Of a stretch of 64,000 nucleotides of DNA, positions 1 to 64,000 are shown piece after piece. Both the position numbers and the translations under genes were made by a program. The notes under the pieces were generated by a model. It did no database searches, was not told where the DNA came from, and was given only the letters and a program-made list of their open reading frames with translations. Within the stretch, counting starts at the first letter, position 1. Every line of letters begins with the position of its first letter. This DNA is from Leucoraja erinacea (lineage: Eukaryota). Location: NCBI RefSeq assembly GCF_028641065.1, contig NC_073389.1:32984001-33048000 (forward strand), read 5' to 3'.

Positions 1-834
1 AACAGGCCGGACCTGTTCACGTCAGTGTTTATGTTCTATTCAAACCTCCGCCCATCAAAATCCATCAGTGTGACCCCCTGTCCCCTTCTCTTTCATCAGC
101 TCATCCAGCCTCCCTATAAATCCAGCTGTTTCATTCTCCTCAACCCTTCCCTGTGGAAGCGAGTTCCCTATTCACAACATGGGTGAAGGGGAGTTTCTTC
201 TGAAACCCCAGTTGGATTTCTAGGTGGATGTCTTATATTGAGTCTCTGGTTATGATCCTCCCCACAAGTGCACACATTTGATCTGTCTTAACTATTAAAA
301 TCTTTGCCATTTGAAAACCTCTATCAGGTAACCCCTCAACTCTTAATCAAGCACATATGCAATGATATTGTTTTGCGATGACATTCTTTAGGGAATTAAT
401 TCTGGCACTTCTCCGTCTGTATTAATCCACAAAAGGTTTTCTTCCAACAGCACAACGTTTAAGTAAAAGTACCTGAGAGACTCAAGAGCTACGTTGATAA
501 TGTGTTAGGTCTATTGCTACGTAAAACCCTTTGGACCTTCTGATCATGCCAGTTGAATCCAGATGCTATCATGAATGAGAATATAAAGCATTTTCTCCAC
601 TCACCTGCAGGTCCCTGCACATCACCACCATTCTGGCCTGCAGCTTCAAGGTACAAAAAAAAATCACAGCTCCTCATTACTGAGCCTTACCTGGTGGAGA
701 GAAAGAGAGAGAAAAAGCAGCTGCCATGATTCAGCAAAGCAGTCAAAGTGAATTATGTCAGAGTAACCTAAAAGCAGGTTGGATGTGTTCAGAACTATCA
801 CGTCAAGTGTGTAAACAAGCTATCATGGTGTGAT

Positions 835-1035
835 TGGTAAATTTTCACAGAGGGTGGTGGTTTTCTGAAACAAGCTTCCACTGGGAGTGGTAGAGGCAGG
901 TACAATTACAACATTTGAAAGGCATTTGGACAGTACGCGGAAAGGAAAAGTGTAGAGGAATACAGGCCTTATGCAGACAGACGTCACAGTTGGTATGGAC
1001 CTGATGGGCCAAAAGGCCCATTTCTATGCTGTATG
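835..1035 (+). mobile_element. Old CR1 LINE 3' fragment
   Basis: Degenerate CR1 3' motifs (ttttcacagagggtggtg, gtggtagaggcagg, gggccaaaaggccc) similar to other CR1 ends in the window. Confidence 0.6.
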
Positions 1036-1959
1036 ATGAGTTACCCTTTATTCCAGGGGAATTAGGTGCAAAGCAGACATACAGTTAGGTGCATGGGAGT
1101 AGGTACAGTCAAGTATAGAAAGAAAATGATGTCCATATTTCCTGTTTGCCAAAGGTATCTTTCATACCCAGAGGTGCAGGGCTGCAAAATATGGAAAACA
1201 GGTTGTATATATTTTATTTATGAATCACGCCCAGACAGATGCATTCCTAAGTGTCATGCTAACAGCTTATCATTCTGCACCCTTTAATAGATTTGCTATT
1301 GAAGTCTAAATATAATTAAAGTGACAAAGCAACCTACAATAATGAAGGGCAAGAAGAGACCCACATATTGACCAGAAATATAAATGGCAGCTTATTCAGT
1401 GGGAGAACAAGACGGTGAGCAACTTGTTCCAGCAGCTTTCCTGCCTTTTTCTTATTCCCTTCAATCAACTCAAAGACTCAATTCTCAGTGGGATTTTCAT
1501 CATGTTGCTACTCTGAGTAAATAAAGGTCTAAGTGTAATAGTTTGCCAATGAAGTTAAAAACAAAATTCATTTTACTTTGAAAATCATCAACACGAAGTG
1601 GAGGGGGTTCTCTTGATGGAGATCATTATGGAGCTAAGACTGAGAGGTTGGTCTGGACTTGGTGGTAGAATCCAGACCAGATGCCTTGGCCTTGGCCTGA
1701 GGTCACAGCCACTGGAACCAAGCAGATTGCCAAGTGGAGGCAGCTTAGGCAAGGAATCTAACAAAAAGCATACAGAGATTCCTGTTGACCATGGTTCCAA
1801 TGCATTCTGCACACTACCATCCTTAAACTCGCTGGCTGACCAGAACCCATGCTGTTTTTTTAAATTCCCATGTCCCTTCAAGCCCCTTTTCTTCTCCGTG
1901 AATCCTCCAGACTACTACCTTTCAAGTATCTGAATTTCTCTACTTCTTCCTCCCACACC

Positions 1960-2400
1960 ATCCTCATTTTAATAGACAAAGCAACAACCTCTCCCCCAAT
2001 GCCAGCAAGCCAAAGGAGATTGTGATCGACTTAAGGAAGCGAAACAGTATACACACCCCAGTATACATTGATGTGCCGAAGCAGAGATCATTGAAAGCTT
2101 CAGGTTCTTAGGAATAAATATCACCTGCAATTTGTCCTGGACCAGCCACATCGAAGTAATTACGGCGGCAGGCGCGGGCACACCGCGACGCCCTGTGTCT
2201 CCCTTTCAAGGGAGATGCTAAAAATGCATTTCGTTGTCTCTGTACTGTACACTGACAATGACAATAAATTGAATCATTTCATTTCATTTTAAAGCACACC
2301 TCTACTGCTCTACTTCTTTAGAAGGCTTAGGAAGTTTGACGTGTCCCCAACAACCCTCACCAATTTTGACAAATGTGTCCTAGAAGCAATTTTATCTAAA
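1960..2400 (+). mobile_element. Rex1/Babar-type LINE RT fragment, interrupted by a short tailed insert at about 2161-2290
   Basis: Degenerate match to the Rex1-type RT at 31252-31953 (KE.VIDFR, FRFLGINIT, LYFLRRLRKF-like segments). Confidence 0.55.
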
Positions 2401-2404
2401 TGGT

Positions 2405-2950
2405 GTCGCTGGGAAAAGGGGAAGTACAACGCAATCTGGGGGTTAGGGTTATCAGTCAATTAAAGTAAGCATGCAGGTACAGCAGGCAGTGAGGAAAGCG
2501 AATGGCATGTTGGCCTTCAGAACAAGAGGAGTTGAGTATAGGAGCAAAGAGGTCCTTCTGCAGTTGTATAGGGCCCTAGTGAGACCACACCTGGAGTATT
2601 GTGTGCAGTTTTGATCCCCTAATTTGAGGAAGGACATTCTTGCTATTGAGGGAGTGCAGCGCAAATTTCCAAGTTAATTCCCGGGGTGGCGGGACTGTCA
2701 TATGCTGAGAGAATGGAGCGGCTGCGCTTGTATACTCTAGAGTTTAGAAGGATGAGAGGAGATCTTATTGAAACATATAAGATTATTAAGGGTTTGGACA
2801 TGCTAGAGGCAGGAAACATGTTCCCAATGTTGGAGGAGTCCAGAACCAGGGGCCACAGTTTAAGAATAAGGGGTTAGCCATTTAGAACTGAGATGAGGAA
2901 ACACTTTTTCACATAGAGAGTTGTGAGTCCGTGGAATTCTCTGCCTCAGC
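2405..2950 (+). mobile_element. CR1 LINE ORF2 C-terminal fragment
   Basis: Encodes LVRPHLEYCVQF and RRMRGDLIETYKI...RTRGHSLRI; contains stops. Confidence 0.9.
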
Positions 2951-4224
2951 CATGACCTTGGCAGAAAGACAATTCACTGAATACAACAAAAAACTTTTCA
3001 TCCTTTTGTGTGTTAACCAGCAATCCCTTGTTTCAGAAATAATATGTTGATTCAACAATGTTAGAAAGCCGTACCTTTTAGCATAGTCGATACTTTCTCC
3101 TTTCATGTTGACAACATGAAGCCGAGTCAATCGCAAAACAAATGATCAGATTTATGTAAGAGACAATTTAATTGGCAGCTGGAGTTCTCAGTTCAACCTG
3201 TATTTCCTGAACCTAGATTCCACACTAAGTGCAAGTGGATAATTTGAATATTCATGTTTACCTTGTGCCACAAAGCCCCTTCACAGTTTTACATTTGAAA
3301 CTTTTGATCTGCAAACACTATCATTTTGGAAGTTAAATTAAAAATGATCAATGCATTTATAAGTAGTAAATGCCACTGACTTCGTTCCTCTGATCCTTTC
3401 CTCTCAACCACAAGGATTCAAACTCAACCAGAAGCTTGCATAAGTACAATACTGAGGGAATGATGCACTCAGTATTTCAAATGAGACATTTTCTACGGTC
3501 TCTGAGATGGTTTCAAGAGATCCCATGACATGACCTCAATGGGAGGATGGAGATATCTTTGATGTCCCAGCCAATATTTATCCTTCACATTGGTATTATG
3601 ATCTAAGCCCAGTGGATATCAGATGTGGACAATTTTGCTCACATTGCAACTGTGAAATCTGGACCATAAGATTAAGTTGGATTGTTATTGTGTCGTATTT
3701 GTTTCCCCATTTTTACCAATGTAATCTTTCAGGAAAATCATAAACACTTGACCTGGTAATAATCATAAACACATTTTGAGAGGAAGTTATAAATCAAGAA
3801 AAACTGGTTCCTCTCTCAGGAGAGTTGGTAACCAAAAATAAATGGAGACAAAACACCACTTTGTTCTGTCCTTTGCGAATATATGCTTTAAATAAAGAAA
3901 CTTAAATAAAAATACGTTAATTTTCAGGATTTAGTGGAAAAAATATACGGATGAATCAATTTACCTATTTTCTTTTCACTCTGAGCTGACTTTCCATTGC
4001 TTGGTGTCAAAAATAAATGAATGAAAACTTGCATTGAAATTGGTTCTTAATCAACAATATGTTTTTTCAACTGGTAAGAGGTTTAGTCTGGAAAAAAAGC
4101 TTGAGCCATCCTGGGCTTGATGTAGGTGCTCAGTCATCTATATTTTGGGGTTTGCAGAGATCACTTTAATGACTACCAGTCACCAGATCAAGAATCAAGA
4201 GTGTTTAATTGTTATATGCAACAG

Positions 4225-4587
4225 GAAGGAAATTAGTCAGGCTGAAGGTCCTGTGGAGTTCCGCAGGGATCTCTGGGACCTCTGCTGTTTGCGATATATA
4301 TAAATGCCGGGGACATTAACGTTGACAGGTTGGTTAGTAGGTTTACAGATGATACCAAGATTGCTGGGGTCACAGACTGTGAGGAAGACTGTCAAAGTAT
4401 GCAGCAAGAAAAACAGTATGGGTGGAGAAATGGCAGATGGAGTTTAATCCGAGCAAGTGTAAGATGTTGCACTTTGGGAGATCAAATGTAAAGGTAAAAT
4501 TTGCAATTAATGGTATGACCCATAACACCATTGAAGTACAGTGGGATGCTGGGGTCCAAGCCAATAACTACCTGAAAGTGGCAATAC
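4225..4587 (+). mobile_element. Degenerate CR1 RT fragment
   Basis: GVPQGS, F.DDTK and KWQMEFNPSKCK.LHFG motifs. Confidence 0.8.
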
Positions 4588-5503
4588 TTGGAAGTATTGT
4601 ACTTCCGGTGGCGCTGGTGCCAGCAGCCTCCACCTACAGCCCGGTATCTTTTTGTTTTTTTGTTTATTTAGTTATGTTAAAGTGTGTTTTTTTTTAATTT
4701 TTTGGTGTCTTTATGTGGGGGAAGAGGGCACGGTGCGGGGGATACCGTCCTTCAGCCGCTTCCTGGTGAGGACGCGACTATTATTCGAGTCGCGTCCTCG
4801 CCCCCCCCCCTCCCCCCACAGCGGCCTACCTACCTGGATTGGCGCGGCCTTTCCTGCCGGGATCGACCGGAGCTCCAGCAGCGGCGGGACAGCGCTGAAA
4901 CATAGCGGGGCTGGCGATGCCTTACAGGGGGTCGCCGTCTGGAGCCCGGAGTGCTGGACCTGCTGCACCAACATCCTGGAGCTGCGGTTTGCTGAGCTCC
5001 CAACGCGGGCGGCGCTGATGGACAGCGCGGGGTCCTGCGACTCTGCCCGGCTCGACCTGCGGGTCAGGAGCTGCAGACTCCGGCAGCGGGAGGCGGCTGA
5101 TCAGAAGGTCCGGGCCGCTGAGGAGGAGGATGTTCACCGTCGGGGTTTGGCGTCGGCGTTCCACCGGCCCGGCGTGAGGGCCTGAACATCGGGCCATCCA
5201 GGGCGGCGACTGCGGGTGCTCGGAGGCCCCGACCACGGTTGAACACGGAGGGGAGGCTGGCTGGACTATGGTGCCATCCTCACCTGGGTGCCACGTATGT
5301 TATGTTGTGTTGTGGACTTTCTGTGTTTGTGCTTTTTTTGTAATTTAATTTCAATTTTATTTTTAATATGTTTTATTATTTATTTATTATTTATTTATTC
5401 TTTTTTATGATTTTATGATACTGCCTGTAAGGGAAATTCATTTCGTTGTCTCAAATTGAGACAATGACAATAAATTTGAATACAATACAATACAATACAA
5501 TAC
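4588..5503 (+). mobile_element. GC-rich non-autonomous retroposon with Rex1-like 3' tail and (CAATA)n end
   Basis: ACTTCCGG near the 5' end, T-tract, G-tract, 12-bp hairpin 4768-4799, tail tttcgttgtctcaa-a-ttgagacaatgacaataaa then (tacaa)n; same layout at 45305-46195. Confidence 0.7.
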
Positions 5504-5509
5504 AGGTAA

Positions 5510-7210
5510 GTGTTCAGTCAAGAATTGTCATATGTACCGAAATGGAACAATGAAATTCTTACTTGCAGCAGCACAACGGGTTTGTAAAAGCAGTGCTCAA
5601 TAGATAACATAAGAAACAAACAAAGAAAAATTCAATAAATTAAAAACCAATATAGTGCAAAAACAAAACAAAGCCGGTTCTTAGTGCAACCAGGAGAGTT
5701 CGTAGTTCAGAGTTTGGTTGGAGTTGGGAGTGTTCATTAGCCTGATTATTGAGAAGAAGCAATTCTTGAACCTGGACGTTACAGTTTTCAGACTCTTATA
5801 TCTTCTTCCCGACAGCAGGGGTGAAATGAAATGAAATGGACAGGCTGTTGTGGGTCCTTGATGATGCTGGCTGCCTTTTTGAGGCAGTGCCTCCTATAAA
5901 TCCCTTCGATGGTGGGAAAATCAGAACCTGTGATAGACCAAACAGTGTTCATCACTTTTTGTAATTTCTTTCGTTCCTGAGCATTCGAGTTGCTGAACCT
6001 GGCCCAGATGCAACCAATCAATATGCACTCTACTGTACACCTGTACGGATAATATTCGTCGACATGCTGAATCCCCTCAATCTTCTGAGGAGGATAAGGG
6101 ATGAACTTTAGGATTGCATCGATATGCTGGGTCCAGGATAGATCTTCAGAGTTATAAACACCCAGGAACTTGAAGTAGTTTGACTTTATTCACCACAGAT
6201 GGTGAAAATCTGATGAAAGTTGATGAAAATCTGTTTGTGGATCCTCTACCTTCCTCTTCTAAAGTCAACAATCAGTTCCTTTGTTTTACTGAAGTTGGGA
6301 GCAACATTGTTGTTTTGGCACCATTCAATCAGATGATCAAAGGTGGTGTCATCAGCAAATTTAAAGTTGGAGTTGGTACTGTGACTGGCAACACAGTCAT
6401 GGATGTAGAGTGAGTAGATCAGAGGGCTGAGCACCCAGCCTTGAGGTACCTCTTTGCTGATGGTTATCAAGGAGGAAGTGTTGCGCTCAATTCATACCGG
6501 TTGTGTTCTGTTGATGAAGAAGCTGAGGATCCAGTTGTAAAAGGGTGCACAGTAATTCCCTGAGCTGGGAATTATAGTGTTGAACGCTGACTTGCAGTCT
6601 ATGAACAGCAGCCAGATGTATGTGATTTAACATTCCAAGTGGTCCAGTGCAGAGTGGAGAGCTAGTGGTATGGCATCCCATTGATCTATTGCGGTGGATG
6701 GCAAATTATACTGGGTCTGGGTTTTTGCTAAGGTAGGAGTTGATGTGCGCCATAGACAACCTATCAAAGCATTTCATCATGACGGACGTTTGTGCCACCG
6801 TAATGGTAGTCATTGAGACATGTCACCATTCCTGGGCACCGGTATTATTGATGTCCTTTTAAAGCAGGTGGGAACCACAGGCCACAGTAGTGAGAGGTTG
6901 AAGATGGCGACAAAGATTGCAGCCAGTTGGTCCGCGCGGGTTGACGCTTGACATAAGTGAATGCTGTGCACTTTGTTTCACAGAAACGTAGCTCACCCCA
7001 GCTCTTCAGACTTGACCCCCCAGCCCAAAGGTTTCTTGATCCATCGTATGGGCCGACATGTGCCACGAGGAAAAAGGTGAGGCGGCAGTGTCTGCATCCT
7101 AGTAAACATTTTGTGGTGTACAGACGTAGCAGTCTTGTCCAACTGCTGGTCCCTGCACCAGGTGTAGGATTTATAATGGAGGGAAAAATATATACTGAAG
7201 GTTGAAGCAA
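5510..7210 (-). mobile_element. Degenerate Rex1/Babar-type LINE RT region and 3' end
   Basis: Minus ORFs with VPQG.VLSPL.YSLY.HDC, KFADDTT, KTKELIVDFRR, CLKKAASIIKDP. Confidence 0.8.
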
Positions 7211-8069
7211 TTATGTGAAGCTGAGACAATGTTACTGAAGTCTTGAAATAGAAATCATTCATCTTTAGTCATTATGCTAAACAAGAGAGAATTGCTTGTG
7301 GGTTGAGCCCAACTATGCAGCTTCAGTTCCACTGGGGTCAAGGAACCAAATGTCCAGAGTTGTGCTGAGCCACACCCTTCATTCGGGTTTAGTGCCAGCA
7401 AGCAAAGCCAAACTTTGTTCCCAAGAGACATTTATTAAATTGAATATGAATTATGTCTTTTTATGTGTGCATTGTGCTGTATGTTCAGCGTGAGGATTTC
7501 AATTGTGGATGAAGTTTCCAATAATGTGCAGGGATAGTTTAAGGATGCACTGGAATTTTTTTGTGATACCAATGCCGTAATCACAAGGCTCTAACTATCA
7601 TGACTGAAAGGGCTGGAACTGTTATTCGAACAATTTAAGACATAATTTATATAATTATAAAGGAGCGTTAAGAGCGCTGAAACAGGCCTGTCAATCCCTC
7701 GTATACAGTACATGCCAAGCATCGTACGCATCTGTAATAAGCTCATTTATCAGTAAATGTTCATAACGATGCATTGGCAATTCAAGTTATCATCCCAATA
7801 CTTTTTACATGTTATGAGAGTACCTACTTCTGCCTAATTCTAAGGCAGTGTGTTCCGAATTTCTCACATCCCCTCCAACTCTCCTACTTCTCACCTTAAA
7901 CCTATGCTTTGTTTTAGATGCTTCTATTATGGACAAAACATTCTGACTATCAGCCTTAACTATGCCTCTCATAATTTAGTATAATTATGTGTAAGATGGA
8001 ACTACAGATGCTGGTTTACACTGAAGACGCAGTAACTCAGCAGGTTAGACAGCATCTCCTGCATCCCGC

Positions 8070-8400
8070 AGCATAATTGACTCCAGCATCTTTCCCACCA
8101 CCGAAGTTACAGGCTAACTGGTCTGTAATTCCCTGTTTTCTCTCTCGCTCCTTTCTTGAAAAGTGGGATAACATTAGCTATCCTCCAATCCATAGGAATT
8201 GATCCTGAATCTATTGAACATTAGAAAATGATCACCAATGTGTCCACTATTTCTAGACCCCAGGGGATTTATCATCCTTCAGTCCCATTAACCTATCCAA
8301 TACTATTTCTTGTCTAATGAAAAATTCTTTCAGTTCCTCAACCCCCTTCGATCCTCTGTTCTCCAGTTCTTCTGGGAGATTGTTTGAGTCTACCTTAGTG
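8070..8400 (-). mobile_element. CR1 ORF2 fragment, inverted relative to the adjacent CR1
   Basis: Reverse complement matches 8403-8745 (DKSP, VP.DWR.AN, NYRPVSLT region) with many mismatches. Confidence 0.8.
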
Positions 8401-8402
8401 AC

Positions 8403-10130
8403 GTCCTGATATAGAAGTGGCCAGAGGATCTGGGGTGACGGAGGAACCGAAGGAAATCCACATTAGGCAGGAAATGGTGTTGGATAGACTGATGGGACTG
8501 AAGGCTGATAAATCCCCAGGGCCTGATGGTCTGCATCCCAGGGTACTTAAGGAAGTGACTCTAGAAATCATGGATGCATTGGCGATAATTTACCAATGTT
8601 CTATAGACTCAGGATCAGTTCCTGTGGATTGGAGGGTAGCTAATATTATCCCACTTTTTAAGAAAGGCAGGAGAGAAAACAGGGAATTATAGACCAGTTA
8701 GCCTGACATCGGTGGGGGGGGGGGAAGATGCTGAAGGCAATTATAAAAGATGAAATAGCCACACATTTGGATAGCAGTAACAGGATCGGTCCGAATCAGC
8801 ATGGAATGGAATGCTATTTATTGTCATTCAAACCTAGGTTTGAACGAAATTACAATAAATAGCATTCCATTCCATGGATTTCCAAAGGGGAAATCATGCT
8901 TGACTAATCTCCTGGAATTTTTTGAAGATGTAACTAGGAAAATGGACAATGGAGAGCCAGTGGATTTAGTGTACCTGGACTTTCAAAAAGCATTTGATAA
9001 GGCCCCACATAGGAGATTAGTGGGCAGAATTGGGGCTTATGGTATTGGGGGTAGAGTGCTGACATGGATAGAGAATTGGTTGGCAGACAGGAAACAAAGA
9101 GTAGGGATTAACTGGTCCTTTTCAGAATAGCAGGCAGTGACTAGTGGGGTACCGCAAGGCTCGGTGCTGGGACCGCAGCTATTTGCAATATACATCAATG
9201 AGTTGTATGAAGGGATTCAAAGTAACATTAGCAAATTTGCAGATGACACAAAGCTGGGAGGATGCTATGAGAATGCAGGGTGACTTGGACAGGTTGGGGG
9301 AGTGGGCACATGCATGGCAGATGAAGTTTAATGCGGATAAATGTGAGGTTATTCACTTTGGTAGCAAAAACAGGAAGGCAGATTACTATCCAAATGGCGT
9401 CAAGTTGGGAAAAGGTGAAGTACAATGGGATCTGGGGGTCCTTGTTCATCAGTCTATTAAAGTGAGCATGCAGGTACAGCAGGCAGTGAAGAAAGTGAAT
9501 GGCATGTTGGCCTTTATAACAAGAGGAATCGAATATAGGAGCAAAGAGGTCCTTCTGCTGTTGTACAGAGCCCTAGTGAGACCACACCTGGAGTATTGTG
9601 TGCAGGTTTGGTCCCCTAATTTGAGGAAGGACATTCTTGCTATGGAGGGAGTGCAGTGTAGGTTTACAAGGTTAATTCCTGGGATGGCGGGACTGTCATA
9701 TGCTGAGAGAATGGAGCAGCTGGGCTTGTACACTCTGGCGTTTAGAAGGATGAGAGGGCATCTCATTGAAACATATAAGATTGTTAAGGGCTTGGACATG
9801 CTAGAGGCAGGAAACATGTTCCCGATATTGGGGGAGTAATTGTCCTTATTCTTAAACCACAGTTTAAGAATAAGGAGTAAGCCATTTAGAACGGAGACAA
9901 GGAAACACTTTTTCTCACAGAGCGTGGTGAGTCTGTGGAATTCTCTGCTTCAGAGGGTGGGGGAGGCAGGTTTTCTGGATGCTTTCAAGAGAGGGCTAGA
10001 TAGGGCTCTTAAAAATAGCGGAGTCGGGGGATATGGGGAGAAGGGAGGAACGGGGTACTGGTTGGGGATGATCAGCCATGTTTAGATTGAATGGCTCGAA
10101 GGGCCAAATGGCCTACTCCTGCACCTTTTG
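8403..10130 (+). mobile_element. 5'-truncated CR1 LINE (RT plus 3' UTR), disrupted
   Basis: ORFs 8417-8692, 8801-9130 and 9144-9839 carry CR1 RT motifs (KSPGPDG, SCLTNLLEFF, DFQKAFDK, LVRPHLEY). Confidence 0.95.
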
Positions 10131-10279
10131 GAAACCTAAGGAAAGATTTAGAAAGATATGGGCCAATCACAGGCTGGTTGGACGAGTGTGGATGGGGTAT
10201 CTTGGTTAGCATGGGCAAGTTGGGCAGCAGGGCCTGTTTCTATGCAGTATCGCTCTATAATTCAATGAATGATATGATT

Positions 10280-10610
10280 GGCAGGGTAGCAGTTAGTAGA
10301 GAAGTTTCTTCACAGGTTCAGTGAGGCAGTCTCAATGCTGACCTTTGGCTGTTGTCTGTCTGGAGTCTCCCAGTGACCACTTGGATTTTTTCCACGTGCA
10401 CCAGTTTCCTCCCATCTTTTATGACTGACAGGTTAAGTTGCGAAAAGTGCCTCCAATGTAGATGTGTGGTAGAAGAATCAAGGGGAGGGGCATACATGGG
10501 CGTACAAGGAACAGGTAATAAGAAAACAAGAGGAGAATCGGGCTGACAGGTATGCTCTGACAACTGACACTTGATGAGCTGAGATTGGTTGTGATGGGCT
10601 TCATCTATGT
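10280..10610 (+). mobile_element. Degenerate V-SINE (HE1-like)
   Basis: Central V-domain-like segment (gtctgtctggagt...gtgacc...ccagtttcctcccat) homologous to the copy at 17716-18023. Confidence 0.55.
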
Positions 10611-10715
10611 TAATTTTGCAGGCTCTTTAAATGTTTTTCTATCCAGGCTGCAATGCATTGTCAGTCAATTAAAAATATCCCCATAAATATATTTGTCTGT
10701 GTGTAAAGGACAGTA

Positions 10716-10721
10716 TTTATT
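10716..10721 (-). promoter_or_regulatory. Candidate MED4 polyadenylation signal AATAAA
   Basis: tttatt on the plus strand about 750 nt past the MED4 stop, at the end of an AT-rich UTR-like stretch. Confidence 0.5.
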
Positions 10722-11465
10722 TACAACATAGAAAACATTTTTAAACCACAAAATATAGATTTCAAACAATATTGTGCATACACATTTTATATCACAGTGA
10801 AATAATCAGTCTAACTGCCCTTATGAAAAGAAAAGTACTTTAGGACTCAGACAAGAGGTGTTAAATGTTTGGAAGAGGATGGAGAATGGAATTCTCATAT
10901 TTTGGGAAATGAGTTCTAACACAATTGCTAAGTCATCCTTGTAAAAACACTGATTTCAAAAAACATCTTAAAAAAAAGGCCTGGCTTTTTTTGTCACAGC
11001 TTAACCTGTTACGAAAATGTATTTCATTCTCAGTAACATACGTATAACTGGTATGCAATACAACTAAAAACTGCAATGATATTCTATATCATCAGTTTCT
11101 GCAGTTGTCCTTACTGCACATGTTATTATAAACTTCTGGGAGTTTTGAACTATTTCAGGGGAAAATATATTTTCACCCTTTTCCCTAGAAAAACTCATAT
11201 ACTAATGTGAAAGTACAAATTTGTCTATATTTTAGGACTTGAAAGTCTTAGAGAATAAAATTAATCCAAGACTTCTTAATTTAGTGTTATTTCCATCATC
11301 AACAATACAAATAAACTGGATAGAAAATTAAGCTGTGCAGAAAACACATTAAGTATCATTTCAGTCATGCACAGAACTTTATCTATCTCACAACAAAGGT
11401 TATCAAAATATAAATATATTTGTATCGATTCTGCATCAACAATATCAAATGAGAAGGAACAGTCT

Positions 11466-11638
11466 TCAGTCAGAGTCACTACTGCTGCTTGAAGAATCAG
11501 TTGACATAACTTCCACATCATCTTCGTTTTCTTTGTTATGTCCGGGAGGCTCCAGCATAAAATCATTGCTGTGATTTGGAGGCAATAGATTGAGGGGCAT
11601 GTCATTTGATTGCCATGGGTATTGAGGAGCAAGTACAT
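11466..11638 (-). CDS. MED4: Mediator subunit 4, coding exon 7 (last)
   Basis: [57 protein letters not shown], nearly identical to the human MED4 C-terminus; tttcag acceptor, TGA stop. Confidence 0.97.
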
Positions 11639-11764
11639 CTGAAATACAGAAATACCGAAAGTTAAAACGACCATGGTTGTATTTTATCCAAAACTGAAGT
11701 CTCAGAATGAGTTTGCAATAGATGCAAATGCCTTGTTTTCTCAAACACTTGCTCCATCTGGAAC

Positions 11765-13335
11765 AAAGGCAAGGCAAGGCAAGTTTATTTGTATAGCACC
11801 TTTCAACAAGAAGGTAATTCAAAGTTCTTTACATAAAACATTAAAGCATTGGAAAGAAACACATATGAAATGACATTTAGATGTAAAATGATTATTAGAT
11901 TATTCAGATAAAATAATTACAAAATTAAAAGCAATCAAATAAAATATTTAAAATAGAATAAAACCAGGAATAGAAGTTACAGTGCAATATAGGTAATTAA
12001 TAAATTGTATTGTTTACTGAAAGGCAGTGGCAAACAGAAAAGTCTTCAGTCTAGATTTAAAAGAGCTGAGAGTTGCAGCAGACCTGCAGTTTTCTGGGAG
12101 TTTGTTCCAGATATGTGGTGCATAAAAACTAAATGCTGCCTCTCCATGTTTAGTTCTGACTCTGGGGACACAGAGCAGACCTGTCCCAGACGATCTGAGA
12201 GGTCTGGGTGGTTCGTAGCTAAGCAGAAGATCAGAAATGTATTTCGGCCCTAAACCATTCAGTGCTTTGTAAACCAACAGTAGTATTTTGAAATCAATTC
12301 TTTGAAAGACAGGAAGCCAGTGTAAAGACCTCTGAACTGGAGTAATGTGATCTACTTTTTTGGTCTTAGTGAGGACTCGAGCAGCAGCGATCTGAATTAA
12401 CTGCAGCTGTCTGATCGACTTTTTAGGGAGACCTGTAAAGACACTGTTACAGTAGTCGAGCCTGCTGAAGATAAATGCATGGACAAGTTTTTCCAAATCC
12501 TGCTGAGACACAAGTCCTTTAATCCTTGATATATTCTTTAATTGCTAGTAGGCTGACTTTATGACTGTTTTTATGTGGCTGTTGAAGTTCAGGTCTGAGT
12601 CCATGACTACTCCTAAGTTTCTGGCTTGGTTTGTTGTTTTTAGCATTACCATTTGAAGCTGGGTGCTAACTTTTAATCGTTCTTCCTTGGCTCCAAAAAC
12701 AATTATTTCAGTTTTTTCTTTGTTTAATTGGTGAAAATTCTGGTTCATCCAATCGTTGATTTGCTCAATGCATCTACTCAGTGCTTGTATTGGTGATATT
12801 GTTATGTAGATTTGTGTGTCGTCTGCGTAACTATGGTAACATATTTTGATGTTTTTCATGATCTGAGCCAGTGGAAGCATGTAGATGTTAAACAGAAGAG
12901 GCCCCAGAATGGAGCCCTGGGGAACTCCACATGTAATTTTTGCACGCTCAGATGTGTAATTACCTATAGACACAAAGTAGGATTCAAACCATTTTAATGC
13001 TATGCCCGAAAGTCCCACCCAGTTTTCCAGAAGGTCTAGTAATATGTTGTGATCGACTGTGTCGAATGCAGCACTGAGATCTAGTAATACTAAGACTGAA
13101 ATTTTGCCATTGACTGTGTTTAAGTGAATGTCATTGAAGACCTTAACAAGAGCCGTCTCGGTGCTGTGGTGTGGTCTAAATCCTGACTGGAAGACATCAA
13201 AACAGCTGTTCATTAACATGAAATTGTTCAGCTGCTTAAAAACAGCTTTTTCAATGATTTTACAGAGAAATGGGAGGTTTGATATCAGTCTATAATTGTT
13301 CAGTAGTGAAGTGTCTAAGTTTTTCTTTTTTAAGA
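11765..13335 (-). mobile_element. 5'-truncated L2 LINE (RT C-terminal half, 3' UTR, (CTTGC)n tail)
   Basis: ORFs 12545-13219 ([30 protein letters not shown]) and 12014-12511 (SRLDYCN, LHWLP) are L2-type; tail aaggcaaggcaaggcaagtttatt. Confidence 0.93.
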
Positions 13336-13686
13336 CCTCTCAGACACAAATGATCCCATTCTTACTCTTACTCACCAAAATAAAACCCAAATTCCTTGCG
13401 GAATGATTATTCCACCATACAGCATAATAGTTAAGTTAAGGTAGTTAATTACTGAATTATTGAAAGTAGAGTTTGAATTCTACCAGATCATTCAGGTGAT
13501 TTAAATTCGTGCAATTCAATGATTTTTTAAAAATTGACGCTGTAACTACCAAAGCATAATAAACAACCCAATCTGGTCCTCTGTTGTCAAGGTTCAAGGT
13601 CTTTTATTGTCACGTACCAATTAAGGTACAGTGATATTCGATTTATCATGGGAATTAAATCTGTTATCCTTACAGGTCCAGTCCAT

Positions 13687-14231
13687 CATATGCGGGCGTG
13701 GCGTCGAAGGATGAGAAGCCGAAGCAAACAAGTCGAAGCCATATAGCCGAATGGAAACAAAGTCGAAACGCCAAATAACTGAAAGCATACGAAGCCGAAA
13801 TGCCAACGAACCAAACGGGCGGGATGCCGAAAAGCCACTTAACCGAAAGGCTGCATCGCCTACAAGCCAACTAACCGAATGCTGCTCTGCCGTAAAGACA
13901 AATAACGGTCTGGAACAATCGTTTACAAGTCCCACCCCCCAGCGACGTCATGTCCATTATTTGACTTTTTGGCAGAGTGGCATTCGATTAGTTGGCTTGT
14001 AGGTGACGCAGCCTTTTGGTTAGGTGGCGTTTCGGCAGAGCAGCCATTCGGTGAGTTTGTTTTTAGGTGACGCAGCCTTTCTGTTAGTTGGCTTTTAGGC
14101 GTCCCGCCCTTTCGGTTACTTGGCGTTTCGGCTTCGTATGCTTTCGGTTATTTTGCGTTTCGGCTCAGTTTCCATTTGGCTTTGACTTCTTTGCTTTGGC
14201 TTCTCGTCCTTCAACACCACGTTCGGGTACC
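13687..14231. mobile_element. Foldback/Mutator-like MITE with long TIRs made of CCGAA sub-repeats
   Basis: About 200-bp imperfect inverted arms; 9-bp direct repeat ccagtccat at 13678-13686 and 14232-14240. Confidence 0.75.
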
Positions 14232-14264
14232 CCAGTCCATATGCAGGTACAGACTCACAACTGG

Positions 14265-14452
14265 GAGTAATTTGCAGTAACCAATTATGCTCCCGATCAG
14301 AATGTCTTTGGTACATAAATTGGAACTAGAGCATTCTGGAACTGGAGAAAGTCATGCAATCTCAGAGAGAACATGCAGACTCCACAGAGACATGCTTGAT
14401 CAGGATTGAACCCAGGTCGCTGGATCTGTGAGGTAACACCACTACCTGCTGT
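14265..14452 (-). mobile_element. V-SINE fragment
   Basis: caggattgaacccaggtcgctgg head (reverse strand) and V-domain-like segment as in 17716-18023. Confidence 0.6.
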
Positions 14453-14478
14453 CATAATCTATGCATAATAGATGTTAC

Positions 14479-14610
14479 CTGGTAATCTGCCTGCGGCCAA
14501 TGCATCGCCAGGTAAATGCCCATTTACTCCATTGGTTGAAAGGTTACTTTGCTGACCCAGAATTCCACTCCTCATTTCCAGATCAGTAGGATATGGTCTC
14601 CTTGGATCAC
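14479..14610 (-). CDS. MED4: Mediator subunit 4, coding exon 6
   Basis: [44 protein letters not shown]; AG/GT boundaries, 132 bp. Confidence 0.97.
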
Positions 14611-14874
14611 CTAAATCAAAGCATATATCAGAATCAGAAGACTTCCCAATGTGTTTTATTATTAATGTTTAATGTATCATTCTTAACTGTCACTATGTCA
14701 TGTTGTCACTTGTGGGCGGAGCACCAAGGCAAATTCCTTGTATGTGAATACTTGGCCAATAAACTTATTCTTTCATTCATTAGTGTGAAAAAGCAAACCT
14801 TGTTTCACTATTCTATAATAATATTCAGTGTGCGACTAAATAGGTTGAAAATTAGAATATAGTTGCGCACACAT

Positions 14875-15200
14875 TTCTATGACTGCCCCTTTCCCCTTCC
14901 ACCCACATCCCTTCATTTGGCTTAGGTTTCATTTTTTCTCTTTCTTACCTGGAATTCTTTTGTCTCCTTTTCACCTCCAGCCTTCGTTACTTACCCCACC
15001 CATCTGCCAATCACCTTACCCACTCACCGGTATCCACCTATCACTTCCCACGGTTTGTCACATCTCCAGCATTCTCTCCCTTATTCCAATCAGTCTGAAG
15101 AAGAGGCCCAACCCAAAGTGTTGTCTGTTCATTCCTTCCATAGACGTTGCATGACCAGCTAAGTTTCTCTAACGTGTTTTTAAACTATAAATGCAGGTCA
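14875..15200 (+). mobile_element. Penelope-like element 3' (pLTR) fragment with degenerate hammerhead core
   Basis: Pyrimidine-rich stretch then cagtctgaagaag...acccaaagtgttg, homologous to 57255-57570. Confidence 0.6.
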
Positions 15201-15681
15201 CATATTTCTGATTTTTATTCTTTCAGTGTGATCTAACTGATAATATTTCACAAGGTGACCCAATTGCAGAACAAGGAAGGTTTTACAACAAAATTGTTTT
15301 TTAGTGCTGATTAAATTAAACTTCAGGTCAGGAGGAAGATTCAAGGCATTCACAAGAATGATTATTGGGAAGACATTGAGGACTATTTGATAAAATATCA
15401 TATTATAAACAATGGTGAAAAAGAATTCAGAGTTTTCAAAAATAAGAGGAGTGAGCCATTAACACCACAGGGAAAAGGTACAAGTATAATATATCTTGTC
15501 CTGAACCTTTCTATGATTTCATACATTCAGTGCTGCTTTTCCTGCATTGAGGGGAAATATAATACATTTAACAGTTTAAACATAAGTAGGAATATTTAAT
15601 GTGAAATGGGTATTAATATTTAGGGCATTAGTACAATGGCATAATTAAAATATTGAATATCAAATACATTTTAATTCCTAC

Positions 15682-15768
15682 CTGGCACCCATGTTAATGG
15701 TGCTGCTACAGCATTACTGGCACTTATCCTGTGAGCATATTTAATAAGTTCTTCAGATGAGATTGCAC
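15682..15768 (-). CDS. MED4: Mediator subunit 4, coding exon 5
   Basis: [29 protein letters not shown]; AG/GT boundaries, 87 bp. Confidence 0.97.
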
Positions 15769-16220
15769 CTAGAATGAAAATTGAACAATTATTCCTTTCC
15801 AATCTGATCTCAGAAATAAAAACAGATTCAGCTGATCCAAACTCTTAAATAATATTGGGAATATTTTCTTGTTGTATTCTTGCAGAAAATCTCTACAAAT
15901 GATCACTGTAGTTTTTTCAATGTTGTCAAAGATGTTTTAATTCTTGTCAGCATCAGTAAACATGCAAAATAATTAGCATCATAATTCCTCCTACAGAAGG
16001 TCAAGAATTTGCTGTGAACAATTGAAAAACTAATACAGTGACATTACAATTGAAATCAGAAAATCAGTATCATTATACAATTATTAAAAGCATACAGTAA
16101 TATTTCCAATCTACAAATTTCCTCTGAAAAAATGTCTACAATAGAAGACATGCTTAATTGCCTCTGCACTGTTGTAGCAATGTATAACATTTAAGTAATT
16201 TTATTTTTAATTATATCTAC

Positions 16221-16278
16221 CTTTTCTTGCTTTCTCTATAGATTTTAACTTCTCTTTGGCTTGATACACAGCAGTTGC
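16221..16278 (-). CDS. MED4: Mediator subunit 4, coding exon 4
   Basis: ATAVYQAKEKLKSIEKARK matches human; aag acceptor, gtag donor, 58 bp. Confidence 0.96.
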
Positions 16279-17392
16279 CTTGGGGGAGAAAAAGGGTGTA
16301 TTTAGTATTTCATTTACTGGGCATCAACTTCCATTATTTCCTTACTGACACAAATTGTAGATATAAATGCATCTTTTTTAGAATTATAATCAACCACTTT
16401 ACAGTTCCATTAGTTTCGAAGTCTTATGGAAGACTGACATCTAATAATGATGAAATTAAGCTTGAACAATGACATGATTCCAGAGAAATTTCCAAGAAAC
16501 AGATCAAAACATAATTCCTTTGCTTTCAAAAGGTTCAAAATAATGCTAAATGCCCGTTATAAAGTCTGATAAAAATAATCAGTTTTAAGAATTGCAATGT
16601 CTATTATTAATATCTTCCGTGTTTTCGTGTGTATTTAAAGCAGCACCAGGTGAACACACTACCTGGCAGTAGAAACCTCTTTAAAGTACATTTGTTCAAC
16701 TTGGAGAAAATCTTACTGGCCAACCAAATAGTTAGCCAAAGCAGGTTCAACAACTGAATGTACTAACATCAGAATTAATATTTCATCTAGTCACATCCTC
16801 ACTAACTCCTTGGAATCAGAAAATTGAGTCAGTATACGACGAAATGCCTTATTTATGGAAAAGGAAAAGCCACTGTGCCCTATAGCTCCTTTGTCTTAGA
16901 GAAAAAACGGACCAATATCTTGATCCGATAAACCACCATCAGATTGTGTTGCAGTCATTCACCAAAGATTAGTTGGGATCACCTGAGATTGTTGAGCATT
17001 AATCTGTTATCCTATTCTGCATCCACGTGTCATGTGCAGCAAAACAATATCGAGGAGCATCTCTGGATCTAGAATAGTCCTCAAAATTCCTATTCAAGCT
17101 TTAATATTGCTACCTGGAACAACACTATAACTGCTCAGGTTCATGCATTATGTAACTGGATTGAATAGAAGAAGATACTGGCAACCATATATTTTATATT
17201 ATTGCAAAAGCTATATTTACATACTTATTTCAATACAAGTTGGTTAAGAGCTAAATGATCTACAAAACTGGTAGAAATCATTTGTTTGATATTACCTATA
17301 GAAATAGACAACATAGGTTAGATTGTTGGTGAGTACAAATATAGTTTAAATCATTAAGCCAGAGGATTTTGTTTCTTCAGGCACACAAAGTA

Positions 17393-18188
17393 CAGGTCCA
17401 CCACCAATTTTCCGGCACCCTTGGTTCCAGAGCCTTTCTGAATTAGCCATTTTGCCGGACCGACAGGTGTCACAGCTTCTTGGGGAGTCCAACAGTAGCA
17501 GAATGGCCTGCCTATGTTTCCCAGGGACCAAGATACGTTCCTGCAAAGTCCGCCTAGTAAGTTGGTTATGGGAACGTATATGCCGGCACCATCTGGGCTG
17601 GTGTTTCAAAGCCTTGACTGCAGGAGGCTGATTTGACTCACCGGTCGGCACCGAAGTCCCGATGAGGTCAGGATTGTCCATCTCACCTGGCCTTGGCACC
17701 ACATTTTGGGGAATAGTTTAGTTTAGAGATACAGAGCAGAAACAGGTCCTTTGGCCCACCGAGTTTGCACCGATCAGCGATCCCTGCACATTAACACTAC
17801 CCTACACACAATAGGGACAATTTACACTTATACCAAGCTAATTAACCCACCTACCTGTACCTCGTTGGAGTGTGGGAAGAAACCGAAGATCTCAAAGAAA
17901 ACCCATGCGGTCACAGGCAGAAGGTACAAACTCCGTTCAGACAGCACCTGTAGCTGGGATAGAACCCTGTTCTCTGGTGCTGCAAGCGCTGTAAGGCAGC
18001 AACTCTACTGCTGCGCCATCGTGAGAGGCAGATTTGACTTGCCAGTCGGCACGGAAGCCTCGATGAGGTTGGGATTGCACCACATTTTTGGGGAGACTTC
18101 CTGGGACGATTTCAAGTGCACTCTCTCTAAATTTTGTCCAGACAAAAGGACAAGACCACCAGTTGCCGGAAAATTGGTGGTGGACCTG
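17393..18188. mobile_element. Tc1/mariner (pogo/Tigger-like) MITE with nested SINE
   Basis: TIR CAGGTCCACCACCAATTTTCCGGCA at both ends, TA on both sides; related copy at 38822-39206. Confidence 0.85.
17716..18023 (-). mobile_element. V-SINE (HE1-like), near full length
   Basis: tRNA-like head, V-domain (gagtttgtac.ttct.cc.gtgacc.c.tgggttttc), CR1-like tail with (CTAAA)n. Confidence 0.8.
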
Positions 18189-18821
18189 TACTTCAAAGCT
18201 TCCTCAATTTTGCATTGCCTCTGAAATAAACAAAGTCTACTATCTATTTTTAAAAGCGAATGGCAGAATCCGTTGAATAAAAATGCACTTAATGCATTGC
18301 TACCACAGAGTGAAGCGATGCTTTTCAACTAGACCATTTACCAAAATTTAAGTCTTTGTGTATGTCTATATGCATGGATTAAATGTATCAGGAGCTTATT
18401 TGTATAGCTACAAATGAGAATGGCAAGAATGGCTAAAAGACTAACAGTTGAAATCAGGGGTGTAAGTAAGCAAGTGTGGATGGCAGGTAAATGGAAATAA
18501 TTTGGGGGAATGGCAAGGTTCTGAGAGGCATAATATGAAGGGTTTCTATATTATAAGAAAAGCTTACTATATTATAAGAACAGCTTTTTATATTATAAGA
18601 AAATACAAATTATATCTGATGTGTTAGCTGACACGGGGACCATGATTCAACAAATGATTCCTGGTCTGTGCTGAGTTAGCTGATCTCAGTGGTGCTGCAA
18701 AAGTTAACGAAGGAGAACGAAGGGATCTAAAAATACACAGCCACACTTTATATGCTAATGTAATATGAAATGCACCACAGTTTGAAACTACACAAAATCA
18801 ATATAGGATTTGAGACAGCCA

Positions 18822-19016
18822 GGAAAGACACAAAATGCTGGAGTAACTCAGCGGGACAGGCAGGGGAGAGCTAACTCTTCTGACATCAGTCTGAAGAAGG
18901 GTCTCGACCCAAAATGTTATCCATTCTTTCTCTCCAGAGATGTTGCCTGTTCCGTTGAGATACATGTTGTGTCTTACCTTCGATTTAAACCAGCATCTGC
19001 AGTTCTTTACTACACA
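18822..19016 (+). mobile_element. Penelope-derived short element (inverted stub plus direct arm) with degenerate hammerhead
   Basis: cagtctgaagaagggtctcgacccaaaatgtt, followed by the shared ...ccagcatctgcagttc...tacac end. Confidence 0.8.
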
Positions 19017-19747
19017 AAATGAGACAGCCAATTTGTCTTGAGTAAGTGCACAAACAGCACTATGTCAGCACAGATTATCAGTTTGGTGACATTAGTTTCA
19101 TGTTTCCTTAGATAATGCCCTTGTTCTTGTTTGAAACAACAGTAAAGGAGCTTTTATATCTATGTGGAAGAGCATATCAAATGTTTTTTTATGTCTCAAC
19201 TGAAACTAACACCTCAACAGGCAATGCTTCCTCAGTAAATGGACAGCTTACAAATGTGCACGTTTTCTGGTTTGGGACTGGGAACCACACCTTACGACTG
19301 CAGAGTGAATTTTACAACAAGAGCCAAAGCTGACCAGATTTTAATATTGAGTGGAAGAAAGGTCGACGCTGGTCTGTGCTTCTTATAAACAAAGCTGAGT
19401 GACACTACCATCAGATTTGTATTAAACCAATGCCCCTAACTTAATATTGTTGACAAAATCTGTAGGAAATATGAATTTTGGTGGCATGTTATCCAGGTAG
19501 AGAGCATTTCTTAATATAAACAGAATTGACAGAGCGTGAGCACAAGCATTACAAGATTAATAAAGTATATAAGGTTTTACTGTGTTTTAGGAAATAGATT
19601 ATCTGGATAATACAGTATCACCAGAGGTATTAAAAGCCAGTACATCCGACTGAAGTTATGAAGATAATTATCATCTGCCAATTATCAAATTCCAACAAAA
19701 AGTTTTCTACAGATTAAGGATTTAAAAAAAATGCAGCTATAACTCAC

Positions 19748-19918
19748 TAATACGTGCTCAGCCTCTTTGAGCTGCTTCTGTAACTGCTGGATGTCACCAT
19801 CTCGTTTCTCCATCTCTTTCTCGAGAATGTGCATTTCCTCCTGGGTTTTACCTTGCTCTAATGCAACTTTTACTATTTCTTGGAATTCTCCATCCTTCTG
19901 AATCAGTAAATTCAAGAT
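19748..19918 (-). CDS. MED4: Mediator subunit 4, coding exon 3
   Basis: [57 protein letters not shown]; AG/GT boundaries, 171 bp. Confidence 0.97.
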
Positions 19919-20289
19919 CTGAAACGGAAATCAATTTTAAGATGGATAAACATTTTTCAGTTACTTGTGCAAGCTAATTTTGCAATACAGTGAAAACCCA
20001 ATATCATGCAAAAAAACCAAAACAATGCTCAAAGTCCCTAATGCAACCAAGGCAGTTCACATTTCAGAGTTTAGATGGAGTTCGTAATGTTCAGTTGCCT
20101 GATGGTTGTTGTGAAGAAGTTGTTTCTGAACCAGGGCATTACAGTTTTCTGACCCCCATACCTTCTTCTTGATCACAGGTGCGCAATGCGGCGTCACTCA
20201 CACTAATCATCCCCCCCCCCACACATACACACACACACTAGCCACCTCACACACACTAAACACCCCCCCACACACACTGGCCACCAGAG

Positions 20290-20870
20290 GGGCAGAGAGA
20301 GGAGGCAGAGAGAGAGAGGGCAGAGAGGGAGAGGGGGGCAGAGAGGGAGAGAGGGTGGCAGAGAGGGAGGGGGGGGGAGAGAGGAGGTGGGGAAGAGAGA
20401 GGGGAAAGGAGGGGAGGGAAGAGGGGGGGAGGGGGGGGGAGGAGGGAGGGAAGAGGAGGGGGGAGGGAAGAGGAGGGGGGGGGAGAGGAGGGAAGGGAGG
20501 GAAAGGGAGGGGGAGGAGGGGGGAGGGAAGAGGAGGGGGGGGGGGAAGAGGAGGGGGGAGGGAAGAGGAAAGGAGGGGGGGGAAGAGGAGGGGGGAGGGA
20601 AGAGGAGGGGGGAGGAAAGAGGAGGGGGGAGGAGGGAGGGGGGAGAGGGGGGGGGAGGAAAGAGGAGGGGGGAGGTAAGAGGAGGGGGGAGGTAAGAGGA
20701 GGGGGGAGGAAAGAGGAGGGGGGAGGAGGAGGAGAGGGGAGGTAAGGGGAGGGGGAGGGAGGAAAGAGGAGGGGGGAGGAGGGAGGAAGAGGAGGGGAGG
20801 GGGGAGGAGGGAGGAGGGAGGGGGAGGAGGGAGGAAAGAGGAGGGGGAGGAAAGAGGAGGGGGGAGGAAA
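20290..20870. repeat. Polypurine (GA-rich) low-complexity tract inside a Helitron-like remnant
   Basis: About 580 bp of almost pure G/A with AAGAGGAGGGGGG units; flank 20185-20215 matches the reverse complement of the Helitron at 22680-22710. Confidence 0.9.
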
Positions 20871-20992
20871 GTCTTTGCAGATTTGTGCACATTTTGATTA
20901 ATAACTCGAGAAATAATGCATGAATTTTTCAGATAAGGCGATTTTGGACTCCAGAGGAAAAATCTCTACCGGAATATGCAAAAATTCCTTAC

Positions 20993-21059
20993 GTGGTTTT
21001 CTTCTCCTGGCTGTGCAATTTTCTGGTTTCTTGATAATGCAAGAATTTCTATTAATTCC
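20993..21059 (-). CDS. MED4: Mediator subunit 4, coding exon 2
   Basis: ELIEILALSRNQKIAQPGEENH; cttcag acceptor, gtaagg donor, 67 bp. Confidence 0.95.
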
Positions 21060-21414
21060 CTGAAGATAAAGAGAAAAATAACTAAAATGAAGTTTGGGCC
21101 CTGATCATGAAAAATAAATTTCAGGTACCTGCACTAATCAAGTGAGGTTATTTTTTTACATTCTCAATGCGAATGATGTCTATCGTCATCATTGTATTGA
21201 CTTTAACTTTTCGAAACCAGCAACATGAAACATTTCTAGCTCAAGGACAACATGGCTAGAAGGAATATAAACATACTTCTATTGTGATCCAGCAATATAG
21301 CTTTCTCAGGACCAAAGAGGAGCAGCTTTTATTACATCAATCTAACATTCCCCAGGCCAGCCGACCATACCGCGAAACTGATTGATTGTTTGATTTTATT
21401 TTTGCCAAATCATA

Positions 21415-21830
21415 TGTACACTCTGGACTTTAGAAGGATGAGAGGGTATCTCATTGAAACGTATAAGATTGTTAAGGACTTGGACACACTAGAGGCAGGA
21501 AACAAGTTTCCAATGTTGGGGGAGTGCAGAACCAGGGGCCACAGTTTAAGAATAAGGAGTAAGGCATTTAGAAGGGATACACTTTTCCTCACAGAGAGTG
21601 GCGAGTCTGTGGAATTCTCTGCCTCAGAGGCAGGTTCTCTGGATGCTTTCAAGAGAGAGCTAGACAGGGCTCTTAAAAATAGCGGAGTCAGGGGATATGG
21701 GGAGAAGGCAGGAACGGGGTACTGATTGGGGATGATCAGCTATGATCACATTGAATGGCGGTGCTGGCTCGAATGGCCAAACGGCCTACTCCTGCACCTA
21801 TTGTCTATAGTCTATTGTCTATAGTCTACT
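21415..21830 (+). mobile_element. CR1 3' end fragment
   Basis: RRMRG.LIETYKI...RTRGHSLRI plus 3' UTR ending in ctattgtctat repeats. Confidence 0.9.
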
Positions 21831-21996
21831 CACAAATGATGTATCAACGGATAGCAGGGTTGGGATTCTTAAATTTACTTCAAAATACTGTAAAACAGAA
21901 AACTTTCATCATCCAATGTTGCTGGATTTGAACCCAAATGCCAGATTTCCCTAATGCAAGGCATTACCCAGTACCTATTAGATCTATTTTGTCTCA

Positions 21997-22775
21997 TCTA
22001 TATTACTAAAACTCTGTTCTTGACCGGTTTCGGCTTTCTGTGCTGCGGTTTCCGAGAGTAGTGCCTCAACCAGTCTCTGCAAGTGGTGTGCCTCAATCAG
22101 TCTCTGCAAGCGGCGTGCCTCAATCCGAGCTCTGAATGACAGACAAATGTCAACAGCACTGCGAGGACGCTTAATTTGGTCTGAAAATCAACAAAAAGTC
22201 AGTTTGAAGTAAAGAAGCATTGCCTGCAAATGGCTGTTTGGGTTGAATTTCTCTCTCTCTCTCTCTCCCTCTCCCCCTCTCTCTCTCTCCTCTCTCTCTC
22301 CCCTCCTTCCTCCCTCCCCTAAACTCCCTCCAGTCCACACCCCCTACGCTCTTCCCTCCACCCTCCCTCTCCCTCCACCCCACCTCTCCACCTCACAGCA
22401 CCACCTCACTCTCACCCTCTCCCTCTCCTCCCCTACCTTTCCCCCCCCTCACCCACCCTCCCTCTTATCCCCCTATCCCTCTTGCCCCTCTCTCTGTGTC
22501 TCTGTCTCTCTCTCTGTCTCTGCCCCTTCTCTCTCTACCCCCCCCCCCCTCTCTAGATGTGACTGCAAGTTGGGGGCTATGCGTCAGTAGATAGGGTGGT
22601 TATGGGGTAAAAGGAGCAAATTAATAATATTAATATAATATCAAGGGGGGTAATGGGTAATTAGCGTGAGTGCGGGGGGGCGGGGGATAGTTAGTGTGTG
22701 ACGCTGCATGCCGCCTCCCCCCCCACAACCGCACTTTGGGGGAACAGACCCAACGGGTCTGCACTTGTGGTCTAG
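21997..22775 (+). mobile_element. Non-autonomous Helitron
   Basis: A|TCTATATTACTAAAA 5' end, cagaccc-aac-gggtctg hairpin, CTAG|T 3' end, no TSD; internal 27-bp repeats and CT-rich tract. Confidence 0.85.
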
Positions 22776-22920
22776 TCAATTATATAACTTTCCCCAAATG
22801 CACAATAACATTCATTCAAACTTCATTTATAACTATTCAATCACAAGGAACATCCAAACATACCCATCTGCTGTACATTCTCCAGTGAACAGAAAGAGGA
22901 ATTATTTTCTCATGTTTTTA

Positions 22921-23125
22921 CCCAGGTCTGGCTGCAAGTTCCCAGGTCGGCTGTGTGCCCCACGAATGACTGCAGTTCCCAGGTCACCTGCGTGCCACAG
23001 GACTGGCTGTGGCGCCCAGGTCGGCTCGCTTGCCCCAGGTCTGGCTGTGACACCCAGGACTGCTGCGTGCCACGCGAATGGCTGCAGTTCCCAGGTCGGC
23101 TCGCTTGCCCCAGGTCTGGCTGTTG
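22921..23125. repeat. Minisatellite of CCCAGGTC-containing units (about 78-bp higher-order duplication)
   Basis: cccaggtcggctcgcttgccccaggtctggctgt occurs twice; cccaggtc recurs about 7 times. Confidence 0.8.
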
Positions 23126-24501
23126 CAGTACTTTGTTTCTCTTTCCACAAATGCTGTCTGACCATAATGGTTTCCAACATTTTCCATTTTAATGGCAGAT
23201 TTCCAGCATCTGCAATTTCTTTTGATTTATAGCCCAGACTTGCACCATGTTGGTAATGAAAAAGCACGTGGTGTCTCTGTCTCTCTCTCTCTGTCTCTGC
23301 CCAACCTCTAACCCCTTTGTAGTCATGGCATTTGTGGTTAGTCCAGGTTAGGTTTTGATCAAGTGACCTAGGTAGTTGATAGTGGGGGCTCTGATCCTAA
23401 TGACACAATGTCAAACTCACTCTTGGTCAAGCTGGCAATTGCCCAGCTTTGTGTGACCAGATTATTAATTGCCATTTACCAATGCTGTCTTGATCTTGCT
23501 CGATGGGTTGGGATGCTTGGTTTTGCCAAATTGCAGCAAAATTCAATTGAATTCAGCCATAAACATCCCAATTTTCTGACTGTATGATGCAAGGAAAGGC
23601 CATTCATAAATCAGATGAAGATGCCCGGGACTTGGCCGCTGCCCTGAGGAATTCCTGTAGTGATGTCCTTTTGACTGGATGGACCTTCAATCACCACAGA
23701 TGTATTATTTGATGCAAGGCATGGCTCCGATCAGCACAGTGCATTCGCACTGATGCCCATTGACTTCAGTTTTACCAGGATTGTTGATGCCATACCCATC
23801 ATATGCTTCATTGGTGCCAAGATTAATCACTCTCAAATCATCTTTGGATTTCAGCTCTGTGGACCATGTTTGGATTTACCTCCTCCCTTTAACTCAGCAC
23901 TACTATTTGCATTTAAATACAGTAAGAGAGCAAAACATCAATCTGATCTGTTGGTTGTGACAGCTTAAGTACTTATTGTGTGTCATTTAACCCTGTACTG
24001 CTACTGAGAGTGGTGTTAATAGCACATGCACATATGCCTTCATCATGATGGTTTAAAGCATCTCAGAGATCCCCAGTTAGGGCTGCCAGTTCTTTTACGC
24101 ATTTTGTCTATAACTATAACCAAAAAACGGTTACCCGACTAATTCTACTTTTCTGCTGTTGGTATACAGCTTCCTAGATCATAGTACATTTTACATTACA
24201 AAAATAAAATGAAGGTTTCTGCTTCTAATCTTTTAGGCGCCCCCTCCTAATTTTCACTTCTGGGATACCAGGTGCAGTATTAATTGCAAATAATTGAATC
24301 AATTTCTAAATCCCTGTGGTCGTCTTCAGTACTTTGCCTCAAACTATTCCTTCAGTCTTCTATCCCTACCCCTCTTTCCCCCTTGTATATCTCCATCATT
24401 ACCAAGCAACTCCAGGAAATGTCGGAACATCCCTTTGAAGGGCACAAACATGGGGCCCCAAGCACTCGCACTATATCCGCTTCGCGAACAGGGCACCTTA
24501 C

Positions 24502-24572
24502 CTACACAAGACTTCCACATCATCCAACACTCCTAGCAGCTTATCCCTGGTACTTCTCTCCAAGGCCGCCAT
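24502..24572 (-). CDS. MED4: Mediator subunit 4, coding exon 1
   Basis: ATG...MAALERSTRDKLLGVLDDVEVLC(R), homologous to human STRERLLSALEDLEVLSR; gtaagg donor; the seven exons total 759 nt (252 aa plus stop). Confidence 0.93.
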
Positions 24573-24850
24573 TACCTCCAGACACCACGGCTAACCTGCG
24601 CACGCGCAATGGCAGGCGGGGAATAGCGCCTCCCCGGCCCTTTGGTGGCACTTGGATTTGCAGCCCGCCTTGTACAGCGCCTCGCCGATGTGTCGGTGGC
24701 AGCTGGGTTTGCAGCGGGAGGTGCCAGTCCGCGCTGCACTGGTTGTCACGGGATCGCAGTAGGAAGTGTGGATTAGAAGAAAATATACGAGTGTGCGCTG
24801 TTAAAAAACAAAATGGCATATTCTCCTTCTTAGCAAATGGCGGTCGTAGT
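24573..24850 (-). promoter_or_regulatory. MED4 CpG-rich promoter / 5' UTR
   Basis: CpG-rich; NRF1-like tgcgcacgcgca 24597-24608, ETS-like aggaagtg near 24760, YY1-like aaatggcgg near 24835. Confidence 0.65.
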
Positions 24851-25306
24851 GACTTGTATACTTGATAGCAATATTATGGTTGACAATGGGGCCAGTAGCC
24901 GACTGTGTCTAAAAATATTGGTTGCCAGGAGACAGAGGAGGCTCACTTCATCAGGAGCCCACTTGTAAAAGGGGGCCCACTTCATCAGGGGCCCACTTGC
25001 CATCGGGCAAGCTAACACCCTGGCCAGTCCGCCACTGCATGGGACATCTTGAATGTCGGCCATGATCCTTGAAGAAGATTGGTGGTGCATGTGGGGGTCG
25101 CTTTGCTCAGTCTGTGTTTCTCGAGAAAAGACACACACAAGCGGGTCAGGTCGCATCTCTGGAGAACATGGATATATGACGATGCGGGTCGGGGCTGATT
25201 CCCAGAGTTAGTGGAGTTGTATCCAGGTCTTTCACTATTCATTACTGCAGGTCAACGCTTGTCTGAAGAGCTTTGGAATGTTTTCTTGCGTCTAAAATGT
25301 CACGTG

Positions 25307-26943
25307 CAAAGATCTTATAGGGTGATTTCACCAAAGGTCAAATGAGCGTAGATCCCCCCTCACGTGACCGAAAATTCTGACTGGAGGACATCTCTCAGTT
25401 TGGTACATGTAAGTGAATGGGGAAACACGCACTTTCCCACCCGTTAAAAACATGGAAAACGGCCGATTTTTGAGCTGAAATTTTCTGTGCTAGTCGGGGT
25501 GACCCTGAAGCACAGCGACCTTTTTCAGGCAAAACAAAAGATAGAAAGTGAGGTAATTACAAGAGGGAACTGAAGGTAGAAAGCCGCGGAAATGAACAGC
25601 TGACAATTGCCGTGGTGATTTTAAGATCCAAAATATCGGGAATTATCGCGTTTGCTCACTGAATTTCATCAAAAGTAAGTTAATAATGCCTTAGTTTTGA
25701 TGAAATTCAGCGAGCAAATGCGATAATTCCCGATATTTTGGATCTTAAAATCACCACGGCAATTGTCAGCTGTTCATTTCCGCGGCTTTCTACCTTCAGT
25801 TCCCTCTTGTAATTACCTCACTTTCTATCTTTTGTTTTGCCTGAAAATTTAGGTCGCTGTGCTTCAGGGTCACCCCGACTAGCACAGAAAATTTCAGCTC
25901 AAAGATCGGCCGTTTTCCATGTTTTTAACGGGTGGGAAAGTGCGTGTTTCCCCATTCACTTACATGTACCAAACTGAGAGATGTCCTCCAGTCAGAATTT
26001 TCGGTCACGTGAGGGGGGATCTACGCTCATTTGACCTTTGGTGAAATCACCCTATAGCGGAGCAAGATAGGCTACTCCTGCTAAATGCAATGGGCTGACA
26101 TGTAGTACGCTATGGAGGGGATCCTGGGCATTTTTCCCCGCCTTAACCTGAGCCTACCTGACTCGCAGTGTAATCAATGTTGTGTGGGTTAGATTCATAA
26201 ATCTGTCAGTTCATACTTCTTGTCAAGAATAAAATTTGACTCTGGTAATTGTCTTTTTTTTAATGTTTTTTAAATCATTTATTTTTAAATGGTTCACAAG
26301 CAGTGTTTAAGTTGATTTTGTAGTAACCGGAACCGACCCGACTCGCAGGGTAATTGACATTGCGGGGGAACTTTTTGTGTGTGATATAGGGTTAGATTCA
26401 TAATTCTGTTAGTTCATAATTCTGTTAATTCTTGTTAAAGAATAAAATGTTTATAAACACACATACCTGAAAATTATATAAATGTATATAATCATATAAC
26501 ACACACAATTATATTTCTTCTGATCCAATAATGAACTTTATTTCAGACTAGACAAGGGACATTAAATAAGAAACATTGTAAATAAGAAACATTGTAAATA
26601 AGAAACTTCACACACATTGTAAACCCCCCCCCAACTTCACCCCCCGGCACACTAGGCCTGCCCCCTCACTACAATGTCTCCCCCCCTCCTATGCCCCTCT
26701 CCCCGCTGCCCCGCACTCCCTCTCCTGCTGCCCCAGACACCCACACTCCCTCTCCTCGCTGCCCCGGACCCCACACTCCCTCTCCCCGCTGCGGATCCAA
26801 TCTTTGGCCGGAAGCAAGATGGCGGAACAAGATGGCGGAGGCTGGTTGCTAAAATAAGTAATATAATCACCCATGAATCCGCCCATGAGCGTACTACACG
26901 TTTGCGTGAGAGTAACCCATCTTGCTTCGCTATAAGATCTTTG
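25307..26943. mobile_element. Non-autonomous TIR DNA transposon, P-element-like (or hAT)
   Basis: TIR CAAAGATCTTATAGCG.AGCAAGAT (left copy split by a nested insertion); perfect 8-bp TSD gtcacgtg at 25299-25306 and 26944-26951. Confidence 0.8.
25320..26052. mobile_element. 733-bp palindromic DNA transposon (GGG termini, TATA TSD; Sola2-like, provisional)
   Basis: About 360-bp near-perfect inverted arms, GGGTGATTTCAC termini, TATA on both sides; relatives at 41275-41640, 55986-56725 and 59275-59696. Confidence 0.85.
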
Positions 26944-27068
26944 GTCACGTGAATGCAAATAATCATTGAGAAATTTCTTAGTGCTGGCAGAGGGTGGAGA
27001 TGGGGAGGGAGAGAACTGTCCACGCGTCCTCCCAGGAGGTGCAGGAAGGAACTGCAGATGCTGGTTTA

Positions 27069-28147
27069 GAAACATAGAACATAGAAAATAGGTGCAGGAG
27101 TAGGCCATTCGGCTATTCAATATGATCATGGCTGATCATCCAACTCAGTATCCTGTACCTGCCTTCTCTCCTTACCCCCTGATCCCTTTAGCCACAAGGG
27201 CCACATCTAACTCTTTCTTAAATATAGCCAATGAACTGGCCTCAACTACCTTCTGTGACAGAGAATTCCAGAGATTCATCATTCTCTGTGTGAAAAATGT
27301 TTTTCTCATCTTGGTCCTAAAAGATTTCCCCCTTATCCTCAAACTGTGACCCCTTGTTCTGGACTTCCCCAACATTGGGAACAATATTCCTGCATCTAGC
27401 CTGTCCAACCCCTTAAGAATTTTGTAAATTTCTATAAGATCCCCCCTCAATCGTCTAAATTCTAGCGAGTACAAGCCAATTCTATCCAGTCTTTCTTCAT
27501 ATGAAAGTTCTGACATCCCAGGAATCAGTCTGGTGAACCGTCTCTGTACTCCCTCTATGGCAAGAATGTCTTCCCTCAGATTAGGAGACCAAAACTGTAT
27601 GCAATACTCCAGGTGTGGTCTCACCAAGACCCTGTATAACTGCAGTAGAACCTCCCTGCTCCTATACTCAAATCCTTTTGCTATGAATGCTAACATACCA
27701 TTCGCTTTCTTCACTGCCTGCTGCACCTGCATGCCTACTTTCAATGACTGGTGTACCATGACACCCAGGTCTCGTTGCATCTCCCCTTTTCCTAATCGGC
27801 CACCATTCAGATAATAGTCTACTTTCCTGTTTTTGCCACCAAAGTGGATAACCTCACATTTATCCACATTATACTGCATCTGCCAAGCATTTGCCCACTC
27901 ACCCAGCCTATCCAAGTCACCTTGCAGCCGCCTAGCATCCTCCTCACAGCTAACACTGCCCCCCAGCTTCGTGTCATCCGCAAACTTGGAGATGTTGCAT
28001 TCAATTCCCTCGTCCAAATCATTAATATATATTGTAAATAGCTGGGGTCCCAGCACTGAGCCTTGCGGTACCCCACTAGTCACTGCCTGCCATTGTGAAA
28101 AGGACCCGTTTGCTCCTACTCTTTGCTTGGAGATGTTGCATTCAATT
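27069..28147 (-). mobile_element. Young 5'-truncated CR1 LINE inserted in a Penelope-derived fragment
   Basis: Open 330-aa RT ORF 27172-28164 ([16 protein letters not shown]); (TTTCTATG)n tail; host reads ctggttta|caccgaagatagacac across the insertion. Confidence 0.95.
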
Positions 28148-28369
28148 ACACCGAAGATAGACACTAAATGCTGAAGTAACAGCGAGTCAGGCTCTGGAAA
28201 AAAGGAATGGGTAATGTTTCGGGCCGAGATCCTCCTTTGGACTTGCTAAAGGATCTTTGCTTTCGACTGAAGGTACACAAAATTGCTGGAGAAACTCAGC
28301 GGGTGCAGCAGCATCTATGGAGCGAAGGCTTCCTTTGCTTTCGACTGGCCGTTTCGGGTCGAGCACAGG

Positions 28370-28814
28370 CGAGGGCGGGGCTGCGGCTCCAGGGCGCTGG
28401 TGAGGGGCGGGGGCGGGGCAGCGGTTCCCGAGAGCGCCGGGGCGGGATTCCCGGGCGGGGGGCAGCGGTTCCCGAGCGCCAGCGGGGGCGGGGCTGCGGC
28501 TCCAGAGTGGAGGCGGCGGGGCTGCGATTCCCGAGCGCCGGCGGGGGCGGGGGGGCTGCGGCTCCAGAGTGGGGGCGGGGCTGCTGCGATTCCCGAGCGC
28601 CGGCGGGGGCGGGGCTGCGGCTCCAGAGTGAGGGCGGGGCTGCGATTCCCGAGCGCCGGCGGGGGCGATCTCTGCGCCCGAGCGCCGGCGGGGGCGATCT
28701 CTTGCAGCCGAACGTCTTCGGAGGCTGTTTTATTTGGGAGTTGCGTCACGCGGATTATACGAGAGCGCAGGGCAGTCGGGCTGAGCGGTTGCAAGTTGGC
28801 TGCTGAGTTCCGTC
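28370..28814 (+). promoter_or_regulatory. ITM2B CpG island promoter / 5' UTR with GC-box tandem repeats
   Basis: Very high CpG density, many GGGGCGGGG boxes in 55-60-bp repeat units, CRE-like tgcgtcac near 28742. Confidence 0.75.
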
Positions 28815-28901
28815 ATGGTGAAAGTGGCCTTCAACTCGGCGCTGAGCCAGAAGGCGCCCAAGAAGGATGAAAACAATGAGACGCTCATCATCCCTGAGAA
28901 G
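28815..28901 (+). CDS. ITM2B: Integral membrane protein 2B (BRI2), coding exon 1
   Basis: MVKVAFNSALSQKAPKKDENNETLIIPEK (human begins MVKVTFNSALAQK); gtcATGG context, gtgggt donor. Confidence 0.93.
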
Positions 28902-29304
28902 GTGGGTTGCCGTTTCGCTGTTTTCCTGCCGGACCCAAAGGTTCATCGACCTTCCGATTCGGTGCAGCTCATTCTGCATGGTACAAGGCGCCTGTGGCTG
29001 TGTCGTAGGTTAGTTGTAAATATAGCAGAGGGCGGTCTTTAGCGGGTTGTGGTTGATATTCGGCCCGAGATCCGAGGACTATGGGCTTCGACCGTAGCAG
29101 TGAAATGCCTGTAAAATGGCTGCCGGGCTGAGGAGCCGGCCTCCTTGTCGGAGCTCGCTGGATCCCTGCCCCCTCCCGCAGTATACAGCAACGTCACTGG
29201 GGAAGCTCCAGTGTCCATAGTTCAGTCCTTTGGATCAAATATAGACACAAAGTACTGGTGTAACTCAGCGGGTCAGACAGTATCCCTGGAAAAAAAGGAT
29301 GTGT

Positions 29305-29332
29305 GACGTTTCGGGTCTGAACCCTTCTTCAG
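29305..29332 (-). ncRNA. Minimal hammerhead ribozyme core in a Penelope-derived element (29240-29420)
   Basis: CUGAAGA-A-GGGU(UCAG)ACCC-GAAA-CG-UC; stem I disrupted by the inversion junction. Confidence 0.55.
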
Positions 29333-30992
29333 CCAGAGATGCTGCCTGACCCGCTGAGTTACTCCAGCACGTTGTGTCTATCCTTGGTGTAAACCGGCAT
29401 CTCCATTTAATTTCTACATTTTGGCTTTGGAATAGCTGGACTTTGAAATGGGTGATGTTTATTGATCAGAAGTGATGTTCAATGTTATTTCGGCGAGAGC
29501 ACTAACAGGTAGGAACGCGACGTGTTATGTGATTTTTCTTTCGGAATTCTTCAGTCCTACTGGTCCTCGGAGTGATGGAAGAGTAAACGCATATAGAAAA
29601 AGTAAACCTTAACTGCTGGCTTGGTCAAACAGTTGGATTTTGAGGTTCAGAATAGACTGAAGTTAATGGGCGAGAATTCCAGAGTATAGGAAGGAGCCAA
29701 ATGGAAATAGATCTGTCTGCCTTTGAAACAAATTCTTAATTTATACGAATAGCAAATTGGGGGTGAATGAGATTACAGATTCTGCTGATACATTTTAATT
29801 ATCAGAAAGCGAATTTCATGTAAAGTATTTAGAGGTCATGGTCATGTTGTCAAAATTATGAACATAATGTGTGATCGACTCCGGACGTTTCCTGTTGTGC
29901 TGTCTCTATTCCCCGTTTGATTTATATATTTTGTCAGCAATGTGATATTGGGATAGTTGGCAATGCTAAAGGGTGTTCTGATAATATATCTTCATGTTGG
30001 TAATTATTGACAAAGATATTGCATAACATTTTATTTTTCGTCGTTGTAGGAGGCCTTTGTCTTCCAAGACGAGTATTGTTGATTGGAACAATCCCATTGC
30101 CCTACTCTCCATTTGTTCTTTCCAGAGATGCTGCCTGACCTGCTGAGTTACTCCCAACATTTTGTGTCTACGTTTGATTTAAACCAACATCTGCAGTTCT
30201 TTCCTGCACACCATTGCCCTACTTCTCTGCAAACTATTTCTCTTGTGGCTGTTAACTCTCCTCAGATTCTTAAACTGGTCACATATGTAAGGAGTAATTT
30301 ACAGTAGCCAATTAAACTATTTGCATATGAGAGACTATGAAACACTAGACAACCCCACTCAGCCAAAGAGTGGAAGTACAACATTCATCCAGACGGCATA
30401 TGAATGTGCTTGGTGGGTTTATCATTCTGAGTGGATATTTGTGTATAAACCACTTTGGATTGCTGTTTAAAATTTTCAGACCTTGATGTTAACAATTTGA
30501 CTTCATAAGACTATAATCAGAGCCTATGATAGACACAAAGTTAGAGTAACTCAGCAGGACAGGCAACATCTATGGAGTGAAGGAATGGGTGACGTTTTGC
30601 GTTGTGACCTTTCTTCAGGATAATTAGAGCTTGCTTCTCTGGATGATATATTCTGTTTGACACAACTTGTTCGTTGTTACTCCTCCTATTCTAGCTATCC
30701 TTCAGCACACATGTCTGCTTTCAAATTGATAGCATGTTTGGCATTCTAGTAAGTCTTATAGTGAGTAGATAGTGTTATTTATCCCTCCCCATTGGTTCCT
30801 TGTAAAATTTAGTGGTTACTTGTATTTTATTTTCTTCCCTCATTCCATCAAGTTCTTTATTACACAAAACCCAACAAATATGTAACTTTTACAGGTGTCT
30901 TGAGTTAGGTCTTCCAGTGTTTAATTTGTAGACTTGATACCTGTAATTTATCTGTTTTCATTTTTTCCAATCAGCTTTGTTCATGTATTTAT

Positions 30993-31970
30993 CAAGCCAT
31001 CAACATAGCTCTACATTCTGCACTGACACATCTGGAGCGTCCTGGCTCATATGTGAGGATGTTATTTGTAGATTTTAGTTCTGCATTTAATACAATCATC
31101 CCCAGCAGAATGGTGGACAAACTGTCTGATCTGGGTGTTAATGCAAACACATGCGGATGGATTAAGGACTTTTTAACAGATCGCCCACAGACTGTCAGGA
31201 TGGGGTCCAATTACTCCCCTGACGCTCAGCACAGGAGCGCCACAAGGTTGTGTGCTGAGTCCCATCTTGTATACAATATACACCTATGACTGTATACCAA
31301 CAAATAGGATCATCAAGTTTGCGGATGACACGACTGTGGTGGGACTGATAAACAACAACGACGAGTCTGCCTACAGGGATGAAGTCCAAAAACTAACTGT
31401 CTGGTGTACCAAAAACAATCTGGTACTCAACCCATCAAAGACAAAAGAGCTGGTCGTTGACTTCAGGAGGAAGAGGAGAGAGGAACCTGCTCCCTTATAC
31501 ATCAAAGGAGACATGGTGGAGAGAGTCACTGGCTTTAAGTTCCTGGGAATAAACATCTCCCAGGACCTCAAATGGCAAATGAACACCGTCACTCTCGTGA
31601 AGAAGTCACATCAGCGGCTGTATTTCCTGAGGTCTCTGCGGAGAGCAAACATCTCACAGCCGCTGCTGTTGTTCTTCTACCGATGCGCCGTGGAAAGTAT
31701 CCACTCCTATGGAATCCTGGTGTGGTTTGCTAGTTGTACTGTGGCTGAGAGGAGGGCGCTGCAGGGAATTATAAAAACTGCGCTGAGCATTACAAACGCC
31801 CAACTACCCTCCTTGGATGACATATATAGGGCCCGATGCTTGCGCCGGGCCACAAATATCAAGCAGGACACATCCCACCCTGCCAACCACCTTTTTACTC
31901 TGCTACCCTCTGGGAGGCGATTCGGGACTCTGAAGGCTCGCACTGTAGACTAAAAAATAGTCTCTACCCA
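30993..31970 (+). mobile_element. Rex1/Babar-type LINE RT fragment
   Basis: [53 protein letters not shown]; frameshifted near 31215. Confidence 0.9.
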
Positions 31971-32360
31971 TGAAAAAGTTACTTTAATAACAACTAAACC
32001 AGGTTCGCTTCTTAATAAACAGACACCACACAAACTGTTTGGTAGACCAGTGCAAAACTTTACTTAACATCGGCCGATGGAAGGGAGGGAGAACTCCAGT
32101 CAAGTGACCAACCCAGACACTTGACTGTGCTCAGTCACCTTCCCTAAACAACAGAATTACATTGCTTTAAATAGGTTTTTTGTCCCCTTATCACATTCCA
32201 CAGACATTAGTCATGGTCAGAAGTACTGGAAAAGGTTTCCACAGAATGCATCACATCAAACCCTTTTTTTACATGGTACAAGATATACTAAAAACATTGT
32301 CCATTTGTTTTATCTCCAAATAGACCACCCTTGCTCTGTTCGCTGCTTCCTCTGTCATGG
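31971..32360 (-). mobile_element. Possible LTR fragment
   Basis: Begins with TG; on the minus strand a TATA-like cctatttaaagc, a cagtcaagtg/cacttgactg hairpin and AGTAAA, as in the LTR at 48678; other end not found. Confidence 0.35.
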
Positions 32361-32415
32361 GTGTATCAATACAGTAGGGGATTCTTAAATAGGACCAGTT
32401 AATTACTTATATAAG

Positions 32416-33369
32416 ATGGGCGGTCAGGAGATGTGCCAATACTGCGAGATGTGGGAATTTGTCGACACCATTGATGTAGAAGATCCCTACAGCTGCAGTA
32501 AGTGTTTGAGGCTAGAGGAACTCCAGCTCCGCATCGATGAGCTGGAGACCCAACTTCATACGCTGCGGTACATCAGGGAGGGGGAGTATTACCTGGATGT
32601 TTTGTGCCAGGGGATGGTCACACCGACCAGTTTAACTAATTCAGTAGGCAGTGAGCAAGGAAAGGAAGGTGTGGCCATAAGCGAGGCAGGTAGGGGGAAC
32701 CAGGAGGAGATGCGGCAGGAGCCACAGCCCTTGTCCCTGACGAGCATGACCGAGGCTCTTACTCAATGTAAGTACGGGATCAGGGGCTGTGGGAGGGATG
32801 AGCAACCTGGCTGCAGCACCGTGGATCAGGAGGCCATTCAAGAGGGGGGAGTTGGAAGAAATGCCGTAGTGATAGGGGATAGTATTATTCGGGGGGTAGA
32901 TAGGGTTCTCTGCGGCCAGCAGAACATGTCCCGAAGGCTGTGTTGCCTACCCGGTGCTAGGGTTAAGGATATCTCTGCGATGCTGGAGAGAAATTTGCAG
33001 TGGGAGGGGGAGGATCCAGTGGTCGTGGTCCATGTGGGGACCAATGACATAGGAAGGACGAGGAAGGAGGATCTGCTGAAGGAGTTTGAGCAGTTAGGGA
33101 ATAAATTAAAAAGCAGAACCTCGAGGGTACTGATCTCCGGATTGCTACCTGAGCCACGGGCCAAATCGGCGAGGATACGTAAAATTAAGAAGCTAAATGC
33201 GTGGCTCAAAGACTGGTGTGGGAATAATGGGTTTGGTTTCTTGGGCCACTGGCACCAGTACTGGGACAGGGGGGATCTGTTCTGTAAGGACGGACTTCAC
33301 CTGAACGGTGCTGGGACTGGGGTCCTGGCAAATCATATAACTAGGGCAGTAGAGAGGTCTTTAAACTAA
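32416..33369 (+). CDS. CR1 ORF1p (zinc finger, leucine zipper, SGNH esterase domain), 317 aa, intact
   Basis: CxxC...CxxC, heptad leucines, GDSII, CLPGA, HVGTND and DGLHLN motifs. Confidence 0.9.
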   Translation: MGGQEMCQYCEMWEFVDTIDVEDPYSCSKCLRLEELQLRIDELETQLHTLRYIREGEYYLDVLCQGMVTPTSLTNSVGSEQGKEGVAISEAGRGNQEEMRQEPQPLSLTSMTEALTQCKYGIRGCGRDEQPGCSTVDQEAIQEGGVGRNAVVIGDSIIRGVDRVLCGQQNMSRRLCCLPGARVKDISAMLERNLQWEGEDPVVVVHVGTNDIGRTRKEDLLKEFEQLGNKLKSRTSRVLISGLLPEPRAKSARIRKIKKLNAWLKDWCGNNGFGFLGHWHQYWDRGDLFCKDGLHLNGAGTGVLANHITRAVERSLN

Positions 33370-33458
33370 GTAGCGGGGGGGAGGTATCAAGGGGGGTAAT
33401 AACGGCAGGGGTAGAGGAAATAGAGCAGGGTATCAGTGGGGAAGCGGAAAGTCAAAAT

Positions 33459-36351
33459 GTGACAGGAGACAGAATGTGTGAAGATAAAGCTTTAGATGTA
33501 AAAGGGGCAAAAACGGAAAGGAAGGGTAGTAAAAATCATCTGAAAGTGCTTTATCTAAATGCACGGAGTATTCGTAATAAGATAAATGAATTAACGGTGC
33601 AATTAAGTATATATAGTTATGATATCGTGGCCATTACGGAGACATGGCTGCAAGGGGATCAGGACTGGGAGTTAAATATAGAGGGGTACTCGACAATTAG
33701 GAAAGATAGACAGGAAAGAAAGGGAGGAGGGGTGGCCCTTTTAATAAGGGAGGGAATAACGGCAATAGAGAGGAAGGATATTGCGTTGAAGGATCAGGAT
33801 AGTGAAACAGCTTGGGTACAGATAGAGAATAATAAGGGGAAAAAAACACTAGTGGGTGTAATTTATAGACCTCCAAATAGCTGTGACGCTGTTAGTCAGA
33901 ACATAAATCTGCAAATAGTTGACGCATGTAAAAAGGGAACTGCTGTAATCATGGGGGACTTCAATTTTCATATTAATTGGGCAAACCAAACTGGGCAGGG
34001 TAGACTAGAGGAAGAGTTTATAGAAAGTATTAGAGACGGGTTCCTAGAACAGTATGTCACAGAACCGACAAGGGGGGAGGCAATCTTGGATCTGGTCCTG
34101 TGTAATGAAGCAGGATTAATTAAAAATGTCATAGTTAGGGACTCGTTGGGAACAAGTGACCACAATATGGTCGAATTCCATATTCAAATAGAAGGGGAGC
34201 AGGTTGAAACTCAGGCTAGGGTGCTTAGTCTAAATAAGGGGGATTATGAAGGTATGAGGACTGAGCTGATCAAAGTTGACTGGGATAGCAGACTCAAGAA
34301 TAAGACGGTACATGAGCAGTGGTGTACGTTTAAGGGTATACTGTATAACCTTCAAGAAAAATTTATTCCTATGAAGAAAAAAAGGGGTAAGGGTAAGAAC
34401 AGTCAGCCATGGCTCAGTAAAACTATAAAGGATAGTATTCGGCTGAAGGCAAGGGCATATAACGTAGCCAGAGATAGTGGGAGGGTAGAGGATTGGGAAG
34501 CATTTAAAGGTCAGCAAAAAATAACTAAGAGATTAATTAAGACGGGGAAAATAGACTATGAAAGGAATTTAGCGAACAACATAAAAACTAATAGTAAGAG
34601 TTTTTATAGCTATATAAAAAGAAAAAGGGTGGCTAAGGTGAACGTTGGTCCATTGGAGGGTGAGACTGGAGAGTTGTTGGTGGGGAACATGGAAATGGCA
34701 AAGGCATTAAACGAGTATTTTGTATCAGTCTTCACCATAGAAGACACAAAAAATATTCCAACGCTGGATAAACAGGGGGCGGTAGGAATGGAGGAGCTAA
34801 ATACTATTAAGATCACCAAGGAGGTGGTATTAGGGAAATTAATGAGACTGAAGGAGGATAAATCCCCTGGGCCTGATGGATTACATCCAAGGGTCTTGAG
34901 GGAGATAGCGGTGGGGATTGTGGATGCATTGGTGATAATTTTCCACAACTCCCTGGAGGCAGGAACGGTCCCAGTGGATTGGAAAATGGCCAATGTAACA
35001 CCTATATTTAAAAAAGGAAGTAAACAGAAGGCGGGTAACTATAGACCGGTTAGTCTAACATCGGTGGTGGGTAAAATGTTAGAGACAATTATTAAAGAAA
35101 CACTAACGGGGCACTTGGATAAAAATGACTTCATCGGACAGAACCAACATGGTTTTGTGAAGGGGAAGTCCTGTTTAACGAATCTGCTCGAATTCTTTGA
35201 GGAAGTAACAACCCGGGTGGATAAAGGGGAACCGGTGGATGTGGTATACTTGGACTTCCAAAAGGCTTTTGACAAGGTGCCACATAAGAGACTATTGCTA
35301 AAAATAAAAAAATTATGGGATTGGGGGTAATATATTAGCATGGGTAGAGGATTGGCTAACAAATAGGAAGCAGAGAGTGGGGATAAATGGTTCATACTCG
35401 GGATGGCAACCGGTAACTAGCGGGGTTCCGCAAGGGTCGGTGCTGGGACCCCAGTTGTTCACAATTTATATAAATGATTTGGAGGAGGGAACCAAGTGTA
35501 ATATATCAAAATTTGCGGACGATACAAAAATGGGAGGAAAAGTAGGGGATGAGGAGGATAGGAAGAGTCTGCAAAAGGATATAGATAAGCTAGGTGAGTG
35601 GGCAACAACTTGGCAGATGAAATTTAATACTAATAAATGTGAAGTCATTCACTTTGGGAAAAAAAATGATAGGGCAAGTTATTTTCTAAATGAGGAGGAG
35701 CTGCGTTGTAATGCAACGCAAAGGGATCTAGGGGTATTAGTACATGAATCACTGAAAGTTAGTATGCAGGTGCAGCAAGCAATCAGGAAGGCCAATGGAG
35801 TTCTGGCCTTTATTGCTAGGGGGATTGAGTATAAAAACACGGAGGTCTTGCTGCAGCTGTACACAGTATTAGTGAGACCACATTTGGAATACTGTGTACA
35901 GTTCTGGGGTCCATATTTAAGAAAGGATGTACTAGCCCTGGAGGCAGTGCAGCGAAGGTTTACAAGATTAATTCCTGCAATGAGGGGATTGACATATGAG
36001 GAAAGGTTAAGTAGGCTGGAACTCTACTCTTTGGAGTTTAGAAGAATGAGAGGCGATCTCATTGAAACATATAAGATCGTGAGGGGCCTTGATCGGGTGG
36101 ATGCACCGAGGATGTTCCCAATGATCGGGGAAACTAGAACTAGGGGACATAGTTGCAGAATAAGGGGGGGCTCTTTTAAAACTGAGATGAGGAAGAACTT
36201 CTTCACCCAGAGGGTGGTTAATTTATGGAATTCACTGCCCCAGGGAGCAGTGGAAGCAGAAACTTTAAATATATTTAAGACTAAAATAGATGGTTTTTTA
36301 GCTGCCAAGGGGATAAGGGGCTACGGGGAGAGGGCAGGGATATGGACCTAG
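33459..36351 (+). pseudogene. CR1 ORF2 (APE endonuclease plus RT) with a single +1 frameshift
   Basis: LNARS, ITETW, MGDFN, SDHN, KSPGPDG and FADDTK motifs; frames 33459-35330 and 35377-36351 join if one A is removed from the A7 run at 35306-35312. Confidence 0.9.
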
Positions 36352-36952
36352 GTATGGTTAGTATAGTAAGACCTGAGTGATCTCCTGGACAAGTGTCGAT
36401 CGCCTAGATTGGGGTCGGAGAGGAATTTCCCGGATTTTTTTCCCCGAATTGGACCTGGGTTTTTATCCGGTTTTTTTGCCTCCCCCAGGAGATCACGAGG
36501 TTCTTGGGGTGGAGAGGGGTGATAGCGGTATAAAGGGGAGGGTAGTGTCTTGTGTTCTGTGTCTTGTGTCTACTGTTTGTGGGTAAGTGTGTCTGTTTAG
36601 TGTTCAGCCATGAGCGAATGGCGGTGCGGGCTCGATGGACCTGGTGGTCTGCTCTCGCACCTACTTTCTATGTTTCTATGTTTCTATGTTTCTACGCTGT
36701 TTTGCATGGTGTGATTGTCCAAGGCTAACGTTTATCGTTTATTTCAAATTGCATTGAACGTGATGGTCAAGTTGATGCCACAAAATGTTGCAGTCCCACA
36801 GTGTTGAGTATGGACCTTCCCGAATTTTGCCCCAATGTATTTCAAAGACAGAATGGTGTGTGACTTGGGTAAGCTTTCAATGTGGTTATGTTCATATTGC
36901 TATCCTTGTATAGGTGGAGTTTATAGATGTGGAAGATAACACCAAATCTTGG

Positions 36953-37165
36953 GCAGACAAAAATGCTGGAGAAACTCAGCAGGTGAGGCAGCATCTAAAG
37001 AGCGAAGGAAATGGGCAACGTTTCGGGTTGAGACCTTCCTGAAGGGTCTCGATCCAAAACGTTGCCTGTTTCCTTCGCTCCATTGATGCTGCCTTAACTG
37101 CTGAGTTTCTCCTGCATTTTTGTCTCCCTTTGATTTTCCAGCATCTGCAGTTCCTTCTTAAACAC
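36953..37165. mobile_element. Penelope-derived inverted-pair element
   Basis: Inverted arms around a collapsed hammerhead region, then the shared ccagcatctgcagttcc end. Confidence 0.8.
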
Positions 37166-37349
37166 CAAATCTTGTGCAGATCACATCCTTAAATATGGAA
37201 CAAACTGCAGGCACATTATGCTGGCAATTGAGTGGCTAATTGCATAAAGTGGTGGATGCATCAAACAAGTTGTTTTGTTGGAGCTATATTCATCCAGGCA
37301 AGTAGTGAGTATTCTGCTAGCATGTTTTGTAGATGAACAAAAGGCCTTA

Positions 37350-37561
37350 AGGGCCTGTCCCACGACAATTTTTTTCGGCGACTAATGTATCAGGTCAACG
37401 AAAAAGTTGTGGCGATGACACGGCGTGATGACGTTTGCTGCGTGGTGTTTCTTCAAGTGTCGCAACATTTTTTAGTTGCTGCTGGATGTTGAAATGTTCA
37501 AAATCTTTCGGCAACCCTGATGTGTCAGTCACCGAAAAAATTGCCAAGTGGGACAGGCCCT
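37350..37561. mobile_element. PIF/Harbinger-type MITE
   Basis: TIR AGGGCCTGTCCCAC, 3-bp TTA duplication at 37347-37349 and 37562-37564. Confidence 0.8.
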
Positions 37562-37999
37562 TTAGGAGTCGGTCTGTGACCTATTCTTGTGGCTGCAGAA
37601 TTCAGATAGTTCAATGAAAATGAGTCAGTGGTGAATTCTAAAATGTTAGTAAGAGGATCGTCGATGTTAACACTGTTTAATGTCAGACTTTTTTTTTAGA
37701 TAATAATCATCATCTGTACTATATATGATTCTACTCCGTGAGTTTCTGGGTTAATCTTGTTTTCATTTAAAATTCTTATCTCCTTCTACCCCAAAAGAAG
37801 GATTTAGTCCATTCTTGTTGTCAGTGTGTTTGGATGTTCTACCTTTCTCTGAACCCTCTTCCTCTCCCGATAGAAAGGTTGAACTGTACCAGTTCCAACT
37901 ACAGGATGATGTAAACAAGGTCTGCTGATTGTTCATAAAATATGGATTATATATGGGACTTTAGTAAAGAATGTCTTGGCTTCATAACCTCAACTTCCA

Positions 38000-38249
38000 A
38001 GTTGTATTGAAAAAAACCTGCACTGCAGGCAGGCAGAGACACAGATAGTCTCCCCACCCCCCCTCTCCATCACCCCTCCCTCCCTCTCTCTCTTTCTCTG
38101 CCCTTCGAGATAGTTCAGGGATGGGGTAAAAGGAGCCAATGAATAATATTAATATCAAAGGGGGGTGGTTAGTGTGTGTGTGATGCCGCAGCCCCCCCCC
38201 CCAACCGCGTGTTGAGGGGATGGGACCCAACGGGTCCCCCTTGGTCTAG
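38000..38249 (+). mobile_element. Helitron 3' fragment
   Basis: gggaccc-aac-gggtccc hairpin then CTAG|T; homologous to 22590-22775. Confidence 0.75.
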
Positions 38250-38567
38250 TGCCTTCATATGTGTCTTGTTCCCTCTCCCCTTACAGTCTGAAGAAGGGTC
38301 TCAACCCAAAAAGTCATCTTTTCCTTTTCTCCGGATATGTTGCGTGACCCACTGAGTTACTCAAGTTTGTTATGTCTATCTTCACTTAGACACTGTTTTG
38401 TAAGGATGTTTCTAATGTTAGTTGTAAATATCCTTGCATTAGTGCACTTGGATCAATGACAACTGAAATTTAAAGGTGGAAATTTTGATTATTTGAAGAT
38501 TAGTGTTAATCCAACTTGTATATGTGTAGGCCCTTGGTTTGACATGCCAAATGCTTTTTTCATGCAG

Positions 38568-38702
38568 GATCCAGAGGATGAAGTCGTACCATTTAGACAC
38601 CAATCACGTGTCTGGTGCTGGTGTATGTGTCTTGGACTAGCTCTCATGTTGTCCGGTGTTGTGGTTGGTGGTGCATATCTCTACCGATATTTTATCGTAC
38701 AG
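38568..38702 (+). CDS. ITM2B: ITM2B coding exon 2 (transmembrane segment)
   Basis: DPEDEVVPFRHQSRVWCWCMCLGLALMLSGVVVGGAYLYRYFIVQ; AG/GT boundaries, 135 bp. Confidence 0.97.
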
Positions 38703-38821
38703 GTAGGAGAATGACTAAGGGGATTAATCTTTGTTTTTTACTCTGTACAAATGTGTATGATGCTGTTCATGAATGACTACTAGTATTGATTGCTTGACAA
38801 TTTGATGCACAAATTTGAGTA

Positions 38822-39206
38822 CAGGTTTTCCACCGTTTTGTTTTCATCTACCAACTGGTGGTTTGGCACTTCCTTTAATCCGGACAAAATTACGAGAGTG
38901 GACTTGATATCCCCCCCCGTTAGTCCCCGCCAAAAATGTGGCACCTAGGCTGGGTGAGGCAGCTGATCTTTACTTCATCGAGTTTGCCGCGGTGGTTTGG
39001 TAGGTTGAGTTTGCCCCCCTGCTGCTGGGGCACTGGAACTCTGTCACGGCCAGAGCTGGCAGATCCTTTTCCATACTCGACATTCGAGGCTGACTAGACG
39101 GACCATTCTGGTACCACTTCTGAGGCCATGACCTCTGTTGGTTCGGCAAAACGGATAATCCAGAAAGACTGGAACCAAGGGTGCTGAAAAATCGGTGGTG
39201 GACCTG
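38822..39206. mobile_element. Tc1/mariner-type MITE, relative of 17393-18188
   Basis: Ends cagg..ccacc / ggtggtggacctg; internal similarity in the opposite orientation. Confidence 0.7.
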
Positions 39207-39349
39207 CATTTTTTTTTCCTGAATGAATAAACTGATACAATAATAACTACTTTGTCTATACAAATGTACCTGTCATATAACACTTAGTCTATTGTTTGCA
39301 ACTTAAAGTTAGTAGCCTCAAAATATCAAGGCGTTCTTCAGCATCTATG

Positions 39350-40209
39350 TAGGTATGTTACAAAACCTACCTGAATCGTCATTGGGAATCTGCCCTCAGC
39401 CATGTCCGCGATTTTGGCGCTGTTTGGAGGGGGCGGGTTTAAAACGCGATTTTTACTAGGCTGTACTAATCGCACATGTTCAGCCTAGTAAATCATTAAC
39501 GAAAAATCGCTGCAAGACCCGGTCGCAAAAGGTATTATTAGTTTTATAGGCCTCGATAATATAGTTCTAATAGTTTTTAATTTACTGTCTCATTCCGCAA
39601 CCTCTCGCAGCCCCATGGTTTTATAAAGCAAACAATTAAAGGTATGTACCTTATTTTTACATTAAATGGGGCATATATATAACCCTGAATATCAAGTTAT
39701 CTATAGCGAGTAGTTCATTTTGGGCTTTTTATATCCCGCAGTATTTTTCTCGGCATTTGAGGCACTAATCCAGCGCGATGTCAACGTTCTAAACCAGCGC
39801 GTTCCACATGAACCCACTAGAAAGCCGATTTAAATGGGCATTTATTTACAGCAATTGAACACTAAATTCCTTCCATTTGGCCTATAAGTTAATGTAAATT
39901 AGATATAAAAATCATGTTATATTGCGAATTATTTGTGAATAATCTTTGGACACTTAGGCTATTTAAAAATGTTAATCTTTCCTTAAGAAATGGGCTTTTG
40001 ACTATCCAAGATCACAGCTTTTTTGTAATGTCCATTGAAAATCAATAGGGAACAAGATGCTAATTTCCGAGTATGAAAATGGTCATAACTTTTTTAATAC
40101 GAGATATGAAAGTGAATTTGGTGTCAAATTAAACTTATTGTTATGCTTTATCTGATGGGATAAATTGCAGACTTGAGTTTTTAAATCTCAAAATTTTGTA
40201 ACATTGCTA
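39350..40209. mobile_element. Non-autonomous TIR DNA transposon with 7-bp TSD
   Basis: TIR TAG..ATGTTACAAAA at both ends; atctatg duplicated at 39343-39349 and 40210-40216; inserted in a Penelope-derived fragment. Confidence 0.8.
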
Positions 40210-41001
40210 ATCTATGGAGGTGACGTTTCGGGTCGACCAGAAAGGTCACCTATTCCTTCGCTCTATAGACGCTGCCTCACCTGCTGAGTTTCTTCGTAAA
40301 CAAAGTAGTTCTTCAACTCGCATTACGGTGATGCATAGAGGGTGTGGCAAATATTTAAGACTGAGAAATGAGTTGGCAGGTTATGGTAGGCAAAATGAGG
40401 AAATGGTGTTCAAATCATGTACGAACAAGCAGGCAGAGATGTTAAAACAAAACCAGAAAATTCTAGAAATACTTGAGGCAGGCCACATCTTTGGGAAGTA
40501 AAACTGTGATCACCCAACCAAATGTAAATAATGCAATGGCTTTGTGCAGGCACGGAAATCGCTGTCAAAACATGGGGAGGGACAATATTTCTTGATGGCC
40601 GCACGCGCGCGAGGTTTCGGCCGTGGGCCCTAGGACTGGTAACATCGACAACTGACCTGGTTGGTGACCGTCTCCGAACTCCGGCAACAGCAGCTTCGTC
40701 CTCCCCGAATCGTGGGGCTTCAATCGGCGTGTTCGTGGGGGCTTCAACATCGGGAGCCTCGATCGCCTCGAAGCATCAATTTGACCGTGGGGCGGTGGAA
40801 GATCCCGAGGTCGATTTTAAGTTGCACAGGGCCGGGCGATTAAAGGCCCCGCGAACAGGCCGATTCAAGCTCCACTCCATGATCTTTACTCCGCCAGGAC
40901 GTCTCCCTCCTACATATCACCGCGATCTATTCTCAGTCCCACCACCCTACTTCCGCCTCTGACCGACACCTCCCACCTCCAATCATCTCGCTGAATCATC
41001 A

Positions 41002-41052
<51 letters not shown>

Positions 41053-41274
41053 ACTGCCTGCTGACTGATGTCTCTCTTGTCAAATCTGTACCCTTGATCA
41101 TCAGTCCCACCCCCACTGTCTCACCGAAAGTGGAGATTTTTAATAGATTTTTTTTTTCTCACAGTTTTAAAATCCAGTTTACAAAAAATGGGGAGTATCG
41201 TCCCCTGCTTCTCAAAACGGGGGGGGGGGGGGGGGGGGGAACATGTGCCCCCCCCCCCCCTGTTTTTCTCCCTG

Positions 41275-41640
41275 TCTTACTTTTGATGAAATTCAGCGAG
41301 CAAACGCGATAATTCCCGATATTTTGGATCTTTAAATCTCCACGGCAAATGTCTGCTAAGCACTTCCGCTGTTTTTCCACCTTCAGTTCCCTCTTGTAAT
41401 TATTACCTTACTTTCTATCTTTTTTTGCCTGAAAATTTAGGTTGCTATGCTTCACGGTCACCCCGACTAGCACAGAAAGTTTCAGCTCAAAAATCGGCCA
41501 TTTTCCATGTTTTTAATGGGTGTGAAAGTGCGTGTTTCCCCATTCACTAACATGTACCGAAATGACATATGTCCTCCAGTTAAATTTTTCGGTCACGTGA
41601 GGGGGGATCTACGCTCATTTGACCTTTGGTGAAATCACCC
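41275..41640. mobile_element. Single arm of the TATA-target palindromic transposon family
   Basis: Closely similar to 25690-26052; ends gaaatcaccc|tata. Confidence 0.85.
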
Positions 41641-42046
41641 TATACTTCTAACAATATTTTATTGTAGTCAAATGTTGCATGTTGCCTGTAGATAAATCAA
41701 TTTATTTACTGGAAACTGTCATGACCATCCATATTTGATGTTTAAAATGGATAATTGCCGTTCATTACTTTCATTTGGTCTATGCATATCTCTTCTGCAA
41801 CAGTTAATTTGTCGTGTTCATTTGGCGCAATTTAGGATGTGATAAATAGCAACAATGCTTACTACTGAAGTAACTCTGCTGTAACATTGTTACAGAGATT
41901 GAATTGGGGTTCTCTCAATTCTGTCAAGTGTTCTTATTATTTCCTGTTTATAGATGACTTCTTTCCTTTGCAGATAGATCCCACAATTTTAATAGGAATA
42001 TAATTGAAGTTTAATATTGGTTTTCTTGTGTTAATTTTTTTTCTAG

Positions 42047-42256
42047 GAAGGTGAAGTTTTCTTCTGTGGTCTCAAGTACAGTGATCCTAAAGACTATCTT
42101 GTCCCTGATATTGCTGCTGATTCACAAGTAGCTCCATACCAATCTATTGAAGAAAATATTTGCATTTTGGAGGATGATGAAGTTGAACTGATCAGTGTTC
42201 TTGTCCCAGACTTTGCTGATGGTGATCCAGCAGATATTGTTCATGATTTCCACAGG
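42047..42256 (+). CDS. ITM2B: ITM2B coding exon 3
   Basis: EGEVFFCGLKY...YQSIEENICILEDDEVELISVLVPDFADGDPADIVHDFHR; AG/GT boundaries, 210 bp. Confidence 0.97.
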
Positions 42257-42409
42257 GTATGCACTAATTGCTACATTTGAGCATTAAATTTTGTTTCGTT
42301 CACTTTTATATAGCTTTATTTTTCAACTATTTTAAATCAAACATTTTTTTACTCTATATTATAATGTGTATCTTTGCATGAGTTTATTAAAATAGATTTT
42401 CTTTCCTAG

Positions 42410-42565
<156 letters not shown>

Positions 42566-42601
42566 TAATGGCACAATGGGTCTAATGACAGTTTTTTAGA
42601 A

Positions 42602-42915
42602 TGTCTCATGGATTTAGTTCTCGATGACTGTGGATCAGATGGTAATCTATACGCACCCACGAGCTCTCCACGAGACAATCAATGCCGTCGAAAGATGAAT
42701 CTTCCAAAAACAGTCTCTTGATTAATAGTTTCTTTATTGTAGAACATTTCAATCGTGCTCGTGCATGGTCGAAAACTATTGTCTCTTCCCTGATCTTCTT
42801 CGAACTAAACTCCTTGGGAGTCTGCACGAGAATCCCATCTGCAGACTACGTATAAATCGCACCCACATAATTGCAGGCAGAAAAAATGTAAAGGTAACTG
42901 GTTATAGTTATAACA
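42602..42915 (-). mobile_element. Possible solo LTR
   Basis: TG...CA bounds, minus-strand AATAAA near 42733 and TATA-like site near 42850, CpG-richer than its flanks; no TSD found. Confidence 0.3.
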
Positions 42916-43547
42916 TACTGAGTTAAGCTAAATGGCTACTACAATAGGATAAAAGATGTGTTGTCTTGTTGCTAGTTCAGATGGAATCTGGAGATGCTTA
43001 AGTTTAGAAAGCATATACAAGCTTTTTTTCTTGAACGTGGCATGACTTTGGAATTGGACCGTGAACTTCCCCTCTGCTTCATGTGGTTTAGAAAAATCTT
43101 AATTTGAATAGTATTACAGCTACTAAAGTTAGAGCATGGACTATCAGCTCTTAAACTGTTTTTATGATTATCTTTCTGTGTAGATGGTAAGAGTAGATTG
43201 GTAAATTGAATATCTCTTGGAGAAAATGTATCCTCGAATGGGACTCGGAACAGTGATCTGTTGGCACAGGACCCGATGGCATAAGTTTTGGAATTCTTGA
43301 AAAAGGATGCATTAGTTGTGATATTCTAAAATTTCCTAGATTCTGAAATTATCCAGTTCACTTTTTTGGTCTGGATCCTTGTGTTGCCATTATTACTTAA
43401 TTTGCATGTTAATAATTTAATATTCATATTGCTGAACGTCACTCTGTTGTGTTTAGCTAAGGTCACTGGATGGTTGAGGGAATTAGTAATTTTGAGTATC
43501 AAGTGCCTAGCATACTAACTTTAAAATATCCTCAATTACTTGAACAG

Positions 43548-43698
43548 GCTGGCACCTATTTGCCCCAGTCTTACTTGATCCACGAAGAGATGGTGGTTAC
43601 TGATTATATTGAAAATGTGGATGAGCTTGGATTTTTTATTGCACGTCTTTGTCATGGGAAGAAGAGCTTCAAGCTTCAACGTAGAGATCTTGCAAAAG
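43548..43698 (+). CDS. ITM2B: ITM2B coding exon 5 (BRICHOS domain)
   Basis: AGTYLPQSYLIHEEMVVTDYIENVDELGFFIARLCHGKKSFKLQRRDLAK; AG/GT boundaries, 151 bp. Confidence 0.97.
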
Positions 43699-44029
43699 GT
43701 AACTTAATATATTTTGTGCAGTTTTGATGTAACAGTTTTTTTTAAACTCTACTCAATTTAACCGTATAAATTTAAAAGTATTAAATTGTATTATGTCCAT
43801 GTATGAAGTGTCTTTAAAAATTCAGTTATTGTCCAGTTACACTAACTTGTCTGTTTCGTCAGTTCCAATTGTGCATAATTAGTGGTCTTTTTTTTTAATG
43901 TAATAGATCCATTCTTGATTTTTGCACTACATATTCCAGATACAGGGATAGCACAATTGATTTCTCTCAACTCTCTTCCAGCACTTGATTTATTTATTAC
44001 AAGTACAAATTATTGTCTTTGCTATTTCA

Positions 44030-44530
44030 GATTTCTGGTTAATTGGGATCTCTTCCGGGGCAGGAGTGACCTGTATAAAAGGGACGGGTTGCACCTAAAC
44101 TGGAGGGGGGGCCAACACCCTAGCGGGAAGGTTTGCTAATGCTACACGGGAGGGTTTAAACTAGATGGGCGGGGGAGGGTGTGGTATCTCGTGCAGGACA
44201 GAGGCTAGAGTTGGTATGGAAGGTGGCGTGGGAAAGGTTAGTGGACAGAATAGGCAGGTGAAAGGGGGAGAGCGAGAAAGGAGGGTTGGTTTAAAGCGAG
44301 AGCGAGTAAGGAGGGTTGGGTTACTACAGACCCCTGAATAGTCAATGGGAATTAGGAGAACAAATGAGCCGAGAGATTGCAGACAGCTGCAGGTCAATTA
44401 AGGTTGTTGTAGTAGGGGGTTTTATCTTTCTCAATATAGAACGGGAAAATCATAGTGTGAAGGGTTTAGATAGGGTGCAATTTCTCAAAAGTGTTCAGGA
44501 GTTTTCTTAAGCAGCATGTGGAGGCCCCCA
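44030..44530 (+). mobile_element. CR1 remnant (ORF1 end and endonuclease pieces)
   Basis: WDLFRGRSDLYKRDGLHLN and YYRPLNS...VVVGGF motifs. Confidence 0.75.
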
Positions 44531-44674
44531 CATTTGTACATGGATTTTATTTGCGTGTTTAGCTAAATAATACATTTCCAATAAATTGTTTTTGCCCATT
44601 GTACGATGGTCTACATTGAATTGATCAGTTACCATTACCATATCCATAAGTTTCTTTTTGGTTTGCCCCTTAAG

Positions 44675-45270
44675 AGTAGTTGAGTATAGGAGCAAAGAGT
44701 TCCTTCTGCAGTTGTATAGGGCCCTAGTGAGACCACACCTGGAGTATTGTGTGCAGTTTTGGTCCCCTACTTTGAGGAAGGACATTATTGCTATTAAGGG
44801 AGTGCAGCGTAGGTTTGTAAGGTTAATTCCCGGGATGGCGGGACTGTCATATGCTGATAGAATGGAGCAGCTGAGCTTGTAAACTCTGGCGTTTAGAAGG
44901 ATGAGATGGGATCTTATTGAAACATATAAGATTATTAAGGGTTTGGACACGCGAGAGGCAGGAAATGTGTTCCTGTTGTTGGGGGAGTCCAGAACCAGGG
45001 GTCACTGTTTAAGAATATGGGGTAAGACATTTAGAATGGAGATGAGGAAACACTTTTTCACACAGTTGTGAGTCTGTGGAATTCTCTGCCTCGGAGGGCG
45101 GTGGAGGCCGGTTCTCTGGATACTTTCAAGAGAGCTAGATAGGGCTGTTAAAGATAGTCAGGGGATATGGGGAGAAGGCAGGAACGGGGTACTGATTGGG
45201 GATGATCACATTGAATGGCGTTGCAGGCTCGAAGGGCCGAATGGCCTACTCCTGCACCTATTGTCTGTTA
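44675..45270 (+). mobile_element. CR1 3' fragment
   Basis: LVRPHLEYCVQFWSP through to the 3' UTR ending cctattgtct. Confidence 0.9.
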
Positions 45271-45304
45271 ATTTGTGTAAATATTAGCTGGGGGAAATGT
45301 GACC

Positions 45305-45437
45305 CAACAAATGGTGGCGCGACTCACCCGTTGCAGCGGCCCCTACAGCCTGTCTGTCTTTTTTTTATTTTTTGTCTAGTTAAATGTAGTGTTTGGTGTT
45401 TTTTTAATAGTATTTTTAAATGTGTAAATGTGGGGGG

Positions 45438-45471
<34 letters not shown>

Positions 45472-46195
45472 AAACTGTTTAAATCTCTTCCCTGTCCGGG
45501 AGACCCGACTTTTTCCCTGTCGGGTCTCGGCTGTCGTTGGGGCCTAGCACCGTGGAGCGGCTCCAGCCTGAACGACCCGGGGGCTCGGGAGACTGCGGAG
45601 CTGCGGATCTGCGGACTCACCATCGTGGGGCTGGCCGGCCTCGGAGCGTGGGGAGCGGCGGTGACTCGCTGCTGCGACTCGACTCCTGGGGCTCGGAGGC
45701 TCCAGCAACGCAGCCGCAGGTCCGGTGAACTGGGACATCGGGAGCTCGTGGGTCTGGGAGGAGAGAGAGAGACCGCTTCCCGGAGCTCCCGCAACGCGAC
45801 TTCTCCAGCCGGTGTCACGGGGTTGGAACAACCCGGACCGGGACAGTACATCACCCGGCACGGCTTCATGGCCGTGGGACTCACCATCGCCCGTGGGGGT
45901 TCCAACCTTGGACTTTCAGACCGGGAGCGGGGCCGTAAATCGCCCCGCGCGGCCTAAAATGGCCGTGGGACTCATCATCGCCCGCCTGGGGCTTGGACAT
46001 CGGGAGAGACACGGAGAACAGGGGAGAGAAAAGACTTGCCTTCCATCACAGTGGCTTCACTGTGATGGATGTTTGTGTGAATTTAATTATGTGTATGTCT
46101 GTAAGACAGTGTCTTTGTTTGTATGGCTGTGGAAACAACATTTCGTTTGAGTCTCACTAGGGCTCAAATGATAATAAATTTGTATTGTATTGTAT
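45305..46195 (+). mobile_element. GC-rich non-autonomous retroposon with Rex1-like tail (second copy)
   Basis: cctacagcc motif, T-tract, G-tract, hairpin 45500-45528, tail tttcgtttgag...ctcaaatgataataaa then (ttgta)n. Confidence 0.7.
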
Positions 46196-47360
46196 GAAAA
46201 CAAGTCAACTAATTTTCTTTTGAGTTAACATGTCTGCTCTTACAGTATTGAGGTTACATTATTTTTATCACAATTGACACTGGTAAGTAATTTACTTAGC
46301 AAAAATTGAGCCAGAATACAGTCGACCCCTGCATTATAGCTGTTCAGGTAAAGGAAATCGGCTCTTGCAGAATTTGGAAACCACTACCCCGAACATTTGA
46401 GATACAAATGACACTTGTTCTTTATAGAAAATCAGAATAAGTAGCATGTTTCTTGGATCATCCCCTCCTTTCCCCCCGCCCTCACCTCCCAACCCCCAAG
46501 TAATGTGCGGAGGTGGATTTTGAGAATTGGTTTAAACATGGAATGGCACTGAGCTCAAGTAAATGTGTTCAAGACCACAGAGAAAACTCCTTTCAATCAA
46601 CTACCCATCTGTAGGGGAGGTGACAAAAATATAGTCATTTGGTTTGGAGGGGGTGGAAGCTAATTGTCTTTTCATTGATTGCTAAATGGATACAGAGACT
46701 GGCAAATGAAATTTGTAATTTAATGCTAGTTGCTGTCACGTGTGTGGTTGACAGTTTTGTTTAAGGCAAAGCAAAAAACAAACTGCTGAAGGAATTTGGT
46801 GGTTTAAACAGCATCTGGGTGGGAGTAGGGGAGGGGTTAGAAATTGTCAGTTCTGTCAATAATTCCTCCTGACAGATGCTGCTCGACCCTCTTCCTCCAG
46901 TTTTTTGGTACTTCACATTCCAGTGACCAGCCAACAGTTTTTCTCTCTAGACAAGTAAAAAAATTGTCTAAGAACCCAAATATAAATGTACCTTGGATAT
47001 CTTAAATAAGGAATAATAAAAATGAAATTTTGAGTTTGAAACTCTGTAGAATGAAAACACCCAGAAAAGCTTGCAGGCCTTCCTCATTAAATTCAACCAT
47101 TTGCACCCTTTTGTCTTCTCTATCTGGAGTCTTGGTTACTATCTCTATTCCAACCCCATTCCTTGTGGTGCAAATAGTTGGAGAGAGCAAGATTATTTAA
47201 GTATGCTGAATTGTTCATTATTCATCCGACTTATGGTTCATTTTCTTGGCTTTGAGGGATTTGCTATTTTGTGGCATGTTGAATGGGAATTTTGTGCTAC
47301 AGTTATGAGGTAAGCAGCATTTGCCATTTAACATTTTTTTTTTTCTTTTTCTTTTCTTAG

Positions 47361-47449
47361 GAATCCAAAAGCGGGATGCATCGAAGTGTTTCAAGATTAT
47401 TCATTTTGAAAGTGAAGTTGCTGTTGAAACTCGTGTTTGTGAACAATAA
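47361..47449 (+). CDS. ITM2B: ITM2B coding exon 6 (furin site and BRI peptide)
   Basis: GIQKR/DASKCFKIIHFESEVAVETRVCEQ*; long polypyrimidine tract; six exons total 783 nt (260 aa plus stop). Confidence 0.96.
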
Positions 47450-47852
47450 TTGCAGAAGACTCCATATTGAGCCCACAAAATCACTTTTTTTTCCCTTCGT
47501 GTGCAATGCATTTTTCATTATTTTTTTTTTAGTGTTGTAAACAGGGTTTACTTTTTGCAATTTTCCTCTCTGCTTAAATACTATCAGGTGTAAGATGCAA
47601 GTAGATGTCTAAAGGTATGGTAGTTTGTGAAAAGAGGATAATGCCAATATTTCTATTCATTTCAATAGTGGGCTGTATTATATTGGACTGGAATTAATAC
47701 TTTTTTGAATTGTGGGAAGAAACTGGAGATTCCCCACTTTTTTTTCTCAAATCTATTAATCTATATACTAGGCACTGGATGGGGGTGAAAGAGGAGAACA
47801 TAATATGGTAAAGGCATTTGACTAATTGCTGATTTTTGTGTATATAACCTAA

Positions 47853-47858
47853 AATAAA
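47853..47858 (+). promoter_or_regulatory. Candidate ITM2B polyadenylation signal AATAAA
   Basis: About 400 nt after the stop, followed by GT-rich sequence. Confidence 0.55.
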
Positions 47859-48033
47859 AAAATGTAAATGGTTCTGTATGTACTGAATATTTGCTGAACA
47901 CCTTTAACAAAAATATCCACTGTAGTTGCTCAGTTTGGACCCATCTAGTGCATAGCTTGGTGAGGGCTGTTGGAGAAAAACTGGAAAACCCAGATGAAGC
48001 TGTAAAATGCAGATGAGCGGTCACTGAAACGAG

Positions 48034-48244
48034 GATAGACAAAAAGCTGGAATAACTCAGCGGGACAGGCAGCATCTCTGGAGAGACGGAATGGGTGACA
48101 TTTCAGGTAGAGTCTGAAGAAGGATCTTAACCCGAAATGTCACCCATTCCGTCTCTCCAGAGATGCTGCCTGTCACGCTGAGTTACTCCCAACTTTTTGT
48201 GTCTATCTTTGGTTTAAACCAGCATCTGCAGTTCCTTTCTACAC
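48034..48244. mobile_element. Penelope-derived inverted-pair element with degenerate hammerhead
   Basis: Inverted arms 48034-48105 and 48130-48207; gtctgaagaaggatcttaacccgaaatgtc core. Confidence 0.85.
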
Positions 48245-48677
48245 TGAAACTAGGATGTTGTGAACTTGGCATTTCAGAGTATATGTGGAATGAGAAGGAT
48301 CAATGTTACAAATAAGTAACCGTGAAGCAGAATTGGCATGTTACAAACAGGAAAGTGAATTGCTTAAAATTATTGAATTCTTTATTGAGAATGGAACATG
48401 CATAGATGGAAGATGAGGTGCTATTCCTCAACTTGCATTGGGCTTCATTGAAATATTCAGGAGACCAACGCTTATTGCCCATACTTCATTAATCTGGAAG
48501 GTGATGAGCCACAAGTGTAAACTGCTGCAGTCCTGTTAAGGTAGTCAAGCAGCCCTGTTGAAGAATTCCAGTAATGTTCACAAAGGAACAGCAATGTATT
48601 AACATATCAGGCCAGTGTGCAATTCGAAGAGGAGCTTTCAGGTGAATGGTGTTTGCATGCACCTGAGACACTTGTCC

Positions 48678-49101
48678 TGTCGGAATAATTTACTTGAGAA
48701 GTGAGTGATTATCGAACTAGCTACTTTATTCGCAATAACTTGTCGGACAAGGAGAACAGTCAAACAAAAGACTGTTCTGCAGATTCAAAGCGTGCAGTAT
48801 TTTTATATCATATTTGATAGCATAAAAGCAAGGTTAATCACATATACTTGTTTACAGGGTTGACTATAGTGAACCAGCATTCAGTAACTTTCCATTGAAA
48901 AACAGGCTTCTTTATCTGTGTAGGAAGATTAGGGTGTCTAAATGTAGCCTTGAGTTCACTAGATCTTCCTTGTGTTTAGCAGGCTTGTTTTTGACCCTAT
49001 GGGCCACTGGCGCCAGGCATGTTTAGCCTAACTCTCAGAGGGTAATTCACTGGATTAAAGTGCAGTGCTGTCCATGTTACAACAGACCAGTTCTTCCCAC
49101 A
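48678..49101 (-). mobile_element. Solo LTR (424 bp)
   Basis: TG...CA termini, 4-bp TSD gtcc on both sides, minus-strand TATAAAAA near 48800, agaacagtc/gactgttct hairpin, AATAAA near 48725. Confidence 0.75.
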
Positions 49102-50659
49102 GTCCTTGGCTTTTGAGATTATCCTTGAATGATGCTATTGGAGGAACTGTATTTTGTATGTAGTGCACAATTGAGCCATTATCTGCTGGTGGATAGGATA
49201 CCCATCAAGCAGGATACTTTGTCCTGGATGTTGCAGCTGCACTTATTTGGGATAATGTGTGATCCTTGCTTGATTGAAACCCTCCTTGTGTATTATTTCT
49301 CATCGTGACCCCCCCCCCCATAATAGTTTCTAAATTCTTATCCTCCACCAATGTTTCGTACACCTATTTTTCTTTCATTATATTCTTTTATGTAAGGATT
49401 CATGGCTTTGGCCCTCTACCTGCCTTTTTTGTGATTCTAGCTTCCATCTCTCTGTTCCTTTTATAGCAGCTGCAGATCCTTTCTCATTCTTTGAAATGTT
49501 AGAAAATCTACTCATTCTATGTTAGAAATTCTACTTAAAATTATTCTTGGCCCTTACCCTGTGCTCAGTACTTTTTTTAAATAGCATATCTGTCCAAATG
49601 TTCTCCCACTGATTTTTGAGGTCACAGCTATCATACACAGCATTGCCTTTCTGGAACAAAACACAAATAACTGTGTGTGTGTGTGTAAGTAAGGCAACAT
49701 TTGTGGAGGTAATGAACAACCGATGCTTTGGTCTGAAGGAGGGTCCTGACCCAAAACGTTGCTATCTGCTTCCTCCACAGATGTTGCATGACCCAGAAGT
49801 TCTTCCAGCACTTTGTTTTGCTCTATATTCCAACATTTACAGTTCCTTGTGTCTCCAGTAACTTTCTAGTTTAAGAAATGATTACATTTTGAAAACTCCT
49901 TTAAATTAACCCGAAGAATATTTGGCTATGCATATTTTGAAATATTTGGAAATGCGCATGCCATTTCCCTGCACACTTACTTGTCACTATTTGTTTTTAA
50001 ACTCTTAACGAGATAAATTCTGTCCATGCCAAATTAAAGGATATCCACTTTTCCAATTTTAATCAGCACAGCCTCGCCTTTGTTTCCTTCTTGGAGTTCT
50101 GAATTGCAGGTGCTAGAAATGCAAAATAGAAGCAAAAATAAGTGTAAAATTACTGAGTGAGACAAATGGAGAGAAAGTGTGTGATAAAAGTGCAACCCAA
50201 AAGTGTCACGATACCAATTGCTTTATAAAAACAAAATTGTCAACAAGAGGTGAAAAAAAGAAATCTAAAAACTCTCTTGACAGAGGAGAGAGGGCGGTTA
50301 CCTGAAGATGCCAAAGTGGCAACATAGCCGGATAGAAGGCTAGATGCTTTTACTTGATTCTATGTTGGGCATCGTTGCAGCAACATGGGAGGATGGAGAG
50401 GCAATACAGAATTAAAGTGACAAGCTTCTGAAATTTCAGTCATCTTGCAGACTGGTGTTTTCAATGGGTGGCGTTCTCTGCATTTGTCCTGCTAAATACT
50501 GAGCTGCTTCTGTTACGCTGTTTAAATTCTCAACCTTCTCACCAGCATGATCCTTAAACTATTCAGACTGTTCTGTGACATTTTTAGATACAACTTCTGA
50601 CTTTCCAGCACTTGTTCTACAGTCAGAACCTTCCGCATTTCTGCACGGACTTCAAATAT

Positions 50660-51193
50660 TGAGGTAGACAAAAATGCTGGGGAAACTCAGTGGGTGAGGC
50701 AGCATCTATGGAGCGAAGGAAATGGGCAACGTTTCGGGTCGAGACCCTGCTTCAGACTGATGTGAGGGTGGGGGGAGGGGCGGGAAGAAGAAAGGAAGCG
50801 GCTGAGACAGTGGGCTGAGGGAGAGCTGAGAAGGGGAGGAGAAAGCAGGGACTACTTGAAATTAGAGAAGTCAATGTTCATACCACTGGGGTGTAAACTG
50901 CCCAAGCGAAATATGAGGTGCTGCTCCTCCAATTTACGGTGGTCCTTACTCTGGCCATGGAGGAAGCCCAGGACAGAAAGGTCAGATTCGGAATGGGAGG
51001 GGGAGTTGAAGTGCTGAACCACCGGGAGATCAGGTAGGTTAATGCAAACCGAGCAGAGGTGATGGGCTAAGCGATCGCCTAGCCTATTCTTGGTCTCACT
51101 GATGTAGAGCAGCTGACACCTAGAGTAGCGGGTGCAATAGATGGGGTTGGAGGAGGTGCAGGTGAACCTCTGCCGCACCTGGAAAGACTGCAA
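50660..51193 (-). mobile_element. Penelope-like element fragment: GIY-YIG endonuclease C-terminus plus 3' pLTR with hammerhead
   Basis: ORF 50852-51193 FTCTSSN.IYC..C.LLYI.ET...RL..H...HFN..H...E..LIF.L..L.P.GMN is a Penelope GIY-YIG domain; hammerhead-like core on the same strand at 50728-50755. Confidence 0.9.
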
Positions 51194-51424
51194 ATATTCA
51201 GAGCTCTTCTTTGCTCTGTCAGTAAATGGTATCCCTTTCCTGCACTAATTAAAGCCTTAAACCCTGTCTATTACATTGTTTAAGCTGTTACAGTCACTCT
51301 CACCTGCAAGCTTTGAACTCTAGCACTCATGCATGGTCTTTGATACCTGAGGCTGCCGTGCTCGTGCCTTCCCAGTAAACGTTCATTGGCTCTTTCTGTT
51401 GAACCCTTAAAATCTCCTAATATG

Positions 51425-51845
51425 TCATGGAGCAGCTGGGCTTGTACACTTTGGAGTTTAGAAGGATGAGAGGGAACCTCATTGAAACATATAAGATTGT
51501 TAAGGGTTTGGACACGCTAGAGGCAGGAAACATGTTGGGACCAGAACCAGGGGCCACAGTTTAAGAATAAGGAGTAAGCCATTTAGAACGGAGACGAGGA
51601 AACACTTTTTCTCACAGAGAGTAGTGAGTCTGTGGAATTCTCTGCTTCAGAGGGCAGTGGAGGCGGGTTCTCTGGATGCTTTCACGAGCGAGCTAGATAG
51701 GGCTCTTAAAAATAGTGGAGTCGGGGGATATGGGGAGAAGGCTAGAACGGGGTACTGATTGGGGATGATCAGCCATGATCACATTGAATGGCGGTGCTGG
51801 ATCTGAAGGGCCAAATGGCCTACTCCTGCACCTATTGTCTTTTGT
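51425..51845 (+). mobile_element. CR1 3' fragment
   Basis: Closely similar to 9710-10130 and 21415-21830. Confidence 0.9.
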
Positions 51846-51882
51846 CATTACTGCACTGTCAATTAAGCTTTATTATGCTATA

Positions 51883-52155
51883 TGTTTAGTTTGGAAATAA
51901 AGCATAGAAATAGGTACTTCGGCCCACAGAGACCACCCCGATCATCGTTCACACTAGTTCCATATCTCACTCCCCACACATTGCGGGCAATTCAAAGGCC
52001 AATTAACCTATGCACCCGCATGTCTTTCAGATAAGGGTGGAAACCAAAGCACCCAGAGGAAAACCATGGGAAAAAGGTACAGCAGAGGTCAGATGTGAAC
52101 TCGGGTCCCTGGCACTGAGAGGCAGCACATCTACAAACAACACCACTGGGCCACC
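51883..52155 (-). mobile_element. Degenerate V-SINE
   Basis: gtttagttt tail and gaactcgggtccctggcactg head as in 17716-18023. Confidence 0.65.
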
Positions 52156-53599
52156 TATCTTTAATCTTTCACTACTTCCTTCTGCTCAGTGTTTCCACTT
52201 TGAAGGAAATTACCCAAAATTTGGGAAATTCTGGTTGTCTTCTGGTAATTTTAGGGAAATTAAATAATTTCAGGAAATTTCCGCATCTGGCCCGCGAGGA
52301 GGTGTAAAGGTAATACATGCAGCACTACCAGTTTGGCGCGCAAAGATTTAAACAGAGCACTGTCATTTTAACGCGTGGGAATTTAAACATAGAGCTGTTG
52401 GCTGCAGCGCTATGGGCTTAACACATAGCGCTGTGGCCATAGCGCTATGGGTCACAGACTGTTCAGGAAAATTGTCGTATAACAATGAGTCTGGAATTTT
52501 CTTTCTCAGTGGAAGTTGAGCCTTTGATTATTTTTCAGGCAGTGGTAGAATTCTGGATAAGGATAGTGGTGAAAGATTACCAGTGGGATTGCAGTTACAT
52601 TGGGATTGGCCTTGATTTTACATAACAGTGGGTGGGCTCAAGGGGCAGAGTGGGATGGATAGAGGGAGGGGGGGAGAAAGGGAAAGAGGGAATAAGAGGG
52701 GGAGGGGAAAAAAAGGAAGGAGAGGGATGCGGGGGGAGAGGGATGCGGAGGGAGCAAGAGACGAAGGGAGGGAAGGAGAGTGGGAGTGAGCAGAGAGACA
52801 CATGAGAGCAGGTTGAAAAAACGAAGATAACGAAAGCTGTTGGAGGCAACGAAAGCTGAATTGCATAACACTGTACAAGTGAGTGACAGAAGCAGGCAGA
52901 TACGGTGTAGTTGCATAGATCTGTTTTGCCTTGTTCTTTGTGTTAACATGTGCCCGCAAAAAAAACCCAACAACAAAAAGCACGCAGGAAGCATTTTGTA
53001 AATTTCAGGAAATAACAAATTCCAAAAAATTTGGGGATTCTATTTCAGGTTAAAAAAAAAAATGAAATGTGGAAGCACTGCCTCTGCTGCACTTATTAAA
53101 CTCCCACAGTTTCCTCTAACTCTCGGGCTCTCTCCTGTACTCTTTGAACTCTATGATTCCCTCTCTCATTCACTATCTTAATTTTTGTTGTTGTTTAAAC
53201 AGGAATAGTTACACCTGCACAAAAATGATGCACAATGGTTTTCTAAATCTATGTTGAGGAACTAAATGGGGAAAAGATTAAATTGGGTCTTGTGCAATTA
53301 AAGTACTCATTGATAATTTTGACGTAATTGAGCATTTTGGAAAGAATTATCATAATTGGTAGAATTTTACAGTGAGTTAGGTAATATTGATCAGTCTGAA
53401 ATTGGAAAATACATTGACTGATTTGAGTGTTAAGGCAATGATGAGCGTTAAAAAAAAAATACTCCAAGGCTCAAAGACTGGGGAAAAGTGGTTGATAGAA
53501 AATGAGGGGAAAAATAATTGCAGGTGCTGGATATCTTAAAAATAGAATATGCCATCAAATCAGGCAGCATTTCTGAAAATAGAAACATCTAAGATCCTT

Positions 53600-55570
53600 C
53601 ATCAGAACTGGGGGAAAAAGAGATAGTGGAGAAAAATATGCGGTGAAGAAAAAGTAGTCCATTCATGACAGGTGAAATAAAATATAATATTAAATCCAGG
53701 GAAAAAACTATAAATATGTTTGAAACACCTGAAGGCTTGAGGATTCTCAGTATTTTAAAACAGTAAAGAAATACCAAAACCTTGATTGAGAAAGTCAAGG
53801 TAGAACAAGAGTAAATGAGCAAGAAACATAAAAAGAAACTTGTGCTTCCATTGGTGTGCAAATAAGGAAAAGACTGGTGTGTCTTTAAAAAAAAAAAAGG
53901 TGCTTTAGACGGATGCAGGAGAATTTATCGAGAGTAAGAAAGTGATAGAAAAATTAGAAAAAAAACTCAGACTGCCAGAAATACTAGAGAAACAAGAATT
54001 CAGCAAGAATAGGCAACTGAAGAAAATAAGTATTTAAAAAGAATTACTAGAGGTTGATAAAACTAAGGTTGGTAAATTCTAAGAAGCCAATGGGCTGTAC
54101 CAGAACATTATAAATTAAGTAGCTATAAAGTTAGTAAATGATTATCATTTTCACAAAAATCAGCAGAATCTGAAATTGTTTCTATGGAATGTTTTCTAAA
54201 AAAATAAATAAATAAAAAGTATGTGAGAGAAAATGGGGAATTACTGACCCATTAGCCTAACTAATGTTACCAACGGGGAAAATGTTGGAGACATAATGAT
54301 GTAATAACAGAATATTTTCAAATGAATAATAGAATGAGTCGGCATGGATTTATGGGGACAAAATCATGTTTGACTGGAGTTGTTTGAGAATGTGACCTGT
54401 ATAAATGATAAGAGGGAATCGCAAAATAAGCTGCAATTGGATTTTTAGGTTTTGATAGATCCCATACATGTGGTTGGTTAACAAAGTTGGAGTTTGGACT
54501 AATGTACTGACATAGATTGAGAATTGATTAATGGAGCCAAGTGTAGGAATAAACACAGCTGTAATTTCTACATGATGCAACCAAAATGTACAAAAATGGC
54601 CTTTAATAAAATCTGACAATGTGCACTTTGACCACATGTGATTTTTTTTTTTTCTATTACAAATCTCAAATTGTTGAGTACAGAGGCAAATAAATGATGG
54701 TCTTTGTCCCAAACATTATGAAGGGTGCTGTACTTCAGGTCATAAAAACAGATAATCATGTTTTAATGGCAAGAGAGGGCGGTGCTGATGGGTGAACTTA
54801 TACACATCCCTGAAAGCTAGGCGATTTAGGAAGGGAAACGATGTGTAGGATCAATGAGCAAATTTCAGAACAGGAGTACAGGTGTCTTTTTTGCAATTAC
54901 AATAGGGTGTTAAATGTAGTTTTACTCTCCTTAACCAAAAATCTATCGACTTGCCAATAGTTCAAGGAAAATTCACTGGACGAATTCACTTAATTCATGG
55001 GAGGTTTGTCTCCTCATATGGCAAACCTATTATATTAACTTACTAATATAGTAGGTTTTCTACATTAGAAGACCTAGCTAATGTAGGTGTAGTAAAAGCA
55101 CGTCTCCTAATGTGGCAAAGCTACCATATTCCTGGGATGATAGATTTGCCCCTTTAGGAAACTAGACAAGGCCAGTTGTTTAGAAGAATAAGAGATCTCA
55201 CAAAAAACAGAATTCTTAAAATGATCAATGTTATGTATGCAGGGAAGATGCTTCCACTAAGTCAGGCATCTCAACCCACGAATCAGTTACAGAAAATGCC
55301 ATTTAGGATGAAAAGATATGTGCTCTCATACTGGTGAATCTTTGGAATTCCCTATCCCAGAGTACTGTGGAGATTCAGTCATTTACTTCATTCAAGGGGT
55401 GGGAGATTGCAACCTTCACGTGGTCCACCCTGTTTCGACGAATGCAATCAACCTGGCGTGCACAATCAAATAAGATCAAATTGAACAAGTTGTTCTACAA
55501 CTATAGTCTGTGCACGCCATACGCAAGAAGACTTCATTAGAGTGGATTTCTGAATATTAAGGGTTCCAAG
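53600..55570 (+). mobile_element. Old, highly degenerate CR1 with nested insertions
   Basis: Remnants of NY.PISLT, HGF...KSC.T and VNLWNSL motifs; Tc1-like end at 54540-54732. Confidence 0.6.
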
Positions 55571-55985
55571 GGACACGTGGTTAATATATGAAAGTGGCGT
55601 TGAAATGGAAAATAAAACTAACACTGATACGTGGTGGATTAGATTCTCTTACGCTCTTCACTGACCACTTTCCATGCAGTTCGACAAAGTACACACAACA
55701 GTACAACACAAATAGGCTTATAATCGTAATTTATGAGCCAAGTAATTTTTGCAACATGAGAAATTTGGTTTGGCATACAGTCATAACAAGAAAGCAACAG
55801 GCCACACAACTACATAAAATGGACACAAACATCCACCACAGCGTTTCCGCCATATTCCCCACTGTGATGGAAGGCAATAAGGTCTTATCTTCTTACCTCC
55901 AGCGGTCGGGGGAGTCGAACCATCCGCAACCGGCGATCGAGCTCCCTCGTCGGGACGATCTATACCTCAATACCTGTGCTGAATA

Positions 55986-56725
55986 GGGAGGTTTCACGGA
56001 AATCGGGTCATGACCCATACTGTTGCGACGCTACTCCAAATGGAGTACACGCGATGAACGGCAGGTAAGCACTTACCATTGTTTCCAGAGTAGCGGGCCC
56101 GTTAAAACCCGCCGAAATTGTCAATTTTTGCGATGTAAATAATTATGGAAATCAGGATAAACGTGTGAGACATTTAGCCTACTTCAAAATTCCAAAAGTG
56201 AGGAGAAATTACGGTTTGTAAATTTTTTTAAATCGCCCATGGTTCTCGTGGGGTTTTACATACAAAAAGAAAACGCATCTGAAGAAAAAATTACAGCCAG
56301 ATTTATGACTTCTGAAACTTTTTAGATACCAAAGGAATCAAGAAAAACTCAAATAATGCCTTACCGTTGATGAAATGCAGTGAGCAAACGCGATAATTCC
56401 CAAGATTTTCAATTCCGATATCTGCGCGGCCAATGTTTACCAAGCACTTTAGCTGCTGTTGTCCCTTCAGCTCTGCTTCTCTTTACCTTCATTTCGCTTC
56501 ACGTTTGGAATTCTAAAGTTGGGTACATGTCCTTCACACTTACCCCAACTTCCGCAATTTTTTTTCAGCGCAAAAATTCAACATTTTGGCGGTTTTTAAC
56601 ACATAGGAAAGTACGCGTTTCTAGCATTAATAACATATGCCGGAAGTTACGGATGTCCTCCAAGATGGATTGTGTGGCTCCGTGCGTCAAGCCCTATGAC
56701 CCAGTGACCTTACGTGCAACCCCCC
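55986..56725. mobile_element. Asymmetric member of the TATA-target transposon family
   Basis: aata|GGGAGGTTTCACG ... CGTGCAACCCCCC|tata; shares gatgaaat.cag.gagcaaacgcgataattccc with the palindromic element. Confidence 0.7.
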
Positions 56726-57254
56726 TATACGACGCCAAGTTAAACTAATCATCTCTGCCTGCACTTGATCTATGTCCCACTATTCCCTGCATATCCATGT
56801 GCTTATCTATATCTCTTAAATGCATTTTCATATCAGCCTCCACCTCCACTCACAGTGTGTGCCAGGCATCCACCTGTGCGTAAAACAAAACTTGCCTACA
56901 CATTTAAATGTTGCCCTCTCACCTTAAAACTATGCTCTCTAGTCTGACATTTGCACCATGGAGAAAAGGTTCTGACCATCTACCCCTATTTATACCTCTC
57001 GTAAATCTGGACCCTCACCAAAGCCTCCACATCCTTCTTGTAACGGAGCAAACAGAACTGCACCCAATACGTCAAATGGGACCTAACCAAACTCAAATGA
57101 AGCTGCAAAATACTTCCCGAGTCATATTCAATGCCCCGACCGATGAGACACCTATTTCATCAGAGCAATATTCACCATTTACAAAAAAACAGGCTTATAC
57201 CAAATGTTCGGATCTCCCTTCTAGTGAAATAAACCATCCAATCTTCTACAGCAG

Positions 57255-57570
57255 ATAATATGAATATTGATTTCTCAAACTTCAAACTTCCCTCTCCGTC
57301 CCTCCCCCACCCCAGTTCTCCGGTTAGCTTCACTGTCCTTCTGATTAATTTTACAGTTTGTCTGCCTCCTTGTCATCTTCCCACTAGCTAACAATGAACC
57401 ATTCCGCATTTCCTTAGCATTCGCCCGCTTTATCTGTCGTTTTCACACCTTACCCTTTCGTATCTCTAGACTCTCAGTATGAAGAAGGGTCTCGATCCCA
57501 AACGCCACCCATTCCTTCTCTCCAGAGATGCTGCCTGACCCGCTGAGTTGCCCCAGCTTTGTGTGTGACT
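57255..57570 (+). mobile_element. Penelope-like element 3' fragment
   Basis: Starts with MNIDFSNFK coding (same as the end of ORF 50852-51193), then pLTR with a degenerate hammerhead at 57478-57510. Confidence 0.8.
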
Positions 57571-57572
57571 AG

Positions 57573-57795
57573 GGTTACACAGAAAAGCTGGAGAAACTCA
57601 GCGGGGGCAGCAGCATCTATGGAGCGAAGGAAATAGGCAACGTTTCGGGCCGAAACCCTTCTTCAGACTGAAGAAGGGTTTCGGCCCGAAACGTTGCCTA
57701 TTTCCTTCGCTCCATAGATGCTGCTGCACCCGCTGAGTTTCTCCAGCTTTTCTGTGTAACCTTCGATACTCCAGCATCTGCAGTTCCCTCTTAAA
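57573..57795. mobile_element. Penelope-derived palindromic element (94-bp arms, 1-nt spacer, plus tail)
   Basis: 57573-57666 and 57668-57761 are reverse complements with one mismatch. Confidence 0.9.
57639..57695. ncRNA. Back-to-back pair of minimal hammerhead cores, one on each strand
   Basis: CUGAAGA-A-GGGU(UUCG)GCCC-GAAA-CG-UU at 57668-57695 (+) and 57666-57639 (-). Confidence 0.6.
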
Positions 57796-57873
57796 AACTT
57801 TGTGTGTGACTATCTTCGGTGCAAACCAACACCTCTCCCCTACACAAGCTTCCACAGTCACCGGCGGTGCTAA

Positions 57874-57944
57874 GGAAGTGACGTAGAGATAACGCAACCA
57901 GAGACGGCAGTGCACGAGCCGGAAGCGGCGAGCGTTTGGCGCGG
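57874..57944 (+). promoter_or_regulatory. RB1-type core promoter: ETS/ATF composite, second ETS site and E2F site
   Basis: GGAAGTGACGT 57874-57884, CCGGAAG 57919-57925, TTTGGCGCGG 57935-57944, within a CpG island. Confidence 0.7.
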
Positions 57945-58040
57945 TTTGGAAGCTCAGTCGGTTTGGGAGAGCGGTGGTGACTTTCAAACGTTTGAAGTAC
58001 CGGTCTCGAGCCTGCGGTCGCTGGCCATTGAGCTCGCGCT

Positions 58041-58105
58041 ATGCATCCCAAGCACTCGAAGAAAGTCGCCGTGTCTGACTCTGAAGAAAGCAGCTCTCCT
58101 ACCAG
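58041..58105 (+). CDS. RB1: Probable retinoblastoma protein coding exon 1
   Basis: MHPKHSKKVAVSDSEESSSPT(R) resembles the MPPK..RK start; phase-2 AG|gtgag donor as in human RB1 exon 1; MED4-ITM2B-RB1 synteny and promoter motifs; exon 2 not seen in the window. Confidence 0.6.
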
Positions 58106-58984
58106 GTGAGAGCGGGGGATAGACCGATCCAGGCGCTGGTATCGGTGGCCTGAGCGGCAAAACAGGAAGCCGGGGCTTAGTCGCCACCAACAAGTAGCTT
58201 TTATGTCAGCGGCCCGAGTCGCTGTGGCTAACTCGCCGCATTGTGTGGATGTCCTGGCTAGAGCGGCTCGGCGTGATTACGGCGACCGCTATTGATTGGT
58301 TTCCGTTTTGGTGCTGTCACCAACTCAAACAACGCTATGCTGTCCCTACTTTTTTTTGTTTAGAGGGTGTATGTATTTTCAGCCTTTATATTACCACGGC
58401 TGTTATAAAGCACTTTTTAAACACCATTAAATACTTAATTGAAAATTTGAAAAAGCATTGTTGATCCAACATTTTGCATCGGCACAGTTTATTGTTGTTT
58501 ATGTCGGAACATTATCCAAGTCCATTAGTTGTTTTTTTGCAAAATGTGCCAAGAGGAGTGAAAGGTGGTGACCTTGCACTGTCGCCTTCCATCATAGTTC
58601 CCATGTTTGGGTCGCTCCTTGCGCTTACTGCTGTATCTTTGAGATGGACTGGCCTGTCGAATACTAACCACAAAAGTGTGAATTGCTTTGAAATCTCCAC
58701 CTGGTCTTATCTCTAGTACATGCAATTAGTTTAATTATCTTAAATGTGCTAATCAGATAGATTTATAGCCTAATATGGCACTCGTCAACGTCAGTCTTCT
58801 AAATGCTTAGTTTCCCTTGTGGAAATAATAGAAATATTTTACAGCTGTTGAGGTACCAGGAAAGTGCCTGCCAGTTTTCACTCGTACACCAGCAAATAGA
58901 AATGTGAAATAACCAACTAATTTGTTTTCATTATATTGGGTGAACAGCACATATTCCCCAAGACATATTTCCCTGCTGGTATAT

Positions 58985-59870
58985 GAGTCATTGAGTGATA
59001 CAGCGTGGAAACAGGTTCTTCAGCCCAACTTTCCCACACCGGTAAACAAAGTCCCAGCTACACTAATCCCACTTACCTGCGCTTGGTCCATATCCCTCCA
59101 AACCTGTCCTATCCATGTACCTGTCTTAACTGTCTCTTAAACGATGGGATAGTCCCAGCCTCTACTACATCCTCCGACAGCTTGTTCCATACACCAACCA
59201 CCATTTGTGTGGAAAAAGTTGCCCCTCGGATTACTATTAAATATTTACCCCTTCACCTTGAACCTATGTCCTCTGAGGCACAGCTACCTAGATTTACAGT
59301 TAAAAAAAAAGATAGAAACTAAGGTAAATTAAAGAGGAAGCTGAAGGTGCCAATCCAGCGGAAGTGAACAGCGGACATTTGCCATGGAGATTTAAAGGTC
59401 CAAAATATCGGGAATTATCGCGTTTGCTCGCTGAATTTCATCAAAAGTAAGGCATTATTGATAGTTTCTATCTTTTTTTTTTACTGTAAATCTAGGTAGC
59501 TGTGCCTCACGGTCACCCAGACTGGCACAATGAATTGCAGATCAAAACCTGGCCGTTTTCTATGTTTTTAACGGGTGGAAAAGTGCGTGTTTTCCCATCC
59601 ACTAACATGTACCGGATGTCTAGCATGTCCTCCACTTGAGATTTTCGGTCACGTGGGTGCGGATCTACGCTCCAGTGACCTTTCGTGAAATCACCCTATA
59701 AGCTCACACCCTCTAGTCCTGGCAACATCCTCCTAAATCTTTTCTGAACCCTTTCAAGCTTGATAATATCTTTCCTATAACATGGTGCCCAGAACTGAAC
59801 ACAATATCCTAAATGTGGGCTCACAAACGTATAACTGCAACATGACCTCCCAACTTCTATACTCTTATTG
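58985..59870 (-). mobile_element. CR1 3' fragments interrupted by a TATA-target element (59275-59696)
   Basis: Minus ORF with [26 protein letters not shown]; nested element ends gaaatcaccc|tata and has short internal inverted arms. Confidence 0.75.
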
Positions 59871-60232
59871 TCTTTTATGCTTTCTGACCAGGCAGCCACA
59901 TGAGGTTAACAGGGCAAAGACTGCAGCATTCCTTTGGTGCTGTACTGGAGTTTTGGCCTACTCGTGTATATTTTAGTTCGCTGAGCATTTCTCACTGTTC
60001 CTGTAAATGCTTGCACAATCAACGCAAGATTTCAGCCCTGCTCTATTCTTTATGCATGTCATTTCTGAGCAATAAAGCCCAAGAGTGTGTGTGCACAATA
60101 ATGATCAACCATCTTATTGAATTGTTTACATGTAAACATGTAAATCTCTAATAACTTTCTCAACCATGCTCAAAAACCATTCTCCTCGCATTCAGCAATA
60201 CATAGAACAGTAGAGCACACAAACAGATCCAC

Positions 60233-60460
60233 AGATAGATACAAACAGCTGGAGTAACTCAGTCGGTCATACAGCATCTCTGGAGAAAAGGGTGACGTTT
60301 CGGCTTGGAACCATTCTTCAGACCTCGTCAATCTGATGAGGGGCCTCGACCTGAAATGTCACCTATTTGTTTTCTCCAGAGATGCTGTCTTACCTGCAGA
60401 GGTTCTCCAGATGTTTGTGCATCTTCGGTTTAAACCAGCATCTGCAGTTCCTTCCTACAC
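60233..60460. mobile_element. Penelope-derived inverted-pair element
   Basis: Inverted arms; plus-strand core ctgatgagggcctcgacctgaaatgtc at 60333-60360. Confidence 0.75.
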
Positions 60461-60896
60461 AACAGGTCCACAGTGTCTGTGCCAAACATGATGCTTTTCT
60501 CATCTGCCGGCAAATGATCCATATACCTCATTCCCTGTACATCCATGTACCCATCTAAATATGACATTATGATTCAATTTCTATCTTGATCAGGCTGAAA
60601 TTGAAAGTTTATAAGGATGATTTCCAATTTGATCATGTGGGAAACGTAAAATCACACATTCCACTGTTCTCCATAAACATAATCTACAACCATTTATTAT
60701 TTCCTTCCACCATCTTATGATCACAATTGTTAGTAATATGAGCACAGTAACAGTGGGCCACCCGTACGCTCAAGTCTACCCTGTCATCCAATGTGGTCAG
60801 AACTGATCTGCACCAGATCTTGTTTTTTTTTGTTTCAGCACCCCATAACTCTTGGATGCCCTGATCTTTCAAAAAAAAAAAAATTATCTTTAAAGT

Positions 60897-60924
60897 CTGA
60901 AGAAGGGTCTCGACCCGAAACGTC
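60897..60924 (+). ncRNA. Minimal hammerhead ribozyme core in a Penelope-derived element (60893-61020)
   Basis: gu-CUGAAGA-A-GGGU(CUCG)ACCC-GAAA-CG-UC-ac; all core nucleotides present, predicted cleavage after C60924. Confidence 0.65.
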
Positions 60925-61604
60925 ACCTATTCCTTCGCTCCATAGATGCTGCCTCACCCGTTGAGTTTCTCCAGCATTTTTATCTACCTTCGATTTTTCC
61001 AGCATCTGCAGTTCTTCACAAAAGCAGTTATGTTGAGTATTTGGCCTGAATACTGATTTAAAGAAACAGGGCCCAAATGGAATGAAAGTCATGCTGTTAA
61101 GGATTGGAGCAGATGCAGAGATTATGTGGCTTAGAAAGGCAAGACACATTGCTAGAAAAAGCAACAATGTGTAATTTAATATGGTGGGCTGGGAAGGAGT
61201 GGTAGTTATCAACATGACTTATCAAAAAGACAAGTGTTGGCATTTCGATGTGAGAAATTACTGAAGTAGACATAGAAATAATATGTCGGAAATAATAAAT
61301 GTATTAATCACCATTGGTGCCTATTTTTTTGTTGACATGTTGTAAGGTGTTTTGATAAGTTAATCTTGTTACATGGATTAATGTTACTTTTTACAGGTTT
61401 TCTACTTTGAATCTTTGTATAATAGGATTTGTAAAGTAATTATTTACTTATGTTAATTTTCATTCTGTTTTAGTAAGCACTTACCATTTGTAAAAATTAG
61501 CTACTTTAATAACAGATTGAGTTGAGGATTTATTTTAATTAATTGTTCAGGATATGTGTGTCGCTGGCATCTCTAAATGCGTCATATCCAATTGCATTTG
61601 AGTT

Positions 61605-61915
61605 TGTTTAGTTGAGTTTGAGTTTAGTTTATTGTCATGTGTACCAAGGTACAGTGAAAAGCTTTTGCTGTGTGCTAACCAGTCAGCAGAAAGCCAATAT
61701 GTGATTACACTTGAGCCATCCACAGTGTACAAATACATGATTAAGAGAATAACTTGAATAAGTTTAGTGTAAGGTAAAGCCACTAAAATCCGATCAAAGA
61801 TAGTCCGAAGGTCTCCAATGAGGTAAATAGTAGTTCAGTTCTGCTCTCTAGTTGTGGTTGGCTGGTTCAGTTGCCTGATAACAGCTGGGAAGAAACTACC
61901 TGAATCTGGAGGTAG
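61605..61915 (-). mobile_element. Rex1-type LINE 3' end fragment
   Basis: (gagttt)n tail then tttattgtca; minus strand encodes DSG.FFPAVIRQLN. Confidence 0.65.
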
Positions 61916-61974
61916 GCTGGAGCACATACGGACGCACGCAGTGTCACAAATAAGATGAGAGTTTTTGTAATATA

Positions 61975-63390
61975 CTAGACTAAGTGGGACCCAATGGGTC
62001 CCAGTCACACAGTGGGTCTGGTCCCTGTTGAATAGCAGTGTGGCCAACTATTTGAGCAAATTCATTCCGGACTTCATTGAAATATCAGCCCCATTGCGCC
62101 AGCTTACACACAAAGACTCTGCTTGGATTTGACACGAGCAACAACAGACAACATTCGACACTCTTAAATGGCAGATGTCTGGTACTCCTACTCTGGCTTA
62201 CTTTGACCCTAATCGTCCGATTACACTTACTTGTGATGCCTCACAACACGGGCTGGGCGCTGCATGCCTTCAGAATGATAGCAATGGCAATAAGCCTGTT
62301 GCCTATGCCTCGCGCACCATGACTGAAACAGAACGACGATATGCCCGAATTGAAAAAGAACTGTTACCGGTTGTTTTTGCCTGCAAGAAATTCAAGGATT
62401 TCATCTTTGGCCACACTGTCACAATTGAAACTGACCACCAACCTCTGACCATCAATCTCTGATTTTATTGTGATGACTGTGTCCTTTATCCCTTCGTCCT
62501 GTATGGAGGACCTGGTTGCCCACACTGCTACTGACAGTACCTTAAGGTCTCTAACCTCCGTCATTAAGCGCGGCTGGCCAGACAAACACTATAGCGTTCC
62601 GCTGGCAGTCCGGCCCTTCTTTGCTGTCCGAGATGAGCTAGTGGTGCAAGACGGCATTATTTTAAAAGGACACAAGGCCGTGGTTCCTGCTTCGCTGCAC
62701 CACCGGTATTTTAACGCTGATCAGGCAGGGCACCCAGGTGCTGAGGCCATTGTTTTACGGGCAAGAAGCATGTTTGTCACCAACAAAAGCAACCACTTCT
62801 TTCACATCCTGTACTAGCGCTCCCATGGTCTACAATCGCAGCTGATGTATTTGATTGGCATGGCAAACAATACCTGGTGCTCGTGGATTCTTATTCAGGA
62901 TGGTTTGACATTGATTTTCTCAGCAACCCCACTTCCAGCGAAGTGATTTCAAAGTTATTTCATCACTTTTCTGTCCACGGATCTCCACTCCACCATTAGC
63001 TTTTGGTCTCATGCAGCAGATCCCGGTCCAACTCCGGCTTCTGGTTCAACTCAGCGGCTTCTGGCTGGTCGTGCTGGGCGCCGCAGAAGCAGCAGGTGAG
63101 CCACTGACTCCCCGCAAACTGCTCAACACACTGCGCCCCTTCAGCTTTTTACTCACATCGCCGTGTTATTGACAGCGGGTTCCGGAAGGGGCGGATTTTA
63201 CGATTTTTAAACCTTCATAACTTTTGTACTATTTCACCGATCGGAACAAAACCTATTTGACTTGCAACAGAGGAGAATGGTGGTGAAAAATCGTAGCGCT
63301 ATAGGGGAAACATTTTTGCGCAAAGTTAATTATAACGCAGACCAAGATGATGGCCAAGATGAGAGTTTTAGTAATAGTGTAGAAGATAGA
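61975..63390 (-). mobile_element. Non-autonomous Helitron containing a Gypsy pol fragment
   Basis: Minus strand: A|TC...TATTACTAAAACTCTC 5' end at 63390, tgggaccca/tgggtccca hairpin 61985-62003, CTAG|T 3' end at 61975. Confidence 0.75.
62035..62995 (+). pseudogene. Ty3/Gypsy pol fragment (RT connection, RNase H, integrase pieces) with internal deletions
   Basis: LTCDASQHGLGA, PVAYASR, YARIEKELL, IETDHQPL, GHPG and LVLVDSYSGW motifs. Confidence 0.9.
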
Positions 63391-63392
63391 TA

Positions 63393-64000
63393 CTAGACCA
63401 AATGGGACCCGTTGGGTCCCTGTCACATGGGAGTTCTGGACCCCAACGCAACCCGTTCCCCCAACGCAATATTCCAACACTCCCCCATAGCCCCCAAGGG
63501 AGGCCTGGTCCCCCAACGCAACCCGTTCCCCAAGGCAATATTCCACCAATAGCCCCCAACTGCGCAATGGCTGCTCATTTCGCCTTACCCTCCCTCATTT
63601 TGAAACTTAAAAAAAAATGCATTTACACTTGCTAGGGCTAGGGTTTGTAAATTTTTAAATGTCAATAACTTGTGAAATAGAACATCAATCTCAACGAACC
63701 TTGACACAAACCACCACAGGACAATTGAGAGTAAAGTGGTTCAAAGAATTTAGCGCTATTGTGCAGTCCACCTATTCCCCACTCCCTATCACCCCCACTC
63801 CTCTCCCTCTTTTCCCACACTCTCCCTCCTCACCTCCCCATTCCCCCTCTCCCTCCCTACTCCTTCAATCCCCCCACTTCCCCTCTTCACCTCCCCAGGA
63901 TCTTGCCTGTCCTCCGGATCTGCAGAACTTGCTCGTTCACAGAGAGGAACACAGAACAGGGAGGTCAGAGAGCCAAATGCCAGCGCGCAGGGGGGGGGGG
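63393..64000 (-). mobile_element. Helitron 3' portion running off the window
   Basis: gggaccc-gtt-gggtccc hairpin 63404-63420 and CTAG at 63393-63396. Confidence 0.7.

Follow-up and report, generated by a model that had tools for sequence, protein, structure and literature searches.

The 64-kb window, meaning the whole stretch of Leucoraja erinacea DNA that was analysed, is littered with short, often fold-back remnants of a Penelope-type element that carry a known miniature hammerhead motif. To detect the repeat, 12 of its copies in the window were picked by hand and combined into a profile, which was applied at a cut-off of E<=0.01; these 12 match by construction. The search revealed 31 repeat arms at 23 loci, or one locus per ~3 kb of window, and returned no match on the reversed window. 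The initial annotation had described about 15 or more copies; every position it named is among these arms, and the loci at 23.1, 46.8 and 53.5 kb are additional. Copies lie in introns of MED4, ITM2B and likely RB1 and near the promoters of ITM2B and likely RB1, which agrees with the placement in introns and near promoters described initially. In one DNA run, 108,134 contig pieces matched the repeat, and the summed contig depth of the core was ~230,000x that of unique flank, a ratio that is not a true copy number.

The repeat corresponds to the pLTR, or 3' end, of a Penelope-like element of the GIY-YIG type whose linker is Neptune-type. A 5'-truncated, tail-less 3' end at 50662..51196 (-) consists of a GIY-YIG C-terminus (51196-50852), a ~97-nt pyrimidine-rich 3' UTR, the hammerhead (50755-50728) and the pLTR body. 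An older 3' end of another UTR lineage, at 57257..57835 (+), has a hammerhead at 57478-57505 and is interrupted by a young palindrome. The motif had been placed just 3' of GIY-YIG coding ends at both 50.7 and 57.5 kb; this holds at 50.7 kb, where the coding end is real, but at 57.5 kb the ORF remnant (57257-57290) is only the last ~10 codons, ~190 nt upstream of the motif. The core is broken in both of these hammerheads, by A9->C at 50749 in the first and by C3->A, G12->C and U16.1->C (57478-57505) in the second. The GIY-YIG end was 65-76% identical to skate and ray proteins (four best of 10 matches), as expected of the elasmobranch host that had been proposed. The 115-aa window peptide aligned with its homologues through the C..C..H..H (CCHH) motif. 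The peptide itself had no Pfam match, and the Pfam GIY-YIG matches of homologues P0002 and P0005 (E 5e-4 and 2e-3) were below the curated cut-off. Longer homologues carry an RT YIDD motif and a CX4CXXC linker. The RT domain was seen upstream in the ORF of P0002 and P0005 and the CX2-5CxxC RT-endonuclease linker in the close homologues P0001, P0002, P0004 and P0005; in the window the former is truncated away and the latter cut off. The lineage may be Neptune rather than Nematis. The linker between RT and endonuclease is a feature of Neptune that is shared with Nematis (PMC8557442).

The descriptor used to search for the hammerhead motif was strict (CUGANGA, 0-2 nt, a stem II closing with G-C, GAAA, a palindrome of 0-4 nt, then U and H). 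There were five matches in the window, at 29332(-), 57666(-), 57668(+), 60321(-) and 60897(+), and none in 200 of 200 dinucleotide shuffles, which bears out the initial reading of the motif as a minimal hammerhead; it is of type I, and its stem III is CG. All five have the CUGANGA, GAAA and UH core, the bulge before stem II and palindromic 15.2-16.2. The three places named earlier as intact (29305-29332, 57639-57695 and 60897-60924) were all recovered; the second comprises two cores, one on each strand, and a fifth core lies at 60294-60321(-). Of the 14 matches that Rfam gave in the window, none at E<=1 was to a hammerhead family. Stem I had been estimated at only about 2 bp, and indeed measures at most 2-3 bp, ranging from 0-3 bp across the five intact copies, with 2 bp in the native context. 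This length fits only the D. virilis-type 2-bp variant, not the usual 4-5 bp, and with no Rfam hammerhead the motif does not correspond to a canonical type I hammerhead, which has loop contacts and a helix I of 6 bp.

The initial annotation held that stem II stays paired. In a 15-row alignment with 14 full-length rows, 83.9% of stem II cells do pair, but every change is one-sided or pair-breaking. None of the 6 pairs showed a two-sided (compensatory) change among the full-length rows, and the covariation score (0.159) was below the shuffle mean (0.172) and was reached by 381 of 500 shuffles. Since the sample is small and young, this absence of covariation does not reject the hammerhead fold. 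Lineages are marked by one-sided changes (U-A to U-G in stems I and II; C or U at H17), all of which retain the fold, indicating that the motif was functional in the source elements. With 110 or 140 nt of context, the predicted probability of stem II was 0.0 in the four palindrome cores and 0.28 for 60897, and that of stem I was at most 0.14 in every context, values to be read with the knowledge that folding models undervalue hammerhead junctions.

Solo copies and fragments are spread across the window. A solo pLTR with a tail at 60894..61017 (+) lies in intron 1 of the likely RB1 gene, on the sense strand, and has a 2-bp stem I; its core, 60897-60924, is the only intact one that is both solo and in the sense of the host pre-mRNA, and is the best candidate for testing. 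A solo copy with some native UTR in ITM2B intron 1 (38260..38388 (+)) and a solo tail-less copy that begins at C3 (30524..30619 (-)) both have G12->A. The tailed solo copy at 30107..30210 (+) begins at about the cleavage site and has a 13-bp exact duplication (30094-30106 / 30211-30223). Two adjacent copies at 28128..28363 (-) (28128-28243 and 28266-28363), with broken or partial cores, lie 450-690 nt upstream of the ITM2B start codon. A copy in a MED4 intron (14870..15179 (+)) has a broken core and a third, longer pyrimidine-rich UTR. The decayed copy at 53513..53606 (-), of a related lineage, has lost CUGAUGA, stem II and GAAA; a decayed fragment lies upstream of MED4 (25140..25194 (-)), and further fragments were found at 7995-8058, 23139-23220 and 27044-27101.

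Eight of the 23 loci are head-to-head palindromes, which the initial annotation had overlooked. Many units share one layout: a duplication, a tail-less inverted arm, a forward arm with a tail of 32-36 nt (at 36.9, 48.0, 57.6 and 60.2 kb) and the duplication again, which measures 11-15 bp at several palindromes. The young palindrome at 57572..57797 has arms that are 93/94 identical around a 1-nt centre (57667), intact cores at 57639-57666(-) and 57668-57695(+), a 36-nt tail on the + arm and a 15-bp target-site duplication (57557..57571 (+) / 57798-57812). It was inserted in the tail region of an older copy and lies ~75 nt upstream of an ATF site in the likely RB1 promoter. The older palindrome at 60235..60460 retains the descriptor-intact core 60294-60321(-) beside a broken one at 60333(+), with a 13-bp duplication (60222-60234 / 60461-60473, 1 mismatch). 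Cores are broken in the old asymmetric palindrome at 49660..49849, stem III is changed from CG to TG in both arms at 48037..48241 (15-bp duplication 48022-48036 / 48242-48256, 1 mismatch), and the centre is eroded within the core at 36952..37160 (14-bp exact duplication 36938-36951 / 37161-37174). Asymmetric palindromes lie in ITM2B intron 1 (29234..29414), where the core 29305-29332(-) is intact and stem I is lost at the junction, and in a MED4 intron (18822..19019; G12->A; 11-bp exact duplication 18811-18821 / 19020-19030). A very decayed head-to-head pair without a core was found at 46761..46931, and the joint of a short fold-back at 40213..40293 is the TCGA palindrome of loop II. Flanking direct repeats of at least 11 nt with at most one mismatch were present at 8 of 21 tested units, the one at 53.5 kb being low-complexity, compared to 1.4% of 1500 random pairs. 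Together with the position of the motif 3' of a GIY-YIG coding end, the Penelope tails and target duplications uphold the proposed Penelope origin of the repeat.

The retention of core letters was compared with that of flanks in 19 arms. Raw retention favoured the core (158/166 vs 639/723, P=0.007). Against base-matched flanks, a comparison that also dropped 11 flank columns by hand (lineage or old-CpG columns), the 158/166 non-CpG core letters retained compare with 154.4 expected (P=0.17). G12 was retained in 12/19 arms vs 55/76 at non-core CpG sites (P=0.57) and decays like any CpG; A9 was present in 95-97% of the reads placed there, as was the letter at flank site 50681. The copies decay at flank and CpG rates, and on the sequence side the core is no more conserved than its base-matched flanks, an outcome that had been named initially as contrary to the proposal of self-cleaving RNA. 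The proposal that the family seeds introns and promoters with such RNA is weak: the copies are indeed placed there, but their cores are kept no better than base-matched flanks, four of the five intact cores are buried in long fold-back hairpins, and there is one solo sense copy only. The majority of copies are in decay and have probably ceased to cut RNA.

Mapping of RNA ends at the cut site, as had been suggested, revealed no pile-up in three of three RNA runs, and RNA depth did not fall across the site (1-6% of each run read). This is a weak test, as ends with a 5'-OH or a cyclic phosphate are poorly captured by fragmented poly(A) and single-cell libraries. The copy at 50.6-51.2 kb drew 0.13-0.21% of the reads of the three runs, and 79-92% of these reads continue into other sequence. 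The arms themselves rarely begin at the cleavage site (1/31); 17/31 end at the hammerhead 5' edge or in stem II, and 23/31 extend 5' of the cleavage site.

Collectively, these results suggest that the repeats are 3'-end (pLTR) pieces with a minimal hammerhead motif that likely arose by abortive target-primed reverse transcription, and that most of them are likely inert today, a reading to which we assign a probability of roughly 85%. The element protein would nick both DNA strands ~11-15 nt apart, and both nicks would prime cDNA on mostly uncleaved element RNA from two start sites ~35 nt apart, so that only one arm would have a tail. Synthesis would halt early, and the two same-sense cDNAs would join into head-to-head palindromes via short self-complementary words of the hammerhead region, namely TCAG.CTGA at its 5' edge, TCGA in loop II and the stem II arms. 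The joining step is inferred, and snap-back of one cDNA would be expected to give the same picture. Selection probably kept the hammerhead only in autonomous source elements, where it may cleave weakly as a dimer or with the element protein; after insertion it would be a passenger. An inverted tail-less arm, a 30-40 nt tail and a short duplication form the published Penelope structure (PMC8557442; PMC3846280). An Anolis element in vitro nicked and extended both strands, with two RT start sites bounding the tail, and inserted into its own pLTR; hammerhead cleavage was not needed, and the ribozyme cleaved only with protein (PMC11167929).

The cluster of arm 5' ends may instead reflect where an RNA begins or is spliced and not a hot spot for joining, the site being either a splice acceptor (a pyrimidine tract and CAG before U2.1) or a TCAGT initiator, with processed RNA as the template and an upstream exon that could supply the missing stem I strand. 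We consider this rather unlikely. All six arms with native upstream sequence, from at least three different UTRs, show CAG just before the core, and in five of these it follows a run of 71-88% pyrimidine (the sixth retains only 11 nt); a pile of 380 loose-ended reads with mixed flanks was observed at 50757 in one RNA run, and in D. virilis Penelope an intron ends at the 5' end of a 2-bp helix I (PMC4209133; PMC2377424 for the intron). However, pyrimidines dominate the UTR throughout, no RNA joint into 50756 is among the 15 of 139 joint rows listed, and splicing from the donor-like site that lies nearest, at the stop codon, would recreate the CAG context already present without lengthening stem I. 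Five further arms end within stem II, which suits microhomology joining. An extension of this idea, which we hold to be speculative and a shade less probable, is that batoid genomes may contain ~100,000 or more hammerhead motifs that stem from a single Penelope lineage, and that RNA processing gates the ribozyme of this lineage: splicing (or the element protein) would complete the 2-bp stem I where the conserved pyrimidine tract and CAG abut the core, the same site would be the twin-cDNA joining hot spot, and host splicing could switch on intact solo intron copies.

It is improbable that some intact solo copies, a minority, act as trans-dimers to cut host pre-mRNA and that introns have been purged of them or have co-opted them. 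Five intact cores lie in 64 kb, the one at 60897 is in sense in the likely RB1 intron, and the RNA reads at 50.6-51.2 kb and their continuation into other sequence suggest that partners are plentiful. In contrast, the active dimer was predicted to lie 8-27 kcal/mol above the best co-fold in 10/10 cases, the RNA runs lack an end pile-up (the same weak test), and metazoan minimal hammerheads with a longer helix I are described as inactive monomers and weak dimers (PMC4209133). We judge still less credible the retrozyme-like family proposed initially, a non-autonomous one spreading as short self-cleaved (circular) RNAs. The very high copy number and short units of the window repeats would suit it, and retrozymes are reported as Penelope pLTR-derived and present in one chondrichthyan sampled (bioRxiv 2026.07.22.740005). 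However, a retrozyme by definition consists of tandem units that each carry a hammerhead, and the unit was found in 0/43 tandem-repeat (TRF) rows of this window, where copies on the same strand lie side by side only at 28.1/28.3 kb, with their cores broken. The copies also grade into GIY-YIG ends, their 5' ends scarcely ever coincide with the cleavage site, and no joint at the cut site is among the 15 of 139 joint rows listed, from libraries unsuited to unit-length or circular RNA. As there are no tandem units in the window, each palindrome junction is different, and Penelope tails and target duplications are present, the units are truncated insertions of the autonomous element. Least probable of all is that the ~200-bp palindrome is itself mobile (MITE-like) and multiplied after forming: the palindromic loci, several with clean duplications, would suit this, but junctions, arm lengths and sequence lineages differ between units, contigs show many different joints, and the ends are asymmetric with a one-sided tail, unlike terminal inverted repeats.

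For other animals, motif, fold-back unit and tail have all been published. The available text of PMC4209133 (Cervera and de la Pena 2014) describes min-HHRs of metazoan PLE pLTRs (fish Xena, Poseidon and Neptune included) that share the type I core, the bulged base before stem II, G10.1-C11.1, palindromic 15.2-16.2 and mostly solitary copies from truncated elements with opposite-strand pairs. In the same text, the Schistosoma min-HHR has a stem II of 7-8 and a stem I of 4-5 bp, compared to 4 and 2 bp here, and the 2-bp helix I recalls D. virilis; the copy number here seems to exceed by far the 4,000-9,000 quoted for coelacanth and Xenopus, and cartilaginous fish are not named among the hosts in that portion of the paper. 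Endonuclease-positive PLE insertion units, in which a pLTR lies next to an inverted 5'-truncated pLTR (PMC3846280; PMC8557442), likewise have head-to-head arms, a junction palindrome, a one-arm tail and a target duplication; the duplications are 8-10 bp in the passages on rotifer units, compared to 11-15 bp here, and the window units differ in retaining nothing but the pLTR and in their great number. PAc (Poseidon, Anolis carolinensis) resembles this lineage in its two RT start sites bounding the tail, own-pLTR insertion, lack of RNA-seq ends at the cut site and dispensable hammerhead; its ORF begins in stem II (PMC11167929). It belongs to a different clade, and the homologues of the window element have a Zn-finger-type linker. 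Non-LTR retrozymes are also short, non-coding, Penelope-related and equipped with a type I hammerhead, but they form tandem units of 150-450 bp that bear canonical hammerheads and occur as circles when expressed (PMC7229834; bioRxiv 2026.07.22.740005), whereas the window units are dispersed and head-to-head, with minimal cores and no tandem arrays.

What this lineage adds is scale and resolution, and it is mostly a resource. The set could settle whether Penelope inversions arise by twin priming or snap-back, and could show whether truncation follows ribozyme cleavage, which here it seemingly does not, and whether selection acts against intact hammerheads in the sense strand of introns. The very young palindrome ~75 nt from the ATF site in the likely RB1 promoter is a candidate regulatory polymorphism.

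A profile built from 12 hand-picked copies of the repeat detected 31 arms, each a copy of the pLTR at the 3' end of a Penelope-like element, at 23 loci in the 64-kb window. The same profile detected 0 arms in the reversed window. The repeat is genuine, and commoner than the initial annotation had stated. The minimal hammerhead has the core CUGANGA/GAAA/UH, and core letters follow hammerhead numbering. Both core and numbering agree with the accessible text of PMC4209133. A strict minimal-hammerhead descriptor gave five matches in the window (29332-, 57666-, 57668+, 60321- and 60897+) and 0 in each of 200 dinucleotide shuffles of the window. Rfam at E<=1 returned 14 rows for the window, none from the hammerhead family. 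The motif had been described as lying beside GIY-YIG coding ends at 50.7 and 57.5 kb. The coding end at 50.7 kb was upheld, while the ORF remnant at 57.5 kb is only ~10 codons long, and both adjoining cores are broken, the first by A9->C at 50749 and the second (57478-57505) by C3->A, G12->C and U16.1->C. The sole core that is intact, solo and sense to a host intron is 60897-60924.

Head-to-head pairs of arms were observed at 8 of the 23 loci, and 40.2 kb holds a ninth in which one arm is 16 nt. Arm-to-arm identity ranges from 93/94 (57.6 kb) down to 29/46 (46.8 kb). In the four cleanest units a terminal 32-36 nt segment of the forward arm, referred to as the tail, is missing from the inverted arm. 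Flanking direct repeats (>=11 nt, <=1 mismatch) were found in 8 of 21 units tested, compared to 1.4% of 1500 random pairs. Junctions vary from unit to unit. The endonuclease-positive Penelope unit, as described in the accessible portions of PMC3846280 and PMC8557442, comprises a pLTR, an adjacent inverted truncated pLTR and a 30-40 bp tail, with a short duplication and a palindrome at the junction; the units in the window have the same layout. The youngest unit, 57572-57797, is inserted in an older copy, within its tail region, and this own-tail insertion fits what the model for PAc, the Poseidon element of Anolis carolinensis, permits (PMC11167929, in part). At 48037-48241, a private T->G and a stem III loss (CG->TG) are common to both arms, which suggests that there was a single template with a broken hammerhead or that one arm was copied from its partner. 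The family had also been called retrozyme-like. Tandem units are the defining feature of non-LTR retrozymes in the available text of PMC7229834 and bioRxiv 2026.07.22.740005. In contrast, the unit occurs in 0 of the 43 tandem-repeat rows of the window, and the retrozyme-like description is not supported in this stretch.

The positions at which arms stop were located relative to C3. Twelve of the 31 arms end within -4 to +5 and five in stem II or its loop (+11 to +16), while one starts approximately at the cleavage site (+29) and seven start further 3'. Native UTR is retained upstream in 6/31 arms; the profile begins at -5, and native sequence was judged by eye and by pyrimidine content, which is 0.71-0.88 in five native copies compared to 0.39-0.54 in non-native flanks. 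Because arms rarely stop at the cleavage site, most insertions appear to have been copied from RNA uncut at GUC/GUU. The stops coincide with self-complementary words: TCAG.CTGA occupies the 5' edge and is central to the 57.6 kb unit, the TCGA used at 40.2 kb lies in loop II, and at 48.0 and 49.7 kb the words are the arms of stem II.

The anatomy, decay and junction positions seen in the window are the basis of the mechanism that we propose. Two cDNAs would be primed from staggered nicks and would stop early, and the stopped cDNAs would then be joined via the short palindromes of the hammerhead region. The accessible text of PMC11167929 describes nicking and priming of both strands, a tail bounded by two RT start sites and insertion that is possible without hammerhead cleavage. 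Instead of joining, the cDNA may snap back, or antisense self-priming may occur, as proposed in the available part of PMC3846280. The pyrimidine tract and CAG that abut U2.1 in 6/6 native contexts could be a splice acceptor, a reading worth testing, and the intron of D. virilis Penelope ends at the 2-bp helix I (PMC4209133; intron, PMC2377424; both in part). The 15 joint rows listed, of 139 in total, contained no spliced reads into the CAG, and this reading had no read support. TCAGT was considered as an initiator, also with no read support.

Contig pieces from one DNA run (108,134) and reads from three RNA runs (9,817, 34,148 and 37,086) were placed on 50630-51230 at 80% likeness. Depth is 8- to 15-fold lower immediately 5' of the core, and at the ORF end it reaches 24-43% of the pLTR peak. 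The depth drop was rejected as a measure of truncation, which it overstates because UTRs differ among lineages; loose ends at 50760 run on into a different UTR. A 99-nt skip at 50752-50852 in one DNA contig was rejected as a clean intron loss, with 10 other letters lying between. The summed contig depth of the core relative to unique flank is ~230,000x, which the placement tool warns against reading as a count, and gives a rough sign that copies are of the 10^5 order.

Quantification of letter conservation revealed that the core is kept no better than base-matched flanks, one part of the outcome that the initial annotation had listed as telling against its proposal. After base matching and the removal by hand of 11 lineage or old-CpG columns, 158 core letters were kept compared to 154.4 expected (P=0.17), or 130/138 compared to 127.2 expected with one arm per insertion (P=0.24). 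The excess in raw counts (core 158/166, flank 639/723, P=0.007) was rejected after base matching. G12, which lies in a CpG, is kept in 12/19 arms, much like non-core CpG sites (55/76). A9 is kept in 95-97% of placed reads, equal to flank site 50681 among the 40 of 242 variant rows listed. Two-sided changes were found in 0/6 stem pairs, and the covariation score was not above shuffles in an alignment in which one row, a 7-nt stub, was counted as a gap. Lineage-level changes (U-A to U-G, and H17 as C or U) respect the fold, which fits selection on the hammerhead in source elements only.

With folding models that are harsh on hammerheads, stem I of the intact cores had a probability of <=0.14, and in 10/10 cases the active dimer was predicted to be less stable than the best co-fold by 8-27 kcal/mol. 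In wide context, four of the five intact cores are predicted to be sequestered within hairpins of -103 to -205 kcal/mol. Stem I is lost at the junction in two of the five (29332 and 57668). The Anolis ribozyme required its protein, according to the accessible text of PMC11167929. Listings for the three RNA runs showed no site at which RNA starts or ends pile up, a weak test given fragmented libraries and 1-6% of reads; this agrees with PAc, likewise without an RNA end pile-up in the same text.

The frame 51199-50855(-) is the end of a GIY-YIG endonuclease, and its 115-aa peptide had no match in Pfam. A search with this frame among longer proteins gave 10 matches from 83 candidates, the four best of which are from Leucoraja, Mobula and Rhinoraja (65-76% identity). 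A skate or ray is accordingly the likely host. The longer homologues carry the YIDD motif of RT together with a CX4CXXC linker, and we presume the clade to be Neptune. A CX4CXXC-type linker marks the Neptune and Nematis clades in the available part of PMC8557442. One homologue, the zebra shark (Stegostoma) gene model P0005, reads through the Penelope 3' UTR, and its terminal 11-residue stretch agrees at 8/11 places with an in-frame reading of the window hammerhead. Back-translation of this end yields that hammerhead carrying U at position 7, a hint that sharks may carry the motif. Several ray/skate gene models (P0001, P0004 and P0010) terminate in this endonuclease fragment and are likely annotation chimeras. 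DNA-pattern scans revealed 0 related loci in viral contigs and 0 in metagenome contigs, and of 109 candidate stretches from a protein-based metagenome scan 0 were confirmed.

The host genes are MED4 (-, 11466-24560; exons at 11.5, 14.6, 15.7, 19.8 and 24.5 kb, presumptively named from motifs), ITM2B (+, 28815-44000; start 28815, BRICHOS exons at 42.4 and 43.5 kb) and likely RB1 (+, 58041-58107; start 58041). We take this gene order to be that of other vertebrates. This order and an ATF word at 57874-57884 make RB1 likely; its first exon yields 22 residues only, with no confirmation by protein search. The youngest Penelope palindrome (57572-57797) lies ~75 nt upstream of this word in the likely RB1 promoter. 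The human RB1 promoter carries a like ATF word with an adjacent E2F site (PMC4706693, in part), and an E2F site beside 57874-57884 is absent in the window.

Other elements were also observed. A ~740-bp near-perfect palindrome between MED4 and ITM2B (25316-26056; identity 100% between the 206-nt outer arms and 98% between the 158-nt inner arms), with partial copies at 41273-41644, 56.0-56.7 kb and 59325-59699, is likely a young MITE-type DNA element. It caused the top Rfam microRNA matches; such matches were rejected as genes, being produced by palindromes. Midway between the same genes, a CpG-rich patch with no gene assigned (26809-26839) carries a tandem pair of CAAGATGGCGG words, which we take to be YY1-like, and may act as an enhancer or as the promoter of a non-coding RNA. 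ITM2B intron 1 holds a near-intact CR1-type LINE (32389-36351); its ORF1 contains a GDSL/SGNH esterase domain, assigned by Pfam, and the endonuclease-RT frame that comes next is interrupted once, near 35.3 kb. A MED4 intron holds 32/64-bp tandem repeats as an inverted pair (13738-14195). Retroelement fragments at 12014-13339, 30909-31953 and 62050-62820 comprise two RT pieces, presumably L2/Rex-like, and an LTR-type RT-RNase H piece.

Minimal hammerheads of Penelope pLTRs are reportedly also treated by Lunse et al. 2017. Their presence in these pLTRs, the dimer model and their weak activity are in print in the accessible text of PMC4209133 and the review PMC6765202. A literature search, with most subscription journals and Repbase outside its scope, found no paper on a Penelope-like element hammerhead in cartilaginous fish, on Penelope twin priming with a pLTR, or on a Penelope pLTR with initiator, transcription start and inversion; the papers returned by related queries did not, judging by titles and opening abstract lines, concern this family. 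Additional species are given in the supplements of PMC4209133, possibly with a shark or ray among them. The lineage in the window is a hammerhead-bearing Penelope family of an already known type that is unusually abundant.
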